From a virus (taxonomy: Duplodnaviria > Caudoviricetes), in the IMG/VR virus record IMGVR_UViG_3300021400_000063: DNA of 64,000 bases. One strand, written 5' to 3'. How positions within the stretch are numbered: position 1 is the first letter of the stretch; every line of letters begins with the position of its first letter. The notes under the pieces were generated by a model. That model saw only the letters and a list, made by a program, of their open reading frames with translations, was not told the origin of the DNA and ran no database searches. Of the stretch, positions 1-64,000 are shown one piece after another. The position numbers and the translations under genes are program-made.

Positions 1-267
1 GGAACTTATTTGCAGCCTAATAGACTTCAGGTATATTCTGTTAAAGATTCGACTTATACAAAACTTATTTCAGATTTCCCAATTAATTCTGGTGATACTG
101 ATACTGGAAGAATGGCACCTATTAGTGAACGTTCAGTTTCTATCCTTGTAAACGATCTTCAAGATTATGATTTCATTTTAACAAAATGGGTAAATGATAC
201 AAATGGTGTTTTAACAACAACAGATATCGATGTTTATGTAATTAATCATGAACAGACTAGTCTTTAA
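1..267 (+). CDS. 3' end of a hypothetical (probably virion) protein, truncated by the window start
   Basis: Frame 1 is open from position 1 to TAA at 267; the next gene follows with a GGAGG RBS. Confidence 0.6.
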   Translation, partial: GTYLQPNRLQVYSVKDSTYTKLISDFPINSGDTDTGRMAPISERSVSILVNDLQDYDFILTKWVNDTNGVLTTTDIDVYVINHEQTSL

Positions 268-280
268 TGGAGGAAACTAA

Positions 281-2416
281 ATGGCTGATTTTGTTTATAG
301 TGAAACAATAATCAACCGTGCACCTTCTGAAAAAACTTGTTTTGATCCACAAACAGTTGTATTTGTATTTGATAAGGGTATCGCTCCGATAGCTATGTCG
401 CTCGATACCCTTTTATTAAGACAGAAACGTACTAGAACGGTAGATATTTTTAATTTCGAATATTCTGCAGATCCTGATGAAAAAGAATCGCAGATTCTTA
501 TTGGAGCCGACAAAGAAGTGATTAGCTCAATGGAAACTTATTTAGATATGGTAAAATATCTATCGTTTAAATACGGATTGAAACATGAATATTATAAGAA
601 TTTGCATGGTATCTGGATTAATATGGGAATGATAAGGCCTCAAATGGGTGTTACCAACCATGGAATTTTTACATCATTAGTTGGAAATATCGATCCTGAC
701 GATTATGTTTTAGGCAATACTACATATGAAAAAGTATGTGATAGTCTTTTATTTAATCAGGATAATCCTGTATGGAATACATTTAAAGTACAAGATATTT
801 TCGATGTTCCTGAAACAGTTTATTACGATTCTGATAATATTGAACATCATATTAAACGCGGTGACGGTCAATATAATCTTGAATCTGTTCCGTGTAAAAT
901 ATTTGAAGAATCTAATAGATGTGTAAGAAATAATGTACATAATGATTTTGGAAAATTCACATATCGTTTAGGTAATTATGAAACAAATGTATTTGCTACT
1001 GGAAACTATAGCGATAATAATCATCATATGTTTGATGATCTTGTTTTAACATTTGTTAATAGTGATAATACCCCATGTTCGGATTTAGACAATATGTTTA
1101 TTGTTTGTAATGGACTTATTGTAGATTACAAACGTTCTGAATTTTCTGAAAATCAAATATTTATTCCAAATGTAATTAAATATGCTACATATCAACAAAC
1201 ATCAATGAAAGAAGGAAAAAATCCCAATGCTTACCTATCTAAAACAGTTAATGATGCTGGTATTTGTATTTGGAATTTTAATATTCCTTATGAATCTCGT
1301 GGATATTCTTATTTCTTCGATATTAAAATTTATAAATGGGAAAATGTTATTGTTTCTCATCATCTTGCTCCTTTATCTGTTGGAAATCTTCTTAAGAGTG
1401 AACCTGCAGAACCATCAAAATCGGTTTGGCTTACAACTAGACTCAATTTTTCAAATGCTATAGATAAGAATAAAACTATTTTGATTTGTAACAATCAAAT
1501 AGTTTCTAAAACTGATTGGGATGTAGACCCATCAAAATCTAATTCTATTATTTTGAAAAATATATCAATCGAATTTGATATTTTGTATGCTGAATTATAT
1601 GCTAAATTGAAAAAATATTTGGAAATCATTATAGGTCATCGCGTAGAAACATTACCTACAGTATCAGAGTTTATTAAACCTGATAAGACTTATACTGATG
1701 AAGAATTTGTCGAATTGATGGAAGAATATCAGGAAGCAATAAAGAATTATTACGGTGTAGAAGAATTCAATTATCATTTCGTTTCATCAGCTATAAATGT
1801 TGTAAATGCTCAATTTAAAGATCGTATTTACAATATTATCCAATTTGATACTGCTACTCCAGTAAGTTATGATATTGAAGTTATTGAAAATAGAAACGAT
1901 ATATTATTCGATAAACCTGCTAAAGATTGTATGCGTAATAAACATTGGACTCCAGATGATATCTTGGTAATCAATGGAAATGTACATACTTTCGAAAATG
2001 TATATGCTGATGTATTTAAACCAGTACGTCGTTGGTATTTGAATAATATTGATGGTGTATTCGAAAATGCCGATGGGTATAAATTACAGGTCGTCAGACT
2101 TAATAAAAAATCAAGCAACTATATGAAGCTTAATTATCAGATGATGATAAATGGTCAAATCGATGGCTATAGGTATTTCACATATAATTCTGAAAAAGAT
2201 GAATATATACCTTATAATTCTGCAGTTAAAGACTTTAAAGCTAATTATATTCAAATTGATACAGCTTCTGAAGCATTTGATTCTAAGATGACTTATTTTA
2301 TAAAAATAGGAACTACTTATCAGAAAGTTGCTCCTAGTAGTTTGAATGGGTTTGATGATGGAGTCCAATATTTCAGAAAAGAATTTGTTCAAGATATTTA
2401 TGTTTTGAAAAAATAA
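281..2416 (+). CDS. hypothetical protein, probable virion (baseplate/tail) protein
   Basis: 711-aa ORF with GGAGG SD; beta-rich NG-containing segments; C-terminal Tyr-rich 'FD...TYF/QYF' repeats. Confidence 0.55.
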   Translation: MADFVYSETIINRAPSEKTCFDPQTVVFVFDKGIAPIAMSLDTLLLRQKRTRTVDIFNFEYSADPDEKESQILIGADKEVISSMETYLDMVKYLSFKYGLKHEYYKNLHGIWINMGMIRPQMGVTNHGIFTSLVGNIDPDDYVLGNTTYEKVCDSLLFNQDNPVWNTFKVQDIFDVPETVYYDSDNIEHHIKRGDGQYNLESVPCKIFEESNRCVRNNVHNDFGKFTYRLGNYETNVFATGNYSDNNHHMFDDLVLTFVNSDNTPCSDLDNMFIVCNGLIVDYKRSEFSENQIFIPNVIKYATYQQTSMKEGKNPNAYLSKTVNDAGICIWNFNIPYESRGYSYFFDIKIYKWENVIVSHHLAPLSVGNLLKSEPAEPSKSVWLTTRLNFSNAIDKNKTILICNNQIVSKTDWDVDPSKSNSIILKNISIEFDILYAELYAKLKKYLEIIIGHRVETLPTVSEFIKPDKTYTDEEFVELMEEYQEAIKNYYGVEEFNYHFVSSAINVVNAQFKDRIYNIIQFDTATPVSYDIEVIENRNDILFDKPAKDCMRNKHWTPDDILVINGNVHTFENVYADVFKPVRRWYLNNIDGVFENADGYKLQVVRLNKKSSNYMKLNYQMMINGQIDGYRYFTYNSEKDEYIPYNSAVKDFKANYIQIDTASEAFDSKMTYFIKIGTTYQKVAPSSLNGFDDGVQYFRKEFVQDIYVLKK

Positions 2417-2421
2417 AATAT

Positions 2422-2447
2422 TGTAGGTGGAGATATCTCCACCTACA
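2422..2447. terminator. perfect 26-bp palindrome between convergent genes, probable bidirectional terminator
   Basis: TGTAGGTGGAGAT|ATCTCCACCTACA between the stops at 2416 (+) and 2454 (-). Confidence 0.7.
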
Positions 2448-2453
2448 GTTTAT

Positions 2454-3230
2454 TTATACACATATTTGAATTAATGGTAGTATAAAATTTATATAATTAC
2501 TACTTTTGTCTAAAATACAATTTTCCGATTCGGTTAATGGTACATCACTATAAACCGGTCTACCATCAACAATATATTTTAACATATTTTTATTTTTAAT
2601 ATCTCTAAATATATCAATATTTGTGTTTGTAAGATATTGTAATCTTATTTGTTTTAATCTACGTAAAGTTTCAATTCTATCAACATTTACAGAATCATCG
2701 ATTATACAACAAATCTTTTTCAATACAATTTTAACGAAATCGTATTTATTTGTTTCCTCTTCTTGACCTACGCCTTTAATACGTAAACGTTTTGTTACTC
2801 TATCGAATAAAATATATTCAGTTTTAGATATATAGAATAATGATGTATAACTGATACCTTCTTTACATCTAAATGTAGCAATATTATCAAACACAGTAGT
2901 TGATGCTATTTGATTAGCAATTAATAAACTATCTGGTGTGCTTCCTAAAAAGTTTGTTTGTGAAATATTATTTACTTTTAAGAATTTGTTAAATAACTCA
3001 AGAATTTTAGTATCTATTTGCTTTCTTAATAAAGGATTTGCTTTTATTAAATTACCAATTCTTATAGTATATTCACTTTTTGGAAGTGAACTTAATGATG
3101 TAAAAGTTGGATCATTTGGATATAATAATGCTAAAACTGTTGGATGCGCTTTTCTAAGATCGTATTCTGTTATATTACTCCCTATAATTGTATTAGAAAC
3201 GTTATTATTTATAAGTCTAATTAATTCCAT
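2454..3230 (-). CDS. small DNA polymerase B palm-like protein
   Basis: 258 aa; EYDLRKAHPTVL resembles PolB motif A, GSTPDSLL resembles motif C, followed by 'IKGV'; AAGG SD on the minus strand. Confidence 0.45.
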   Translation of the reverse strand: MELIRLINNNVSNTIIGSNITEYDLRKAHPTVLALLYPNDPTFTSLSSLPKSEYTIRIGNLIKANPLLRKQIDTKILELFNKFLKVNNISQTNFLGSTPDSLLIANQIASTTVFDNIATFRCKEGISYTSLFYISKTEYILFDRVTKRLRIKGVGQEEETNKYDFVKIVLKKICCIIDDSVNVDRIETLRRLKQIRLQYLTNTNIDIFRDIKNKNMLKYIVDGRPVYSDVPLTESENCILDKSSNYINFILPLIQICV

Positions 3231-3335
3231 AATTTTACCTTTAAATCTCTTTATTCTCCTAAAAGAGTATATAAATCATTAAAAATTAATTTATATTATA
3301 ATATACTTACATTTATAAGGAGTTAAAAGATAATT

Positions 3336-4505
3336 ATGAGTGCTTATAATTCTTTTTTAATTAAACATTTTTATGATAAAAATGACAATTCAAAAGCTGC
3401 GGTTTGTAAAGTAACTGGAATTATACCTACAAAGGATAATAAAGGTGCACTTTATGTATTCAATAATGAAGCTCATGTGGCTTTAAATGATAGAGAAACA
3501 GTTAAAAATTTCTTTATCAATATTTTAAAAAACGGATACTGTAATGGAATTCCTCAGGAAATTGGTAGTGTAGACGATCGAACTATTACATCGTTTATGA
3601 TTGATTTGCGAAAAATTAATGAATATGAAAACTTTGCAAATGATGTAATTATAGCATATAATGAAGCAAAAAATTCTATTAAAGAAGAATCTAAAGCTAT
3701 TCTTGCTAAAAATTTCGAACCTGCAACTGCTGTTATTTCTATAATTAAACATGTAAAATCTGATTATTCTGAAAAACTTGGTGATGTTCAGATTATTTAT
3801 TTTGATGTCTATACATCTGGATATTGTGATGGATATCTTACAATGGTTTTGGAAGGTAAAAAATATCCATTTATAGATTTTGAAAAAATGACTGGATTCA
3901 GTACATCTGAAGATCTTAAAGTTGCAGGGAGTTTAACTAATGGAATTAATGCTGGTTTCATTAAACCTGCACCATTTACACTTGGTCCTGTCGTATTTAA
4001 CCCAATTGGTAACGATAGTGTAGATCTTGATTCTAACGGAATGATTATTAATTATATTGGTTTGCTAAGAAATAATCCTACTAATTTTAAAGAATTCCGT
4101 ATTTATGCAACTCTTAAATTCTCTCCAAAAACACAGGATGGTAAATTTATCGGAAGATCTCTAGAGGCATATGATAAATTTGTTGAATTTATTAAGCTTA
4201 CCAATGAACAATCTAAAACTGGTAAAGAACTTTCTGAAATAGTTTATCTTCCATTCTTATTCGATAGTGTAAAAATCGAAATTCAGGGAACAAATCCGGA
4301 ACATGTAAAAGCTATAGATATTGCTACAATTTTATATAAAGCATTTATCAATCTTACAATTGAAAATTTTGAAGCTTTATCTAACGATTCTATTATCGAC
4401 CCTTCAAATATTATTGTGGAATCTGATGATGTTTGTACTATAAAATTTAAAACCGAAAATAGTGTATATCTTACACCAATTTTTGAAAAAACATCTATAA
4501 AATAA
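3336..4505 (+). CDS. hypothetical protein
   Basis: 389-aa ORF, AAGGAG SD, divergent from the upstream minus-strand gene. Confidence 0.85.
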   Translation: MSAYNSFLIKHFYDKNDNSKAAVCKVTGIIPTKDNKGALYVFNNEAHVALNDRETVKNFFINILKNGYCNGIPQEIGSVDDRTITSFMIDLRKINEYENFANDVIIAYNEAKNSIKEESKAILAKNFEPATAVISIIKHVKSDYSEKLGDVQIIYFDVYTSGYCDGYLTMVLEGKKYPFIDFEKMTGFSTSEDLKVAGSLTNGINAGFIKPAPFTLGPVVFNPIGNDSVDLDSNGMIINYIGLLRNNPTNFKEFRIYATLKFSPKTQDGKFIGRSLEAYDKFVEFIKLTNEQSKTGKELSEIVYLPFLFDSVKIEIQGTNPEHVKAIDIATILYKAFINLTIENFEALSNDSIIDPSNIIVESDDVCTIKFKTENSVYLTPIFEKTSIK

Positions 4506-4573
4506 TTTGCATTTTTGTACTGAGCTAATTTATATTGGCTCAGTACAATAAATAAATATTTAAGGTTTAAAAA

Positions 4574-5323
4574 ATGAAAACTGAAGAAAAGTCATTAACT
4601 ACAATTATTGAAACTACAAATAATTTGCAAGTTCAAGTAGATGATGATGTTATTAATAAAGATCCGTTTGATCCTAAATTCCATATAACAGATTCTAATA
4701 AGTCTGAAATGATTAAGTATTTTGAAAAAGAAATACGTGATTCATTTGAATATAAATGGCTTATAGATATGTTTAAACGTGTACTCGATGTTAAATCTTG
4801 TGTATTTTTTAAAGGCTATAGTCTTGAAAATGGAATGAAATTAGAATTTCACCATCATCCGTTTACACTTTATGATTATGTAGAAGCTGTTGTTAATAAA
4901 CAAATGGATAATCATCAGGATAACTGGGTTTTAGAAAATGAAGTTGAAAAAGAAACAACATTGATTCATTATAAACTTATGGTTGGATTAGTACCTTTAA
5001 ACCCAACAGCTCATGCTCAAGTTCACGATCATGTTTTGGATATACCTCCAGAATTAATTATTGGAGATTATGATCGTTTTTATAAAGAATATGAAAAATT
5101 TATTCCTGAAACTACGAAAATTAAATTTAAAGAATATCTCGAGAATTATCCTAAAGGACATGAACTCGAATATCCTGAGAATTTTAAATATAAACCTACT
5201 ACTATTATAGCAAATAATAAAAATCTTATCACTCAAGAAAAAATAGATCAATTATTACTTGGTGATAGATTAAATAATATAAACAATGAGTTTATAACTA
5301 AATACTTAGAGGAGAATAAATAA
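4574..5323 (+). CDS. HNH-like (beta-beta-alpha-Me) protein, paralog of 15400..16134
   Basis: C..F...LEFHHHPFTLYDYV ... LVPLNPTAHAQVH. Confidence 0.55.
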   Translation: MKTEEKSLTTIIETTNNLQVQVDDDVINKDPFDPKFHITDSNKSEMIKYFEKEIRDSFEYKWLIDMFKRVLDVKSCVFFKGYSLENGMKLEFHHHPFTLYDYVEAVVNKQMDNHQDNWVLENEVEKETTLIHYKLMVGLVPLNPTAHAQVHDHVLDIPPELIIGDYDRFYKEYEKFIPETTKIKFKEYLENYPKGHELEYPENFKYKPTTIIANNKNLITQEKIDQLLLGDRLNNINNEFITKYLEENK

Positions 5324-5325
5324 TT

Positions 5326-5766
5326 ATGAAAGTATTTCTTAGAATTTTAACAGAAATTTGGCAACTTCCACAACATATCATCGCATATGTAATAATGCTT
5401 GTAAATCGTAAATCGATTAAGCCAATGGTTAGTAAAGATGGTATTCTTTATTATTTAGTAGATCATTTATTTGATTGTGGAGTTTCTTTGGGAAATTATA
5501 TTTTCTTAGATATTGATGGAAATTATGATTATATAACAGTTAGACATGAACATGGGCACCAGATTCAAAGTTTAATATTTGGTCCATTGTATTTAATATT
5601 TATCGGTTTACCATCAATTATAGGAAATATTGTAGATAGAATTAAATATAAATATTTTAAAAAATATTACGATCCTGATTTTTATTATAAACAACCTTGG
5701 GAAGCTTGGGCCAATAAATTAGGCGGAGTTATTAGAAAAACTAGTAATAATGTAAAAGGAATTTGA
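5326..5766 (+). CDS. membrane-associated HExxH (zinc metallopeptidase-like) protein
   Basis: 'WQLPQ', 'GVSLG', HEHGHQIQS, a hydrophobic segment, then 'PWEAWAN'. Confidence 0.6.
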   Translation: MKVFLRILTEIWQLPQHIIAYVIMLVNRKSIKPMVSKDGILYYLVDHLFDCGVSLGNYIFLDIDGNYDYITVRHEHGHQIQSLIFGPLYLIFIGLPSIIGNIVDRIKYKYFKKYYDPDFYYKQPWEAWANKLGGVIRKTSNNVKGI

Positions 5767-5768
5767 TT

Positions 5769-6437
5769 ATGATTACAGAATGGGATCAATATAATAATCC
5801 TAGTAAAGGAAGATACAGAGATCCTGAAATAGCATTACAGAATTTAAAAAATTCTGGAAATTGTGGTAATAAATATACACTTTCACCATTTGGTTTCATT
5901 GATGAAAAAGATAAATCTGGAAAAATTATTAAAAAGATAATTTTTCCTAAGGAATATGAAAAACGTTATTCTGAAACCGATGGTGAAAATTGGCAAGAAA
6001 TCTGTTATAATGCTTTACAATGTGCTGCTAATAGACATTTCTGGTTTTTATTAACACTTAAGCAAAAATATGATCTATGTAAGTTTCTTAAAAAACATAG
6101 AACTGATAAAATGTATAAAATGGCTAAAGCAAATTATACATTTGGAGATCTGTATTGTGATTTAGCAAGTTATCATTTTACTGAAGATAGTGATGAATTT
6201 ATTTCATACATTCTAAATGATGATGTTGAAAAAATAAAACAATATGCTTTTGCTAAATATGTTACATATGGAAAAGATTATTTTGTTTTGACTAGTATAG
6301 AAATGTGGTATGATTTTACATATGATAAAATTAAAGATAGATTAGTTATTGTTGATGTAGATGATAGACCGATTTATATACATGATGGACAGTATATAAT
6401 CAATTTTCAAGATCCATATGGACAAAAAGGGAGATAA
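5769..6437 (+). CDS. hypothetical protein
   Basis: ORF; ATG at 5769 follows an AAGGA SD. Confidence 0.75.
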   Translation: MITEWDQYNNPSKGRYRDPEIALQNLKNSGNCGNKYTLSPFGFIDEKDKSGKIIKKIIFPKEYEKRYSETDGENWQEICYNALQCAANRHFWFLLTLKQKYDLCKFLKKHRTDKMYKMAKANYTFGDLYCDLASYHFTEDSDEFISYILNDDVEKIKQYAFAKYVTYGKDYFVLTSIEMWYDFTYDKIKDRLVIVDVDDRPIYIHDGQYIINFQDPYGQKGR

Positions 6438-6439
6438 AC

Positions 6440-7273
6440 ATGACTATAACTTTAATCGATATTGTGATAATATTTGTTGTCACAATACTATTTAATTTCT
6501 TATTTGGAAATATTATAGATTCATTAAAATCTAAATTATTCCATAAAAAAGACAACTCTCCAGTTATAAGTGTAACTCCTGAAGAAAAAGAATCAGATAT
6601 GTCATTAATTTATGAAGCATTGGATATTTTTATTCTGAAAGAGTTACATAATTTTTCAACAAAAGATTTTACTTTTAGTAACGATTCAACTATAAAAGAA
6701 CTTTACAAAAACAATTACAGATCTTTGATTAATTGTTTATTAAGTCCAAATCAATTCATTGAAATTGAATTAACTACTGGAAAAGAATACAGATCATTTT
6801 TTAGTATTTTTGTTAATAAGATTTATTTAAATTATGTAGCAGAAACTTCTAAAAATATTAAATCTCTATTATTTAAGTATTATTCAGGTTATACTAAAGA
6901 AGATTATTTTAATGAAGATAAAAAAGTAAAACGTCCAGAACCATCATGTTTACCATTCATAATTAACTATGTGCGTAATTATCTATGGTGTCGATATGAG
7001 GAAAATGAAAATGCTGAACAAAAGCTTCTTGAAACAATTAGGGCTGGTCAGAATCCATTAGGAGCTGATACATATGAAAAAGCTCTTAAAAGATATGATG
7101 AAGCTTGTTGTCGAAAACTTACTTTAAATATATATCATGCTAATGATATTGTGGAAGTTTCGGCAAATAAACCTTCTACTAAGTTAGAAAGGATTAATAA
7201 TGTCGTGCCTAAAACAATAAGCGACTTTGGTCTTAAGACTACTACAGAAAAATTAAATGAAAAGAAAGAGTAG
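6440..7273 (+). CDS. hypothetical protein with N-terminal transmembrane helix
   Basis: 277 aa; hydrophobic residues 3-26; GGGAG SD. Confidence 0.8.
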   Translation: MTITLIDIVIIFVVTILFNFLFGNIIDSLKSKLFHKKDNSPVISVTPEEKESDMSLIYEALDIFILKELHNFSTKDFTFSNDSTIKELYKNNYRSLINCLLSPNQFIEIELTTGKEYRSFFSIFVNKIYLNYVAETSKNIKSLLFKYYSGYTKEDYFNEDKKVKRPEPSCLPFIINYVRNYLWCRYEENENAEQKLLETIRAGQNPLGADTYEKALKRYDEACCRKLTLNIYHANDIVEVSANKPSTKLERINNVVPKTISDFGLKTTTEKLNEKKE

Positions 7274-7286
7274 GAGGTAATTTAGA

Positions 7287-8816
7287 ATGAGTTTTCTTCT
7301 AAATACTGTTAACAAGGTGAATGATACTTTTGCAAAAGCAGGAAGTTTCAATTCTGAATTTGGTATGATGACAGGTATGACACCTATCGATATTCTGTCA
7401 TGTAACTTTGAACGTTCTTTCCTACATGATGAAACTATTCTTAATGGTGGGTTGTTTAACTTTCCATATACAGAATTAGGTTTGTCAGCATCTGGAAAAA
7501 CAACATTATGGTTGCAGTTGGTTGGTGCAGCTATCGATAACTGGTGTAAACTTTATGGACCAGTATCAGAAATGATTTTCTATAATGTAGAAGGTCATAC
7601 TACAACTAAACGTATTCAAGATGTAACTGGTTGGGATGATTGGCAGCTTCAGGAAAGATGTCGTATTATTTCTAAACCATGGTCAATCATTGAAATCTAT
7701 AATGATCTTGCCGTTTTGGCTAGAAATAAAATTGCACATAGAAAAGAATTGGAAATCAACACTGGTATAAAATCTATTACTGGTGATACAATTAAAGTAC
7801 TTCCAACAACTTATGCTCTTATCGACTCTATTGCTGCAGTTCGCTCTAAAACAGAACTTGAATTTGATAAAGAAGGAAATATTAAGAGTACAGATACAAT
7901 TGCAGGTACATCTAATATGGATGCTATGCAGATTGCTAAAGATAACACAATGTTTATTAATGAAGTTAAGAAACTTTGTGAGGAGGCAAAGATCTGTCTC
8001 ATAATGATTAACCATCTTGTAGAAATTCCAGTTCTTGATCGTTATAACCCACCAAAGCCACAGCTTCCTGGTATGAAATATAATCAGAAAGTTAAGGGTG
8101 GTACAGAATTACTTTATCAGTCATTCTGCGTTGGTCAGCTCTCAGTTAAAGAAAGATTATTTAATGAAAAAACAAAGATCTTTGGAGATGCTGTTCATGG
8201 TATCATTGCATTTATGGATTGGCTTAAAAATAAGAATGGTCCAGAAGGCGTAAGATATCCAATGGTATTTGATTCTGCTACAGGATACAAACCAGAACTT
8301 ACAGACTTTGAAATTCTTTATGAAGAAGGTCAGTGGGGTATTTCTGGTAATCCTATGGGTATGTATCTTGACATTCTTCCAGAAATCAAGTTTACACGTA
8401 AAACTCTTATGGATTTGTGTCATAAAGATCCAATTCTTGCAAGAGCTCTTAGCTTTACAACCCGTTTGTATCTGATAAGTAAAGTATTACTTCATCAGTT
8501 ACCTCCAGATATTAAAGCTCTTGGTGAACTTGATTTTGAAACACGTATCTATTTGATTCTCCATTATTCTATGGATTATCCAGGATACGAAAATCATGGT
8601 TGGATTGTTGATAGTGAATATTTTGAAATTCATGATATGGTAGCTAATGGTTTCGAAAGAGTTGAGAGATATACAAATACTCTTGGTGAAGACGAAATTG
8701 TGATGCTTACTGAATTCGACGAACCATATATTGATAACAAAGTGGAAATACCAGTTTATTCAACTAATGAAATAAAAGTTGGTGAAACCGAATATCTCTG
8801 TGGCGATAACTGGTAA
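7287..8816 (+). CDS. recA: RecA/UvsX-family recombinase
   Basis: Walker A GLSASGKTT, NVEG (catalytic Glu), Walker B LIDSIA, 'INH', 'KGG', 'KNKNG'; C-terminal extension. Confidence 0.85.
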   Translation: MSFLLNTVNKVNDTFAKAGSFNSEFGMMTGMTPIDILSCNFERSFLHDETILNGGLFNFPYTELGLSASGKTTLWLQLVGAAIDNWCKLYGPVSEMIFYNVEGHTTTKRIQDVTGWDDWQLQERCRIISKPWSIIEIYNDLAVLARNKIAHRKELEINTGIKSITGDTIKVLPTTYALIDSIAAVRSKTELEFDKEGNIKSTDTIAGTSNMDAMQIAKDNTMFINEVKKLCEEAKICLIMINHLVEIPVLDRYNPPKPQLPGMKYNQKVKGGTELLYQSFCVGQLSVKERLFNEKTKIFGDAVHGIIAFMDWLKNKNGPEGVRYPMVFDSATGYKPELTDFEILYEEGQWGISGNPMGMYLDILPEIKFTRKTLMDLCHKDPILARALSFTTRLYLISKVLLHQLPPDIKALGELDFETRIYLILHYSMDYPGYENHGWIVDSEYFEIHDMVANGFERVERYTNTLGEDEIVMLTEFDEPYIDNKVEIPVYSTNEIKVGETEYLCGDNW

Positions 8817-8835
8817 TCAAATTATCAATTTATAC

Positions 8836-8865
8836 AAAGGGAGTATCTCACTCCCTTTATTTTTT
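8836..8865 (+). terminator. intrinsic terminator
   Basis: AAAGGGAGT-atctc-ACTCCCTTT followed by a T-tract. Confidence 0.7.
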
Positions 8866-8884
8866 AAGTGGATATTATACAAAT

Positions 8885-9847
8885 ATGCATAAATATGATA
8901 ATGAATGTTTAGCTAATTCAATACAATTATTTATAAAACTTAATAATGGTAAACCTTTTGTTTCATTTGTATTTTGTTGTGAACTACAAATAGAATTAAT
9001 TAGATATCCATTGAATAAAGTTTGTAAAGATTTTGATAAATATTTTTTACAATGTGTTAATATATTGAATAAAGGAAAATTTTGTTCAAAATGTAATCAT
9101 TATAGTAAATATGACATGTCCGATCCTAAAGAATACATTGTAACAAATGGTACAAATTTTATTTGTACTCAAAAATGTACATTTTGTGGTTCATGTGATA
9201 ATGTTTCTAATCCTGAAGAATATACACGATATTCGAATAAATTACTAAATGCTATATCGAAAACAAAACATGTATTTAAAGTAGTCCCATCTTGTCAAGG
9301 TGAACCATTTGAAGATAAATATATTCGTAATGAATTTTTATTCAATTTACATAATTCGAATATCAGATATATTAGATTCTTAACTAATGCGGCACATGCA
9401 ACAAAAAGTTACATCGATAAACTTTCTAAATATTTTAAAGAAAATGGAATTGAATGTTCATTTTTAATAAATTGTGCAGGTTTTAATAAAGAAACTTATG
9501 AATCATATTGTACAAGTAAATTTGATTTTGTTAAAAATAATATCGAGAATTTATCAAATGTATTTGGTAAAGAAAATATAACTATTCTTTACATCATTAG
9601 TAAACATAATTATAAAATTAAAAAACCCGATGTTATAAAACAATTTAAAGAATCTTTTCCGTATTTAGATCCTTATAAGAATTTACAAATTATTATGGAT
9701 TGGAAAAGTTGGACTGATGAAGAACGTTTAAAATATAATGCAGAATTTAGAGACGAACCGGATAACTCTGAAGCTTATAACTTAAAACCATTGATAATAA
9801 ATAGTTATCAATTTAATATAAGAACACCATCACCTGTTGAGGAATAA
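8885..9847 (+). CDS. radical SAM protein (paralog 1)
   Basis: CTQKCTFC (CxxxCxxC), GEPF, LTNA, 'KETYE'. Confidence 0.85.
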   Translation: MHKYDNECLANSIQLFIKLNNGKPFVSFVFCCELQIELIRYPLNKVCKDFDKYFLQCVNILNKGKFCSKCNHYSKYDMSDPKEYIVTNGTNFICTQKCTFCGSCDNVSNPEEYTRYSNKLLNAISKTKHVFKVVPSCQGEPFEDKYIRNEFLFNLHNSNIRYIRFLTNAAHATKSYIDKLSKYFKENGIECSFLINCAGFNKETYESYCTSKFDFVKNNIENLSNVFGKENITILYIISKHNYKIKKPDVIKQFKESFPYLDPYKNLQIIMDWKSWTDEERLKYNAEFRDEPDNSEAYNLKPLIINSYQFNIRTPSPVEE

Positions 9848-9850
9848 AAT

Positions 9851-10795
9851 ATGGAATATAATACTAAATTTAATTGTTACGGTCAAGTTATTGAGATCGA
9901 TTTTTTTACTAAAAATGATGAATTGTATATATTGTTCGATTTTTGTTGTAGATTGCAACGTAGATTGTTAATCTATCCAATTGATGAAGTTTGTAAAGAT
10001 TTCGATAAATATTATTTAAAAGCATTAAACATCGTAAAAGAAAAAAAAATATGTGAAAGATGTGAGATATATAATGGATTTAAATTGGATGATTATGTAG
10101 GTCTTAATTATGGATTAAATCTTGTTTGTTCACATAATTGTATATTTTGTGCTGCTAAAAGTCAACAAAATGAATTAAAAAATAAATTAAAGTTGTGTAA
10201 TAAATATAGTGAACAAGTTTTAAAAGCTATATTAAAAACTAAAGTTGTAAAAAGAATTTCACCATCTTGTCGAGGTGAACCATTTGAAAATCCATACATT
10301 CGTGATATTTTTTTATTTAATATTCATAAAACATCTATAAACAGTGTTACATTTTTAACAAATGGAATTAAATTAACAGATGTGAATTATTTAAATAAAT
10401 TACATGAATATTTTAATAAGCATAATATAGAATACACATTTATTATTAATTTATCAGGTTTTGATAAAGAAACTTATGAATCTTATTGTTCTGGAAAATT
10501 CGAAGTTATTAAACAAAATATAAAAACATTGGTTTCTGTATTTGGTAATGAACGAATTTTTGTTCATTATATTATAAGTGATTATAACAAACATTTATCT
10601 AAATCATTTGTAGATCAACAATTTAAACTTAATTTTCCAGATATTCCTATTCAACATTTAGAGTATATTATAGATTTTGTTTTAAGATGGGATGATACCG
10701 GTATGGATAAAGTAAAGAAAGAATATTTGACGGATGAATTATCAATATTTGATAATGCACCTATACCTATATCTATAAAAAATATAAATAATTAA
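9851..10795 (+). CDS. radical SAM protein (paralog 2)
   Basis: CSHNCIFC, GEPF, LTNG, 'KETYESYC' shared with paralog 1. Confidence 0.85.
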   Translation: MEYNTKFNCYGQVIEIDFFTKNDELYILFDFCCRLQRRLLIYPIDEVCKDFDKYYLKALNIVKEKKICERCEIYNGFKLDDYVGLNYGLNLVCSHNCIFCAAKSQQNELKNKLKLCNKYSEQVLKAILKTKVVKRISPSCRGEPFENPYIRDIFLFNIHKTSINSVTFLTNGIKLTDVNYLNKLHEYFNKHNIEYTFIINLSGFDKETYESYCSGKFEVIKQNIKTLVSVFGNERIFVHYIISDYNKHLSKSFVDQQFKLNFPDIPIQHLEYIIDFVLRWDDTGMDKVKKEYLTDELSIFDNAPIPISIKNINN

Positions 10796-10849
10796 AAAAT
10801 GTATTATATATTAATATAAAAATTCGATTTATAATGGGAGAAACATCAT

Positions 10850-11158
10850 ATGAATGAAGTAAATGAAAAAACTGAATCAAAAGAAGTCGTTAAAGGAAAT
10901 AGTAACGATTTCGTAAAGAAAGCTGAAGCTGTCGATAAGAAGCCAGTTGCTAAACGTATTATTAAAACAATTAACAAAAAACCTGCTGCTAAAACTGAAA
11001 ATAAACCTGGTTCAGATAAAAAAGAACCACCTAAGGTTAAGAAGCCACTGACTCGTGCACAAATTGCTGAAAAGAAATATGGTGTAGAATCCACATGGCG
11101 TCCATTTGAAGCTTTCTTCAATAAACAGAAAGAAGAAACTGAAAAATCAAATAAGTAA
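10850..11158 (+). CDS. small Lys/Pro-rich basic protein
   Basis: 102 aa, GGGAG SD, followed by a hairpin terminator at about 11188-11219. Confidence 0.7.
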   Translation: MNEVNEKTESKEVVKGNSNDFVKKAEAVDKKPVAKRIIKTINKKPAAKTENKPGSDKKEPPKVKKPLTRAQIAEKKYGVESTWRPFEAFFNKQKEETEKSNK

Positions 11159-11262
11159 CCATAAATAATTAAAATATTATTTGTTAGCTGGATGATTTCG
11201 GTCATCCAGTTTACTTTTTATTTATATAATTATAAAACAATATCATAATGGAGGTTAATATT

Positions 11263-11490
11263 ATGTTTAATGCTAAACGTATTCGTAAACTAATGGTTAA
11301 ATCTAAACTTAGAAAGATTGAAAATTACATTGAAGAATGTGCTAAATCAGGTTGTGATTCTACATCTGTAAATACTCGTCTCAATATGCCATTCGAAATT
11401 GATGATAAAACGATTAAAGTCTTGCAATCAAAAGGATTTAAAATATCCCGTGATAAAAAACAATCTGATATTGTTACGATTTCATGGTAG
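11263..11490 (+). CDS. hypothetical protein
   Basis: ATG at 11263 after GGAGG; ends in 'ISW'. Confidence 0.75.
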   Translation: MFNAKRIRKLMVKSKLRKIENYIEECAKSGCDSTSVNTRLNMPFEIDDKTIKVLQSKGFKISRDKKQSDIVTISW

Positions 11491-11512
11491 ACAGAAATAG
11501 GAGGTCAAGAAA

Positions 11513-14095
11513 TTGAATAGTGCTAATATTACTGAAGAGGAAATGAAATATCTTATTGAGCAATATTCTGGCGAAAATATTAATAAAGTATTTTCAACAG
11601 GTTTGTTGTCTCATCCATTTCATGCAGCAGGACCACGACAACATATGTTTAGTGTCCATTATACACAACATTTGATGTTGGATAATCCTGAGAGTCCTAG
11701 AAACTTTACAGGTTGGGAAAAACAATTTGGTAAGTATCTTAACTCTTATATGAAAGCCGATAAGAATCTTGAAATTGTTGCAAAGATTAATCGACATTCA
11801 TCATTTCAGGATATGTCGTATGTTCTCGTCGTACGTGAGCAGGGTACAAAAAATTACGATGTTATTAAAGTTTCACATTATGAGAAACTTTCCGATCAAC
11901 ATGGTTTTCTTAGACCATTTTCTTATAACGATGCAAAAGGACCAGGTTCATATATTACAAAAGACGATGTAGTTTATAAAGCTAATTCTCTTGATGAATT
12001 TGGAAATTATCGTTATGGGATTAATGCAAAAGTAGCATTTATGTTAATTCCTGAAGTAAAAGAAGACTCAATTGTAGTTTCAGAATCTTTTGCTAAACGT
12101 GTTATGTTTCATACTGTAACCAAAACAGAATATGTTATTAATAAAAATGATGTTCTTCTCAACATTTATGGTAATAATCAGGAATATAAAGTTCTCCCTA
12201 TGGTAGGAGAATATGTAAACTCTAAAGGTATATTATTTGCTACTCGCAAAATGGATAAGAAAAATATATCTGCAGATTTTACAGATATGGCTTTACAGAC
12301 TCTTCATATCACTGATAATAAATTCGGTGCTTTTGGTCAGGTAGTCGATATCGATATTAAAGTAAATGATGTTGATGAACTTAATTCTGATCCACACAGA
12401 GAGCAGTTACAACAGATTTATAATGATCAGTTGCGTTATAATCAGGAAATTGTAAATGTATTACAGCCAATTGTAAATGATGAATCTAATCATATTACAG
12501 ATCGTTTGGAGCAGTGTCTTTTTAATGCAAGAAATTATATAACTCCAAATATTAAGTATTCTTCAAATACAGGTAACTTTGAATTTGCACATATTACAAT
12601 TTATACTGCTGAAGAGCAGCGTCTTACATCTGCTATGAAACTTACTAACAGATGTGGTGGAAAAGCCGTAATTGGTAAAGTATGGCCTGATGAATTTATG
12701 CCTATCGACAAGAATGGTGTACGTGCTGAAGTTATATGTTCTTCTGCAGGTCTTGTTGGACGAACAAATCCAGATCAGTTGTTTGATCAGACTATAAGTT
12801 ACATTTCTGATGAAATTCTTCGTAGAATGAAGAAACAGAAAACTATGGAAGATTCATATAAGCTGTATTTCGAATATCTCAAAGATATGAGCCCTGAATG
12901 GGGTCAGTATTGGCAGAAGTATTATAACAATATTCCTCATAGAGATAGAGAAGAACTTCTTAATAATCTTTATACATCTCCTTTAGGAATAATGATGTAC
13001 AATCCTCCAGCACACAATGCTATCGGATGGGAAATTCTTAAAAGAGTTGCAAGGAAGTATAAAATAAAAACTTCTAAAGTTAAGATGTGTAGAACTTATC
13101 ACGTTTCTCCAGAATTAGCAGCAATGTATGATTCAACAGAAAATATTGATACTGTAAAGGAAATTGCTGATAACTACGTATTCCAAACAGTTGATAAAGT
13201 TATCAAAACCAAAGATGGTAAGAAAACAAAAACAACTGTAAAACATGTTACAGATGAAGTTGGAATTTTACACATTAATGATAACAAAAACGTTCTTAAA
13301 CTTCCTAAAGATGTTTATAACGATAATAAATGGGTAGATGATTATGTTTGGACTGATGGTGAAATTGCTGAATCAGATATCGGTGATGAATCATTCGAAC
13401 CTGATGATTTAGTAAGTTACATTAATAATATTCAGGCATATGAATCTGAATGGAATTCAGAAGAATTCAAAGAAAACCAGCTTGATAAACACAATTCTTT
13501 CGATACTACTAAAGCTCGAGTATTCAAGAAAGATGATCATACATTGGTTCGTGAATTCACATCTCAGCATGAAATTATTATCGCTGATGTTTATATGATG
13601 GTTCTTAAACAGATGCCTGATGCTGCTTTCTCTGCACGTTCATTAGGTTCTGTTACTCCACTTGGACTTCCTAACAAATCTGTTAAGAAATCTGAAGTTG
13701 GTAGACCATTTGGTGATACTTGTAACCAGATGTCTGATATGGATAATAATGACCTTAAAAATCTTGTCGATCCAGAAAAGGTTAATAGATTCTATGCTGT
13801 ACAATCTACAAATTCACAATTAAGATCTGATATGGCTAGGTCATTAATGTTTGAAGATCCTACAAGACTTCATGATCTTCCTTTAGCTGATGATGAAGTA
13901 ACTGATAATATACCTGCAAAGATGTTGAATCAGTACTTATCAGCAATTAGCTTGGAAATCGGTGATACTGATGAACCTGATCCATATGAATTCTTGGATG
14001 ACGTTAAATATACATCATTACCAGATCTTATGAAGAAAGCTGGTGTTACAGTAGATAATAATCCATTTGTTAATCATCAGAAAATTCCTTCATAA
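11513..14095 (+). CDS. rpoB: multisubunit RNA polymerase beta subunit, C-terminal part (probably non-virion RNAP)
   Basis: 'YGINAKVAF..EDSIVVSESFA', KLTNRCGGK, 'WPDEFMP', 'GRTNP.Q', 'YMMVLKQ..FSARS'; TTG start after AGGAGG; no late promoter upstream. Confidence 0.9.
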   Translation: MNSANITEEEMKYLIEQYSGENINKVFSTGLLSHPFHAAGPRQHMFSVHYTQHLMLDNPESPRNFTGWEKQFGKYLNSYMKADKNLEIVAKINRHSSFQDMSYVLVVREQGTKNYDVIKVSHYEKLSDQHGFLRPFSYNDAKGPGSYITKDDVVYKANSLDEFGNYRYGINAKVAFMLIPEVKEDSIVVSESFAKRVMFHTVTKTEYVINKNDVLLNIYGNNQEYKVLPMVGEYVNSKGILFATRKMDKKNISADFTDMALQTLHITDNKFGAFGQVVDIDIKVNDVDELNSDPHREQLQQIYNDQLRYNQEIVNVLQPIVNDESNHITDRLEQCLFNARNYITPNIKYSSNTGNFEFAHITIYTAEEQRLTSAMKLTNRCGGKAVIGKVWPDEFMPIDKNGVRAEVICSSAGLVGRTNPDQLFDQTISYISDEILRRMKKQKTMEDSYKLYFEYLKDMSPEWGQYWQKYYNNIPHRDREELLNNLYTSPLGIMMYNPPAHNAIGWEILKRVARKYKIKTSKVKMCRTYHVSPELAAMYDSTENIDTVKEIADNYVFQTVDKVIKTKDGKKTKTTVKHVTDEVGILHINDNKNVLKLPKDVYNDNKWVDDYVWTDGEIAESDIGDESFEPDDLVSYINNIQAYESEWNSEEFKENQLDKHNSFDTTKARVFKKDDHTLVREFTSQHEIIIADVYMMVLKQMPDAAFSARSLGSVTPLGLPNKSVKKSEVGRPFGDTCNQMSDMDNNDLKNLVDPEKVNRFYAVQSTNSQLRSDMARSLMFEDPTRLHDLPLADDEVTDNIPAKMLNQYLSAISLEIGDTDEPDPYEFLDDVKYTSLPDLMKKAGVTVDNNPFVNHQKIPS

Positions 14096-14102
14096 ACCGA
14101 TT

Positions 14103-14137
14103 AAAAAAAGGATGAGTTTAAAAACTTATCCTTTTTT
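14103..14137 (+). terminator. intrinsic terminator
   Basis: AAAAGGATGAGTTT/AAACTTATCCTTTT hairpin plus T-tract. Confidence 0.65.
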
Positions 14138-14196
14138 GATTAATATATTATACTAATAGAATACTAAAAATATTTTTATCATATAGGAGGAAAAAT

Positions 14197-15042
14197 ATGA
14201 TAAATCACGCTTTTTATAAAAAAGCATCGCCAGTTGTTAAAGACGCAACAAAACTCTATTTCAAAGGATTGGAACCATCATCTAAAATGGTTATTGATCG
14301 ATTTGAAGCACCTATTCAGACAATTAGACGTATTTTAGGTGATGATTTTTACGATTTTGAAAATTCGAAAGAAGATCTTATCAACCTTGAAATTACAGAT
14401 TCTGCTTCATTTAATATTGAAAGTATCAAGAATGATATAGCTTCGAATAATTTCAATCTGATGAATGATATTTCTGTATTTGTGGTTTCTATTTATGATA
14501 GATTTGCCAGAATGTATGGAAATAATGTCATTGGTAAAGATTTTGAAGAAGTTAAATTTAAAGTAGCTATTACAAGTCCTACAAAAGGTTTGATTTGTAA
14601 AGAATTGTCTATTAAAGATTTTGCTCCATTGTCTACATTTGATGATTCTGGAAATGTTACAGGATTTATTGGCAGCCATGAAATTATTGAATTGCAATCA
14701 GAACTTGATGCTGCTGATCAGGCTGCTAAGAAACTTCGTAACACTGGAGGCACAGCTACTAATGCTGCAGTTGAAACTATTACTAAGAAAATTCAGGATC
14801 TTAATGAAAAACTGATTTCTAAGTATATGGCTATCGTTGAAACATTCTTTAATCTTATTAAAGAATGGGGTGAAGTCGAAAAAACTTCTGATATTTTCGA
14901 TGCTACCTTCATCTTCAATCTTATCATTGTTGATGATAGTTCAACTGAAGAAAATAGAGAGTCAATTGTTGAAATGGACATTTGTTCACTTCATGATATT
15001 GCTCATAAACATCTTGTTGCACTGAAAACTAAATTTGATTAA
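14197..15042 (+). CDS. hypothetical protein
   Basis: 281-aa ORF, AGGAGG SD. Confidence 0.85.
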   Translation: MINHAFYKKASPVVKDATKLYFKGLEPSSKMVIDRFEAPIQTIRRILGDDFYDFENSKEDLINLEITDSASFNIESIKNDIASNNFNLMNDISVFVVSIYDRFARMYGNNVIGKDFEEVKFKVAITSPTKGLICKELSIKDFAPLSTFDDSGNVTGFIGSHEIIELQSELDAADQAAKKLRNTGGTATNAAVETITKKIQDLNEKLISKYMAIVETFFNLIKEWGEVEKTSDIFDATFIFNLIIVDDSSTEENRESIVEMDICSLHDIAHKHLVALKTKFD

Positions 15043-15068
15043 TCAAAACTAAAAAAGGAGGGGAATAA

Positions 15069-15305
15069 ATGGTTGATGGTGATTATTTCTTATTCGCTTT
15101 ATTAGTCGTTTATTGCGCTGTATCTTTATTTATATTTGCTGAAAAGTTAATATATTTTATCAGATGTATTTATGATTCTAATTTTAGGAAAAAACAACCT
15201 GCTTTATGGAAAAAAGCAACTATACAAGATATGATTTTATCAATCACATTTACATGGTTGCCAGTGCTTACCATCAAAGTAATTGTTGATAGTCTTAAAA
15301 GCTAG
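15069..15305 (+). CDS. small membrane protein (two hydrophobic helices)
   Basis: 78 aa, AAGGAGG SD. Confidence 0.7.
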   Translation: MVDGDYFLFALLVVYCAVSLFIFAEKLIYFIRCIYDSNFRKKQPALWKKATIQDMILSITFTWLPVLTIKVIVDSLKS

Positions 15306-15326
15306 CCGATTAATTAAACTAAACTT

Positions 15327-15356
15327 AGAGAGGGATTTAATCCCTCTCTTTTTTTT
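15327..15356 (+). terminator. intrinsic terminator
   Basis: AGAGAGGGA-ttta-ATCCCTCTCT plus T-tract. Confidence 0.75.
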
Positions 15357-15367
15357 CTTTAAAGCTC

Positions 15368-15381
15368 GACATTTAAATATA
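15368..15381 (+). promoter_or_regulatory. putative late promoter GACA-N6-TATA
   Basis: GACATTTAAATATA; the same motif recurs before more than 10 late/structural genes. Confidence 0.65.
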
Positions 15382-15399
15382 AATTTTTGAGGTAGATTT

Positions 15400-16134
15400 A
15401 TGGCTAAATTAACTAATGTAACACCAGATTTACCAGCTACAACTAATAAAATGGTTAATATCATTTCTAAAGAAACCTCAAATGGAACTGTACAAGTTTG
15501 TATGGAAGATGCTCAATATTATTATCTTCCATTTGACAAATCACCATTAGATTTATCAGATTCTAAAATTCGTGAAAAATTTATTAAATCTGTTGAAAAT
15601 AGAGTTAGAAGATCTAAACTTTATAAAGCTTATGTAGCATATCTCAAAGTAGATTGTAAGTTAGATCGATGTTCTATTTTTGGAAATATTAAATCTGAAA
15701 AAGGTGATAAAACTAAAATAGAAATGCATCATGGACCAATTTTTACATTGTATGATTATGTTTCTATTGTACTTGAAAAACATTTGCGAGAAAACGCTAA
15801 TGATATAAACACATTTGATATTGCAGCTGAAGTATTAGATTTACATAGACGAAAACTGGTACAAACTGTAATGTTATCGGAGACTGCTCATAAATCCATG
15901 GATAATCCTAAAATAGCACCATTCTTGTCACTTGATATGACTTTTGGTGATCTAGTAGGTTTTATTAAAGAATATGGGCAATATTTCTCTCCAAAAAATA
16001 GATCTGATCTTAAGAATTATTTTATTCATTATCAGACTAATTTGGAAAATAATAAATTAAATGTATTTAAACCTGTATTCACTCAATACAATATTAAATA
16101 CGTAACTTCTAAAGCGGAGATACCGAATATATGA
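15400..16134 (+). CDS. HNH-like protein, paralog of 4574..5323
   Basis: CSIF...IEMHHGPIFTLYDYV ... VMLSETAH. Confidence 0.55.
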   Translation: MAKLTNVTPDLPATTNKMVNIISKETSNGTVQVCMEDAQYYYLPFDKSPLDLSDSKIREKFIKSVENRVRRSKLYKAYVAYLKVDCKLDRCSIFGNIKSEKGDKTKIEMHHGPIFTLYDYVSIVLEKHLRENANDINTFDIAAEVLDLHRRKLVQTVMLSETAHKSMDNPKIAPFLSLDMTFGDLVGFIKEYGQYFSPKNRSDLKNYFIHYQTNLENNKLNVFKPVFTQYNIKYVTSKAEIPNI

Positions 16135-19106
16135 GTTTTGAGAACGTCTATCGCTCCGAAACCGGAGCCGCAGAAATTGAAAAGATAGCAGACTTTATTG
16201 GAAGTTTAGTTATCAAAAATAAATATGAAGCTAATAGAAAAGAAACTTCGGAATCTATAGCAAATTATTATGCATATTATGGTGCATATACTAAAACTGA
16301 TCATTTTAGTGATTATGATAAAGATGATCGAAGAAAATATAAAGAATATGTACATGTTTATTTATCTTCAGATAAATCTAAATCATATGTATATAATGAA
16401 TTAGTTTTAGATATGTTGACCGAATCTTCTTTTAAAGATTTAGAAGATAATAAAGATAAAGAACTTTATAAAGATTATTTAACAGCTTTACGAATATCTA
16501 GAGTTTATTTGTATGAAGAACGAAATGAATATTATAGACAGTTCATGGGAGTTCCAAATTCGAATGCTGAAATTGTTTATTTAATAAATATTGATAAGGG
16601 TGAAATGGGTTATAGTTTAATTGAAGATTATTCTACGCCTCCTGATCCATATACTCAATATTATTATTACAATGAAGAAGATAAATTATTTTATCCTCTT
16701 AATTTTTATTTAACAACAGGTTCATGGGCTCCAGCTTTAGCAATTCATGATAAACTTTATACAATTAATTTGGTTAAAGCTCATGATATTAATAGTACAG
16801 ATTATCCGTTGACATATTCGTATTATATACTTCAAGGTCATATTGATGAAGTAATTGAAAAATATCCTAATTATAATTATTTAAAATTTATTGGTGAATC
16901 TTATACACCATTTAAATTGAGAATGATGGGAAATTATGATATCATTAAATATAAAAAGAATATTTTATCTAATACAGAATTGACTTATTTTTTCAAAGCA
17001 TATAATAAAGCTAAAACTCAAGTTTTACTCGATTATATAGATGGATTTGATAGTAAACAACCATTGTATAATATTCTTATGATTGAAAATCTTTTGTATT
17101 ATACGATTATCAATTATTCAAATTCGTATATTGAAAAATATTCTTTAGGTATTTATACTGAAAAGAATCTTAATGATATTCTTAATTCACATGGATATTC
17201 TTCTTTAACTAAAATTAGTGATATAAACTTAAAAGAACGTGTTGTTAAAAATCTAAATGATTTGATTGCTAATAAAGGAAATAACTACGTTCTTAATCTT
17301 ATTCTTGAAAAAATTCTTGAAGATCCTAATGTACAATTAAAACGTTATTATCTTGAAAAGAAATATAGAACTGATGATGATGCTTCTATAAGTATTGATA
17401 CATCTAGAGGTTTGGAAAATTCTATAGATTTAGTATTTAGAGAAGTTTCTGCTACAGATGTAAATACTAAAACATCTGAAGATGTTATTCATGATTATGA
17501 TATTTTTGTTAATGAAGATAAATTATGGGGCGGCTGGTCTGAAGACGATACCAATGATTCAAAAGCTAGTAAAAAAGAAGTTCTTAAAAAAGAATTACTT
17601 GCATTGAACTTTAACTCAATCTTAACACGCTATATCACATTAACAAGAACTGTAGATATTTTGGAATCACAACGTCAAATTAGAGATTTACTTTATTTGA
17701 TGTTAAAATTCTTTGATCAAAATGATTCTCCAGAATTTTTTGAAATTAAAACGGCTTTTAATTCTAATATATCTGTTCCACCAGCCGCATTATTTGGTGC
17801 AATGTGTTGGTTACAACAAATGAAGAATTATTCAAATCCTGATGTCATTATTAAGGATAATTGTGTTATAAATTCTACAGCAGTTTTTAGACAACTTGGA
17901 AGATTTGCTCTAGAAAAAACTTCATTTGAGAATAAAGTTATTGTAGACGGTCGAGTTGTAACACAATATGATATTTCTCCAGAAATTGCAACTTGGAAAG
18001 TTGTAGATTTTATTAAAGAAAATCAAGAAGATTTTAAAGATTTCTTTGTTGGAGTTGATGGTGAAAGGATTGAAACTGTAAGGATTAAAGATATTGTATC
18101 ATTGGATAAAATTCCAGCTGATGGATATAAACATCTCGATGTAGATGATGAAGATCTTTCAGATTATATGACTATATACAGATTCTATTCTAATGGACAA
18201 CAGCTTGGTGAATTCACAAGTGATACTACATTTGAAGAATTGGTAGATGACTATAAAAATCAATATCCTAATCTTCTAAAACGCATTACTTGGAAATTAA
18301 GAAATTCTTATGATTTTAGAGAATTCCAAGCCTGGACTTATATTCTTAATCAATCTAGAACTAATAATAGTATTTATTTCATTTTTAGAAATTGTACCAC
18401 ATTTACTGAATATTTAACTAGTTTAGAAGCTGATAAACTTAAAGTTTATATACTTGACAAATTAGGAAATAATCCTACTAATGTAGAAATAACAAAGTTA
18501 CAAAATGAAATTATCGATGTATTTAAGCAATGGGTAAACAATTCGTTTTCAAAATTAGTATATGAAGCTGAAAATTCAGATACATCTGGTTCATCTTCAG
18601 ATTATATCAATGATATGATCATTTTGTTTAATGAATTCTTATCGGTATTCTCAGAACTTTATTCCATCGATTATCGTTATACATTTGGTGATAAATCTTA
18701 TGAAGGTTTGGATATTCAATTATTCTATAATCCGATTAATGTTTGGCAAACGTATAACCCGGTTGATAAAATTGAATTACGCGAATATATTAAATCTTCT
18801 ATGAATGTAGATTTAGATAGTGATAAATTTGAATTATTATATACATACTATTTAAATGCTTTCAATATTATTTACGATAATATAAATAATGATATGAAGA
18901 TTGAAAATTCAACAATTCAATATATAGATGACCAATTTAAATATGATCCAATATTAACACAATGTACTTGTAAAATATTAGATTTATTTGAAATGAGACA
19001 TCAATTATCTATAAATATTAAATCGTCTGTTACCGATTCGATAAGTTTATCGGATGGTAAATTAACGATTGAAACTTCTACAGGAGAAACTAAAAATTAT
19101 GCGTAA
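16131..19106 (+). CDS. large virion structural protein (baseplate-type, phiKZ/AR9-like)
   Basis: 991 aa; 'SLVIK', 'ERNEYYRQFMG.P', 'ANKG' recall conserved jumbo-phage structural proteins; in a late operon. Confidence 0.55.
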   Translation: MSFENVYRSETGAAEIEKIADFIGSLVIKNKYEANRKETSESIANYYAYYGAYTKTDHFSDYDKDDRRKYKEYVHVYLSSDKSKSYVYNELVLDMLTESSFKDLEDNKDKELYKDYLTALRISRVYLYEERNEYYRQFMGVPNSNAEIVYLINIDKGEMGYSLIEDYSTPPDPYTQYYYYNEEDKLFYPLNFYLTTGSWAPALAIHDKLYTINLVKAHDINSTDYPLTYSYYILQGHIDEVIEKYPNYNYLKFIGESYTPFKLRMMGNYDIIKYKKNILSNTELTYFFKAYNKAKTQVLLDYIDGFDSKQPLYNILMIENLLYYTIINYSNSYIEKYSLGIYTEKNLNDILNSHGYSSLTKISDINLKERVVKNLNDLIANKGNNYVLNLILEKILEDPNVQLKRYYLEKKYRTDDDASISIDTSRGLENSIDLVFREVSATDVNTKTSEDVIHDYDIFVNEDKLWGGWSEDDTNDSKASKKEVLKKELLALNFNSILTRYITLTRTVDILESQRQIRDLLYLMLKFFDQNDSPEFFEIKTAFNSNISVPPAALFGAMCWLQQMKNYSNPDVIIKDNCVINSTAVFRQLGRFALEKTSFENKVIVDGRVVTQYDISPEIATWKVVDFIKENQEDFKDFFVGVDGERIETVRIKDIVSLDKIPADGYKHLDVDDEDLSDYMTIYRFYSNGQQLGEFTSDTTFEELVDDYKNQYPNLLKRITWKLRNSYDFREFQAWTYILNQSRTNNSIYFIFRNCTTFTEYLTSLEADKLKVYILDKLGNNPTNVEITKLQNEIIDVFKQWVNNSFSKLVYEAENSDTSGSSSDYINDMIILFNEFLSVFSELYSIDYRYTFGDKSYEGLDIQLFYNPINVWQTYNPVDKIELREYIKSSMNVDLDSDKFELLYTYYLNAFNIIYDNINNDMKIENSTIQYIDDQFKYDPILTQCTCKILDLFEMRHQLSINIKSSVTDSISLSDGKLTIETSTGETKNYA

Positions 19107-20109
19107 AATTGTTAAAATATCTGATGGATTAATTACTCCAGATGATTTAGATATTAAACAGAATCAAACAGGTTTTGATACATGTGTTGTTATTACTGCT
19201 AAAAACTGTAAAAGTGAAGGATCACAGGAAATTAAAGTTTGTAAAAACAAAACTGTTCTTTTAGGACGTACAAAGTTACTAGAAGATAATTTCCCTATTA
19301 AACCAGATATGTCTCAACATTTGTTCATTAATAGCAATGTTCTTGGTGAATATGATCCTGCTACTGGAGATTCAGTTCCAACAGTTGTAGCTCATAATGA
19401 TAGATTACCTTCTGATCTTTTTAGAAGAAGAAAGGTAGAATATTGGTGTGCTGGTGATGGTGCTATTAATGGAACAGTTTATAATACTTCATGGCCTCCT
19501 CATTCTACAGACAATAAACTTTATAATATGATTCCTTTCCGCTTTATTCCAGTAAGCGATACACTTCCTAATGATATTAGAAGTCAGTATAAGATGGAAA
19601 TTGTTTATCCATCAAATTCAAGATTTGCTGGTTGGAAAGGTTATTATTTCAAGAAAATCAACTTCAGTGATACTGATGGTATTCAAATGATGGTTGATGG
19701 AAAACCTTATACTCCGATGTGGGCTGATACCGCTAAAGATCCAAATGCTGAAACTGTTGGCGGTTATGTTAACTCATTTAAAGGTGACAAAGTTCAAACT
19801 AACTACATCGATATGGGTATGAAGATTAGTGCTGAAGAATTTAAAGAGTGGTTTACATTCATTGATAAATCACTCGAAAATGCAAGTATTTCTGAAATCG
19901 GTCTTATTATCGGTTTAGATGCTTTCAAAGATAGTGATGACGTTCTTACTCCAGTTGAAGATTTGTCAGAATCAACAGCTAACTTATCTAACATTAAATT
20001 GAATTCAGAAATCTATGATGCAGAGTTGTTTGCACACTTAACATTTGACCCTTATTCGGTTGCTCGCGATAACTCAACTATAGATTTCCAATACAGAATT
20101 TATTCATAA
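19099..20109 (+). CDS. probable baseplate/tail structural protein
   Basis: ATG at 19099 after AGGAG; 'NKTVLLGR', 'GDGA', 'IPFRF', 'YYFKK', 'ISEIGL', 'YRIY' pattern. Confidence 0.55.
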   Translation: MRKIVKISDGLITPDDLDIKQNQTGFDTCVVITAKNCKSEGSQEIKVCKNKTVLLGRTKLLEDNFPIKPDMSQHLFINSNVLGEYDPATGDSVPTVVAHNDRLPSDLFRRRKVEYWCAGDGAINGTVYNTSWPPHSTDNKLYNMIPFRFIPVSDTLPNDIRSQYKMEIVYPSNSRFAGWKGYYFKKINFSDTDGIQMMVDGKPYTPMWADTAKDPNAETVGGYVNSFKGDKVQTNYIDMGMKISAEEFKEWFTFIDKSLENASISEIGLIIGLDAFKDSDDVLTPVEDLSESTANLSNIKLNSEIYDAELFAHLTFDPYSVARDNSTIDFQYRIYS

Positions 20110-20116
20110 ATTAAAA

Positions 20117-20185
20117 CTAATTGCTCTGCTTTTGCATATATGTCTTTTGAGTCCGTTTCTTTGTGTAACGTACTTTTTTTGTCAT
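20117..20185 (-). CDS. putative 22-aa basic peptide MTKKVRYTKKRTQKTYMQKQSN
   Basis: Minus strand reads AGGAG-tttaac-ATG...TAG; not in the ORF track (too short). Confidence 0.4.
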   Translation of the reverse strand: MTKKVRYTKKRTQKTYMQKQSN

Positions 20186-20228
20186 GTTAAACTCCTACTT
20201 TTGCCTGAATAAGTCGTACTTATTTATT

Positions 20229-20263
20229 GATACAGAGGGTCGAACCCTCTGTATCTTTATTTT
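20229..20263 (+). terminator. intrinsic terminator
   Basis: GATACAGAGGG-tcgaa-CCCTCTGTATC plus T-rich tail. Confidence 0.75.
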
Positions 20264-20283
20264 GCAAATAAAATCTTTTTTTT

Positions 20284-20300
20284 TATATATTATTATAATG
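20284..20300 (+). promoter_or_regulatory. putative early promoter TATATATTATTATAATG
   Basis: Identical 17-mer also at 38725, 50935 and 55916. Confidence 0.65.
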
Positions 20301-20379
20301 AATAAGATATTAGATTGACTTCACTTATTAAAAAAAAGAAAATCCTATAAATTTTTAATAGCCATAAGGGGGTAAGAAA

Positions 20380-20901
20380 ATGGCAAAAGTATCTTATGTT
20401 ATTTCAAAGAATTCTTCAGGAAATGGAAAATCAAATTTCCATTTCGATGGTAATGCTGGATCTGGAAAATGGTTCAGTAAGATCTTTAACAATGGAAAAG
20501 AAGAACATTCTTCCGATCCAAATGAGATCACTGATCTTCTTTCTAAGCTTGTAGTAGATGGAGACTATTCCATCTCTAGAAACTCAGAAACTCGTATTGA
20601 GTTCGAAGGATCTACTGAAGAAATTAAGGAATTTGCAACCTGGTCAATTAACCAGGTAAAGGCTGAAGCTGGAACCCTTAAGGAACTTGCAGCATTTTTG
20701 AAAGAATACTGCAGAGCAATCGTAGATATGTTCAAAGGTATCTTCGGATACACTGAGCATGTTGAAGAAATTCAGTCAGAACGTGATAAGTTCGAAGCTG
20801 AAAATTTAAGACTCACAAAGGAGATGGATGATCTTCGTGAGAGCTTAAAGAAAACTACAGCAGCTAAAAAAGGAAATGCTACTGATTCTAAAAATCAGTA
20901 A
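20380..20901 (+). CDS. hypothetical protein with C-terminal coiled coil (early cassette)
   Basis: 173 aa; has its own promoter and terminator. Confidence 0.8.
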   Translation: MAKVSYVISKNSSGNGKSNFHFDGNAGSGKWFSKIFNNGKEEHSSDPNEITDLLSKLVVDGDYSISRNSETRIEFEGSTEEIKEFATWSINQVKAEAGTLKELAAFLKEYCRAIVDMFKGIFGYTEHVEEIQSERDKFEAENLRLTKEMDDLRESLKKTTAAKKGNATDSKNQ

Positions 20902-20967
20902 TTCTTGATTAGCAGTTGAAAAAAGGAGGTGGGTCTTAAATGACTCATCTTCTTTTTTTCTAAAAAT

Positions 20968-20981
20968 GACATTTGAATATA
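20968..20981 (+). promoter_or_regulatory. putative late promoter
   Basis: GACATTTGAATATA. Confidence 0.65.
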
Positions 20982-21005
20982 ACTATTTGATAAAGAGGTT
21001 GTCTT

Positions 21006-22283
21006 ATGAATGCTGTAGATAACTATGGTGTATATAGAAAACTTGAATGGGATAAAATAAAAGACGATATTTTAAAACTTGCAGACCCTAAAAATGTTAC
21101 TCGTTCTTTTTTAACTGAATTATTTTCTCGCGGAGCACAGACTCAAGATGAAGATGGTAATATTACTATGAGCCCCGCAAAATATAATGTGACTGATTAT
21201 TTCGATTTACCAGCAAATATTCTTTTAAATCAACCTAAAGCTATTAAAGATACAACTATTGGAGTTTTTATTTTTAATGCATTTATTATAGCAAATGCTT
21301 TTGGTAATAAGTTTGAATATATGAATGTAACAATGGGTAAAGATAATTTTGGTAAACTTAATTCTAAATTAGGCATGCTTCTTATGGAAGGTAAAATATC
21401 AGTTGATGAATTCGCAGTTTATCAAAATACTGTATGTTGGATGGGATATAATACTGAAATTTTTACACCTGGTGTATCAGCAGCATTAATTATTCCTAAT
21501 CCAGAAGTTAAGAAATTAAAAGAACAGTTGCTCAAAGAACATCCAGAATTTCTTAAGAATGAAGTTATTGATAATAACGTTATTGCTAATTATAAAAAAT
21601 TAATCGAAGACCCATTAGTAAATAAAGCTAAAGAAGAATTAGGAAAAGATCCATCGTTCCGACTCTATGAAGTTAAGAAACCTAATTTTGGTAATAACTA
21701 TAAGAACTCTGTTATTGAAAATGGTCCTATGATGGATTTAACAACTGGTAAATTCCGTATTAATAATAATGCATTTAATGATGGAATTACTCCTGAAAAC
21801 TTTGACCTTATTGCAAATAAAGCTTTGTATGCTTCATATTCTCGTGGTGTTAATACTGCTAAAGGTGGTACATTTGCTAAATATACAAACGGTATGATGC
21901 AAACTGTAATACTTGATGTTAAAGGATCAGATTGTGGTTCACATGGCTATTTAACTTATGATGTTGAAAAAGGAAATTGGCAAAGTATTTTATTTAGATA
22001 CGCATTGATTAATGGTAAAGAAGTTAGATTAACATCTGATATATTACAACAGTTAATTGGTAAAACAATTAAAATTCGTACACCTTTATATTGTAAAGGG
22101 AAGAAAGCCGTATGTAATAAATGTGCTGGAGATTCATTTTATATAATGAATATTAAGAATATTGGATTAACATCTAGTATTCCAATGAATGCTTCTCTTA
22201 ATAAATCTATGAAAAAGATGCACGATTTAACTATCAAAACATACCCTGCAAATATGAAGAAATTTATTCAATTTGATTCATAA
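21006..22283 (+). CDS. rpoC: RNA polymerase beta' subunit, C-terminal part (probably virion RNAP)
   Basis: Bridge-helix-like 'RGVNTAKGGTFAK', 'SDCGS', Zn site 'IRTPLYC...VCNKCAG', trigger-loop-like 'NKSMKKMH'. Confidence 0.85.
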   Translation: MNAVDNYGVYRKLEWDKIKDDILKLADPKNVTRSFLTELFSRGAQTQDEDGNITMSPAKYNVTDYFDLPANILLNQPKAIKDTTIGVFIFNAFIIANAFGNKFEYMNVTMGKDNFGKLNSKLGMLLMEGKISVDEFAVYQNTVCWMGYNTEIFTPGVSAALIIPNPEVKKLKEQLLKEHPEFLKNEVIDNNVIANYKKLIEDPLVNKAKEELGKDPSFRLYEVKKPNFGNNYKNSVIENGPMMDLTTGKFRINNNAFNDGITPENFDLIANKALYASYSRGVNTAKGGTFAKYTNGMMQTVILDVKGSDCGSHGYLTYDVEKGNWQSILFRYALINGKEVRLTSDILQQLIGKTIKIRTPLYCKGKKAVCNKCAGDSFYIMNIKNIGLTSSIPMNASLNKSMKKMHDLTIKTYPANMKKFIQFDS

Positions 22284-22362
22284 AATATAAAAGAGAGGGT
22301 TAAAATCCTCTCTTTTTTTATATTAATCGATACATACATATATACTTTAAAAGGAGAAATTT

Positions 22363-22659
22363 ATGAATATATTTCTTAAAATATACATCATAGTAATGGC
22401 TTCATTTGGTACAATTATTACATTATGGTTATTTTTAGGTTTAATATATATGATCTTTAAAAACGTTAAAGTTCGTAAAGAAACTAAAAAACAACTAACA
22501 GAATTTAAAGAAGCTATTGCTAAATCTGGTATGGGTAAAGATCTTAATAGACCTTTAACAGAAGATGAAAAAGAACTTCTTAAGAAAACTGGTAAATTAG
22601 AATTTACTGAAACTTTAGATATGGAAACACTTAATGTAAAGAAAGAGGTTAAAAATTAA
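22363..22659 (+). CDS. small membrane protein
   Basis: N-terminal TM helix, AAGGAG SD; TACA-N6-TATA at 22331. Confidence 0.75.
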   Translation: MNIFLKIYIIVMASFGTIITLWLFLGLIYMIFKNVKVRKETKKQLTEFKEAIAKSGMGKDLNRPLTEDEKELLKKTGKLEFTETLDMETLNVKKEVKN

Positions 22660-22868
22660 TGTCTAAATTTACAAGTGAAAATGCTTTTGATAAATATAAT
22701 GATTTCGATAATATTTGTAATAATTCTTTGAAAAAATCTAATGGTTTAACAGATTTTTTAAAAGTTACAACTTCAAATGGCGATTCAGATGTCTATGACG
22801 GTAAAGGGAATAGATTATCTTTTAAAAATGAAAAAGAAATGTATAACGAATTATGTTTTAGAACATAA
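22659..22868 (+). CDS. hypothetical protein
   Basis: TAATG coupling with the upstream gene, GAGG SD. Confidence 0.65.
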   Translation: MSKFTSENAFDKYNDFDNICNNSLKKSNGLTDFLKVTTSNGDSDVYDGKGNRLSFKNEKEMYNELCFRT

Positions 22869-22922
22869 AATCAATTATATATTTTTACAATAATTAAGAC
22901 TGAGAAAAGGTAGGTAAGTAAG

Positions 22923-25340
22923 ATGGCTAAACGTAAAATTCCAAAGAACGTTTTAGGTTTCAACATTCCTGAAGATTTTGAAGAAAAATATGATAAACAA
23001 GAAATGTATAAAACTATTATACAAAATAAGAAAATATATGCAATTACAACTTTTGCACGTGCTGTACCATATGAAAAAGATGGTTTGATTGATATTTATC
23101 GTAGAAGTCTTTGGGATATGATTTTTAATGATAATAGACATAATAAACCATATTGTAAATCAGCAGAAATTGTCGGTGGTATTCTTGGTAAATGGCACCC
23201 TCATGGAGATGCTTCAGCTTATCAGGCAATGGTTACATTAGCAAAAGATTTTACAAATAACTATCCATTAATAGATGGTGCTGGTAACTGGTCTAAAGTA
23301 ACTGGTGACCCTGCAGCGGCTGCACGTTATACAGAATGCCGTCTTAGTAAATTCTTTGATGACGTTTGTGAAGATATTCGTCCAGAATGTGTAGACTTTC
23401 AGCCAAATTATAATGCTAAATATCAGGAACCTTGTTATATCCCATTTAAGATTCCTATGTTACTTGTAAATGGTTCATATGGAATTGCTGATTCTTATAT
23501 GACTTCCGTAATGCCTCATAACTTAAATGATGTTGTAGAAGTATGTAAGAAATATATCAGAGATAAATCTATTGATTTGATTGAACTCTGTGAAGATTTT
23601 TATCCAGATTGTCCTAATTACGGAATTATCACAAATGCTGAAGAAATTGAAGCTTGTTATAAATTAGGACTTCCAGCAAATGTAAAGATGAAAGCAACTC
23701 TTGAAATTAATAGGGAAGAAAATACGATCGTAATTAAAGATCTTCCTTATGGAATGACAGAATTGGATGTTTTAAATGCTTTGAAAACTCAAAACGAAAA
23801 GAAACATGCTGTTCTTAGTAAAGTTATTAAACTTATCGAAATGAAAACAGAAAGAGAAGGTGAACTTCATATTGAGTATGATGTTGAATTCGATAAGAGC
23901 GCTAACATTCTTGAAGTTGCTAGAGATCTTGAAAAATATTGTCTTTGTAAAACTGTTCCATGTTCAATGATTGAATTCGACGGTTCATTTGTTCATAATG
24001 TTTCTATTAAGAAAATCATTGAAAAATGGTATGAAACATTATATACAACGAAGACACGAAAAATTCAGTATCAGTATAATAATATTGCTACTAGAAAACA
24101 TATTATCGAAGGTATGATTAAGATTTATGATCATATTGACGAATATATTAATTTCGTAAAAACATCTTCTGGTCAGGAAGATTGTATCAGATATCTTACA
24201 AATAAACATGGACTTACTGATATCCAGTCTAAAGCTATTACAGAAATGCAGAGTTATAAGTTTAGTAAACTTTCTAAACAAACACTTATTGATCAAGTAG
24301 CAGAGCTTCAGACAAAACTCGATGAACTTGATGGAAAACTTCTTGTAATAGATGATGAAATTATTGCTGATCTTGATAAAATTAAAGCAGCTTATGGACG
24401 TCCTAGAAGAACATTAGTACAGGATAATGATGAATTTGATGAAGCAAAATCATCAACAATTCCAATGTCTAATGGTGCTGTAATTTGGACAAGAAATCAA
24501 TATTCAATCTTTGATTTAAATGGTTTACTTAATAGTAAAAATCTCATTAATGGATTACGTTCTGTTAAAGTTGATGGTAAAGCTGTAAAAGAAATTATAG
24601 GTTTGAATAATGTTAATTCGGATCTTAATTCAATTATTATGTTTACAAATGATGGAGCAGCTAAACGTATTGATGTTTCTGAAATTGTTGGTACTAATAG
24701 TTGGATTACAATTTCTGATGAGCCTATTATTAAATCAGTTATTCCTGTATCATCTGAAGATGAAAAAATCATTATCGTATCTGATGATTCTAAGATTCGT
24801 ATAACAACAGTAGATCAGTTTGGTAAACAATCTGTAAAGGTTGGAGGAGTTGCTCTCGCTCAGAAATTAAATCCAAATTGTGATTATGTAATCTTTATGA
24901 ATTCTAAAGGTGCTTATCATCTTATTAAGATTTCGGATATACCTGAACTTGGAAGATCTGCAAGTGGCGTAATGATTGATTTCAATGATGATGTTAAAAA
25001 TGTTGAAATGGTTCAGATTGAAAGAGATTCTGATGAAATGCTTATTTGTAGTGTAGTAGATACATCTGATGGATCTACATATGTTATGAAAGGTGAACAG
25101 AGTCTTCTTGAAGATACTAACCGTGTTAATAAACCTAAGAAGTTATTCGAATTGGATAACAATTTTAAAGTTACAAATGTAAATAAAATTGATATATCTG
25201 ATAAGAATATGAAAAATCTTCTTATTGGTAAAAACAACACCGCTACTTTAGCTAATCTAACAGTTCGTCTGTCAGATATGGGTAAGGTTCCTAAGAAAGT
25301 ATCAACTGATACAGTTGGTATTGTTAGTTATAATCTATAA
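22923..25340 (+). CDS. gyrA: type IIA topoisomerase subunit A (GyrA/ParC-like) with C-terminal beta-pinwheel region
   Basis: RAVP..DGL...RR, KSA.IVG..GK.HPHGD, catalytic 'AARYTE', 'PHNL', CTD repeat 'IPELGRSASGV'. Confidence 0.92.
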   Translation: MAKRKIPKNVLGFNIPEDFEEKYDKQEMYKTIIQNKKIYAITTFARAVPYEKDGLIDIYRRSLWDMIFNDNRHNKPYCKSAEIVGGILGKWHPHGDASAYQAMVTLAKDFTNNYPLIDGAGNWSKVTGDPAAAARYTECRLSKFFDDVCEDIRPECVDFQPNYNAKYQEPCYIPFKIPMLLVNGSYGIADSYMTSVMPHNLNDVVEVCKKYIRDKSIDLIELCEDFYPDCPNYGIITNAEEIEACYKLGLPANVKMKATLEINREENTIVIKDLPYGMTELDVLNALKTQNEKKHAVLSKVIKLIEMKTEREGELHIEYDVEFDKSANILEVARDLEKYCLCKTVPCSMIEFDGSFVHNVSIKKIIEKWYETLYTTKTRKIQYQYNNIATRKHIIEGMIKIYDHIDEYINFVKTSSGQEDCIRYLTNKHGLTDIQSKAITEMQSYKFSKLSKQTLIDQVAELQTKLDELDGKLLVIDDEIIADLDKIKAAYGRPRRTLVQDNDEFDEAKSSTIPMSNGAVIWTRNQYSIFDLNGLLNSKNLINGLRSVKVDGKAVKEIIGLNNVNSDLNSIIMFTNDGAAKRIDVSEIVGTNSWITISDEPIIKSVIPVSSEDEKIIIVSDDSKIRITTVDQFGKQSVKVGGVALAQKLNPNCDYVIFMNSKGAYHLIKISDIPELGRSASGVMIDFNDDVKNVEMVQIERDSDEMLICSVVDTSDGSTYVMKGEQSLLEDTNRVNKPKKLFELDNNFKVTNVNKIDISDKNMKNLLIGKNNTATLANLTVRLSDMGKVPKKVSTDTVGIVSYNL

Positions 25341-25419
25341 ACGATTAAAAGATGGGAAGTATTATTCCCATCTTTTATTTATATATTTTCATAAAAATAT
25401 AGAGGAGGTTTAGTTATAT

Positions 25420-26574
25420 ATGAAATTACCATTTTGTGAGAGTGCTCCGAAGTTTGGTTCTTCGGTAAAAGATGTAGATGGTTTTAAATCATATAACAGA
25501 TTTATAGTATTGTCGTCCGTGACTTCAACTACTATTCCAAATATTCTTGAAATGTTATTTAGTTTGACGCCATTTGGTACAAGTTCTTTTGCACCAAATA
25601 CAAAAAAGACAAGAGTATTAGTTATTAATACATCAGAGGTTTATGGTTCCATTCACGGTATTGTTGATACTAGAAATAGAAATGTTTTTATTCATCATGG
25701 TGTAGCCGATTGTGATATTGAACAAATTGATGGCGATACACCTATATTGTTTACAGACATTGACTGGAATGTTATAGTTGATAAACCTGATGAAATTATG
25801 AGTGGTCCTTCTTATAAAGGATTAACAACAGTTCAATTATCATACGATATCACTTCACGAGGATATGAAATTACTCGTGAAAGTTCAAGAGATCGAGATA
25901 TTTTGATTCCTTTACCAGAATACTATGATGAAAAAGACATGATTATGCTTGGTGGAATTGAAGAATCATACGGACAGCATTTGTTCGATTTAAATGAAGA
26001 GCAGTATGATATGAGTACTGAACAGTATGTAAATTCTTTACATAAAACAACATTGAATCAGTTGATGGATGACCATACTAAAGTATATAAATTGAATATT
26101 CGTATAGAGAATCTTTCATCTAAAATAATTACAGATGTAAGTTATAATGAGCAATTGAATAATACTATTACTGAAATTTGTAGTGAACTTAAATATGGTT
26201 TGGAACATAGCGGATATTCATATGCTGAAATTATACTTAGTGGAAAACAAGGATATAATATAACTTTTGAAAAATTAAGGTCATATTTAAATTTGTCTCC
26301 TATCGAAGTCCGTGCTAATTTTATGATGTTATGTGGAGATGTTGATAGAGTTAATGAAATATACATGTGCGATCAAAATGATTATTCGTTATTAATCACA
26401 ATGGATCATGCAAATGTAAAAGTTTGTATTGTTGATTTAGCTCCAAATATTAACACATTTAATGTTAATAAAACAGATTCGAATGTTAAAGGTCTTTCAG
26501 AGCAATTAAAATTTAATAATCCTGGTTTATGTGAATTTCATGCTGCTATGGATAGAGATCATTCTACTTTTTAA
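25420..26574 (+). CDS. hypothetical protein
   Basis: 384-aa ORF, AGGAGG SD. Confidence 0.85.
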   Translation: MKLPFCESAPKFGSSVKDVDGFKSYNRFIVLSSVTSTTIPNILEMLFSLTPFGTSSFAPNTKKTRVLVINTSEVYGSIHGIVDTRNRNVFIHHGVADCDIEQIDGDTPILFTDIDWNVIVDKPDEIMSGPSYKGLTTVQLSYDITSRGYEITRESSRDRDILIPLPEYYDEKDMIMLGGIEESYGQHLFDLNEEQYDMSTEQYVNSLHKTTLNQLMDDHTKVYKLNIRIENLSSKIITDVSYNEQLNNTITEICSELKYGLEHSGYSYAEIILSGKQGYNITFEKLRSYLNLSPIEVRANFMMLCGDVDRVNEIYMCDQNDYSLLITMDHANVKVCIVDLAPNINTFNVNKTDSNVKGLSEQLKFNNPGLCEFHAAMDRDHSTF

Positions 26575-26611
26575 ATGATTTATATATTAAGAATTTAAAG
26601 AGGAGTAAAAT

Positions 26612-27739
26612 ATGAAATTAAATACTTGGAACAAACCGACACAATTTTTAAACAATGTCGGGTTTGAATTAGAGCAAAGTAATATCTTAGAAGCACATCG
26701 ATACATCTATCTATTCTTTGCTCCAGAAGACATATTGAATCATCAAAACAATACAAACATTCCGCATAATCAGATTTATGGAAAAGCTATTCAAATAAAT
26801 TTGGCTATAGCGGGATCTGATGAAGAAATCAGTGTAGTTCCATGGATGAGGTGTACAAATGGAACAACAATGTATGCTTGTATGTATACTTATGATGTAA
26901 TGTTTGATACAGATATATCTAACTTTGTAAGTGCAAAATTTACATTGTTAAATGGTATGGCGGTATCATCTACAAATGATTATTCATTACATAAAACAAT
27001 GTCTAATGGTTCAGCATTATATTCTAAAGATTTACGTGATAAACCTGATATGAAAACTTTATTAGCAGCTAAAACTTTGGAATATGCTCCATCAGTTCCA
27101 CCTCCACAGTATTATACACCAACTCATCAGAATCTTTCAGAAAATGAAGTATATTGTATAACATCATTGGAAACAGCAATTCAATTTGAAGGACAAGAAC
27201 TTCTTGATGATTATACAAGAATTTCAGTAATGAATGTTTTGGATATTGATACTATGGAAAATAAAATGCGTGATAAATTGTATCAGATTAGGGCTGCTAG
27301 AAACAATCCATTATCAGGTGTAACCACTTATGATAGTACAGCTTTATCTGATCAATTATTGTTCCAGGAATTTGAATCCATGCAAAATGGTTATACTTAC
27401 ATTTATGATACTAACATGGGTGTAAATATAATTAAAACTGGAAAAGCATTTATTCCATTTGGTAAATGGCAATTCCAAGAAAAAATGGTTAATGATCTTG
27501 AAACTACATTGGATAGAATTAAATTCCATTGTAAACAGATAGAACGTGAACATGGTCCTGTAAGATTAATGTTCACACCATTGTATTTTGGAGATAAATT
27601 GGATGCGGTGTTTAAGGATTATAATCCCGACAATCAACCAATTTTAAAGAATAATGTAAATATCGATAATGAATCGAAAATTAAGAATGAAATATCTACT
27701 GAAATTTTCGATGCACAACAATTTCAAGAAGAGGAGTAA
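26612..27739 (+). CDS. hypothetical protein
   Basis: 375-aa ORF, GAGGAG SD. Confidence 0.85.
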   Translation: MKLNTWNKPTQFLNNVGFELEQSNILEAHRYIYLFFAPEDILNHQNNTNIPHNQIYGKAIQINLAIAGSDEEISVVPWMRCTNGTTMYACMYTYDVMFDTDISNFVSAKFTLLNGMAVSSTNDYSLHKTMSNGSALYSKDLRDKPDMKTLLAAKTLEYAPSVPPPQYYTPTHQNLSENEVYCITSLETAIQFEGQELLDDYTRISVMNVLDIDTMENKMRDKLYQIRAARNNPLSGVTTYDSTALSDQLLFQEFESMQNGYTYIYDTNMGVNIIKTGKAFIPFGKWQFQEKMVNDLETTLDRIKFHCKQIEREHGPVRLMFTPLYFGDKLDAVFKDYNPDNQPILKNNVNIDNESKIKNEISTEIFDAQQFQEEE

Positions 27740-27742
27740 AAT

Positions 27743-27961
27743 ATGCCACCAGAAGAAGTACTTACAAAAGAATTGTCTTATGAAGAATCTATAAGAAAAG
27801 ATGAACGACAAAAAGTGTATGAGGAGATTATCAAATATTGTGAAGAACAAAAATCAAAATTGATGAATCTCTCCATACCTATTAGAAACATGCCAATTTC
27901 CGTATTAAATAAAGTTATCGAATTTTGTTGTGATAATGAAACTGATGAAATTAAATGCTAA
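27743..27961 (+). CDS. hypothetical protein
   Basis: 72 aa, GAGGAG SD. Confidence 0.7.
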   Translation: MPPEEVLTKELSYEESIRKDERQKVYEEIIKYCEEQKSKLMNLSIPIRNMPISVLNKVIEFCCDNETDEIKC

Positions 27962-27977
27962 GTTATAGGGGGATAAA

Positions 27978-28952
27978 ATGGCTTACAGAACTAAATACCA
28001 CAATCTTATTTGGAATAATTATCTTAATAAAGTATTTGACTTTATTGGATTAACAACTGAAAGTTCGAGCGGATGTTCAAGAATTAAATGGGTTGGTTGT
28101 GATTATACAAAAAATAATAAACCTGTTCCTGCTTACTTTATTACTACAAAATATGATAAAGATAACAAAGTTGATGTTCAGAAAATCAATGTTCTTATTA
28201 AATCGCAGGATGAATTCTTTAACTATAAAGCTAACAAAGATCATTATGAGTATTTCAATCCAATTATTAAAAATAAACAGATGTTGAAATTACTTCTCAT
28301 GATGACACCAATTATCTATGAAAGATATTGTATTACTGAAGATTCTGATGATGATTTGAAAGAACTTGTAGACATGATTGTTTCTGATGAACGAACTGTA
28401 ACTCAGGAAGAAATTGTAAATCATGTTAATGTAAAACAATATCCTTCTGTTACAGGAGATGATGGTGAATTAGTGTATTCATTTGGAATGGATATAACTC
28501 GTGATAATGGTGAAACGTGTCATTTTACAGCATCAAGTAAAAACAAAAGTGTTGCGATTCTTCTCCTCATGATAAAGACTATTGAACTTATCGATGGCGA
28601 AGGTCCAGATCTTGATGAAAGTTATTTCGAACCAATTGAAACTGAAATTGAAGAACTATTTGAAGAATATGCTAAAGAAAGAGAACGTAACTATAAAGAT
28701 CTCAAGAATGTTGTAATTGAGAAAGAAGTTACAGATTTCTCTCAAGATCTTTCTGAAGATGATATCGCATTTGTTAACGATACAGATGATCTCATATCTC
28801 CTAATATGTCAGCTGAAACTGAAGCTAAACTTGTTGAAGAAAATACTGATAAAACTGGAACTATTAGCCTTTCTAATGTTTATCAGAATGTTATTCCAAT
28901 TATGCCAAAAGATTCAGATGATGAACCTGAAATGGATTTTGCATTTATCTAA
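27978..28952 (+). CDS. hypothetical protein with acidic C-terminus
   Basis: 324 aa, GGGGG SD; terminator at about 28961-28999. Confidence 0.85.
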   Translation: MAYRTKYHNLIWNNYLNKVFDFIGLTTESSSGCSRIKWVGCDYTKNNKPVPAYFITTKYDKDNKVDVQKINVLIKSQDEFFNYKANKDHYEYFNPIIKNKQMLKLLLMMTPIIYERYCITEDSDDDLKELVDMIVSDERTVTQEEIVNHVNVKQYPSVTGDDGELVYSFGMDITRDNGETCHFTASSKNKSVAILLLMIKTIELIDGEGPDLDESYFEPIETEIEELFEEYAKERERNYKDLKNVVIEKEVTDFSQDLSEDDIAFVNDTDDLISPNMSAETEAKLVEENTDKTGTISLSNVYQNVIPIMPKDSDDEPEMDFAFI

Positions 28953-28999
28953 TAATTAACAAAAGAAGTAGGAGATTAATTTCTCCTACTTCTTTTTTT

Positions 29000-29013
29000 A
29001 ACAATTTAATATA
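29000..29013 (+). promoter_or_regulatory. putative late promoter
   Basis: AACAATTTAATATA. Confidence 0.6.
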
Positions 29014-29057
29014 TCATTAATTTGATTAATAACTGAAACCGGAGATTTACTAGAGTT

Positions 29058-30032
29058 ATGAATACTTTATTTTTGCAAACTACGACACCTAATCCTATTA
29101 GTTCAGAAGCTATTAATCAAGTCCAATCTATCGTGAATACAATGGCATCTGATGCATTTCCAAAAGCATTCGGATTCTTGTGTTTAATTGTAGTAATTAT
29201 TTTTTTATTTTTAACTTTTGTTGCTAAGATTTTTGAAAAACTTCTTTCAAAAACTGAATACATTAAACTTGGCTTTTTAACATTTAAAAATAAAAAACAT
29301 ACAGATAATGAAACTAAAATCAATAATCACGAAATTGATATAAATATATTTATTCGAATACTCGATGTTATAATGACTGCTGAATTAGAAAAATTCTCAT
29401 CTGAAATTATAACAGCTACAAAAGATATTCGAAAAATAGAAGATACTTACGACGATCAAGCACACAATATTTTTAACAAAACATTAAATACTGTTAAAAC
29501 TGAATATCACGATAGATTATTAGTTGTTGCTATGAACACAACTGGATTTGATTTACTTAAGATTAAAAATAGTAGAGAATATTTCTTTATCTTAGACTTA
29601 CTGCGAGATTTTGAAATAGATTGGCTTAAGTGTTCAAAAGAAATAACTAGACGAAATGGGTTTGTCGAATTTTTAAATGATAAAAATAAATCTAAAGATT
29701 ATATTGAGGAATTGCAAGAATGTATCTTTCAATGTATAGATTCTCGTAAACTTGATATGACTGAAATTAAACGTGATGAACTTGAAGAATCATTAAAAAC
29801 TGTAAATACAGAAATGTATAATTCTCTTGAAAAGATGTTTACTAATTTAGCTAATCTTAAAAAATCAATGTTATTAAAACGTGAAGCTAAATTGAAATAT
29901 ATTGATGATACTGTTAAAAATTCAGCTACAAATATAATTACAATAATTAAAACACGTATTTTAAATAATATGATTAATGACACTTTACAGCTACAACATC
30001 ACGAAACTTCTAAGAATAATACAGATTTATAA
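29058..30032 (+). CDS. membrane-anchored helical protein
   Basis: 324 aa; TM helix at about residues 36-58. Confidence 0.8.
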   Translation: MNTLFLQTTTPNPISSEAINQVQSIVNTMASDAFPKAFGFLCLIVVIIFLFLTFVAKIFEKLLSKTEYIKLGFLTFKNKKHTDNETKINNHEIDINIFIRILDVIMTAELEKFSSEIITATKDIRKIEDTYDDQAHNIFNKTLNTVKTEYHDRLLVVAMNTTGFDLLKIKNSREYFFILDLLRDFEIDWLKCSKEITRRNGFVEFLNDKNKSKDYIEELQECIFQCIDSRKLDMTEIKRDELEESLKTVNTEMYNSLEKMFTNLANLKKSMLLKREAKLKYIDDTVKNSATNIITIIKTRILNNMINDTLQLQHHETSKNNTDL

Positions 30033-30091
30033 ATATAATAAATTCACACTGATCCTAGCTTTATGCTAGGATCTTTTCTTTTTTAGGCGTT

Positions 30092-30105
30092 GACAAACCT
30101 ATATA
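30092..30105 (+). promoter_or_regulatory. putative late promoter
   Basis: GACAAACCTATATA. Confidence 0.6.
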
Positions 30106-30125
30106 TTTATATAATGGAGTTTATT

Positions 30126-33100
30126 ATGGGTATTAATACAAACTCATTTGAAAATTATAAAAATACTGTTGAAGCATCTGAAAAAGGTGGTTTTTTAAGT
30201 AAATTAAAAGGCTTCGGATTAGATTCACTTGGTGGTCTTGACTCATTTATGGGAAAAGACATCATAAATGCAAATAAATTATTAAAATCTTTTAAAGGAT
30301 TTAATCTCTCTGATATTCTTTCGAATTTAGGAGGATTTTTCCAAAACTTAGCGCTTTCAGCATTAGATATGTTGAAAGATATGGGTATGGATGCCCTGAG
30401 ACAACTTCAAAATGCTTCTATAAACTTTGCATCAAATCTTGTAGAAGATTTGTATAATAATGTACGTTCGATGATGTATATTCCTGATAATGCTTTTGCT
30501 TTAACATTACAAGGTTTATATGAAGCTGGTGCAGATTTAGCATATAACGATCATTATATTCGTTCTTCAGCTTTACAAAGAGATTGGACTATAAGTTTAA
30601 AATTTATAGATGATCAATATGGTATAGATTATAATATTCGAGATTATAAAGATCTTGAAAAAGATTTAGCTATATGTGCTGAACATTCATGCGTTAATAA
30701 TTTGTACTATATATTCCGTAAAATATACGATCAATTAAATGATGTTCGATCTGATATAGTTGTATCAGAAACATCTTTAAAACCATATTCAAATACTATT
30801 AAAGGTTTCAAGCTTGTATCTTATGATGAAATACCTAATTGTGATAATCTTTATGTACAAATTGGTGAAGAAAAAACTAAAATTAATAAAGATACTGAAC
30901 AAGGTATAAACTTTATTCAAAATCATAAAGATATGGATTATTATACTGAAACTATAATCGATTATGAAGGTATAGCTAATGGTTTGTATTTAGGTTATAA
31001 CTATGAAACAATTGAAACTAAAAACGATGTTGAAGCTAAATATAATGCTTATTTAGAGAATGTTAAACTTGTAAAAAATATAGAACGTTTAATGTTAGTT
31101 TATTTTAAATCATTAATAGTTCATAGTTATACATATTTAAATGCTTCTTCTGTACAAAAATTCTTTTCTGATTTTGATACTGTTCTTTTACCTAAGTATT
31201 ATGGAAAAACTGATGATAAATATAATGGAACATACGCTTTTACACAAAATGATTGTTTAATAATGATGCCTGATTATAAAGGCAATGATGTTACTAAAAG
31301 TGATATGTATACCCAAGAATTATTAACTCAAAAAAATAATGAATATATCGCTGTATCAGGTGCTAGATCAGAAGCTTCTAAAGCTGCTATGGAAGCATTG
31401 GAAGCTAAAAATGCTGCTAAAACAACTACAGCTTCTGCAGCAGAAGCTGGTACCACTGGAGCTATAGCTAAAATTAAAGCATTTAGAGCAAATGCAATGG
31501 AAGCCGTAGCAAAAAATCAAAATGTTTCATATACAGCTAATATTAAGAATGGAATATCTAAAACACTTCAAAATAATTCTAACAGTTTATGGAATAGATC
31601 TGGAAGTGGAATTAATGCTAAACAAGATAGTAAACGTATTTCTTCTATGTATGATCGTGATGTTGTTAAAAAATATGAACTTGTTGGAAGTTTATCTGAT
31701 GCATTGGATGAGATAGATTTTTTAAATAAAGATACTGAATATATTGTTTTAAGAAATAAAAATATTAAACAAATTTATGCTCTTTTAGCTAATCCTACTA
31801 TTTATGGTAATAATAGAATGGTTAATGATTATTTCTATAAACGTTGTCAGATAAAAACAATGAATACTTTAAATCAATCATTAGCTAAGGCTGGAAGTAT
31901 TTTAGGTTCATCTTACGCTGTACAAGCGCTATTTGATCTCGAAAATGCTGTTGATTCATCAGCATATGTATATCTTAAGAAAGTAGAAAACTATCTTTTA
32001 AATCCTAAAGAACACTCATATTATGGTATGGACACTATGTTTAGTTCTGGCAATAATATGTGGACACAGTTTGGTGATTATTTTAAACAAGCATATTCCT
32101 GGGACGATTCTATAAGCGATGATCCTGAATTAGAATCTATTATTGAAAAACTTTCAGAAGTTTCAAATACAACATCTGACACTTCTTCAAAAACTAGTGT
32201 ATCTGAAATTGATCCTATAAAAGATTTAACTTCTGAAAATGGTGCTAATGGTGAAACTTATGCAGAAATATTAAATCAATTAGATTCTGAAAATACTGCA
32301 AAATTATATGTTGATAATGTTGTTAGATTTATGTCTGAAATTTCGATGTTGGATCTTAGAGATATGTTAGTTAAATATCTTACAGCTTTCTACAAATATA
32401 TGAAAGCTAGAGATTATGAACCTGATACATATTTCGAAACTCTTATTAAATCAATGTCTGGTATTGACGGAATTACACATTATGATGATTTAAATTCCAA
32501 AGTATTTAGTAAATCTACACATAAAACATTATTAGCTAATGGTAAATTCTTAGTATCTATATATGCTTTAAAGAATTCTTACAAATATTTCTTAGAGAAT
32601 GAAAAAGATACAAATAAAGAAGAACTTACTAAAATTTACAATCTTGTATTTGCTATGGGTTCAGCAGATATTCAAATGAGTGGAACTATAACAGGATTGT
32701 ACAAATTTGATAAAGAGCAATTAAATTCTCTTGTAAAAAGAAATTTCTTTACATCTATAGACCATCTTAAATCTATAAATGATAAAACTAAACCACTTAT
32801 TAAAACAGCTCCAAGATATAAAGATAATTTAACCAAATCATTTAACTATAAATTCGATTTACGTGGTATATCAGGTTATAGTTTAGATAATGATAGAATT
32901 TTATATGTACCAGAAAATAGTACTGGAGATTGGAATTCTATAGGTGTAAGTAATGATAAAGAAATTGGATCTTTCTTTTGTAAAAGTAATATAAATGGTG
33001 ATGGTAACGGAATTTATAGAAGAACTTATGAAGGAACTACTTTAAATAGAATTGATGTAGTTTCTAATTCTGGAACAAAAATCACAGATAGAGAATTCTT

Positions 33101-35531
33101 TGTAATTACATTTGACGATCATGGTGCTGTATATTTTGGTTTAAATGATATGGATACTAATAAAAACTCTATTTCAGAGACATTATATGTATACGATCAA
33201 ACTAATAACAGAATAATAGGTGTATCTGGTTTTACTGATAATCCTAAAGATTATTCATTTAAAATAGATGTATCACACAAATTATTAATTATAGCATCTA
33301 AAAAGAATAAAGGATGTTATTATACAACATTAAATACTACGACATGTTCTAGATTATCTAGTACAGGAAGTAATCATTATTTTGTAAAATTGGAAGATAA
33401 TTCTTTACTTGTTTGTCCAAAGGATTCAAAATCTGGAATAGGTTATTTTGATATCAGTGGTAATTATGTTAATACTTGTGATTTACCAGATAATGTTTCT
33501 GCTATAACTAGAGTTAAACCGGTTGTAACTGAAACAATTGTTAATGTTCAATCATCATCAACAGATTCTTCACAATCATCTTCTAGTAGTGGAGAGTCAA
33601 GTCAACCTATAATAACTTCTACACCTATGAATATTTATGGTGCTTTAATTAGTACTAATATTGGAGTTATTCATTTATTGGCTCTAGCACAAGTAGATAC
33701 AACCACAGGTGAAACTACAGGTTCTAAAACATTATCAATGGGTAAGACTTATTCATTTGTAAGTGGAAATAGTCCATGTTATGTTTATAATAACATGAAA
33801 GTTATAGGTGTTAAAGATAATTCTAAGTTTATATGTAAAACTATAGAAGCTAAAGAACCAATGACTATTACATCTACAAGTGTTTTATTATCAAGTGAAT
33901 TGTTTAAATTTGGTAATGAAATAGAAATTTTTAATCCATCATATCCTTCAGAAACTTATAATGTAGATTATATGTGTGATACTGATGATGGAATTTATAC
34001 AATCTTAACTAGAACTGATTCAGATACTAAAGAATTATATTTTATTCCTTATAAAAATGATACTGAAATAATGTATTTGATTCGTTCAGAAATAGCCAAT
34101 ACTGTTACTAATGTGGATGTAATAGATACTATTAATATTTCATCTTCTAAAAAACCAGTAATCATAATTTATCCAAATAAATCATTAGATTTCATTTCTA
34201 TCACAACAACATCTTCTTCTATAAGTCCTTCAATAGTTGATTCTTATTTTAAAGATATAGATGATGAAATACCTTCTGATGATACATTGATTGTAAAACA
34301 AAGCGATTATGATTGGGAAAATATATCTGTTCCAAATGATAATAACATTTATATTCAAAATAAAAATTATGGTGTTATTTTATTTAAGAATGGTGTATCG
34401 ATTCATAAATTAATGAATTATTCTAATTTAACAACTGGTGATATTACTAAAGCTGATTTATTATTTGATTATCAAATAGTTAAAGCTAAAAGTATTACAT
34501 TATTTGCAAATAAATCTTCTGGAAGCAAATATGTTAAAAATGGATATGGATTATTTAAATCTGTAAATGATGGTGTAAATTATCAATATGCCGATACTTC
34601 ATCATATCATGATGGTGATATTGGAAGCATGGCTTATGATAAACATCACAATTGTATCTATTTTGGAACTTATCGTGATAAAACAATTTTTAATTATGAT
34701 TTCCTAGCAACAATTGCTGCTTTTGATATAGATGCTTATATATCTCAATTATCATATTATGAACTTAGTAAACTAGCTAAAAATCTAATGGAATCTTCAT
34801 CAACAACAATTAATGAAGGAATTCTTGATTTATTATCTAGTAAAAATGAAGATTTATCTTTTACTTATACAATTGATGAATTATTAACTGATGTAATCGA
34901 TTTATCTCTAAATACTCAAGAAAGCTGTCAAACATCATTGATGAGTTCTACATTATTTACAGAGTTAACTAATTATAAAACTGCTACTGAATTATTTGAT
35001 GATGTTACAAGTGACAATTTTAATGATGATATGACAAAAGATTTTATCACTAGTTATCCTGGAGAAATATCTATTGAAAATGAATTATTTCCTACAGATG
35101 TAGAAGATTTTTCAATAGGAGATATTGATGATATCGATAATGATGGTGATATAGATCAAGATGATTTAAATTGGTATCAAGCATTATTAAATGGTGGAGA
35201 AATCGATACAAAACTATCATTAAACGATTGGTTTAATAATTTAGCTAATGGTGTATATGGTAATGGAATGGGTAGTGTTCTATCATTAAGATTAACATAT
35301 GATAAACGAATAAAATATTTTGCCACATTACGAGCTAATAAATCACATTTCTTAATAAGTGGTAAATCATTATCTTCTGATGAAGTTGATTCTGATGTAG
35401 AAGGTCCTAATTCTATTATCGACCCTGCAACAGATCCAGAATCTCCAGAATATAAATGGTATCATAATACCGATTTTGCTTCTAAAGATTTTGAAAATTC
35501 TGATGAAAATGGTGAATTCTCTTGGCAATAA
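30126..35531 (+). CDS. very large probable virion protein (helical N-half, beta-propeller-like Ser/Thr-rich C-half; tail/baseplate-associated)
   Basis: About 1800 aa; ATG at 30126 after GGAG; late promoter; beta-strand-rich repeats; DxDxDG Ca-binding motif near the C-terminus. Confidence 0.6.
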   Translation: MGINTNSFENYKNTVEASEKGGFLSKLKGFGLDSLGGLDSFMGKDIINANKLLKSFKGFNLSDILSNLGGFFQNLALSALDMLKDMGMDALRQLQNASINFASNLVEDLYNNVRSMMYIPDNAFALTLQGLYEAGADLAYNDHYIRSSALQRDWTISLKFIDDQYGIDYNIRDYKDLEKDLAICAEHSCVNNLYYIFRKIYDQLNDVRSDIVVSETSLKPYSNTIKGFKLVSYDEIPNCDNLYVQIGEEKTKINKDTEQGINFIQNHKDMDYYTETIIDYEGIANGLYLGYNYETIETKNDVEAKYNAYLENVKLVKNIERLMLVYFKSLIVHSYTYLNASSVQKFFSDFDTVLLPKYYGKTDDKYNGTYAFTQNDCLIMMPDYKGNDVTKSDMYTQELLTQKNNEYIAVSGARSEASKAAMEALEAKNAAKTTTASAAEAGTTGAIAKIKAFRANAMEAVAKNQNVSYTANIKNGISKTLQNNSNSLWNRSGSGINAKQDSKRISSMYDRDVVKKYELVGSLSDALDEIDFLNKDTEYIVLRNKNIKQIYALLANPTIYGNNRMVNDYFYKRCQIKTMNTLNQSLAKAGSILGSSYAVQALFDLENAVDSSAYVYLKKVENYLLNPKEHSYYGMDTMFSSGNNMWTQFGDYFKQAYSWDDSISDDPELESIIEKLSEVSNTTSDTSSKTSVSEIDPIKDLTSENGANGETYAEILNQLDSENTAKLYVDNVVRFMSEISMLDLRDMLVKYLTAFYKYMKARDYEPDTYFETLIKSMSGIDGITHYDDLNSKVFSKSTHKTLLANGKFLVSIYALKNSYKYFLENEKDTNKEELTKIYNLVFAMGSADIQMSGTITGLYKFDKEQLNSLVKRNFFTSIDHLKSINDKTKPLIKTAPRYKDNLTKSFNYKFDLRGISGYSLDNDRILYVPENSTGDWNSIGVSNDKEIGSFFCKSNINGDGNGIYRRTYEGTTLNRIDVVSNSGTKITDREFFVITFDDHGAVYFGLNDMDTNKNSISETLYVYDQTNNRIIGVSGFTDNPKDYSFKIDVSHKLLIIASKKNKGCYYTTLNTTTCSRLSSTGSNHYFVKLEDNSLLVCPKDSKSGIGYFDISGNYVNTCDLPDNVSAITRVKPVVTETIVNVQSSSTDSSQSSSSSGESSQPIITSTPMNIYGALISTNIGVIHLLALAQVDTTTGETTGSKTLSMGKTYSFVSGNSPCYVYNNMKVIGVKDNSKFICKTIEAKEPMTITSTSVLLSSELFKFGNEIEIFNPSYPSETYNVDYMCDTDDGIYTILTRTDSDTKELYFIPYKNDTEIMYLIRSEIANTVTNVDVIDTINISSSKKPVIIIYPNKSLDFISITTTSSSISPSIVDSYFKDIDDEIPSDDTLIVKQSDYDWENISVPNDNNIYIQNKNYGVILFKNGVSIHKLMNYSNLTTGDITKADLLFDYQIVKAKSITLFANKSSGSKYVKNGYGLFKSVNDGVNYQYADTSSYHDGDIGSMAYDKHHNCIYFGTYRDKTIFNYDFLATIAAFDIDAYISQLSYYELSKLAKNLMESSSTTINEGILDLLSSKNEDLSFTYTIDELLTDVIDLSLNTQESCQTSLMSSTLFTELTNYKTATELFDDVTSDNFNDDMTKDFITSYPGEISIENELFPTDVEDFSIGDIDDIDNDGDIDQDDLNWYQALLNGGEIDTKLSLNDWFNNLANGVYGNGMGSVLSLRLTYDKRIKYFATLRANKSHFLISGKSLSSDEVDSDVEGPNSIIDPATDPESPEYKWYHNTDFASKDFENSDENGEFSWQ

Positions 35532-35536
35532 ATATT

Positions 35537-35563
35537 AAAGATGGAGCATAAAGCTCCATCTTT
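35537..35563. terminator. bidirectional terminator between convergent genes
   Basis: AAAGATGGAGC-ataaa-GCTCCATCTTT. Confidence 0.7.
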
Positions 35564-35567
35564 TATT

Positions 35568-36404
35568 TTATTCAGGTTTAATAATAGATTTGAAAATTTC
35601 GATATCTTCATCATAGAATGTATTATTAATAGTAATATTCATTCTAGAATGTTCAGCAATTTTAACAAATTCTTCCATAGCAGCTTTATTTGTGAAGAAA
35701 TACATCTTATTAGGAACTTTAGGATCGTTAACATTTATTGTTGGATCATCATGACGTCCAACTATATCTTTAATAAGAGACATATAAATTCCGCAGAGAA
35801 TGATATATTTATTGAATGCTGCACCGTTATAATTAAAATCATATTCATTGATTTTATTATTTTTCATAAACATACAGAAATGATTTATAGCCATTCTGTA
35901 TTCACCAGAACTTATAGTAGAATTTAAAGATGCTATTTCATCAGTCAATAAAGATAACATTTTATCTTCTGAAATAGTATTAGTTTTTGTTTTATTCAAG
36001 AATGGACAATCCTCTTTATCAAAAGAACCAAAGTTTACACCTGAGATCTGATCGATTTTAATTAAAAATGTTGAGACACCATCTATAAAATTTGGTTTAT
36101 TGTTATTTTGTGTAACATATAATGCACCATTATTGTTATATGCATAGAAATAGATGAAATCATCGCCTATGAATTTAGCTTTAGCTACGAATATTGGTTG
36201 ATTAAAACCGTTAACATATACTGAATACATTAATCGTTTATTTCTTGGTTTATTACCATTAAAATCTTCAATAGCATGTAACAAATCCATAATTGTATTG
36301 TTACCATCCATAAATTGAGCTGTTAATTCTGGATCATAAAGACTGAAAGATCGATCTTTCGGATCAATAATATCTGCTGATGTTATATAAAAATTTTGTA
36401 TCAT
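35568..36404 (-). CDS. hypothetical protein
   Basis: 278 aa; AAGGAG SD on the minus strand; late-type promoter upstream. Confidence 0.85.
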   Translation of the reverse strand: MIQNFYITSADIIDPKDRSFSLYDPELTAQFMDGNNTIMDLLHAIEDFNGNKPRNKRLMYSVYVNGFNQPIFVAKAKFIGDDFIYFYAYNNNGALYVTQNNNKPNFIDGVSTFLIKIDQISGVNFGSFDKEDCPFLNKTKTNTISEDKMLSLLTDEIASLNSTISSGEYRMAINHFCMFMKNNKINEYDFNYNGAAFNKYIILCGIYMSLIKDIVGRHDDPTINVNDPKVPNKMYFFTNKAAMEEFVKIAEHSRMNITINNTFYDEDIEIFKSIIKPE

Positions 36405-36435
36405 AGGAAATAACTCCTTAATTTAGTTTAGATTT

Positions 36436-36470
36436 TATATTAATATGTCGACCTATGACAAATTAATATA
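36436..36470. promoter_or_regulatory. back-to-back divergent late promoters
   Basis: GACATATTAATATA on the minus strand (36449-36436) and GACAAATTAATATA on the plus strand (36457-36470). Confidence 0.65.
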
Positions 36471-36494
36471 TTCTTTATAAGAAAGGAGTAAATT

Positions 36495-36950
36495 GTGAAT
36501 GAAAAAACTATTAAAAAGATTATTATTTGTATTATTGTTGGTTTTATTTGTGCTTGCACCTTGCTTGGCACAGGAATCGGAATTGGATACAGAATTGCAA
36601 CAAAATCATCAGATGGAAGAGCTTCAGAAACCATTGGAGACCTTAAATCTGACATTTCCACTCTTAAATCTGAAAAAGAACGACTTACAGACGAACGAGA
36701 TAAACTTATTTCCGAACTTGCAGTTTCCAACGGTAAACTCGAATCCATTGCAACCGAACTCAAACGATGTAGTGAAGACTATGCTCAACAATCAGCTGAA
36801 TACAGTAAACGAATTGAGGGAGCTAACCTTGACGTACTCGAATACAATAGAATCTACGTTGAAGGAGTCCTTGGAATCTGCGACACAATGGAAAGAACAA
36901 TCAATACTATTGCAGCAACATGTGGATACGATAACACAGAAATTAAATGA
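36495..36950 (+). CDS. N-terminal TM plus coiled-coil protein (i-spanin-like), overlapping 36499..37266 in another frame
   Basis: GTG start after AAGGAG; hydrophobic residues 9-31, then a heptad coiled coil. Confidence 0.55.
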   Translation: MNEKTIKKIIICIIVGFICACTLLGTGIGIGYRIATKSSDGRASETIGDLKSDISTLKSEKERLTDERDKLISELAVSNGKLESIATELKRCSEDYAQQSAEYSKRIEGANLDVLEYNRIYVEGVLGICDTMERTINTIAATCGYDNTEIK

Positions 36951-37266
36951 AGTAGTTGAAGAAAATAAGCAGATTGAAGCTGCTTTAATTTCTAATAACG
37001 AAGATGAACATAATACTAATTTATTATTTGGTGAGGCTTTAGAGAGAGCTGAATTAGCAGAAAAACAAGTAGTTAAATTAGAACGAGCATTCGACAATGC
37101 TATAATAGGTTTTAGTATTGGTGGTACTGGAATTGGTGTTGGTACAGGAATTATGACTGCTGGAATAGTTAATGGTGAAGTAGATAAAATAATAACTGGT
37201 GCAGGTATCGATTTAGCATCAGTTGGATTCTGGTTAATAGGCCATTATGTATTTAAAATTTTCTAA
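36499..37266 (+). CDS. signal peptide, coiled-coil and C-terminal hydrophobic protein (lysis/spanin-like candidate)
   Basis: MKKLLKRLLFVLLLVLFVLAPCLAQ signal; Gly-rich hydrophobic C-terminus. Confidence 0.7.
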   Translation: MKKLLKRLLFVLLLVLFVLAPCLAQESELDTELQQNHQMEELQKPLETLNLTFPLLNLKKNDLQTNEINLFPNLQFPTVNSNPLQPNSNDVVKTMLNNQLNTVNELRELTLTYSNTIESTLKESLESATQWKEQSILLQQHVDTITQKLNEVVEENKQIEAALISNNEDEHNTNLLFGEALERAELAEKQVVKLERAFDNAIIGFSIGGTGIGVGTGIMTAGIVNGEVDKIITGAGIDLASVGFWLIGHYVFKIF

Positions 37267-37360
37267 TAAAAAGGTGCGTTAAATCGCACCTTTTATGTTT
37301 ATTAAAAATAAAAATACTTATATATTTTTCACTTAATACGTATTAAGGAGGCCAACAAAT

Positions 37361-38662
37361 ATGGCAGAAGAAAATGTAAATTCAGTTGCAACTGGAAATG
37401 GAGAACCTGTAATTTCGCAGGCTAAGGCAAGACAGAAGGTAAGATTCGTAATTATTACCGAAGGTCAAGGTGGAGCTAACATTGGTATGACTCTTAAGAG
37501 TTGTTTACCAAATAATCCATACTTGATTGCCGTCAACACAAGTGATCAGGATCTTGATCAGTTGAATCTTCCTGATGCTCAGAAATTCAAAATCGGAGGT
37601 GCTAATGCTGATGGTGCTGGTAAAAACAGAAACCGTGCAAAAGCATACTTCAAAGGATATTCTGCAGATTTCCAGGGACAGAAATTCGATGCTCTTCAGA
37701 CATTTGTAGCTTATTATGAAGAAGTACTGTTTCATCCTGAAGTACAGACAATCATTATCAACTGTTTCTCAGCTGATGGTGGTACTGGTTCTGGAATTGG
37801 ACCTATGTTAACAACTTATCTTACTAACTATGTTAATAAGGCTGAGAAGTTCTCATACAATGGAAAGGAATATGTTATTGATGATCTCACCAATACGGTT
37901 CCACGTCCAGTTGTAATTGGTATCGTTCCAAAATGTTCTGTATCAGCAGGTCAGCAGAATCTTCAGAATACAATTGAATGTTTCGTTGACATCCAGAATG
38001 CAATTGATAAGGGATTAGCTAACTTCTTCATCGCTGATAACAATTTACCTTCATCAGTTAAATACACAAATACTGATGAAATGTATCGTATCATCAATGC
38101 AAGAATTGCTATGCCTATTCTCAAATTCCTTGGAATTGAAATGAACTCATCATTGAAATGTATGGATCTTCAGGATAAAGTAAACACACTTCGTATTCCT
38201 GGATGTTCAGCATTCCTTTCAATCAGCAATGAAAACAAATTCCAGTTCACAATTCCACAGGGTCAGTCTTGTAAACGTATTGTAGAAATGCTTAAGTTTA
38301 CTGAAGATGGTGCAGAAGAAAAAGCTGCTAAGCAGATCCGCACAAATTATGACATTATGTCTCGTGACATCATGTCAGTATTCTTTGAACTTGATAAAAT
38401 GAGTATTGATGGAGTAGATTCTATTTCTAAAGAACTCATTGAAGAATCTATGATTGGATTCTTTGGATTCACTTCATTGAATGCTGTGGTTGAAGATCTT
38501 CGTGCAAATCTTCGTCGTTTGACAGAATCAAATGAAAAGAAAGCAGAAGTTCTTAAATCTGAATCAGTAGGTTTCTCTTCTGTAAAAGAAGATGCTGCTG
38601 CACTTCAGGATGCTTTCGGGGCAAAGACTATGTCTAATGAACAGCTTGCTGATCTGTTCTAA
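37361..38662 (+). CDS. phuZ: tubulin/FtsZ-family GTPase (PhuZ-like)
   Basis: GQGGANIG, 'NTS..D', 'GAGKN', signature DGGTGSG, 'DN', 'IN'. Confidence 0.88.
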   Translation: MAEENVNSVATGNGEPVISQAKARQKVRFVIITEGQGGANIGMTLKSCLPNNPYLIAVNTSDQDLDQLNLPDAQKFKIGGANADGAGKNRNRAKAYFKGYSADFQGQKFDALQTFVAYYEEVLFHPEVQTIIINCFSADGGTGSGIGPMLTTYLTNYVNKAEKFSYNGKEYVIDDLTNTVPRPVVIGIVPKCSVSAGQQNLQNTIECFVDIQNAIDKGLANFFIADNNLPSSVKYTNTDEMYRIINARIAMPILKFLGIEMNSSLKCMDLQDKVNTLRIPGCSAFLSISNENKFQFTIPQGQSCKRIVEMLKFTEDGAEEKAAKQIRTNYDIMSRDIMSVFFELDKMSIDGVDSISKELIEESMIGFFGFTSLNAVVEDLRANLRRLTESNEKKAEVLKSESVGFSSVKEDAAALQDAFGAKTMSNEQLADLF

Positions 38663-38724
38663 TCCTTAAGTTATCTTAAGTACTGAAAGAGGGAACTTTA
38701 ATAGTTCCCTCTTTTTTTTTCTTT

Positions 38725-38763
38725 TATATATTATTATAATGAATAGAATTTGTATGAATTCTA
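38725..38763 (+). promoter_or_regulatory. early-type promoter 17-mer plus leader hairpin
   Basis: TATATATTATTATAATG, then TAGAATTT-gtat-GAATTCTA. Confidence 0.65.
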
Positions 38764-38786
38764 ATAACATTTAAAGGAGAAAAATT

Positions 38787-39095
38787 ATGGATGTTTTTGA
38801 AACTGTCTTAAATGATAGAAAACGAACACAAGAATTTCTTTTAAAATCTTTTTCTGAAGGAAAAATTTCTGAAGAAACATTTATTAAAATGGTTGGAGAT
38901 TTTGATAGCAAATTTTATAAATTTTCAATAGCTCATGATGAGATGACTAATTATTTTAATTTAGCTAACAAATGTCTCGAAGCTTCTTCCAAACCTAAAT
39001 CATTTATAGAATCTTTTAGTTCTATAGCAGATTCATTTGTAAAAAGTGTCGATTTATTACAAGATCAACAGAATAATAAACAAACTAATACATAA
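38787..39095 (+). CDS. hypothetical protein (early cassette)
   Basis: 102 aa, AAGGAG SD. Confidence 0.75.
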   Translation: MDVFETVLNDRKRTQEFLLKSFSEGKISEETFIKMVGDFDSKFYKFSIAHDEMTNYFNLANKCLEASSKPKSFIESFSSIADSFVKSVDLLQDQQNNKQTNT

Positions 39096-39156
39096 TTGTT
39101 TATTAGATTGGTTGTTAGAAGGGAACTTTAATAGTTCCCTCTTTTTTTTCATCGAA

Positions 39157-39170
39157 AACATTATTATATA
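39157..39170 (+). promoter_or_regulatory. putative late promoter
   Basis: AACATTATTATATA. Confidence 0.6.
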
Positions 39171-39193
39171 CATTGTAAATAAGGAGTAATTTT

Positions 39194-41452
39194 ATGGCTC
39201 AGAATATAATTGATGCTACTGGTACATCATTAGCTAATACAGCAAAATTCTTCTTTTACGTTAAAGGTTCCAAAGATTATCCTATTGATCAGGTAGTTTC
39301 TGATAAATTCGGATATGATAATACTGGTGATGGAACATTCGCACAAACAGCTATCTTTGATACAAGTATTAAAGATATATTGATTAGAACTACTAATCCT
39401 AAACAGATTGATAATTTGTATAGCTTGTACAGCGATTCATCAAATGGTATTTCGGCCAAAAGTGAAAGAACAGGACTTAATATCCGTAATGATAGATCTC
39501 AAGAATATCTATCATCTATTATTATTGATAATGGTAAGGTAATGTCTAATGAAGTTACCGAACCAACACGTTTTGTTGATCATATCGATCCTAACTATAC
39601 AACTTTCGATGGTAAAACTTATACATTAGAAAATGTAAAATTATTTAAATCTGGTGGAAAAACAGAAAATAATATTTATCCTCTTGAACATATTTTTTGG
39701 CAGAAGATTTATACCATTTGTGAATTTATTAAGAAGTATGAATCTGAAATTATCAATATGTATGTTGATAGTTCGCTTAAATATCCATCATTTATTAGAA
39801 ATGCTTCAGATGAAAAACTTTCAGCTTGGTATGGTAGTTCTGAAAATGTAGCTGCCATGAAACGTGATCTCGAAGCTGAATCTGAAATCGGAAGATTTAT
39901 TTCACTTTTCATTGGTAAATGTACAGATAATAGTAAATATTTCCAAACTAAATATGAATCTGGTGAGGAAGTTATTGCTGGTGGTGCTATTAAATATAAT
40001 CCTTTCCGTTGGAAGGAAATGACTGGAGACGATACTCTTCGTCATACAGATGGTGAAGCTCTCTCTATTGATGAAGAACAGGAAATGTTCTATAATTCTG
40101 AAGTTCTTAATCTTCAGTATGTTTATGGAACTGCTAATTTTGAACCTTCATCTAAAGAAGGACGTATTAAGAAATTCTCTTTTGAAGTAAGGGCTAGTTA
40201 TACAGATACTATTTCTAAGACTTGGGTAATTGTTTGTTATCTCGATCCTGATGCATTTGTTAATTCATCTAGTGTAGCACAATATGCTGTTTACACATAT
40301 AATGATGAAGATATGGATGGTGTTGAAGGAGCAGCTGATGATAATTATGGAATTTATGATAACGATTATGCTAATGTTGCATCTGAATCAGCAACACTTA
40401 AAAATAATTTCGTTTCATCTCAATCTGAATTCCAGAAAAATATAATTCAAGCTATTACAGATATTATGAAGGATGGAACTTATAAATATTATCAAGAGTT
40501 CCAGACTTTACGTGTTACACCTACTATCGATTCTGAAAATAAAAAGAACTTAGTTTGGGATGCTGTAAATCATTCCATTATGCAGAAATTCTATATTTTC
40601 TACGGTAGTGAATCACAAGCTCCTACATTAGCACAACAGATTGCTGCTGTAAAAGATTATATTAAGCGTCTCCATACAAGTGGTCATTGTCATCCAATGC
40701 AATATGATGATGACGGAAATATTACTTATATTGGACATAGTGATACAGATCTTGATATGTTCTTATCTAAGATGTATCCTGAATTGTTCACTACAACAGA
40801 AGTTTATATTATTCCAACTAACACATTGATTAATAGTCTTGGCGACAGATTCGATCCAGATAACTATTTTGGAACTGCTAATATTGAAGATGCTCACGAT
40901 CAGATTAAAAATCTTAATGGTGTATTTAGTTTGTTCGAATACGCTTCAAACGGAAGAGCTTCTCTCGTATCTTCTGGAGAAAAACAGAAAAATCTTCCTC
41001 TTGAATTTATTCACATTGGTTCTCTTAATGGACAGGAAACTTCTGGACAAAATAGTTTGGATTTAAAATATCCAATGCCTTTGATTTGTACAGCTTTTGG
41101 TACAACAGATGCTAGGCCACTTACAAGTCTTTCAGGTTTCGCTAATTACGAAACTAAGATTTTTAATTATAATCAATCTAATATGAACACATTCAATTAT
41201 GCTGATAAGTTACAGATTGTTCTTATTAAGCTTATGGAAGCAATGTTTACAAACGATAATAATGCAAGTTATTATTCATCAATTGCTGGTGTTAAAATTG
41301 ATTACGAAATCGATAGAAATGCTGATAGTGATTTACAAACTAGTGGTTATAAGAAAAATGTTGCTAAGTTTGTCATCAACAATGTTAACTTTACAGTTAT
41401 TGCTCATAAGGGTAAAGCTTTTGCTAAATCTTTAAATTATGTAGAAGTATAA
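39194..41452 (+). CDS. probable virion structural protein
   Basis: 752 aa; late promoter, AAGGAG SD; 'YPELF..TE..IIP' segment. Confidence 0.55.
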   Translation: MAQNIIDATGTSLANTAKFFFYVKGSKDYPIDQVVSDKFGYDNTGDGTFAQTAIFDTSIKDILIRTTNPKQIDNLYSLYSDSSNGISAKSERTGLNIRNDRSQEYLSSIIIDNGKVMSNEVTEPTRFVDHIDPNYTTFDGKTYTLENVKLFKSGGKTENNIYPLEHIFWQKIYTICEFIKKYESEIINMYVDSSLKYPSFIRNASDEKLSAWYGSSENVAAMKRDLEAESEIGRFISLFIGKCTDNSKYFQTKYESGEEVIAGGAIKYNPFRWKEMTGDDTLRHTDGEALSIDEEQEMFYNSEVLNLQYVYGTANFEPSSKEGRIKKFSFEVRASYTDTISKTWVIVCYLDPDAFVNSSSVAQYAVYTYNDEDMDGVEGAADDNYGIYDNDYANVASESATLKNNFVSSQSEFQKNIIQAITDIMKDGTYKYYQEFQTLRVTPTIDSENKKNLVWDAVNHSIMQKFYIFYGSESQAPTLAQQIAAVKDYIKRLHTSGHCHPMQYDDDGNITYIGHSDTDLDMFLSKMYPELFTTTEVYIIPTNTLINSLGDRFDPDNYFGTANIEDAHDQIKNLNGVFSLFEYASNGRASLVSSGEKQKNLPLEFIHIGSLNGQETSGQNSLDLKYPMPLICTAFGTTDARPLTSLSGFANYETKIFNYNQSNMNTFNYADKLQIVLIKLMEAMFTNDNNASYYSSIAGVKIDYEIDRNADSDLQTSGYKKNVAKFVINNVNFTVIAHKGKAFAKSLNYVEV

Positions 41453-41471
41453 TTTGTGAGGTAATTCCACT

Positions 41472-42194
41472 ATGATTGAAGAACTTGAATATGGTAAAAG
41501 CTATGCTATATACTTAAATAGTTTATATGGTGGATATAAATCAAATGTACGAATAATTGGTAAGACTAATATAGATAATGTGGTTAGTAACAATGATGAT
41601 GATTACAATATCTATAAAACTTATTTTGAACCTGTTGGTTTAGGTCTTACCAGTTATTATTCGGCTATTAAACCGGAAACAACTATCTATATCGGATTAG
41701 TAGTAGATTCATTAGAACCTTATTCTTACACTGAAGAAAAAGTATTTATTCCAGAATCTTTAATAGATTTTGATAAAAGTGAAGAATATATTAAGGTTTC
41801 TAAAATAAGCTTCAATATCTATCCTATAGTAAGGAAATTTAGTACCGAAACAGATAGAGACGAATTTATAACAAAGACTAAAACTGAGTTATTAAATCGT
41901 GTAAAAGGTCTTATTGAATTTTGTAATCTTGATACAGAAGTTGAAAGTGATTATTCTGATTTATATATCACGAAAGAAGAATATGATGTTCTTGATACTG
42001 CTAGAGAATCTGTTTATAAATCATTCCGAAAAAGAATGATTGAATTAGATAACGCTGCTCGTATCAAGGAAGCAAATTATAATACTAAACTTGCTGAGTT
42101 GGATTCTAAAATAAAAGAATATGAAAAAGCTAAGCAAGAAATGGAAAATACTAAGAATAAATATCAAGGTATGATTGATTTATTAGAAAATTAA
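41472..42194 (+). CDS. hypothetical (probable virion) protein with C-terminal coiled coil
   Basis: 240 aa, GAGGT SD. Confidence 0.75.
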   Translation: MIEELEYGKSYAIYLNSLYGGYKSNVRIIGKTNIDNVVSNNDDDYNIYKTYFEPVGLGLTSYYSAIKPETTIYIGLVVDSLEPYSYTEEKVFIPESLIDFDKSEEYIKVSKISFNIYPIVRKFSTETDRDEFITKTKTELLNRVKGLIEFCNLDTEVESDYSDLYITKEEYDVLDTARESVYKSFRKRMIELDNAARIKEANYNTKLAELDSKIKEYEKAKQEMENTKNKYQGMIDLLEN

Positions 42195-42292
42195 TCAATT
42201 TTATAATGTAGGAGATTTATTCTCCTACATTTATATTTTTAATTATTAGCTTACATTTTTATATATTTAGTACTAAATAATAGGAGTCATAT

Positions 42293-44254
42293 ATGGCTGA
42301 AGAAAAAGAAACAAATGAACTGCCTTCTGAAGAGACAACTAAATTTTCTAAAGAAGCTGTTATTGAGACTGAAGGTAATCTTCCGGAAGATTCTGTTCCA
42401 CCAAGACCAAGAGGTGCAAATGAAGCGATTGTAACTCTTGATGAAATGGCATTCAAAGAATCAAAACCTACAGAAATTACTGTAGAAAAAGCTAAAGAAG
42501 ATGCTACAGATGTATCTACAGAAGAAATTGTAGATAATGCTATGAAAAAGGAAGATATTGATAAAATTGATGCAGAAGCAAAAGAATATCTTGAAAAGCA
42601 TTCTAAAGAAGCTGAAATCGATTGGGATAAAATTGAATTCGAAGATGAAGAAAAGAATTTCCCAAAAATTTCTAAAGAAGAACTTGATGTTTTCTGTGCT
42701 ATTTCTGAAGGTTTTATTGATCGTGAAGCTGTAGAAACATATATTCGTATCGCTCATGCTGATATTGAAAATTATCTTGAAGTTAAGAAGCTTGTAGATT
42801 CTGGTGAAGCTACAGAAGATGATAAAGAATATTATGATTCTCTTAGTAAATCTAAAGAAAATTCTCGTATTATTCTTGCATCTATTCAGCAGGATGGTAG
42901 AAAACTTGATAAAGAATTCAAGGAATCTCGTATTGCTGAAGATTTGATTAAAGCTGTAACACTTAAAGCTTGTAGCGATTATATTGTAAAGAAATATCGT
43001 CTTAATAATTCATGGAGACCATCTTCTGATGAACGTTATAAGATTGATAATACAGAATTTATTAGAGATGAACTTCTCAATAAAATGTATATCGCTCCTC
43101 TTTTCCACAATATCATCGAGCGTGATAGAATTAAATCTGAAGTCAGTTTAAAATATAACTTGTTTGGATCTAAATTTTATAATTCACATCTTGATGATTT
43201 TGCTGAAGCAGTTCGCGTTTATATTCGTCAGGGAAAACTTGATTTCGATAAACTTACTATCGAAAAAGTTCTCTCTTCAGATATGAAGACTTTTGAATTT
43301 ATGAGATTACCAATGGTTTGGGCTCTTAAACAATTCAATACAAGTATTCAGTCTGTAAAAGAATGGGAAATGACACCTGAAGAAGAAGAAAAAGTCTCTT
43401 CAAGAATGAATCCTAATAATTTGTTTGATGTTGAATTGAAGGAACTTGCTAACTGGATTGATGATACCATCGACCTTCTTCTCGATCCTTCTGTAACTGA
43501 AAATGGTATGAAACTTGCTATGGATATTATTCAGAAAGATCCATTTACAAAGAAAATTGCTACCGATCCAAATTATGATTGGTCTAACAGTGAAAAAGTA
43601 ATGATGGATATTGCTGAACTTATTCCTGAAAATGTTACAAAACAGAATTTCTCAGAATGGTCAGTTATTTATAAATATCTTCAGAAATATGAAAGATATT
43701 TCTTGTTCTATAAACTTGATGCAACTAACAAATCTGATGAATTTGATGCCGATAAGAAACGTGTAAATACATTCAATGTTCTCTGTGGACTTGTTGAAGA
43801 TTATTATATGTTTATGGTTGGTGAACTTATCACTTCTATGAACAGTTTCTTGTATGAAGCTGGATATAATGGTGAAACACAGAATATTATGTTCTCAACA
43901 GTTATGAGTAATTTCATTTGTCAGCATGAACTTGGTTATCGTCAGAAACTTATTACTGAAGGTGAAGAACAGAATGTTTCTGGAGATGGTTTGTATAATC
44001 TTGCAGAAGATCTTCTTAAAGATAAGTTTACATATATTATCGGAAATAAAAACGATGATATTCTTTTAAAGAATGTAAATCTTATTGAAACTCGTCGTAC
44101 TTACATTAAAGATTGTACAGAACTTATTCAGTTTATTCATTATAATCTTTCAGATGTTAAGAAAGGTGCAGAACATATTATTAAAGAATGTGATTTTGTA
44201 CCTCAAATTAATAATAAATCTTCTAAGAAAAAATCTAGAAGAAATAGACGTTAA
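42293..44254 (+). CDS. hypothetical protein, acidic N-terminus and basic C-terminal tail
   Basis: 653 aa, AGGAG SD; TACA-N6-TATA at 42252. Confidence 0.85.
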   Translation: MAEEKETNELPSEETTKFSKEAVIETEGNLPEDSVPPRPRGANEAIVTLDEMAFKESKPTEITVEKAKEDATDVSTEEIVDNAMKKEDIDKIDAEAKEYLEKHSKEAEIDWDKIEFEDEEKNFPKISKEELDVFCAISEGFIDREAVETYIRIAHADIENYLEVKKLVDSGEATEDDKEYYDSLSKSKENSRIILASIQQDGRKLDKEFKESRIAEDLIKAVTLKACSDYIVKKYRLNNSWRPSSDERYKIDNTEFIRDELLNKMYIAPLFHNIIERDRIKSEVSLKYNLFGSKFYNSHLDDFAEAVRVYIRQGKLDFDKLTIEKVLSSDMKTFEFMRLPMVWALKQFNTSIQSVKEWEMTPEEEEKVSSRMNPNNLFDVELKELANWIDDTIDLLLDPSVTENGMKLAMDIIQKDPFTKKIATDPNYDWSNSEKVMMDIAELIPENVTKQNFSEWSVIYKYLQKYERYFLFYKLDATNKSDEFDADKKRVNTFNVLCGLVEDYYMFMVGELITSMNSFLYEAGYNGETQNIMFSTVMSNFICQHELGYRQKLITEGEEQNVSGDGLYNLAEDLLKDKFTYIIGNKNDDILLKNVNLIETRRTYIKDCTELIQFIHYNLSDVKKGAEHIIKECDFVPQINNKSSKKKSRRNRR

Positions 44255-44307
44255 TTAAATGATATCGTTGGCTTCATGCCAACGATATCTTATTTTCTTT
44301 TAAGGTT

Positions 44308-44321
44308 GACATTTTAATATA
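44308..44321 (+). promoter_or_regulatory. putative late promoter
   Basis: GACATTTTAATATA. Confidence 0.65.
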
Positions 44322-44340
44322 TCTCTAAAGGAGACTTAAT

Positions 44341-45129
44341 ATGGCTAATGAATTAAATAGTCTTTATGATAAATATTTTAAAGAAGAATCTGACGGATCA
44401 TTAATATTTAATGGTGAACGTCTTATTGTAAGAATTCCTCCTTATTTTTATGAAAGTGGAGTAACTAGAGTAAATCAAACTATTGTAGAAACAATGGGAA
44501 TTTTTGAAGGATTAATTTTTGATGATCCTGATGAAGATGATTTAACTAAATATTCTCATAAGTTTACAATGAAGCTTCCGGCAAATATTATTATGAAGCC
44601 TTCTCATATAAATGATTCTATTCAAATTATAGAAGAAGTTGAAAATGAGACTTTGAAAAAAGAAAAATCTATAGATTTAATTTTCTTAAAAGGTGATACA
44701 TTTATTGTAAATGTTAATATTGTACAAGATTTGGATGTTTCAGATAAATACATAGATATTCTTCTTAAAGCACATATGCCTAAAACAATTACTTATGAAG
44801 AATTAGCTATATTGTGGCAAAAATGTGCAGCTATTAATGGATCTGGAGATCTTGAATCTAACTTAGCAACATTTGAATTGATTTGTATGAATCTTACAAG
44901 AGATCCTAAAGATTATACAGTTTTATTTAGAAATGTTTATGAAAAATATTATGCTGCTGGAATAAAAAATGGAACTATGATTAACTATGAACATATTCCT
45001 AAATATACATCAGGATTCACATCATTAACTTCATGGGATCCTAAATATGGTATTACCGTTGCTATGGAACACACTCGTGGTGAAAATAAGAAAGATATTG
45101 TTTCTCCTATTGAGGAAGCTATTAAATAG
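44341..45129 (+). CDS. probable virion structural protein
   Basis: 262 aa; late promoter; 'RDP' and C-terminal 'SPIE' recall a conserved jumbo-phage structural family. Confidence 0.5.
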   Translation: MANELNSLYDKYFKEESDGSLIFNGERLIVRIPPYFYESGVTRVNQTIVETMGIFEGLIFDDPDEDDLTKYSHKFTMKLPANIIMKPSHINDSIQIIEEVENETLKKEKSIDLIFLKGDTFIVNVNIVQDLDVSDKYIDILLKAHMPKTITYEELAILWQKCAAINGSGDLESNLATFELICMNLTRDPKDYTVLFRNVYEKYYAAGIKNGTMINYEHIPKYTSGFTSLTSWDPKYGITVAMEHTRGENKKDIVSPIEEAIK

Positions 45130-45138
45130 GAGTTATTT

Positions 45139-46110
45139 ATGGGTATTTTTGATTACGAACGTTTAAAAAGCACAGTTAATAATTTTAGTTATAATCTTTT
45201 TAATTTTCCAGCAGATTTTTCAAAATCTATTATTTTAGAAAATTCTTATGATGGGATAGTTTATGAAAAACGAACCACTGAGTTTATAACTTCTTATGAT
45301 AGTTCTAATAAACCTGTTAAAAAAGAAGTAAATAGATTTAATCCTATACTTGATTTGAAAATTATGTCTGAAGAAAAAGCTAAAGCATTGCTTATTAAAA
45401 ACGGTGCAACTCAATTTGCTTATAGAGTTAAAGAAATAGGTACTTCATCATCTGAATCTGTAGCTAATATTTCTAAATTTACTAAATTAGTTTCTAATTC
45501 AAAGTTTTTTATTCCTATTGCTAGATCTTTACAAAAAACTAAGCCTACAAATATATTCAATGATAATATATTTAAAGTTACTAAACTTCGTGAAGATATA
45601 TACTTTATAAAAGTTTCAATTAAGCAACAAGATAAACCTAGAATAAATACAATTTTAGCTGTCAATGATAGAACTTTCTGGAAACGATTTACTATAAGAT
45701 ATACAGATCCTATAACAAATGAAGAAACAAAATTAAATGCTAAAGATTTTGATTATAGTGCTTCAGATATAATTACCGATTGTATAAATAATCCATCTAA
45801 TTTTTCTATAAAAATGTATTACATTTATGATGAAAAAGATAGGCAAATTGAATATTTTAATACAACTTATCCTGATTTAGAAAATCCTAAGGATAGTGAA
45901 AGTTTTATAGATCCTGAAATAGCTGTAGTTGAATTTGTTGGAGTTTCACATTATAATAAACGAACTTGGTTAGCTATTCTTATTAGTGATGGTAGTGGTA
46001 TAATTTATACAGATAATACCGACATTCCTAATTTAGAATCATATAAAACTGTAAATTCTAATACATATTATGCTGGTGATGAATCAGAAATATGTATGGC
46101 ATATCGATAA
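45139..46110 (+). CDS. hypothetical protein
   Basis: 323 aa, AGGAG SD. Confidence 0.8.
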   Translation: MGIFDYERLKSTVNNFSYNLFNFPADFSKSIILENSYDGIVYEKRTTEFITSYDSSNKPVKKEVNRFNPILDLKIMSEEKAKALLIKNGATQFAYRVKEIGTSSSESVANISKFTKLVSNSKFFIPIARSLQKTKPTNIFNDNIFKVTKLREDIYFIKVSIKQQDKPRINTILAVNDRTFWKRFTIRYTDPITNEETKLNAKDFDYSASDIITDCINNPSNFSIKMYYIYDEKDRQIEYFNTTYPDLENPKDSESFIDPEIAVVEFVGVSHYNKRTWLAILISDGSGIIYTDNTDIPNLESYKTVNSNTYYAGDESEICMAYR

Positions 46111-46158
46111 AATGATAAACTGAGGCATTTTAGCCTCAGTTTTTCTTTATTATTCAAA

Positions 46159-46172
46159 GACAAATTTATATA
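46159..46172 (+). promoter_or_regulatory. putative late promoter
   Basis: GACAAATTTATATA. Confidence 0.65.
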
Positions 46173-46189
46173 CTTACAGAGGTAACTAT

Positions 46190-47875
46190 ATGTTAGATTC
46201 AATGTCGATTAACTTAGTTAATCCTAATAAAGATATAGAAATTAATGGCTGGAAAGAAGTAACATCAACTTTATATTTTGTTCCTAGTACATCAGAATTA
46301 CATCCTGAAGGAATGTTTTCTGAAGAAATATTTGGTGCTCCTGGTACAGAAGATCGTAAAACTAAATGGGGATGGGTAAATTTAAATGATGTATTTATGA
46401 ATCCTCATGCTTTTTATGTTTTAAAACGATTGAAAAAAGGTATAGCAAATGATATGAAACTTGGTATCGGAAGATACTATGTTGATAAAACTGGTGAACT
46501 TACTAAAATTGATCCTGGCGAAACTGTTCCAGCTGATGCAGTTTATAAAAATACTGGTACTGGAATTACTTGGTTGAAAGAAGCATGGCCTTATATTTCT
46601 TGGAGAATTACAAATGATATGAGTAAAGCTGCTAAAACACGTAGAAAGTGGCTAAAAGCTTATACCGTAGATGAAATTTTCTGGGATAAATTATTAATAA
46701 TGCCTGCTTGGTACCGTGATGTTAAATATTCATCTGATGGAAGTTCTAAAAGAAATATTATAAATCAGTTATATGCTAAGATATTACGTTTAGCGGATAT
46801 TATTAAAAATCTCGATGATATTTCATTCATGGATGATCCAAATGAACCAAAACGTTCAATCTCTCATGTAAAAATGCAAGATGCTCTTTATGAGATTTAT
46901 GAATTTTATATGAAAAAGATCGGTGGTGCTGACGGTTTTGCTAATAAATTCGTAGTTGGTAAAGCAACAGACTATGGTGCTCGTTTGGTTATTTCTCCGC
47001 CAGATTTTAACACAGAACATTATACACAATGTGAAGCAGATTTCTTCCACTCTTCAACACCATTAGCTACAGCAGCAAATATTTTTGCTCCGTTTATGAT
47101 TTTCGGCATTTCAAGATGGATTCAAAATTATGTATCTGGTAGAATATCTATTAATTATTATGATTTTGAACAAAAGAAATTAATTGAAGCTCCACTTGAT
47201 AGTACATGGATTGATGAATTTACAACAGATTCTATCAGAAATGTTTTAGACAATTATAAAAAATCTAAACATTATCGTGTAGAAAAAGTAACACTTAAAG
47301 GTGAAAATGGATTTAGAATTCCATTAACAGTTCGTATGAATGTTGTTGATGGTAAACCATCTTTTTCTACAGATATTACAGAAGATGATGAAAATCCTAG
47401 TTCATATAGAGAACTTACATATTGTGAATTACTTTATATTGTAGCTATGGATAATATTAAAAATAAATCTATTTATAATACACGATATCCGTTGACTACA
47501 TATAATAATACTTATTGTGGTCTTATGAATATTATTCCTTGTAACGAATACACTTCTGTTTTCTTTAACGGTGTATTATATCCACGTTATCCTATTTTGA
47601 ATTACAAAACATCAGAAGATATTGAAGGTATGTTTACAGATACAATGCGAATGTTCTCAACATATCTTGCTGCGATGGGTGCGGATTACGATGGTGACCA
47701 GATTTCTACACAAGGTGTATTTACACAAGAAGGTAATGAAGACGTTTATAAACATATGAAAGAAATTTCAAATGTTGTTGGTATAAATGGAAATGTTATG
47801 CGTGAATTCCCTAATGTTATTCCACATGGTATTTACGGTTTAACATATATGATTCCAAAACCAGTAGCTAAATAG
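46190..47875 (+). CDS. rpoC: RNA polymerase beta' subunit, N-terminal/catalytic part (probably virion RNAP)
   Basis: 'GMFSEEIFG', 'GK.TDYGARLVI', 'RYP', catalytic GADYDGDQ. Confidence 0.92.
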   Translation: MLDSMSINLVNPNKDIEINGWKEVTSTLYFVPSTSELHPEGMFSEEIFGAPGTEDRKTKWGWVNLNDVFMNPHAFYVLKRLKKGIANDMKLGIGRYYVDKTGELTKIDPGETVPADAVYKNTGTGITWLKEAWPYISWRITNDMSKAAKTRRKWLKAYTVDEIFWDKLLIMPAWYRDVKYSSDGSSKRNIINQLYAKILRLADIIKNLDDISFMDDPNEPKRSISHVKMQDALYEIYEFYMKKIGGADGFANKFVVGKATDYGARLVISPPDFNTEHYTQCEADFFHSSTPLATAANIFAPFMIFGISRWIQNYVSGRISINYYDFEQKKLIEAPLDSTWIDEFTTDSIRNVLDNYKKSKHYRVEKVTLKGENGFRIPLTVRMNVVDGKPSFSTDITEDDENPSSYRELTYCELLYIVAMDNIKNKSIYNTRYPLTTYNNTYCGLMNIIPCNEYTSVFFNGVLYPRYPILNYKTSEDIEGMFTDTMRMFSTYLAAMGADYDGDQISTQGVFTQEGNEDVYKHMKEISNVVGINGNVMREFPNVIPHGIYGLTYMIPKPVAK

Positions 47876-47886
47876 GAGTTTGACAG

Positions 47887-50800
47887 ATGCCTAAAAGTAA
47901 TAATAGTAATTTAGATATTCTAAATAATGATGCTAATCTTAGTATTTATGCGGATCATTTAGGATTAACCCCACAATTCATTCAAGATAATAGAAATCAA
48001 CTTGATCGAATTGAAAAGATGGTATCTAAGAGTTTGAAAAATACTGATGAGGATGATCCTAATTATGTATTTAATACTATGAAGCAGCTTCAAAATCTTA
48101 CTAAAGAAACATTCATAGCTGATTCATATGATACATCTTTAAATAGAAATTTTGGTGGAATGTACGGAGATCCAACTACAAGAGATGGTTTTCGTATGGT
48201 ATATAGCGATAATGATAATAAAGAAGATTTGGAAACTTATAATTTCCATGCTTCTATTTTTTCATCATATCGTAATCTTGTTTCAGAATATCGTAATGTA
48301 GCACGTCTTATTCCAACAGTTTATAGATGTGCTGATATGAAAGCTAGAGATATTTTAGCAATCAATGAAATTACAAAACGTTCTGTTTCGAATGTATATG
48401 TTCCTAGTACATTAAATCCCGATGATAATGATCCTTCAGTATTATCTGAAAACCCTATCAATGAACGTATTGAAAAAGAAATTCTTGATAGATATAGTAT
48501 TGAAGATAGACTTCCTAGATATTTACGTACTGCTCTTATTGAAGGTGCTAAACCTGTAGTTGTTTTCCCATACACAGATATTATGGAAATGGCTAAAATT
48601 AGTATGCGTAATTTCTCACAAAAATATGCAGACTATAAGTTCAGAACTTCTGCTAATTCTACAGAAGCTTATGAAGATGTTATTTCAGATTATCATTCTA
48701 GGGAACATCGTTTAATTCCTAATTTCAATGATCCTAAATATAAAATCATGTCTACAGAATCTGTAGACGGTGAAGAAAAATTAACATTTAATAAGAAAAA
48801 TTATACAGATTTAAGAGATTCAGTAATTGACAAATTCGTATCAAAAGAAGATCTTAATGAATATATGGCTCGTGGTATTGAAGATGTTACCAATAATATC
48901 GAGCGTGTTAGAAATGAAAGATTGTTTGATATTTACGGATCTAATGTAATTAATAAAACTGAAAAAGTTAATGAAGTTAATGAAAAATTCCGTGAATTCC
49001 AAGATAAAGTAAAAGTTGATGGTTCATTGTCTGAACATTTTAAAGAACAAATCTTTAATGCTGTTAAAACAATCGATAGTAATATCGAATTCTATGATCA
49101 GTCTGAATTGGCTATGGGTGTTTCTATTAATAACTTCCGTAGACTTATGCAGATGTCAGCTTATCATGAAAATCCTAAAGCTGGATTAAAAGCATTCAAT
49201 GCTAGACTTCAAGATGAAAAACGTCTTAAAGAACGTGATAAGAATTATGATCAAGATCCAATAGTTAAAGATGGAATGGAAATTGATAACGGACCTAAAT
49301 CAGTACTTGATGAATTCGCATCAGATTTTTCACCTAATGAATATTCTTTATTAAACGATTGTTTGATTAAAGAATATGATGCTGAAGATGTTATTCCTGT
49401 AATCGTTGCAGGTAGACATGTAGGTTACTACATCATTGAAACTTCACCATATACAGGAAACGTTGAATCTGTAAATAAACGTAATTGTAACTTTACAGAT
49501 ATGTTCCTCAATCTTGGTATCAATAATGATTTTGCTATATCTCCTTCACCAGCTACATCTGGTTCATTTGGAGCGGGTGTTCAGGGAGTTCCTATGGGTG
49601 GAATTGCTGCTGTATCAGATTTACCTTCGGTAGGTATTACAGGCGCAGGTTCAATGGCTCTTGGAGCAGGATTGGATATAGCAGGTTTTGATGTTGGTGT
49701 GGCTGGCGATGATGCTATTCGTCGTAATAATATCATGAAAAAGATTATGTTTAATGTACTTAAACAAAAAATTCATAGACATGATATTGAAGACGATGAA
49801 ACATTTATGGATACTATTATGGCTCTTATTAGAGATGGAGCTATTGTACAGAATCGTATTAAGATTATGTATATTCCTGAAAAATATATGTGTTATTTTA
49901 CACCTGGTTTGGATGGAAATGGTATTCCTGAATCATTTATGAAAAACTGTTTATTCACATGTTATGAGAAGATTCTTGTAAATATGAATAATATCATGAC
50001 TCGTCTTACTCGTACAGGACAGCGTGATAAGATTACAGTTAATGTTGGTAAAGCTAAAAACTTTGGTTATTCTATCAGAGCTATTGAAAATGCTTTAACC
50101 ACTCGTAAATTAAATGTTGAATCTCCATTCACTTCATTATCAAGAGTTCTTAAATCAGCATCATTGTCTGAAACAATCGTTGTACCAATTTATGATGGTG
50201 AACAATTGTTTGAATATGAAGATATCTCACAGCATAATATGATAGATCAACAAGATGATCTTGAACAAAGATTGGAAAATGATATTGTTACACAGCTTAA
50301 ATGTCCTGTAACTATTACCAATCCTTATCAAGAAGAAGATTTTGCTTCATTAGCAGCTTCTAGAAATGCTGAATATCGTTTTGATCTTATTAAACTTCAG
50401 GGAGTATTTGGTAATATTGCTACTAAATTTATCAAATTACTTATTGTTGGTTCTGGATTGTATAAGAAAATTAAAGATGGAAATAAAGATTTCTCTCTTT
50501 CAGAAATTCTTGTACGCTTTGCTCCTCCTGAAAGTTTGAATATGCAAAATGCTAATAATTTATTCGCAACCGTTCAATCTTACATCGATAATATTATTGG
50601 TATCGCTATCAATCCTGATGATAATACTGAAGTTACCAATTCTACAAGATTTAAATTTAAACAAAAACTTTATCAGCAACTTATGCCTGGTATCGGTTTG
50701 GATAAATATATACGTCTTGCACAGAATCTTAGACCTGAAGCTAATAAAACCGCTATTGAAAACAGAATAAATAGATCGGTTAATGATCAAATTGTTAATA

Positions 50801-50898
50801 CTGAATTCAAACCTATAATTGTTACACCTGATGGTAAAGTAACAACTAATGACGGTTTGAATCAAGGTATTGGTAATGATGAAGCTGGTGGTTTCTAA
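47887..50898 (+). CDS. probable portal protein (phiKZ-like large portal)
   Basis: 1003 aa; 'ALIEGAKP', 'VIPV..AGRHVGYY', 'YIP' motifs recall jumbo-phage portals; late operon. Confidence 0.6.
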   Translation: MPKSNNSNLDILNNDANLSIYADHLGLTPQFIQDNRNQLDRIEKMVSKSLKNTDEDDPNYVFNTMKQLQNLTKETFIADSYDTSLNRNFGGMYGDPTTRDGFRMVYSDNDNKEDLETYNFHASIFSSYRNLVSEYRNVARLIPTVYRCADMKARDILAINEITKRSVSNVYVPSTLNPDDNDPSVLSENPINERIEKEILDRYSIEDRLPRYLRTALIEGAKPVVVFPYTDIMEMAKISMRNFSQKYADYKFRTSANSTEAYEDVISDYHSREHRLIPNFNDPKYKIMSTESVDGEEKLTFNKKNYTDLRDSVIDKFVSKEDLNEYMARGIEDVTNNIERVRNERLFDIYGSNVINKTEKVNEVNEKFREFQDKVKVDGSLSEHFKEQIFNAVKTIDSNIEFYDQSELAMGVSINNFRRLMQMSAYHENPKAGLKAFNARLQDEKRLKERDKNYDQDPIVKDGMEIDNGPKSVLDEFASDFSPNEYSLLNDCLIKEYDAEDVIPVIVAGRHVGYYIIETSPYTGNVESVNKRNCNFTDMFLNLGINNDFAISPSPATSGSFGAGVQGVPMGGIAAVSDLPSVGITGAGSMALGAGLDIAGFDVGVAGDDAIRRNNIMKKIMFNVLKQKIHRHDIEDDETFMDTIMALIRDGAIVQNRIKIMYIPEKYMCYFTPGLDGNGIPESFMKNCLFTCYEKILVNMNNIMTRLTRTGQRDKITVNVGKAKNFGYSIRAIENALTTRKLNVESPFTSLSRVLKSASLSETIVVPIYDGEQLFEYEDISQHNMIDQQDDLEQRLENDIVTQLKCPVTITNPYQEEDFASLAASRNAEYRFDLIKLQGVFGNIATKFIKLLIVGSGLYKKIKDGNKDFSLSEILVRFAPPESLNMQNANNLFATVQSYIDNIIGIAINPDDNTEVTNSTRFKFKQKLYQQLMPGIGLDKYIRLAQNLRPEANKTAIENRINRSVNDQIVNTEFKPIIVTPDGKVTTNDGLNQGIGNDEAGGF

Positions 50899-50934
50899 AT
50901 AATTAAACAAGAGGGAATCTATTCCCTCTTGTTT

Positions 50935-50951
50935 TATATATTATTATAATG
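50935..50951 (+). promoter_or_regulatory. early-type promoter 17-mer
   Basis: TATATATTATTATAATG directly after the terminator at 50905-50935. Confidence 0.65.
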
Positions 50952-50962
50952 AGGTGGTAAAT

Positions 50963-51460
50963 ATGAAAAGATTATCAAAAAATTATGATGTTAGATTGAG
51001 TTCTAACCTTATTGAAAGATCTAAATATTTAGATCTTTCAAAATCTTTCGGATGGCCTGTAATACATATTCTTGGTCTGCGTTATAAGGATATCACAATG
51101 AATGGTTTGACCGAAGATAATAAAATCTCTTCGGAAGACCTAGTAGGATTTTCTAAATCTGTTTATGAAAACAGTAAGAAATTTAGAAAATTCTGCAAAC
51201 AATACTTCAAGAGAGTTAACAAACAACTCTCTGAAGAAGCTCCAGATGGATGGTTGAAATATCATCTTTCTGGTGTTAAAAACCCACTTGCAGTTTATGC
51301 TGAACTTGGTGGGGTTGTTGAATATGATTGTAAGAGAAAGTCTTTCATAAAGACTCTTTTACAAGCTATTCGAAACTTTTTCAAAGTTTTATGGAATTTC
51401 TATAAGGCTTTGATTAGAAAAATCATCTATAGTTTGAAACCTGTAAAAGTTTCATATTAA
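50963..51460 (+). CDS. hypothetical basic protein (early cassette)
   Basis: ATG at 50963 after GAGGTGG; amphipathic C-terminal helix. Confidence 0.75.
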   Translation: MKRLSKNYDVRLSSNLIERSKYLDLSKSFGWPVIHILGLRYKDITMNGLTEDNKISSEDLVGFSKSVYENSKKFRKFCKQYFKRVNKQLSEEAPDGWLKYHLSGVKNPLAVYAELGGVVEYDCKRKSFIKTLLQAIRNFFKVLWNFYKALIRKIIYSLKPVKVSY

Positions 51461-51516
51461 TTGATGATTTTAAAAAAGAAGGAGAAATTTTAGTATCCTT
51501 CTTTTTTTTCTAAATT

Positions 51517-51530
51517 GACATTTCTATATA
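51517..51530 (+). promoter_or_regulatory. putative late promoter
   Basis: GACATTTCTATATA. Confidence 0.65.
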
Positions 51531-51559
51531 TTACGATTAAAACATTAGGGATAACAATT

Positions 51560-52009
51560 ATGAATTTGGCTAAAATTTTTAGTTTCGAATCATATGAATT
51601 TACACCTAAATACGCTTATAGTACTATTAAAGATTTTACAAATAAGCATAAAAACCAAAATTCATTTGATAAATTAAAAGATTCAATGTTATCCTTAGAG
51701 CACATAAAACAAGATTCGTATGTCTTGCAAATAAATAGTGGTAATTGGGATAGATCAGTTGAATCCTATTTCTTTTCGATTTATTCTGATAAATCGGGTT
51801 ATTATCTTAGAACTGATGATAATAAAATTAAACATTTTCATAATAAAGAAAATGCTTTAAAATATAATTTAGCTAAGATAATGACTAATAAATATTCTTG
51901 TGAAAAGATTCGTTATTTTTGTTATGAATTTAATGAAATGGATGAATCTCTTGAAAGTTACGACTATATAAATTATGCCTATGATTATGGTAGGAGGATT
52001 ATTATATAA
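51560..52009 (+). CDS. hypothetical protein with leader MNLAKIFSFE
   Basis: ATG at 51560 after AGGGA, downstream of the late promoter. Confidence 0.7.
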   Translation: MNLAKIFSFESYEFTPKYAYSTIKDFTNKHKNQNSFDKLKDSMLSLEHIKQDSYVLQINSGNWDRSVESYFFSIYSDKSGYYLRTDDNKIKHFHNKENALKYNLAKIMTNKYSCEKIRYFCYEFNEMDESLESYDYINYAYDYGRRIII

Positions 52010-52764
52010 TGAAAGTTTCTGCTGAACAGTTTAAAAAAATACGTAAAAAGTATGAAGAAAATATTTACAAATTAATGGATGATATTGATCCTTCAGGATT
52101 TAATGCTGATACTTATAGAATAGCTTTTGCTAAAATGTCAGATAAACAATTCATTGATTTGATGAAGAAATATATAGAGCAGGATGATTTAAATCTTTTT
52201 ATAGATATCAATCAACTTGAAAAGAAAAAGTCTGATAATATGACTCTTGAAAAGATTAAAGCTATTGCTGATAAATGGAAGATTAGTTTATTCGAATATG
52301 TATTTATGCCTTTTAGAAATCCTAGAGGTAAACCAATGTGTACATTAACAAAAGTACCAATTATTTACTGTCCGATTAGACGATTCTTCCAACAGATGTT
52401 GCAACATAAAAACTCTATTTCTAATAGTAGCGATCATATTAATCCATTGACTGGACAGGTTGTACAAGAAGATAAAACTGCTTCTACTACAAACGTTCAG
52501 ACTTATGCGTTAGCTGCAACAAATCAAATTAATGCTCTTAAAGAATTTCTTGGTCCTCGTGCAGATGATCAAATAAGTAAACAACAAATGTTGAATACTA
52601 TTGTATCAACTGGTGATGTTAGATTATCTGATTTGGATATTCGAACTCACAATAAACAGGCAGTTAATACTACAGAAGTTTTCTGTAAAGCTGCTGGTCT
52701 AGAGGTTAAATTCTCTGGAAATGATTACGGTAATATAGATTTTGGTGACAAAGATGATCAATAA
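52009..52764 (+). CDS. rpoB: RNA polymerase beta subunit, small C-terminal fragment (virion RNAP, phiKZ gp149-like)
   Basis: 'MSDKQF', 'LFEYV', 'RRFFQQMLQHK', 'NPLTGQV', 'LKEFLGPRADD' match the end of beta. Confidence 0.7.
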   Translation: MKVSAEQFKKIRKKYEENIYKLMDDIDPSGFNADTYRIAFAKMSDKQFIDLMKKYIEQDDLNLFIDINQLEKKKSDNMTLEKIKAIADKWKISLFEYVFMPFRNPRGKPMCTLTKVPIIYCPIRRFFQQMLQHKNSISNSSDHINPLTGQVVQEDKTASTTNVQTYALAATNQINALKEFLGPRADDQISKQQMLNTIVSTGDVRLSDLDIRTHNKQAVNTTEVFCKAAGLEVKFSGNDYGNIDFGDKDDQ

Positions 52765-53215
52765 TAATAGATTATTTTCATATGAAGTTATGAATACCGA
52801 ACCTATAACTATATTAAATCCTACCGGTCTTTCTATTGGTAATTTTAATAAACCTAGTGATAAACTGATACTTGCTGTAGATTTCGATGGTACAATCGTT
52901 GATGATGCTTTTCCAAAAATTGGTAAAGTTAAACCGAATGCTATTGAATCTATAAAGTATTTACAATCCTTTGGAGTTCAAATTATCTTATGGACTTGTA
53001 GAGATGGTGAATATCTTAAACAAGCATTAGCATTTTTATTGGCTAATGGTATTAAAGTTACAAAAGCTAATGATAATTCAAATAGTATAAATTTCAAACC
53101 TTCGAAAAAGATTTATGCCGATTATTATTTAGACGATAGAAGTTTTCCAGGATTTCCTGGTTGGAATATATTTATTGACGCTTTTAAAAACGCTTACGGA
53201 GTAAAGAATGATTAA
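52754..53215 (+). CDS. HAD-superfamily hydrolase with leader MINNNRLFSYE
   Basis: AVDFDGT motif I, 'WTCR', 'KKIYADYYLDDR'. Confidence 0.85.
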   Translation: MINNNRLFSYEVMNTEPITILNPTGLSIGNFNKPSDKLILAVDFDGTIVDDAFPKIGKVKPNAIESIKYLQSFGVQIILWTCRDGEYLKQALAFLLANGIKVTKANDNSNSINFKPSKKIYADYYLDDRSFPGFPGWNIFIDAFKNAYGVKND

Positions 53216-53864
53216 TAATGATAAAATATTTTCTTGTGAAAATTATAATTTGAAGAATGAACAGTCGCAAGAAGGAATTAAACAAATATTCGTCGGAATA
53301 GGAATATTTTATTTAGCTTTATTCATTTTATCTAAAATTCAAAATAAAATTAAAAAACATAATGAAGCTAAAGTAAAACAATTTACTAAAGATAATAAAT
53401 TAAAATTAGAAAAATTGAAAAAATTTGTCGATAGTTGTTTATTAGAATTTAATGAAATTTGTAAATACATTGAAAATAATTGTGAACAAATAGATTATGA
53501 TAAATTGTTAAATTATGATGATATAATTTCTCCATTCGAAAAGATTATATCAAAAAATAAAAATATTAATAATTCGATTATTCTATATCTTAATAAACAT
53601 GCTAAAAAGATATCATTATATCCACAATTTTACGATCATAATTCAATCGATTATGATGGAAAAGAATTTAAAGATTTAATGAATATCAAATTACCAAAGT
53701 TTACTAAAGAACTTTGTAATAAAAAATATAAATATTTTAAAATAATTTCTAATGAAAAAGAAATTATCGATAATATTTGTGATGGTAGATCTACAATAGA
53801 ACTGAAGGTAGATTACTCAAATTTAGATATTAGTTTACTATCAGATTTTATTGATAAGGATTAA
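53208..53864 (+). CDS. hypothetical protein with TM helix and leader MINNDKIFSCE
   Basis: 218 aa; GGAG SD; hydrophobic residues about 27-42 after 'SQEG'. Confidence 0.75.
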   Translation: MINNDKIFSCENYNLKNEQSQEGIKQIFVGIGIFYLALFILSKIQNKIKKHNEAKVKQFTKDNKLKLEKLKKFVDSCLLEFNEICKYIENNCEQIDYDKLLNYDDIISPFEKIISKNKNINNSIILYLNKHAKKISLYPQFYDHNSIDYDGKEFKDLMNIKLPKFTKELCNKKYKYFKIISNEKEIIDNICDGRSTIELKVDYSNLDISLLSDFIDKD

Positions 53865-53867
53865 TAT

Positions 53868-54623
53868 ATGATTAATAATGATAAAATATTTGCTACCGAA
53901 ATGAATGTTTATGCCTGTTCTCAAGGTCTTTTTGGACCAGATGAAGGTGTTGAAACAGTTGGGGATTTTCAACTTGGTGATTGTAATAATGGTCATGAAG
54001 ATCCTGATTTGGATAAAGCTGAAGAATCTAATGAAAATTTAATTTTCACAATTGATGATGAATGTTATAAATTAAAAGAATTTGAAAATGGTAAATATAA
54101 TATTTTATTTGTAACTGGTTTTTCTGGTTCTGGTAAAACTACATTAGGTGGAGAATTGTCTAAAAAATATCATTGTAGTTTAATACAATTGGATGATATT
54201 ATGACTCCAGATATGTTTACTGATTCAGATTTTAATAAAATGGATCCTATAATTTGTGAATTCTTTAAAGAAAATGAATATGCTAAATTACATAGAAATG
54301 AACACAAATGTTACGATTTAGCTGAAGAATTTATTAATTATGTTATGAATAAACAATTATCTCATAAAATAATAGTTGAAGGCGTTCAAATTTGGTTATC
54401 ATTAAATGATAAAGATAATATTATTAATTATAAACAACTTAAAACTTATCCTATAATTTTCAAAGGAACTGCTGGTATAACTAGTACGATTCGTGCTCTT
54501 AAAAGAGATAAAAAGAAACGTACTATGTATAAAATAGCTCATAAATACTCTTATATATTTACAGATAATTTGAAAATTGAAAAATTAAGAAATATGATTA
54601 AATCTGAATATGATAAACACTAA
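53868..54623 (+). CDS. P-loop (nucleotide kinase-like) protein with leader MINNDKIFATE
   Basis: Walker A GFSGSGKTT, 'LDD', 'IVEG'. Confidence 0.8.
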   Translation: MINNDKIFATEMNVYACSQGLFGPDEGVETVGDFQLGDCNNGHEDPDLDKAEESNENLIFTIDDECYKLKEFENGKYNILFVTGFSGSGKTTLGGELSKKYHCSLIQLDDIMTPDMFTDSDFNKMDPIICEFFKENEYAKLHRNEHKCYDLAEEFINYVMNKQLSHKIIVEGVQIWLSLNDKDNIINYKQLKTYPIIFKGTAGITSTIRALKRDKKKRTMYKIAHKYSYIFTDNLKIEKLRNMIKSEYDKH

Positions 54624-54687
54624 ATAATAAACTTTTGTGGTTATGCCACAAAAGTTTATATATTATAATAATGAAGAGGAGATAAAT

Positions 54688-55005
54688 ATGGAAATAAAAC
54701 TAGAAAAAGAGGAATTAGAATATATTCCTGACGGATCTATTGATTATGTATTAGATGGTGAATATTATTTATGTCATTTTCCGGAATTAGCAAGCTTACA
54801 AGGTAAAAAACTACCTTTCTATGTTATAAAATTGAAGGGTGGAGTTATTTGGTTTGTTGCTAATTTTAAAAGGGAGAAACCAAAAATAAATCCAAAATTA
54901 ATAAAACGATATTCTGGAAAAACAAGAAATAATAATTGTAAAGGGATAACCATCAAATGTAATACAATGTATCATTTAGTAACAGGTGTATTTATTTTTA
55001 TTTAA
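54688..55005 (+). CDS. hypothetical protein (early cassette)
   Basis: ATG at 54688 after GAGGAG; variant 17-mer promoter at 54657. Confidence 0.65.
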   Translation: MEIKLEKEELEYIPDGSIDYVLDGEYYLCHFPELASLQGKKLPFYVIKLKGGVIWFVANFKREKPKINPKLIKRYSGKTRNNNCKGITIKCNTMYHLVTGVFIFI

Positions 55006-55087
55006 AATGAAAGAGGGATTTTATATCCCTCTTTTTTTGTAAATAAATGTTTTTTTTTGATATATTATAATGATGAAGGAGATGAAT

Positions 55088-55876
55088 ATGGAAAAAGCAA
55101 TTAAAAATACTAAATATGCTTTTAAAATATTTTATAATTATTTAGCACAGAATAAAGAATGTGTTAAGATAATTAAAAAGAATGATAGAAAAATTTTTAA
55201 AGGAAAAGTTAAAAATGACTTCTATCAAAATTTGGCTATGTTATCAGATGATACTGAATGTATATCAAATGATGGACATAGAATCAAATATTCCTATTGT
55301 AGTTGGAGGGAAGCATTTTTCAATTCGACAGATAGGAAAAACTTTAAATACTTCGCATCATTGTATCAAACTACAGGTGCGATGGCTTTCCGTATATATA
55401 ATTACGGGATTGAAAGTTATGATTATATTATATCATTAAATAGTGATGCTTATGATCATCTTTCAGATCGGATAACGTGGCTAACATTTTCACACGAAAT
55501 GGGCCACTGTTTATTGGATCATCCGTCTAATCCTTTATCGGATGATGTTAAAAGAGATATAGAAAGAGAAATCGCTGCAGATAATGAAGGATTTAACTTT
55601 CTTAAACAAACAAATGTTATCGATTTAAATGAATATAATGGTCGACAATATTTGGTTGGAGCTGAAGGATTCCGACTAAAGCATATTGCAAATTGTGGAA
55701 TGGTGCTTTATGGAAAAGAAAATGTTGAAGTTATTTGTAATAGCTTTGATAAAGAACGATTAGATTGTTTAGAAGAAATTGCTAAGCGATTTATAAAATT
55801 AGATTCTGATGAAACTTATGAAGAAGATTCTGCTAGAGAATCAAACTTCGAAAAGTTTTTATCAGAAAATCTTTAA
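55088..55876 (+). CDS. zinc metallopeptidase-like protein (HExxH...E; ImmA/IrrE/M48-like)
   Basis: 'TFSHEMGHC' and 'EREIAADNEG'. Confidence 0.7.
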   Translation: MEKAIKNTKYAFKIFYNYLAQNKECVKIIKKNDRKIFKGKVKNDFYQNLAMLSDDTECISNDGHRIKYSYCSWREAFFNSTDRKNFKYFASLYQTTGAMAFRIYNYGIESYDYIISLNSDAYDHLSDRITWLTFSHEMGHCLLDHPSNPLSDDVKRDIEREIAADNEGFNFLKQTNVIDLNEYNGRQYLVGAEGFRLKHIANCGMVLYGKENVEVICNSFDKERLDCLEEIAKRFIKLDSDETYEEDSARESNFEKFLSENL

Positions 55877-55915
55877 ATACAAAGAGAGGATATAGATCCT
55901 CTCTTTTTTTTCTTT

Positions 55916-55954
55916 TATATATTATTATAATGTAAAGAATTCGTATGAGTTCTT
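55916..55954 (+). promoter_or_regulatory. early-type promoter 17-mer plus leader hairpin
   Basis: TATATATTATTATAATG, then AAGAATTC-gtat-GAGTTCTT. Confidence 0.65.
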
Positions 55955-55986
55955 AATATTATAATTTTATTAAGGAGAAATTTTGT

Positions 55987-56403
55987 ATGAAATTTATTTT
56001 CGATCAAAAAACAAATAGTTTTCAAATGAAACTTGAACCTGAGGAATTAGAATTAGCTAAAACTAATCCTGAAAGTTTTAAAGCTTTATTAGAACAACAA
56101 AATAAAGCTAGAGAAGCTATAGCTAATAATCTTATCGAACAAATTAAAGAACAGAACAAAAGTCGATTGGAAACTGAAAAAATTCATATTGCTGAAAGAG
56201 AAGCTACTCGAAAAGCTGAATTCGAAGAACGTGAAATTAAACGTAAAGCTGAATTCGAAGAACGTGAGCAGATACGACAACAAGAACTTGAATTGGAACG
56301 TTTAAATGTTCAAAAATCTCAACTTGCTTGGGATAGAATCATTTATGGTGGAGAAGTTATATTGGATAAAGTTCTTCCAGATCAAACATCTAGTAGTTTT
56401 TAA
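55987..56403 (+). CDS. coiled-coil hypothetical protein (early cassette)
   Basis: 138 aa; internal duplication of RKAEFEERE. Confidence 0.75.
   Translation: MKFIFDQKTNSFQMKLEPEELELAKTNPESFKALLEQQNKAREAIANNLIEQIKEQNKSRLETEKIHIAEREATRKAEFEEREIKRKAEFEEREQIRQQELELERLNVQKSQLAWDRIIYGGEVILDKVLPDQTSSSF
56212..56267 (+). repeat. in-frame tandem duplication (23-nt identical core, 33-nt period)
   Basis: AAAGCTGAATTCGAAGAACGTGA at 56212 and 56245. Confidence 0.85.
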
Positions 56404-56508
56404 AACACAATGAGAAGAAGGCTATTTTAATTAATAGCTTTCTTTTTTTTTATTTATATATTTAAATACTAGAAAACAATAATGTGTAATATATATAGGA
56501 GAATTTAA

Positions 56509-58500
56509 ATGACTTTACTTGACGAATATAAACAGAAAGTATTCGAAACTCTTAAAACAACCTATAATGGAAAAATCAATGATGAATGGTTGAAAAATTA
56601 TGTAAATGACATTGTCGAACGTAAAACAGCCGGAAAGAAATTAGTAGCTCATTGTAGAAATTTGTATAGATATGAATGGCAACTTGAAAGAGATCCAAAT
56701 ACAATTCCATTGGAAATTGAAAAAGATAAATTGAATATTCTTGCAAATGGTACTTTAACAGAGAATTGGAACCCTGCAAGTTATTTCATTATTACTGATT
56801 GGATGGATTCTCGTGCTGTATTTAAGAAGAAAATGCTTGAAGCTAAAAATGCAGGTAATATGGATGATTTCCGCGAATATAATAATAAACAGAATAAGGT
56901 AAAAGCTAATACTAACTCGATTTACGGAGCTTCTACAATGCAATCCTCATTCATTTCGAATATTGATATGGGTGGATCTATTACAGCACAGGCTCGTAAC
57001 TTTATTTCTGAACAAGTATTTACTATTGAAAGATTCTTAGCTGGAAATTTTGCATTTGAAAATGTAAATGAAGTAATGACTTGGATTAATCAGATTTTTA
57101 AAATCAAAGAATCATTATTTACTCCAGAAGCTCTTTCGATTATCGATTATATTCCTACTCCAGAAGATTGTAGAACCCGTTTCATTCTTATGACTAAAGA
57201 TGTTGCTGGTATTAGAAAAAGTCTTAATAAATTCACACAATCGTCTTTCTTAATGTTTGAAATGATGCCAGATTGGAAACGTATAGCTTTTTATTATGCA
57301 AACAATCCTGTAGAATTAATTAGACGTAATAAGAAAGTTTATGATTTAGTTAATAGACTTATTGAAAATGGAATCGAATTTATCAATCCTTATGAAATTC
57401 CAGAAGGAATGAAAACTGATCTGGAACAACTTACAGATTATATGAAAATCTTTGCTTTTGCAACTGTTATTAATTATAATCGTGTTGAAAAGTATAAGAC
57501 TCGTAAAAGAAAGTGTTGTGTTGTTGGAGATACAGATTCAACAATGCCATCACTTTATGAAATAGTTTTGAATACATTGAAAATATATGGTAAAGAAAAT
57601 CTTATGGATGATATGAATGTACAGATTAGAATGACGATGATATTCGTATCTTTGGTTACTACACTTCTCGATGAGTGTTGCCATAATTATGTAGAATGCT
57701 GTAATTCATTCCATCCTGAAGACAGATTCTTTATGTATATGAAAAATGAATTCTTCTTCCCAATTATTCTGTTATTCCCTGTAAAGAAAAATTATATAGG
57801 AATTCAGACTATTCAGGAAGGAAAAATGATTCCTGAAGAAGCACAGTTAGCTATTACTGGTCGTTCTTTAGGTTCATCTGGTCTCAATGAATATGTATCT
57901 ACACATATCATTGATCTTCTTCAGAATATGGTTCTAAGAGCCAATAAGTATGATCCTGTAAACATTCTACATGGTGTCCATGAGATCGAAGATCATATTG
58001 ATAAATCTATTCAAGAAGGAGATAAAACTTTTGGTATTTTTACAAGATACAATGGTATTAATAATATCAAAGATCCTGTAAGAACTACTGCTGCAAGAGC
58101 AAGTTGTATTTGGAATCTTTTATATCCTGACGATTACATCGTTCCTGGAGATGCTGTATACATGTTTGATACAAATCTCATGACTGAAGAAGATCTGGAA
58201 CGTATCGATCCTAAGTTCAATGATATAAAAGAAAAGATTAGAAAAAATGTATTTAGAGTTAATTCTTTAGGTATGGATTTTTCTAGTTTTGGTCTGAAAG
58301 CATTTGCTATTCCAGTAAATGGTAATACTAAGAAGTTACCAGAATGGGTAATTCCATTTATTCGTACAGATTCAATGATTCAAAAACATTTACAGCCTAT
58401 TACATCTTTGTATTCTTCATTATTGTTATCTCCAGCTAGATATCAAGCAGAAGGAAGTAGTACTAAGAAAATGGGCACAAGCACACTCATAAGATTCTAG
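56509..58500 (+). CDS. divergent family B DNA polymerase (phiKZ gp50-like)
   Basis: Motif B 'KANTNSIYG', 'ITAQAR', motif C 'VGDTDS', 'MKNEF', 'KKNY'. Confidence 0.88.
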   Translation: MTLLDEYKQKVFETLKTTYNGKINDEWLKNYVNDIVERKTAGKKLVAHCRNLYRYEWQLERDPNTIPLEIEKDKLNILANGTLTENWNPASYFIITDWMDSRAVFKKKMLEAKNAGNMDDFREYNNKQNKVKANTNSIYGASTMQSSFISNIDMGGSITAQARNFISEQVFTIERFLAGNFAFENVNEVMTWINQIFKIKESLFTPEALSIIDYIPTPEDCRTRFILMTKDVAGIRKSLNKFTQSSFLMFEMMPDWKRIAFYYANNPVELIRRNKKVYDLVNRLIENGIEFINPYEIPEGMKTDLEQLTDYMKIFAFATVINYNRVEKYKTRKRKCCVVGDTDSTMPSLYEIVLNTLKIYGKENLMDDMNVQIRMTMIFVSLVTTLLDECCHNYVECCNSFHPEDRFFMYMKNEFFFPIILLFPVKKNYIGIQTIQEGKMIPEEAQLAITGRSLGSSGLNEYVSTHIIDLLQNMVLRANKYDPVNILHGVHEIEDHIDKSIQEGDKTFGIFTRYNGINNIKDPVRTTAARASCIWNLLYPDDYIVPGDAVYMFDTNLMTEEDLERIDPKFNDIKEKIRKNVFRVNSLGMDFSSFGLKAFAIPVNGNTKKLPEWVIPFIRTDSMIQKHLQPITSLYSSLLLSPARYQAEGSSTKKMGTSTLIRF

Positions 58501-58513
58501 GAGGAAAGTAAAT

Positions 58514-59434
58514 ATGAGTAGAACTAATGGAAGACGAACTGATAAATCATCGTATTCTAATCCGAAAAGCAAGGCTCGTAGCCGAAAAGAACATTCTAAG
58601 AAGGTTGATAATAAACTATATCAATCTTCTACTAAACAGGTGAATAAAAAATCTGAAAATAAAAAGATTAAAGTAAAAACATCATCTACATATGGAAAAG
58701 TTTGTAAAAAACTTCCAGAAGCTAAAACTATAATTGCTACAGATTATTTCGAAAAATTGTATATTGAAATTCCTGTAGTCATGAAATGGTATCATAGATT
58801 ATCTAAGAAATCTACACAGCTTATTGTAAATTTCTTTACAACTAATCAATGGACTTTAGAAATGTTTAGACAAAAATACAGTGAACATTTTGTAGAAAAA
58901 TTTAAGCATACTGATGAGAATGTCAAACGTATGCTTAAATCGTTATTAAAACATAATTTTAATCATAAAGAATTTTATATAAAAGATTATTTTAGTTTTG
59001 GTATATCTATAAGCGATATCTTTTTCTGTAAAAAAGATTCAGCTAATGGAAAGAAGGAATGGGTATTCGTAATGCATCTTTCAGATTTATATGATTCTTA
59101 TGCTGCTTATTATAAACAGCAATATGGTACTATACCATATTCAATCGACATTAATCATTTAATTTACAAAGATACTGATTGTAGAAAAGAATCGAATGTT
59201 GGTAATTACGGATCTATAAATAGTAGATTTGCTATCGTAAATGTAAATCCTTGCAAATATACACCTTATCCTATTCCATATAATGTTGGTATAAGATGTG
59301 TTCTTTATATTAATAATAAGAACAAAAGAAAAGCTATGGATAAAAATTATGATTATATTGAACATCAGTTTAATAAAGTTGTAATTAAAGAAATTCCATT
59401 GATTGCTACACCAGTTTCTACAAAAAGAAAATAA
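58514..59434 (+). CDS. hypothetical protein with basic N-terminus
   Basis: 306 aa, AGGAGG SD. Confidence 0.8.
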   Translation: MSRTNGRRTDKSSYSNPKSKARSRKEHSKKVDNKLYQSSTKQVNKKSENKKIKVKTSSTYGKVCKKLPEAKTIIATDYFEKLYIEIPVVMKWYHRLSKKSTQLIVNFFTTNQWTLEMFRQKYSEHFVEKFKHTDENVKRMLKSLLKHNFNHKEFYIKDYFSFGISISDIFFCKKDSANGKKEWVFVMHLSDLYDSYAAYYKQQYGTIPYSIDINHLIYKDTDCRKESNVGNYGSINSRFAIVNVNPCKYTPYPIPYNVGIRCVLYINNKNKRKAMDKNYDYIEHQFNKVVIKEIPLIATPVSTKRK

Positions 59435-59541
59435 GTATTTATAAATAAATCATAGGGAGAGCAATACTCCCTATGATTTACATTATTTTATTTTTTTATT
59501 ATTTATATATTACTTCTATGTAATAAGTGAGGTATTATATT

Positions 59542-60831
59542 ATGAATATGCGAGAAATAGTTATTGATCGAATTAGACTCAATGAAAATATGTTAGAGAC
59601 TAAACCATCAAATAACTTAAAAGAATTAGGATTTATTGATTATAAAAGAACTATTCAATTATTCATAAAAGAAATAGAAAGAATTAATGGAATACCTGAT
59701 AGAAAGGTTCAAGAAATAGCAGCATTAATAACAAATTATTCGATAGTCGATATTGATAGAGATTCTAGAATGTTTAACAAAACAGTTTATTTCTGTGATG
59801 TTGAGTTTCCTAAAGATTTAAATATGGAAGCTATTGTTAAAAATATAGAACCTTTTATAGAAATCGCATATATTAGACCTACATATGCTTTTCAAACAAG
59901 TCATGTAGTTCGTCCAAATAGCTATGTTGATCTGGGGCTATCAATGTGTGATTTATCGATTTCAGGTTCTTGTGGAATTATAAACTTTGCTGATAACAAA
60001 GGCGAATTTCCTAAATTTAAAGAGCAGATTTATGGTAATTCATTCAATCCTAAATTCTATAATAATATTGATGCTCGATTAGATATGCAGAAACAAAGAA
60101 GTGGAAATATTAATGAATTTGTTGATAATAGAACCACGATATTCTGTAATACATATGGCTCGACTTCTGTTGAAAATTTTATAAATAATGAAGTGAAAAC
60201 AGGGATATATATTAACAACAGGACAAGAGCTTTGAACGATTTTATAAATGATGTATTTCAAAAACTTCTTTATATTGGTTTGGAAAAAATTGAAATTGTA
60301 ATGAAAAAGGTAAATAAACATCTTGAATTCAATGTTACTAAATGTGGTTTCTTTGCTAAGTTTAACGATGATGTAAAACATGATTTCATTGAAGAAATTT
60401 TATGCATTTGTGAAAAACAAGCAGAAATTATAAATGCTAAGATTGATGAAGATTTTTATTTAGTCTATTCATTTGATACAAAATTTGCAATCCTAGATTA
60501 TTTATATAATGAAGGAGGAAATGAACGAGAAATTCGAATAACAAAACCAATCTATCATCTTTATAATGAATTCTCTATTGATACAGAAGACATTATGAAT
60601 AATGTTGAATTGAATGGAGAAATGGCTAAACTTGATATGATTGAAACTGTTGAAAGAGAAGCTATGTTAAATCTTGGTTGTAGTAATAAAGATATCAAAG
60701 AAATGATTGATGTTATTACAGATGCTACAAATACAGTATTAGCTCAAATTGAAAGTTCGAATTCGGATAGAGCTCGTTTGTCCATGGATGATAAACTATG
60801 GCAAAGAAATCTCTTGGAACAGAAGAAGTAG
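59542..60831 (+). CDS. hypothetical protein
   Basis: About 429 aa; ATG at 59542 after GAGGT. Confidence 0.85.
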   Translation: MNMREIVIDRIRLNENMLETKPSNNLKELGFIDYKRTIQLFIKEIERINGIPDRKVQEIAALITNYSIVDIDRDSRMFNKTVYFCDVEFPKDLNMEAIVKNIEPFIEIAYIRPTYAFQTSHVVRPNSYVDLGLSMCDLSISGSCGIINFADNKGEFPKFKEQIYGNSFNPKFYNNIDARLDMQKQRSGNINEFVDNRTTIFCNTYGSTSVENFINNEVKTGIYINNRTRALNDFINDVFQKLLYIGLEKIEIVMKKVNKHLEFNVTKCGFFAKFNDDVKHDFIEEILCICEKQAEIINAKIDEDFYLVYSFDTKFAILDYLYNEGGNEREIRITKPIYHLYNEFSIDTEDIMNNVELNGEMAKLDMIETVEREAMLNLGCSNKDIKEMIDVITDATNTVLAQIESSNSDRARLSMDDKLWQRNLLEQKK

Positions 60832-61217
60832 TTAAAAAGAAACCTGGAAGAAAAAGAATAATTCCAGTTGAATCTAAAGCATTAAAATATTTCTACATTA
60901 TTAAAGTAAAATTTAAAGGTAGAGATATAGTTAAGTTTGGGATAAGCAATTCGTTTCTTAGGCGGCGTAGAGAGTACAACAACAGCGAGACTGTTGGTTA
61001 CTTTTTAGATCTATTCCATCTTTATAAATGTAATAATCCTAAACAAGTTGAAACATTAGTTAAATGGAGAATGCGTTCTCTAAAAATAAAACCAGTGTTT
61101 AAACAAGAATATTTCGAAATGGAATATCTTGATTATATTATAGAACAGGCAAAGTATTTTGCTAATGAATTTAATATCAAATTTAAAGAAATTCAGATAT
61201 CTGATATTAAAATTTGA
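60798..61217 (+). CDS. GIY-YIG-superfamily (T5orf172/MUG113-like) protein
   Basis: 'YFYII...VKFGIS....RR.EY...E.....EYF'; N-terminal KKPGRK. Confidence 0.6.
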   Translation: MAKKSLGTEEVVKKKPGRKRIIPVESKALKYFYIIKVKFKGRDIVKFGISNSFLRRRREYNNSETVGYFLDLFHLYKCNNPKQVETLVKWRMRSLKIKPVFKQEYFEMEYLDYIIEQAKYFANEFNIKFKEIQISDIKI

Positions 61218-61267
61218 TATTTAGAACGATAAATTTATATATTTATAATAAAGAAAGGAGGCCTAAT

Positions 61268-61633
61268 ATGGCTGAAACTAAAGAAAAGACAGTTGTAGAT
61301 TCACTTTCAAATGATGATACAATTAAAGAACTCGAAACTCTTGGAACAAAAATTCATGATATTATCAAATCTGATGATTATAAGAAGTTTCTTGAGATCA
61401 CAGAAAATTTGAATAAGAAACTTACTACAGATAATGAAAAAATCGACAAGACTGGTAAATCTGAATACACATTTGAACAACGTACACTTATTTCTGCACA
61501 ACTTTGTGCTATGGGAAATGTTGATGCTGCTCTTGGAACACTTATGAATATTCTCGATTTAAGATATCGTGAAGAAGTTAAAGTTGCCGCTATTAAAGCT
61601 GTTGAAAAATCAGAAGATAAAAAAGATGCATAA
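61268..61633 (+). CDS. hypothetical protein
   Basis: ATG at 61268 after AAGGAGG. Confidence 0.8.
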   Translation: MAETKEKTVVDSLSNDDTIKELETLGTKIHDIIKSDDYKKFLEITENLNKKLTTDNEKIDKTGKSEYTFEQRTLISAQLCAMGNVDAALGTLMNILDLRYREEVKVAAIKAVEKSEDKKDA

Positions 61634-61652
61634 GCATTAAAGGAGTTTAATT

Positions 61653-61820
61653 ATGTGTGATTCAAATTCAGATAAAATGAAAGAATACGAAGAACATGCC
61701 CGTGGTAATGAAAGTCTTCGTGACCAAATGGATGGTCGTCTTAACGAGCCTCGTTTGGAAAAATCTATGGAAAATTCCGCAGAAAATCAGCAGCGTGACC
61801 CAGCTCAATCAATGGGTTAA
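61653..61820 (+). CDS. small hydrophilic protein (55 aa), not in the ORF track
   Basis: AAGGAG-N7-ATG; MCDSNSDKMKEYEEHARGNESLRDQMDGRLNEPRLEKSMENSAENQQRDPAQSMG fills the gap exactly. Confidence 0.75.
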   Translation: MCDSNSDKMKEYEEHARGNESLRDQMDGRLNEPRLEKSMENSAENQQRDPAQSMG

Positions 61821-61834
61821 GGAGTAAAACTTAT

Positions 61835-62569
61835 ATGGCAGTTGAATCTAATGAAAATAAATCAAATCAGGTATATCATTTGTATGCTCAGATGTCTAAG
61901 ACATTTTTCAGCTACAAGAAACCTGCCGATGGAAAAGCTTATGCTTTTGTAAATATCATGTATCATGATGGAAAATTGACTCTTCGTTTTAAACGTGGAA
62001 TTACTTCCGAAAATGTACTTGATCTCACATGTTATCTTTCACCTGCAAAAGCTTATGATGCTGCTCGCCTTCTTGAAGGTATTATGGGTAGACGTCGTGA
62101 AGCTTATGCTGCTGGTAAGAATTATCAGTCTGACGAAGTTTACAAGATTCCTACATCAGCTTATCGTGATGGACAGGAAGTTCCAACAGGATATCTTATA
62201 ATTGATACAGAAATGTATGATGGCATTCCAAGACTTCGTCTTTCATATCATGATCTTGAAAAGAATGATTCTGTTGAAGTTGTATTCAATTCACGTGTTC
62301 CATCAGGTGAAATCGAAGCTTCAACAAGTCTTGATTTCAAGATTGATTATGCGGATATCGAAGCATATGAATTTGTAACAACATTCAAAGAATTACAGGA
62401 TCCTCTGATTCCTATGATTTATCGTATGCAGGATGCTGCTGTTAATACAATCACCAAATATATCAGTGCTTGTTTCAAAAACTTCCATAGTGCTGGTAAT
62501 AGATCTGGTGGTTATAACAATTCTTCAAATTATGGTGGTGAAGAAGAATTTGCTGATTCACCATTTTAA
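61835..62569 (+). CDS. putative single-stranded DNA-binding protein
   Basis: Beta-rich core, Gly/Asn/Ser linker and an acidic tail ending EEEFADSPF, like SSB C-termini. Confidence 0.45.
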   Translation: MAVESNENKSNQVYHLYAQMSKTFFSYKKPADGKAYAFVNIMYHDGKLTLRFKRGITSENVLDLTCYLSPAKAYDAARLLEGIMGRRREAYAAGKNYQSDEVYKIPTSAYRDGQEVPTGYLIIDTEMYDGIPRLRLSYHDLEKNDSVEVVFNSRVPSGEIEASTSLDFKIDYADIEAYEFVTTFKELQDPLIPMIYRMQDAAVNTITKYISACFKNFHSAGNRSGGYNNSSNYGGEEEFADSPF

Positions 62570-62648
62570 TAATATTTTATAAAAAATATGGAAAAGAAAC
62601 TAGTTAAGTATAAACTAGTTTCTTTTTTATAAGGAGAAATATAATCCT

Positions 62649-64000
62649 ATGGATAAAATGTCTGAAGAAATGAAGACTGAAAAAGACTTCATTGAGAAGA
62701 TGGAAGCTTCTAGTGTTCCTAAAGAAGCAATTCCTACAAAATCCGAAGCTGATATCGAACGTGAAAATCTTCAAATGGAAATGATGATTAAATCTAAAGA
62801 AGAATCTAAAGATGCATTCAATGAAGAAAAAGAAGATACTCCACGTGTAACTATCGATGAATTACAAGCTTCACCTGTTACTTCAGAAGCATTACACAAT
62901 CTTAGTAAAGATGCTAAGATTTCAAATACTGAACCTGAAATAACACATATTAATCTTGAAATTACAGCTAAACGTCCTACTGACGATGCTCCTTGGGCTG
63001 AGGAACAAACTCCAATTCAAGAAGAAACTCCTGTAGTTAAAGACGAACTAATTGTTGAAGAAAAAGAAAATAAGAAAGAAGAATCTCCTAAAGAAGAAAT
63101 TAAAGAACCTAAACCACAGGTTGTTTCTAAACCTAAAGTTGAAAAAGAAGTTTCTGTTGTATCTGCTGCAGAAGCCGCAGTTATTAAAGAAACAGAAGAA
63201 GAAAAATCACAGCTTGGAAAAGAAATAATTACCGATGATATGGATCAGCGTGTTCGTGAAGAAAACATTGAAATCAGAAAAGCTAATGAAGCTCGTCTTG
63301 GTGAAATAGATGATGATGAACTTACACCTGAAAAAGTAATCGATACATTCAATAATAACTATGAAGATTCTGAAGAAGTTAATAATTCCGATAATAAAGA
63401 AGTTGAAATTGTTGACGATTCTTCTGAAGATACAAAAGAAAAAGTAGAAGCTGCTATTGAAAAGGCTGCTGAAGAACCACGTGAACATAATTATTTTGGT
63501 GGCGATGGTGTACAAACAGCTTTCAAGCTTCGTACGGCTAAAGTAGCTAAAGTTCTTAGAAACATTAAACTTGAAGATACGAATTCTATTACAGCTACTG
63601 ATATTTCTAAGAAAACACAGAAAGAACAGCAGAATATTTATATGACTACAGTACTTCCAACACTGCAACCTAGTTATTCAGTTGTACCATTTGTTGTTTC
63701 TGGTGTAGTTATTACAATGACTGCTTTCCAATGGGTCGATATTAAAGATATTTGTAAGATCGACGAAAAGGTAGATGAACTCGATCCTTCTTCAGATGAT
63801 TACATTTATAATAAAAACCTTCTTTTCTTGGAAAAACGTGAAAAACAGATGGATATCTTCTATAAACATATTTATTCTGTATCTGGTTTTGAAAATAAAC
63901 CTTCTAAACATAAGTTGTTTGGTGAAATTATCAAATTCCCAGATTTCCAACAGTTATTCTTTGCTGCTTATGCTGCTACATTCCAGAAACCAACAACTAT
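62649..64000 (+). CDS. large protein with long acidic Glu/Lys/Pro-rich N-terminus, truncated by the window end
   Basis: AAGGAG SD and ATG at 62649; the frame appears open to 64000 (absent from the ORF track because there is no stop). Confidence 0.75.
   Translation, partial: MDKMSEEMKTEKDFIEKMEASSVPKEAIPTKSEADIERENLQMEMMIKSKEESKDAFNEEKEDTPRVTIDELQASPVTSEALHNLSKDAKISNTEPEITHINLEITAKRPTDDAPWAEEQTPIQEETPVVKDELIVEEKENKKEESPKEEIKEPKPQVVSKPKVEKEVSVVSAAEAAVIKETEEEKSQLGKEIITDDMDQRVREENIEIRKANEARLGEIDDDELTPEKVIDTFNNNYEDSEEVNNSDNKEVEIVDDSSEDTKEKVEAAIEKAAEEPREHNYFGGDGVQTAFKLRTAKVAKVLRNIKLEDTNSITATDISKKTQKEQQNIYMTTVLPTLQPSYSVVPFVVSGVVITMTAFQWVDIKDICKIDEKVDELDPSSDDYIYNKNLLFLEKREKQMDIFYKHIYSVSGFENKPSKHKLFGEIIKFPDFQQLFFAAYAATFQKPTT

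What the first reader, a model, noticed from the sequence alone, without database searches (positions are those of the whole stretch)
36483..37266. Dual-frame locus: two envelope coiled-coil proteins start 4 nt apart from one RBS (unusual spanin-like pair)
Seen: AAGGAG is followed by GTG (36495) and ATG (36499). Both frames stay open for 452 nt of overlap, both encode an N-terminal hydrophobic segment from the same bases followed by coiled coil, and the overlap looks less AT-rich than its neighbours. The longer protein has a signal peptide (with Cys in LAPC) and a C-terminal hydrophobic region. The locus has a late promoter and its own terminator. Known: Rz/Rz1 spanins overlap in different frames, but usually with the small lipoprotein gene at the 3' end of Rz. 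Inference: a non-canonical two-component membrane-fusion/lysis module with co-initiated, stoichiometry-coupled translation. If it is a spanin pair, the host is diderm (a spirochaete-like host is a guess).
Basis: partly seen in the sequence, partly recalled or inferred. Interest (0 to 1): 0.7.

Follow-up and report, generated by a model that had tools for sequence, protein, structure and literature searches.

The report
Two-frame lysis gene pair, one start site
One stretch of this giant gut-phage genome encodes two different envelope proteins in two reading frames that start four bases apart. The arrangement is kept across very distant relatives, where it sits next to the cell-wall-cutting gene of Treponema prophages, so it is probably an undescribed spanin-like lysis module.

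Summary
AAGGAG (36483-36488) is followed by GTG 36495 (frame A, 151 aa) and ATG 36499 (frame B, 255 aa, +1 frame), and the two frames overlap for 452 nt.

This is not chance. Given protein A and the phage's codon usage, frame B stays open with p about 1e-6. All 12 jumbo-clade loci (A identity down to about 50%) keep GTGRATG and both frames. Seven remote loci (B about 25% identical) do the same, and four of them lie in Treponema genomes. Each frame is also kept open where a frameshift fusion would not need it.

- **A:** N-terminal membrane helix plus a confident helical hairpin.
- **B:** cleavable signal peptide, disordered linker, long helix, and a glycine-zipper C-terminal hairpin ending in aromatic residues. 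It has no canonical lipobox.

In distant relatives the pair directly follows an Amidase_2 endolysin. A sister version in Treponema pairs a true lipoprotein with a protein anchored by a C-terminal membrane helix.

Best reading: a real, co-initiated dual-coding pair (about 0.9) acting late in lysis like a spanin (about 0.5). No Pfam, PHROG, PDB or GenBank-phage match was found. Translation, localisation and function are untested. The scan had already noted this same stretch in an overlapping window.

The parts
36434..36470 (.). Invariant 37-nt intergenic block holding two divergent promoter-like motifs, GACA-N6-TAT: on the - strand at 36437-36449 and on the + strand at 36457-36469.
   Evidence: The block is identical in 10 jumbo-clade loci whose coding regions have diverged to about 50% aa identity. 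It resembles the AR9 late promoter consensus AACA-(6N)-TA/G (PMC5312081). RACAWWWTWATAT occurs 6 times in the window against 1.3 expected, always 31-58 nt upstream of an ORF start, including a virion structural gene.
36483..36488 (+). Shared Shine-Dalgarno AAGGAG, 6 nt before the GTG of A and 10 nt before the ATG of B.
   Evidence: One SD-like element precedes the paired starts in all 19 type-1 loci.
36495..36950 (+). Gene A, 151 aa, GTG start. Basic N-terminus, membrane helix (about residues 9-31), linker, helix 41-109, turn, helix 114-142. An i-spanin-like type II membrane protein.
   Evidence: Codon-usage score favours this frame over 36495 to about 36900. Substitutions fall mainly on A's wobble positions at A codons 51-90. 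GTG is invariant in 12/12 jumbo-clade loci. AF2 mean pLDDT is 81, above 90 for residues 50-140. Hydrophobicity. Remote A homologues: hhalign 92%, E 6.5e-7.
36499..37266 (+). Gene B, 255 aa, ATG start, +1 frame relative to A.
   Evidence: The frame is open in all loci. The full-length architecture is shared by remote homologues P0074 and P0075, aligned over residues 1-253. Codon usage and wobble pattern favour this frame from about 36900 onward.
36499..36570 (+). B signal peptide (residues 1-24). Basic n-region, Leu-rich core, conserved C-x-[AGS] then Q, a signal peptidase I type site.
   Evidence: C22 and Q25 are invariant in 14 B sequences. Remote homologues have SP-like N-termini ending in SA or LA and no lipobox Cys.
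36571..36759 (+). B linker (residues 25-87), rich in N, Q, L, P and T and predicted disordered. It overlies A's membrane helix, linker and first helix.
   Evidence: AF2 pLDDT is below 50. B second-codon positions vary freely here. The frame is still kept open: P = 5e-5 to 2e-3.
36760..37089 (+). B long helix (residues 88-197), carrying the family motif ALISNNEDEHNTNLL.
   Evidence: The motif region is homologous to the ERLQENNEDLAAAY region of the Treponema proteins.
36781..36950 (+). The most constrained dual-coding stretch. A's second helix and B's helix start are encoded together here.
   Evidence: Only 10 substitutions in 180 nt against L001. A's synonymous sites are 0.80-1.00 identical in distant pairs, against 0.55-0.70 in control genes.
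37099..37263 (+). B C-terminal glycine-zipper helical hairpin ending GHYVFKIF. Marginally hydrophobic.
   Evidence: Helices 215-225 and 228-254. This is the most conserved family domain: hhalign 99%, E 3.5e-18 against Treponema homologues. Best 19-mer is about +3 to +4 kcal/mol, against -1 to -5 for true TMDs.
37269..37294 (+). Intrinsic terminator: 10-bp stem, 5 G-C pairs, followed by a T-run.
   Evidence: Conserved in L001.

Best explanation
36495-37266 is a genuine dual-coding locus. One late mRNA with one Shine-Dalgarno presents two start codons four bases apart. Ribosomes that start at GTG 36495 make protein A. Ribosomes that start at ATG 36499 make protein B in the +1 frame.

- **A** is inserted in the cytoplasmic membrane by its N-terminal helix. 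Its helical hairpin lies outside the cytoplasm.
- **B** is exported by a cleavable signal peptide. It carries a flexible linker, a roughly 110-residue helix and a glycine-zipper C-terminal hairpin.

The pair belongs to an unnamed family whose other members sit at the end of lysis cassettes of Treponema prophages. The most likely function is therefore the last step of lysis in a double-membraned host. After the endolysin has cut the wall, A (inner membrane) and B together bridge and disrupt the envelope, as spanins do. B would be held in or at the outer membrane by its weakly hydrophobic hairpin instead of a lipid anchor.

Shown: both frames are maintained by selection, the shared start architecture is conserved, and the family is linked to endolysin genes. 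Inferred: translation of both products, their topology, their binding to each other, outer-membrane targeting of B, and the spanin mechanism.

My odds: real dual coding about 0.9, lysis role about 0.6, spanin-type envelope bridging about 0.45-0.5. The confidence figure below applies to the statement as a whole.
For: 1. **Chance openness is excluded.** P(B open | A) is 1.2e-6 to 1.5e-4 in 11 jumbo-clade loci. In 5 remote loci it is 1e-4 to 2e-8 in both directions.
2. **Each frame is open where a fusion would not need it.** B over A codons 3-95: 5e-5 to 2e-3. A over B codons 96 to the end: 5e-6 to 6e-4.
3. **Codon choice shifts.** 11 of 12 Leu codons in A are CTT or CTC, which cannot create +1 stops. 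All 8 in the B-only part are TTA.
4. **The start architecture is conserved.** RTG-R-ATG behind one SD occurs in 17 loci and ATGTG in 2.
5. **Selection switches frame along the locus.** A's wobble positions vary most at codons 51-90 and B's at codons 111-151. A's synonymous sites are frozen there: 0.80-1.00 against 0.55-0.70 in controls.
6. **B's full architecture recurs in remote homologues**, and A's does too.
7. **Lysis context.** An Amidase_2 endolysin lies directly upstream in L015. In L017 it overlaps A's start by 8 nt. L019 reads endolysin, then a two-TM small protein, then the pair. L043 shows the same link for the sister type. A prophage integrase lies just beyond in L017 and L018.
8. 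**Sister type in Treponema, same frame relation.** A' is a true lipoprotein. B' is homologous to B (97.9%, E 4.7e-13) and has a real C-terminal TMD. Each pair therefore has exactly one strong inner-membrane anchor.
9. **Structure.** A folds confidently as TM helix plus helical hairpin, the layout described for i-spanins (PMC6139136).
10. **Timing.** A late-type promoter motif is shared with a virion structural gene.
Against: - No protein-level evidence exists for either product.
- B lacks the lipoprotein signal that defines o- and u-spanins.
- Outer-membrane targeting of B's hairpin is conjecture. By homology with B', it could equally sit in the inner membrane, which would leave type 1 without an outer-membrane partner.
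- In the window the locus is a stand-alone unit between an unknown gene and a tubulin-like gene. No endolysin was recognised nearby, and none of the Amidase_2 or SLT type was found in the 276-kb relative.
- The host of the jumbo phage is unknown, and its GC (29%) is well below that of the Treponema loci (41-49%).
- Similarity to a known spanin family is only a weak PHROG hit (phrog_739, E 0.005).
- A's last 50 residues show little constraint of their own beyond an open frame.
Confidence: 0.55

Rival explanations
1. Both proteins are real and co-translated, but they are not spanin-like. They form some other membrane module. Options are a lysis-timing pair (holin/antiholin-like), a superinfection-exclusion or envelope-remodelling pair, or in the jumbo phage a membrane system unrelated to lysis.
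For: B has no lipobox. By homology with B' its C-terminus may be an inner-membrane anchor. In the window the locus is not next to any recognised lysis gene. In L017 and L018 the pair borders the integrase, a place where lysogenic-conversion genes also sit.
Against: The pair is translationally coupled to, or directly follows, the endolysin gene in four independent loci. Separate small multi-TM holin candidates exist in L018 and L019. The sister type has the two defining spanin signals, a lipoprotein and an inner-membrane protein. The promoter is of late type.
Confidence: 0.27
2. Two ordinary tandem genes, as several public gene calls have it: A (151 aa) followed by a short B of about 107-120 aa starting at an internal GTG or TTG near 36910-36922. 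The long upstream extension of frame B would be untranslated.
For: Gene callers on public contigs call A plus a 107-120 aa product. Codon usage favours frame B only from about 36900. B residues 25-87 are weakly constrained.
Against: Frame B stays open upstream with P = 5e-5 to 2e-3 per locus in 10 loci and in all 7 remote loci. The ATG 4 nt after A's start is invariant. The signal-peptide motif (C22, Q25) is conserved better than A's residues there. Remote homologues align with B from residue 1, with the same signal peptide plus linker layout. No SD precedes the internal starts.
Confidence: 0.08
3. A single protein made by a +1 frameshift (programmed or a sequencing error). It would read from A's N-terminal half into B's C-terminal half.
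For: Selection looks A-like upstream and B-like downstream of about 36800-36900.
Against: The same two frames occur without any indel in 19 independent assemblies. B upstream and A downstream of any shift site are both kept open against chance. A always stops at the same homologous TGA. Read by eye from the sequence, frame A contains no AGG codon.
Confidence: 0.04
4. Only one frame is translated. The other is open because of composition, since coiled-coil codons are poor in stop-forming triplets.
For: Antisense frames are also unusually open here: 107 and 101 aa on the - strand. GC is locally raised.
Against: The probabilities were computed conditional on the actual protein sequence and on codon usage, and are 1e-4 to 1e-8. 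The third sense frame has 17-24 stops. Both frames give conserved, sensible membrane proteins across about 25% identity. The antisense ORFs are not conserved in length.
Confidence: 0.03

Closest known systems
Two-component spanins Rz/Rz1 of lambda (embedded) and LysB/LysC of P2 (overlapped) (Kongari et al. 2018, PMC6139136)
   Same: Two envelope proteins are encoded in overlapping frames, with the second gene in the +1 frame of the first. One partner is a protein of about 150 aa with an N-terminal membrane helix and an external helical, coiled-coil hairpin. In distant relatives the pair sits at the end of the lysis cassette next to the endolysin. Gene callers miss one partner.
   Different: - The second gene starts 4 nt after the first rather than at about 0.4-0.5 of its length, shares its ribosome-binding site, spans all of it and runs 316 nt beyond.
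- B is 255 aa rather than 40-130 aa and has no lipobox.
- B carries a glycine-zipper C-terminal hairpin.
- There is no significant sequence similarity to known spanin families (phrog_739, E 0.005).
Unimolecular spanin gp11 of phage T1 (PMC6139136)
   Same: Like gp11, B has an N-terminal export signal, a long periplasmic part and a C-terminal hydrophobic anchor.
   Different: gp11's N-terminal signal is a lipoprotein signal, its C-terminus is a true TMD and its periplasmic part is mainly beta. B has a signal peptidase I type site, a marginally hydrophobic Gly-rich hairpin and a helical body. B also always comes with partner A.
   Same: Two start codons a few bases apart behind one ribosome-binding site give two membrane proteins in a fixed ratio from one lysis gene.
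   Different: The lambda starts are in the same frame and give near-identical proteins. Here the starts are in different frames and give unrelated proteins.
Sister pair found here in Treponema genomes (type 2; loci L040, L042-L044, L046; the B' gene alone was identified in L039 and L045)
   Same: Same frame relation (B' = A' + 1), near-coincident starts (4-80 nt apart), a homologous B coiled-coil motif (hhalign 97.9%) and an endolysin directly upstream in L043.
   Different: A' is a lipoprotein with a canonical lipobox instead of a membrane-helix protein. B' ends in one strongly hydrophobic TMD with a basic tail instead of the glycine-zipper hairpin. B' is also shorter (150-177 aa).

Membership tests
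Two-component spanin (i-spanin + o-spanin) | i-spanin: N-terminal transmembrane domain (type II) with a periplasmic coiled-coil or helical domain. | tested here: met
   A has a basic N-terminus, a TM 19-mer of about -2.4 kcal/mol (KD 2.54) and helices 41-109 and 114-142 at pLDDT above 90. Topology is inferred, not measured.
Two-component spanin (i-spanin + o-spanin) | o-spanin: outer-membrane lipoprotein signal, lipobox [LVI][ASTVI][GAS]C. | tested here: not met
   In B the residue before the conserved Cys is P, F, Y or V. Treponema homologues (P0075, L017, L019) have no lipobox Cys. The conserved C-x-[AGS]-Q fits signal peptidase I. No SignalP run was available.
Two-component spanin (i-spanin + o-spanin) | The genes are adjacent, overlapped or embedded, with the second in another frame of the first. 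| tested here: met
   B is in the +1 frame of A and overlaps it by 452 nt. The geometry, a co-start with B extending beyond A, matches none of the three described classes (PMC6139136).
Two-component spanin (i-spanin + o-spanin) | Located in a lysis cassette with holin and endolysin. | tested here: inconclusive
   Not met in the window, where the neighbours are unknown proteins and a tubulin-like gene. Met in the remote homologues L015, L017, L019 and L043.
Two-component spanin (i-spanin + o-spanin) | The host has an outer membrane. | tested here: inconclusive
   The jumbo phage's host is unknown. The only cellular genomes found to carry family members are Treponema MAGs, but the pattern scan was tuned to that subgroup. 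The search for spacer-like matches gave only chance-level hits.
Two-component spanin (i-spanin + o-spanin) | Required for outer-membrane disruption, or complements an Rz/Rz1 defect. | not testable with these tools
   This needs genetics.
Two-component spanin (i-spanin + o-spanin) | Sequence membership in a known spanin family. | tested here: not met
   The best hit is phrog_739 'Rz-like spanin', E 0.0049, for A only. Pfam, PDB and BFVD gave nothing significant.
Unimolecular spanin (T1 gp11 type) | [quoted passage not shown] | tested here: not met
   B has no lipobox. Its C-terminal segments are only marginally hydrophobic, about +3 to +4 kcal/mol.
Programmed +1 frameshift gene | Only the zero frame upstream and the +1 frame downstream of a shift site need to be open. 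| tested here: not met
   Both of the 'unneeded' halves are kept open, with P = 5e-5 to 2e-3 and 5e-6 to 6e-4. A stops at the same site in all loci.
Same-frame dual-start lysis gene (lambda S type) | Two in-frame starts that give nested products. | tested here: not met
   The starts are 4 nt apart (2 nt in L016 and L037), so they are out of frame.

The most novel reading that the evidence does not exclude
This is a previously unrecognised spanin system of spirochaete phages. Its two subunits are translated from one ribosome-binding site in two frames over the whole length of the smaller gene. The outer-membrane subunit is not a lipoprotein and is held instead by a glycine-zipper helical hairpin. 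During evolution the two anchors have been swapped between the frames: in type 1, A is in the inner membrane and B in the outer; in type 2, A' is a lipoprotein in the outer membrane and B' is in the inner. It would also mark this AR9-like jumbo phage as a phage of a spirochaete.
Probability: 0.35. Interest if true: 0.88.

Novelty: new variant of a known kind. Interest (0 to 1): 0.78.

Why it matters
Long same-strand gene overlaps that are provably maintained by selection are rare in DNA phages. One in which both genes start from the same ribosome-binding site, four bases apart, and stay superimposed for about 150 codons across relatives with only about 25% identity is an extreme and clean case. 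It can serve studies of how two proteins share one sequence and how start-codon choice sets their ratio.

Biologically it would give spirochaete phages their first candidate for the envelope-disruption step of lysis, and with a subunit that breaks the rule that this step needs a lipoprotein. That rule underlies current spanin-finding pipelines, so such pairs are invisible to them. Public annotations call only one of the two genes, as 'hypothetical'.

The locus also provides a host clue for an uncultivated jumbo phage of ruminant and pig guts.

Tried and rejected
- **Complex prediction:** A 36-151 with B 84-202 gave no verdict (score 0.26, below the 0.32 mark). It is not evidence either way.
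- **Structure and sequence libraries:** Foldseek of the A model against PDB and BFVD gave nothing at E <= 0.001, only generic helical bundles. PDB sequence profiles for A and B hit only generic coiled coils. Pfam and PHROGs gave no family for A, B or their remote homologues. The ESM Atlas found only the protein's own cluster.
- **GenBank phages:** blastn and tblastn against 50,697 records found no match.
- **JGI collections:** the viral and metagenome collections hold only one relative, the 276-kb contig.
- **Window genome:** no whole genome is held for the window.
- **Broad family alignment A4:** too diverse for locus scanning.
- **Endolysin in the 276-kb relative:** Amidase_2 and SLT were not found, so the jumbo phage's own endolysin remains unidentified.
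- **Host via spacer-like matches:** 20 kb of the window against 218 Treponemataceae genomes gave only 27-42-nt matches at chance-level E-values, and none sat in a repeat array.
- **RNA evidence:** contigs of two bovine metatranscriptome runs from one study cover about 36513-37264 at 90-95% likeness. Contigs in RNA libraries do not prove transcription or show ends.
- **TGA read as Trp:** this would add only 8 codons to A (read from the sequence), so an alternative code is not needed.
- **C-terminal aromatic residues of B as a beta-barrel sorting signal:** the alternating pattern is absent. This is my own reading.
Full report
**1. What is in the sequence**

AAGGAG (36483-36488) is followed after 6 nt by GTG 36495 and after 10 nt by ATG 36499.
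- Frame A runs 36495-36950 (151 aa, TGA stop).
- Frame B, the +1 frame, runs 36499-37266 (255 aa).
- A strong terminator follows at 37269-37294.
- GC rises to 0.39-0.405 inside the overlap, from 0.26-0.29 upstream.

**2. Is the double open frame chance?**

I trained codon usage on 30 long ORFs of the window (28.7% GC). An exact dynamic-programming calculation then gives the probability that the +1 frame has no stop, given A's amino-acid sequence and free synonymous codon choice. It is 1.2e-6 for the window and 1.2e-6 to 1.5e-4 for ten relatives.

In the other genes the +1 frame has a stop every 16 codons on average, and the longest open run is 88 codons. The third sense frame of the locus has 17-24 stops.

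Codon choice shows how the frame is kept open. Of the 12 Leu codons in A, 11 are CTT or CTC, which cannot make a +1 stop. All 8 Leu codons in the B-only part are TTA, the genome's favourite.

**3. Close and middle-distance relatives**

Protein searches found many homologues of both frames. A is 146-154 aa and B is 250-258 aa, and different contigs have one or the other called. I fetched DNA for 11 further loci. A identity falls to about 50% and nucleotide identity to 67%. In every locus:
- one AGGAG-type SD is followed by GTG-R-ATG;
- A ends at the same TGA;
- B is open throughout.

Two loci are exceptions only through incompleteness. L003 runs off its contig. In L006 the tail of B is replaced by a DNA-methylase fragment.

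**4. Which frame is under selection where?**

The codon-usage score favours A from 36495 to about 36900 and B from about 36915 onward. Across ten sequences the pattern is as follows:
- At A codons 51-90, variation is greatest at A's third positions, so A is the constrained frame.
- At codons 111-151, variation is greatest at B's third positions, so B is the constrained frame.
- Overall diversity is lowest at 36781-36950.

In distant pairs, A's synonymous sites at codons 101-151 are 0.80-1.00 identical. The same measure is 0.55-0.70 in the B-only region, the upstream gene and the tubulin-like gene.

This pattern could suggest a frameshift fusion of A's front to B's back. That model does not require B to be open upstream or A to be open downstream, yet both are:
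- B open over A codons 3-95: P = 5e-5 to 2e-3.
- A open over B codons 96 to the end: P = 5e-6 to 6e-4.

There are no indels among independent assemblies. The fusion model and the 'A plus short B' gene model are therefore unlikely.

**5. The proteins**

*Protein A.* It has a basic N-terminus and a strongly hydrophobic helix, then a linker. A confident helical hairpin follows, with helices 41-109 and 114-142 at pLDDT above 90.

*Protein B.* The layout along the chain is:
- a classical signal peptide, in which C22 and Q25 are invariant (motif C-x-[AGS]-Q);
- a predicted disordered linker rich in N, Q, L, P and T (residues 25-87);
- a helix of about 110 residues carrying the motif ALISNNEDEHNTNLL;
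- a Gly-rich helical hairpin ending GHYVFKIF.

The residue before the Cys is P, F, Y or V, so this is not a canonical lipobox as given in PMC6139136. B's C-terminal segments are only marginally hydrophobic. The scale values used there were recalled from Hessa et al. 2005.

**6. A deep family, and its context**

A profile search of 1.8 billion representative proteins found remote full-length homologues of B (P0074, P0075 and others, about 25% identity). They share the same layout and a C-terminal W..GHY.F.WW motif. The hhalign comparison gives 99%, E 3.5e-18.

Their DNA shows the same two-frame pair:
- ATGAATG, with the two starts 4 nt apart, in L015, L017, L018, L019 and L038;
- ATGTG, with the two starts 2 nt apart and the same frame relation, in L016 and L037.

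Chance probabilities in these loci are 1e-4 to 2e-8 in both directions. The remote A proteins are also TM plus coiled coil and match the jumbo-clade A profile (92%, E 6.5e-7).

L017 and L018 are contigs of Treponema MAGs. Among 218 Treponemataceae genomes, at least four carry this type. In a 401-genome sample of the whole phylum only the centre genome did.

The genomic context is a lysis cassette:
- An Amidase_2 endolysin (Pfam E 5e-18 to 1e-22; phrog_9611) lies directly upstream in L015.
- In L017 the endolysin gene overlaps A's start by 8 nt.
- In L019 the order is endolysin, a 110-aa two-TM protein, then the pair.
- Integrases follow on the other strand in L017 and L018.

**7. A sister type**

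Other Treponema genomes carry a shorter pair with the same frame relation and starts 4-80 nt apart.
- A' is a lipoprotein with a canonical lipobox (..FSC, ..YGC, ..GGC, ..IGC, ..SAC) and a coiled coil.
- B' has a signal peptide and a coiled coil with the same ERMQERDEDLA.AY motif (hhalign to type-1 B 97.9%, E 4.7e-13). It ends in one strongly hydrophobic C-terminal TMD with a basic tail.
- A' and A are weakly related (79.5%, E 1.5e-5).
- In L043 an amidase-type endolysin ends in the start of A'.

This type therefore has the two localisation signals that define a two-component spanin. Each type has exactly one strong inner-membrane anchor: A in type 1 and B' in type 2. I read this, as inference, as an anchor swap that keeps one partner per membrane. 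The jumbo-phage B links to B' only through the Treponema type-1 proteins; the direct comparison is not significant.

**8. Expression signals in the window**

The intergenic block 36434-36470 is invariant in ten jumbo-clade loci. It contains two divergent GACA-N6-TAT motifs, close to the AR9 late promoter consensus AACA-(6N)-TA/G (PMC5312081).

RACAWWWTWATAT occurs six times in the window against 1.3 expected, and 0 of 100 shuffles reached six. Each occurrence lies 31-58 nt upstream of an ORF start, including a virion structural gene. A late, monocistronic, dual-coding transcript is therefore likely. Contigs from RNA libraries cover the locus but prove nothing about ends.

**9. Verdict**

The locus is a real dual-coding gene pair with a conserved shared start site, at about 0.9. 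Its family is tied to phage lysis cassettes of Treponema. I hold a spanin-like last-step lysis role at about 0.5, and another membrane function at about 0.27.

It is not a member of any described spanin family. The lipoprotein criterion fails for B, and no significant sequence or fold match exists. It is absent from 50,697 GenBank phage records. Public annotation shows only one partner, labelled 'hypothetical'.

I class it as a new variant of a known kind, overlapping envelope-lysis genes. The gene geometry and the B subunit have no described counterpart that I could find.

The same stretch had been flagged once before by this scan, from an overlapping window.

Noticed in passing
L039, L040, L042-L046 (Treponemataceae genomes G538, G454, G542, G606, G541, G440, G442): A second kind of fully overlapping pair with the same frame relation. 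It joins a lipoprotein with a coiled coil (113-136 aa) to a protein with signal peptide, coiled coil and C-terminal TMD (150-177 aa). In L043 it lies directly after an amidase-type endolysin. It looks like an unannotated two-component spanin with the lipoprotein gene at the 5' end.
   Followed up: partly
window 29000-29012, 36437-36449(-), 36457-36469, 39157-39169, 44308-44320, 46159-46171: Promoter-like motif RACA-N6-TAT, 31-58 nt upstream of six ORF starts (6 found against 1.3 expected). It resembles the AR9 late promoter consensus.
   Followed up: partly
window 37361-38662: A 433-aa tubulin/PhuZ-like protein (GGTGSG motif). The family hits are weak (Pfam Tubulin E 2e-4; phrog_4733 PhuZ E 4e-4). 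It is 98% identical in the 276-kb relative, and RNA-library contig depth is much higher here than over the A/B locus.
   Followed up: no
L006:785-1023: In one public contig the C-terminal third of B is replaced, in frame, by a DNA (cytosine) methylase fragment, and a methylase gene follows. A is intact. This is either a real rearrangement or a chimeric assembly.
   Followed up: no
window 36440-36763(-) and 36792-37097(-): Antisense ORFs of 107 and 101 aa lie over the dual-coding stretch. Similar ones of varying length (56-127 aa) occur in relatives. They are probably a by-product of stop-poor codon choice rather than genes.
   Followed up: partly
L018:3376-4590: A group II intron-type reverse transcriptase sits just upstream of the small membrane protein and the A/B pair in a Treponema prophage. 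It may interrupt the lysis cassette.
   Followed up: no
L016 (Logan SRR22936630 contig, 32 kb): A phage-like contig carrying the pair also encodes ThyX, a eukaryotic-type topoisomerase I (PF01028) and a flagellin.
   Followed up: no
window 30090-35531 and 35568-36404(-): An 1813-aa protein and a divergently transcribed 278-aa protein flank the locus. They have no Pfam or PHROG family, but both are conserved with the pair in all longer relatives.
   Followed up: no

Follow-up and report, generated by a model that had tools for sequence, protein, structure and literature searches.

In phage T4, the internal proteins IPI, IPII and IPIII and the protein Alt carry a capsid-targeting sequence (CTS) that the prohead protease gp21 cleaves off (Mullaney and Black 1996; PMC9026906, PMC3012670); the internal proteins are polymorphic, and gp21 has a site of its own, LIE-9, near its N-terminus (PMC9026906, PMC3012670). 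In phiKZ-like phages, propeptides are cut by S80 proteases (phiKZ gp175, 201phi2-1 gp268, SPN3US gp245), with published specificities of S/A/G-x-E for phiKZ and A-x-E, Ser being preferred at P1', for SPN3US (PMC5694885, PMC7411985, PMC10052503). The literature on this group already discusses short or identical N-terminal propeptides, in SPN3US gp53/gp54 and gp45 and in phiKZ gp93: gp53 and gp54 have identical 15-residue N-termini with AXE/SXE, and gp93 is cut at SLE-13 (PMC5694885, PMC10052503). SPN3US gp47 is an ejection protein in which a propeptide is followed by a TM segment; in the phiKZ/AR9 branch only long propeptides have been characterised, and the recruitment of ejection proteins is still an open question (PMC5694885).

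The locus considered here is in a window of 64,000 nucleotides (the whole stretch of DNA analysed) from an uncultured phiKZ/AR9-like jumbo phage with 28% GC. Four non-homologous genes in one operon start with a common short leader, which is interpreted, at a probability of roughly 0.65, as a T4-CTS-like propeptide that the prohead protease removes, the operon being a plastic cargo locus. A near-identical 276-kb IMG/VR contig, G001, served as a whole-genome stand-in for the window (94% up to a break within gene C), and a relative, G002, was used for comparison. No match to the operon was found in cultured phages by blastn, and neither gene A nor the 752-aa ORF at 39194 has a tblastn match. A degenerate leader DNA pattern retrieved one true relative (L042) from IMG/VR, the other seven matching contigs outside G001/L002 being chance matches. 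The operon and its borders are laid out as follows.

51474–51511, + strand: hairpin and T-run ending the preceding transcription unit, the operon's upstream edge (read from sequence)
51517–51534, + strand: late-promoter-like motif GACA-N6-TATA
51560–52009, + strand: gene A, 149 aa, no known family; leader is residues 1–10 (51560–51589)
52009–52764, + strand: homolog of an RNAP beta-subunit fragment (virion RNAP), no leader; phrog_3233, E 1e-40
52754–53215, + strand: gene B, HAD-type phosphatase with a DFDGT motif; 11-residue leader (52754–52786) and ~24-residue linker
53208–53864, + strand: gene C, 218 aa; leader (53208–53240), then S-x-E at residue 22, then a TM segment
53868–54623, + strand: gene D, P-loop NMP-kinase-like; Pfam AAA_18/AAA_33, folded domain from near residue 59
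53868–54035, + strand: pro-module of gene D, 56 residues; leader, conserved VYACSQGLFG core, acidic stretch, EESNE
54627–54659, strand not given: terminator-like hairpin, operon end
54657–54673: AR9-type early promoter motif for the next gene

The upstream hairpin, which has a 12-nt loop, is not listed by the consensus scan. The late promoter proposed at 51517 in the initial annotation fits the AR9 late consensus, AACA-N6-TA/G (PMC5312081). There are 21 copies of nACA-N6-TATA on the + strand of the window, and 11 gene starts have one 15–75 nt upstream, a zone that makes up 4.7% of the window; the motif is also found ahead of genes for virion-structural proteins and RNAP subunits at 44341, 46190, and 21006. 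The ORF at 52009, which had been read as a virion-type RNAP beta fragment, is indeed a homolog of virion-RNAP subunits, with tblastn matches in phiR1-37, SPN3US, CR5, and Erwinia phages that bear the annotation RNAP beta subunit or virion structural protein. Genes B and C each start just before the stop of the preceding gene, overlapping it.

The four leaders, MNLAKIFSFE (A, 51560), MINNNRLFSYE (B, 52754), MINNDKIFSCE (C, 53208), and MINNDKIFATE (D, 53868), are just as first read, 10–11 residues long with the strict motif M-x(3-5)-[KR]-[IL]-F-[SA]-x-E in common. An SD-like site is found 8–13 nt upstream of each leader ATG and none before the internal ATGs; the true starts do not lie downstream of the motif. 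Without their leaders, A, B, C, and D have no significant pairwise similarity, and they belong to different families (HAD for B, TM protein for C, P-loop kinase for D, none known for A), in keeping with the earlier claim that their likeness is limited to the leader. In a six-frame scan of the window, [KR][ILVM]F[SAG]xE was matched four times on the + strand, each time at the N-terminus of one of these ORFs, and once on the − strand, in a non-coding frame. For an overview of the genome, proteins of G001 with F[SAG]xE ending in the first 14 residues were counted; there are nine, against 1.9 expected (binomial p = 1e-4), including an RNase H that is probably a chance match and whose motif is not conserved in a relative. 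Loose motifs such as [FYWMLIV][SAG]xE were left out of these counts because they give many spurious N-terminal matches of the M-A-x-E type. Across the phage, the tag has 8–11 residues and occurs on roughly eight genes, in the broader form M-x(1-6)-[ILM]-[FY]-[SAG]-x-E. The leader had been presented as a feature of a single operon; the four operon genes stand, but confinement to the operon does not, with unlinked proteins also tagged in G001. None of the replication and transcription proteins of the window (UvsX-like, topoisomerase II, DNA polymerase, other RNAP subunits) has the tag, and no comparable leader is found beside the homologous RNAP gene in AR9-like Bacillus phages (Goe21 locus).

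Two of the tagged G001 proteins encoded away from the operon, on the other strand, are a prohead protease and a hyper-acidic scaffold-like protein; two to three further proteins have more variable leaders. The protease has profile matches to phrog_207/3014 and tblastn matches to T4-like gp21 and phiR1-37 g079, a 65%-identical homolog passes Pfam Peptidase_S80 and also matches S77, and the only significant PDB match of its model is T4 gp21 (5JBL, E 4e-7, TM 0.67–0.69). Neither H92 nor S151 varies among 30 homologs. The assignment to the gp21/gp175-type prohead serine proteases (T4 gp21 fold, Peptidase_S80/S77 family) is solid. Residues 1–27 are predicted to be disordered; besides a conserved N-terminal tag there is an F-S-x-E site at residue 25 that is invariant. 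Many homologs have Asp, not Glu, at the end of the first N-terminal motif, with the hydrophobic-F-S core kept. The acidic protein (274 aa, 27% acidic residues) has the highest [SAG]-x-E density in the genome (5.5 per 100 aa vs 1.18) and in this resembles a scaffold that gets diced.

Gene A is fourth in the genome by [SAG]-x-E density. Its ortholog in G002 keeps the leader, ending F-G-Y-E, and a homolog in one relative has L-F-D-C-K, with no acidic P1; together with the Asp-ending motifs of the protease homologs, this means that cleavage at the exact leader site is not universal. Gene B matches Pfam Hydrolase_3 (score just below cutoff), phrog_1238, and, from query residue 36, PDB 2obb (E 1e-20), and its DFDGT fits the DxDxT nucleophile motif, so that it belongs in the HAD superfamily by motif as well as by its match to a solved structure. 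Its pro-region is about 35 residues. Six close homologs keep variants of the leader, and distant ones (102–145 aa) start without it, a few residues before DFDGT. Further S-x-E sites had been noted behind the leaders and are confirmed: residue 22 of gene C is the last of NEQSQE, directly before the TM segment, and residue 56 of gene D is the last of EESNE. The homology of gene C to G001 breaks at 53240, the last leader codon (Glu), with three synonymous and no non-synonymous differences in the leader and a cargo only 23% identical.

In the AlphaFold2 model of gene D, residues 1–58 have pLDDT <50 and residues 59–251 are folded. The Walker A motif GSGKT is invariant among homologs, and Foldseek finds shikimate and adenylate kinases (E about 1e-3, TM up to ~0.57), so that a P-loop NMP-kinase-like fold is indicated by motif and model together. 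Its distant homologs have no leader and start exactly after EESNE-56, and thus neither enzyme has the leader in distant homologs. The pro-module (about 55–60 residues) recurs on at least three other cargos with 93–100% identity where sequence is shared: a multi-TM protein of 290 aa, a protein of 177 aa, and a fusion of a kinase fragment to a zinc-finger-like tail. On a TM protein of 278 aa its identity is ~78%, and it also occurs without cargo. In a scan of viral contigs with one alternative cargo (from P0011-P0025), only the kinase pro-module was matched. The idea of a portable leader is borne out by these comparisons as to portability, but for the kinase the unit is the 56-residue pro-module and not just the first 11 residues. 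A reading of the kinase and phosphatase as a split T4 Pnkp finds no support, with no polynucleotide kinase among the top fold or sequence matches of gene D; the only link to the T4 Pnkp-like pair is a weak phrog_415 match of the HAD protein (E 0.002). Action of this pair at "time zero" is speculation, because the fold is a generic one of the NMP/shikimate-kinase type, and nothing in it points specifically to a polynucleotide kinase.

The tag is an add-on, absent from distant homologs and present on unrelated proteins including the protease and the acidic protein; cargo exchange is seen to break exactly at tag or S-x-E boundaries; and relatives differ in their cargo genes but keep the leader. 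A parallel is found in T4, where a ~10-residue N-terminal peptide is likewise found on unrelated proteins, ends in Glu at a protease cleavage motif (a predicted one here), and is kept on cargo genes that are polymorphic among relatives, and where a protease of the same gp21 fold has a matching motif near its own N-terminus (LIE-9). The motif differs, F-[SAG]-x-E here and [LI]-x-E in T4, as do the phage, phiKZ/AR9-like with split RNAPs, and the cargo, a HAD phosphatase, NMP-kinase-like and TM proteins here and small basic internal proteins in T4; one cargo here has the longer 56-residue pro-module. With phiKZ-like phages the phage shares virion and non-virion split RNAPs, an S80-related protease, and redundant sites in pro-regions. 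The cleavage logo of that group has Glu at P1, a small P3 residue, and a preference for Ser at P1'; P3 and P1 agree here, and P1' is often Ser. Published propeptides in that group are, however, mostly 111–254 residues long (only gp45 and gp225 ~20–24), compared to 8–11, ~35 (HAD), and 56 (kinase) here. SPN3US gp245 has no N-terminal cleavage, whereas the protease here has its conserved tag and F-S-x-E site, and the shared N-terminus in SPN3US links paralogs, not non-homologous proteins.

If the leader is a capsid-loading propeptide, M-x(1-6)-[ILM]-[FY]-[SAG]-x-E would mark proteins for the prohead interior, where the phage's own gp21/gp175-type serine protease would remove it, cutting after Glu. 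The operon at 51560–54623 would then form a cargo locus, late-transcribed and plastic in evolution, with a virion-RNAP subunit gene at its center; the putative cargo behind the tag would be the HAD phosphatase, the NMP-kinase-like protein, the membrane protein of gene C, and the small, site-rich product of gene A. The leader end fits the published S80 logos and recurs, as a predicted cleavage site, both at the N-terminus of the protease itself and in the scaffold-like protein. On this reading the tagged proteins would enter the capsid, lose their leaders, be present in virions, and be ejected into the host; membrane proteins and metabolic enzymes are plausible as capsid cargo.

The same logo match would also be expected if the leader were simply a substrate site of the prohead protease, serving for instance in activation or release but not in targeting, with incorporation depending on the VYACSQGLFG core or the mature domains. 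That core is more deeply conserved than the rest of the kinase pro-module, being found in relatives at ~60% identity. Even so, protease homologs keep the hydrophobic-F-S core with Asp at P1, and the gene-A homolog keeps L-F without a cleavable site, which argues for a function beyond cleavage; in T4, Asp at position 10 of the CTS blocks processing, not targeting (PMC9026906). A role in cleavage only is on balance rather unlikely.

Sorting to a destination other than the capsid (phage-nucleus import or membrane targeting), or a chaperone or degradation signal such as an N-degron, is improbable. A weak PhuZ-like tubulin match makes a compartmentalised infection possible, and two tagged proteins have TM segments. 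However, the replication and transcription proteins of the window are untagged, the RNase H match is not conserved, the tagged set includes a protease and a scaffold-like protein that act in the prohead, and a secretion signal would be longer and less polar than this peptide. Nuclear import and secretion were rejected on these grounds, and an RNA element on those given next.

For such a nucleic-acid element (a translation initiation or coupling context, RNA structure, or recombination hotspot, with the peptide incidental) there is the finding, as first annotated, that genes C and D are identical over their first 24 nt, along with the overlap of B and C with preceding stops and the cassette breakpoints at the leader. 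Given identical peptides and the phage's codon usage, the 24-nt identity has a ~4% chance of arising from codon bias alone, and so suggests recent shared ancestry of C and D more than a DNA-level signal. The peptide is kept across synonymous changes (AAA/AAG, TTT/TTC, TGT/TGC, ACC/ACT, ATA/ATT), in homologs 52–85% identical and also in relatives at 50–60% identity, and it heads unlinked genes on the other strand of G001. The comparisons thus show a tag that is translated and evidently under peptide-level selection, and an element of this kind is very improbable. Almost no weight can be given to chance or to a neutral paralogy in which the 5' ends of the genes would be functionless: the AT-rich genome is of low complexity and loose motifs do match many N-termini spuriously, but the strict motif's four + strand matches in 64 kb are all adjacent N-termini, the genome-wide enrichment is significant, and the tag is conserved in relatives.

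Returning to the capsid-loading propeptide, a more elaborate form can be offered tentatively: a clade-wide modular address, made up of the 8–11-residue tag and an optional ~45-residue pro-module with VYACSQGLFG as docking core, by which HAD phosphatase, NMP-kinase-like and membrane proteins might be loaded beside the virion RNAP and injected with the DNA. Cargo would be gained by recombination at protease sites, and the tag shared by protease and scaffold would let one recognition event organise the prohead core.

If the main reading is true, "tag, load, clip" capsid loading in the style of T4, with a minimal peptide, would also exist in the phiKZ/AR9 branch of giant phages, and the exact tag breakpoints would show how cargo loci acquire new cargo. 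Delivery of enzymes as cargo at time zero would be suggested, and a very short peptide would become available as a candidate tag to package foreign proteins in these phages, as well as a sequence rule by which the injected proteome of uncultured jumbo phages could be predicted.

The four leader-bearing ORFs lie in a single transcription unit on the + strand (51474-54659), arranged as follows:

51474-51511, + strand: hairpin and T-run, preceding the operon start
51517-51534, + strand: promoter-like motif GACA-N6-TATA, predicted from sequence
51560, + strand: gene A, 149 aa, leader MNLAKIFSFE
52009, + strand: homolog of a virion-RNAP beta fragment, 251 aa, assigned by homology
52754, + strand: gene B, HAD phosphatase, leader MINNNRLFSYE
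53208, + strand: gene C, 218 aa with a TM segment, leader MINNDKIFSCE
53868, + strand: gene D, P-loop kinase-like, leader MINNDKIFATE
54627-54659: closing hairpin at the 3' end of the operon

All four leaders read as initially annotated, and the cargos are indeed unrelated: without the leader, the products of genes A-D have no significant mutual similarity. In a six-frame scan of the 64 kb, the only + strand matches to [KR][ILVM]F[SAG]xE are these leaders. The leader is a translated add-on, with SD-like sites upstream of its ATGs. Between the window and G001, a near-identical phage contig, leader codons have synonymous differences only (three in gene C, one in gene D), and a third phage, L042, uses yet other synonymous codons. 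The first 24 nt are identical in genes C and D; this has a ~4% chance under codon bias and points to recent gene conversion more than to a DNA signal.

Two intergenic motifs are repeated in the window: TATATATTAT-N6-G (early-type, at 38727, 50937, 54659, and 55918), which is the AR9 early (virion RNAP) consensus, and nACA-N6-TATA (late-type, among other places at 15369, 20969, 39158, 42253, 44309, 46160, and 51518), which corresponds to the AR9 late consensus, AACA-N6-TA/G (PMC5312081). Of 21 + strand copies of the late-type motif, 11 fall between 15 and 75 nt ahead of a gene start, and such positions make up 4.7% of the window. Genes preceded in this way include the virion structural gene at 44341, the RNAP subunit genes at 21006 and 46190, and gene A at 51560. 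Since it matches the AR9 late consensus and precedes virion-structural and RNAP genes, the “late promoter” of the initial annotation is a reasonable prediction by analogy. The AR9 non-virion RNAP transcribes uracil-containing template DNA; on the same analogy, this phage may use an AR9-type two-RNAP programme and possibly has dU-DNA.

The window has a GC content of 26-32% and PHROG matches to several split RNAP beta/beta' fragments, virion structural proteins, topoisomerase II, a UvsX-like protein, and DNA polymerase, with a weak PhuZ-like match. Among cultured phages, the RNAP fragment at 52009 is closest to homologs in Bacillus phage Goe21 (AR9/PBS1 group), Listeria LPJP1, Yersinia phiR1-37, and Staphylococcus jumbo phages; homologs in phiR1-37, CR5, SPN3US, and Erwinia phages, among the farther matches, are annotated as virion structural protein or RNAP beta subunit. 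Two genes downstream of the PhuZ-like gene is a late gene for a 752-aa protein (39194-41452), with no match in Pfam, PHROG, or tblastn against cultured phages; it may be a capsid or shell protein that has diverged. G001 (IMG/VR 3300028048_000045; 276 kb, 99% complete, ~94% identical over the operon) served as whole-genome proxy, and G002 (264 kb, roughly 60% protein identity) as second comparison genome. G001 has an additional 95-aa gene (L001:6547-6834) between a 1003-aa virion protein gene and the next gene, of an NPE-[AS]-F family with a member also at window 55987; its absence from window 50898-50963 adds a further small indel to the differences between the two near-identical phages.

Distant homologs of both enzymes lack the leader; the initial annotation had proposed such a comparison for host homologs. 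Six close HAD homologs (52-97% identity) retain leader variants such as MIDLTNIFSVE and MIDNKNIFTTE, with mean pairwise identity highest in the domain (72%), lower in the leader (55%), and lowest in the linker (38%). In distant homologs (102-145 aa), as in PDB 2obb, the sequence begins a few residues ahead of DFDGT. Gene D has a 56-residue pro-module (leader, VYACSQGLFG core, acidic stretch, EESNE), and the first residue of distant kinase homologs corresponds exactly to the one that follows EESNE-56; in a 67%-identical kinase only MYNYFSIE is joined directly at this point. In the AlphaFold2 model of gene D, residues 1-58 are predicted to be disordered and 59-251 to have an NMP-kinase-like fold.

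Cargos are exchanged at the leader or the pro-module boundary. The window and G001 share collinear homology (94%) from 50932 to 53240, a position in the last codon of the gene C leader, and again from 53846; the gene C cargos are only 23% identical, yet both have NEQSQE and then a TM segment. Other proteins carry the pro-module at 93-100% identity (counted over the shared stretch): one of 290 aa with multiple TM segments, one of 177 aa, and a kinase fragment fused to a zinc-finger-like tail. A TM protein of 278 aa has it at ~78% identity. The junction falls after E-E-S-x-E in every case. In L042, which lacks gene C and the kinase, a 60-aa ORF (L042:175-357) directly after the HAD gene consists of the pro-module alone; this and a 67-aa version (P0189) are cargo-less, with the 56 residues followed by 4 to 11 more. 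G002 has no orthologs of genes B, C, or D. Because cargos swap at the leader or module boundary among relatives, the operon resembles in its behaviour the internal-protein loci of T-even phages, which are polymorphic apart from a conserved CTS (capsid targeting sequence; PMC3012670).

In P0007 and P0009, relatives of gene D, the kinase domain in one relative runs in frame into a further domain through an S-N-E site, a VYASSIGMFG core, and an acidic stretch; the arrangement resembles a polyprotein jointed by protease sites, in which the pro-module core would serve as internal linker. The decapeptide core VYA[CS]SQG[LM]F is conserved more than the leader, is retained in lineages only ~60% identical (G002 ~244196-244420, + strand; L004:5837-6379; window 53901-53930), and always adjoins the virion-RNAP fragment gene, once in a 75-codon ORF. 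It may be a docking epitope.

The leader is genome-wide and tied to the prohead. Scanning G001 returned further leader-bearing proteins, including the prohead protease. Six of the 22 [ILMV]F[SAG]xE matches in ORFs of at least 60 aa sit no more than 10 residues from the first Met: four belong to genes A-D and two to unlinked genes encoded on the opposite strand, for the prohead protease and an acidic protein. Under a simple gene call, nine G001 proteins have an F[SAG]xE motif that ends in their first 14 residues (1.9 expected, p = 1e-4). Two paralogs of 608 and 446 aa, whose leaders are retained in G002, are plausible further bearers; an RNase H match was discarded as not conserved in a relative. 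A 991-aa virion structural protein (window 16131-19106) starts M-S-F-E in both G001 and G002, and a 1813-aa ORF (window 30126-35531) starts MGINTNSFE, its G002 ortholog MADNPISFD; these are possible, weak candidates for very short leaders.

The prohead protease (L007:10352-11230 in G001, 292 aa) starts MGNSNIFSCE and has an F-S-I-E site ending at residue 25. It matches phrog_207/3014 (“head maturation protease”) and, by tblastn, T4-like gp21 and phiR1-37 g079; a 65%-identical homolog exceeds the Pfam threshold for Peptidase_S80 (phiKZ gp175 family) and also matches S77 (T4 gp21). Thirty homologs all share H92, S151, and E25. Residues 1-27 are disordered in the AlphaFold2 model, whose sole significant PDB match is T4 gp21 (5JBL; E 4e-7, TM 0.67-0.69, rmsd 2.8 Å). 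Residues ~200-292 (homologs P0122-P0187) form a separate, lower-confidence C-terminal domain, by analogy perhaps a counterpart of the auto-removed C-terminal propeptide of phiKZ gp175 and SPN3US gp245. The acidic protein (L007:2000-2824; 274 aa, 27% acidic residues, N-terminus MAKGYFDIFSME) exceeds every other protein of the genome in [SAG]-x-E density, at 5.5 sites per 100 aa (mean 1.18), as would be expected of a scaffold or core protein that is diced, like T4 gp22; gene A ranks fourth. In G002 the protease starts MKSSNIFSCE and retains L-F-S-I-E, the next gene begins with MSDLFSME, and the gene A ortholog has a leader ending F-G-Y-E. In the acidic protein of G002, W-F-S-F-E closes the leader and is followed by SDNDEID as in G001.

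The most economical reading is that the leader is a CTS-like propeptide, for which we infer all functional steps: it would bind the prohead core, and the protease would then remove it, cutting after Glu. The motif agrees with the cleavage sites of phiKZ (S/A/G-x-E) and with those of SPN3US (A-x-E, P1' being Ser; PMC5694885, PMC10052503). Among 65 protease homologs the second site (residue 25) always ends in Glu, and the first motif in Glu or Asp; because its I/L-F/Y-S core is kept even with Asp, there is a hint that the leader does more than mark a cut. In T4, Asp at CTS position 10 stops processing but not targeting, and gp21, with LIE-9, is a proposed user of a CTS-like propeptide (PMC9026906).

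The capsid-targeting propeptide concept is established for T4 and already discussed for giant phages. SPN3US gp53 and gp54 have identical 15-residue N-termini (PMC5694885, PMC10052503), gp45 and gp225 have propeptides of 20-24 residues (PMC5694885, PMC7411985, PMC10052503), and gp47 has a propeptide and a TM segment (PMC5694885); phiKZ gp93 is cut at SLE-13 (PMC5694885, PMC10052503). Particular to this case are the AR9/phiKZ-like lineage with its S80-type protease, a very short tag common to protease, scaffold-like protein, and enzyme cargo, and a cassette boundary exact to the base.
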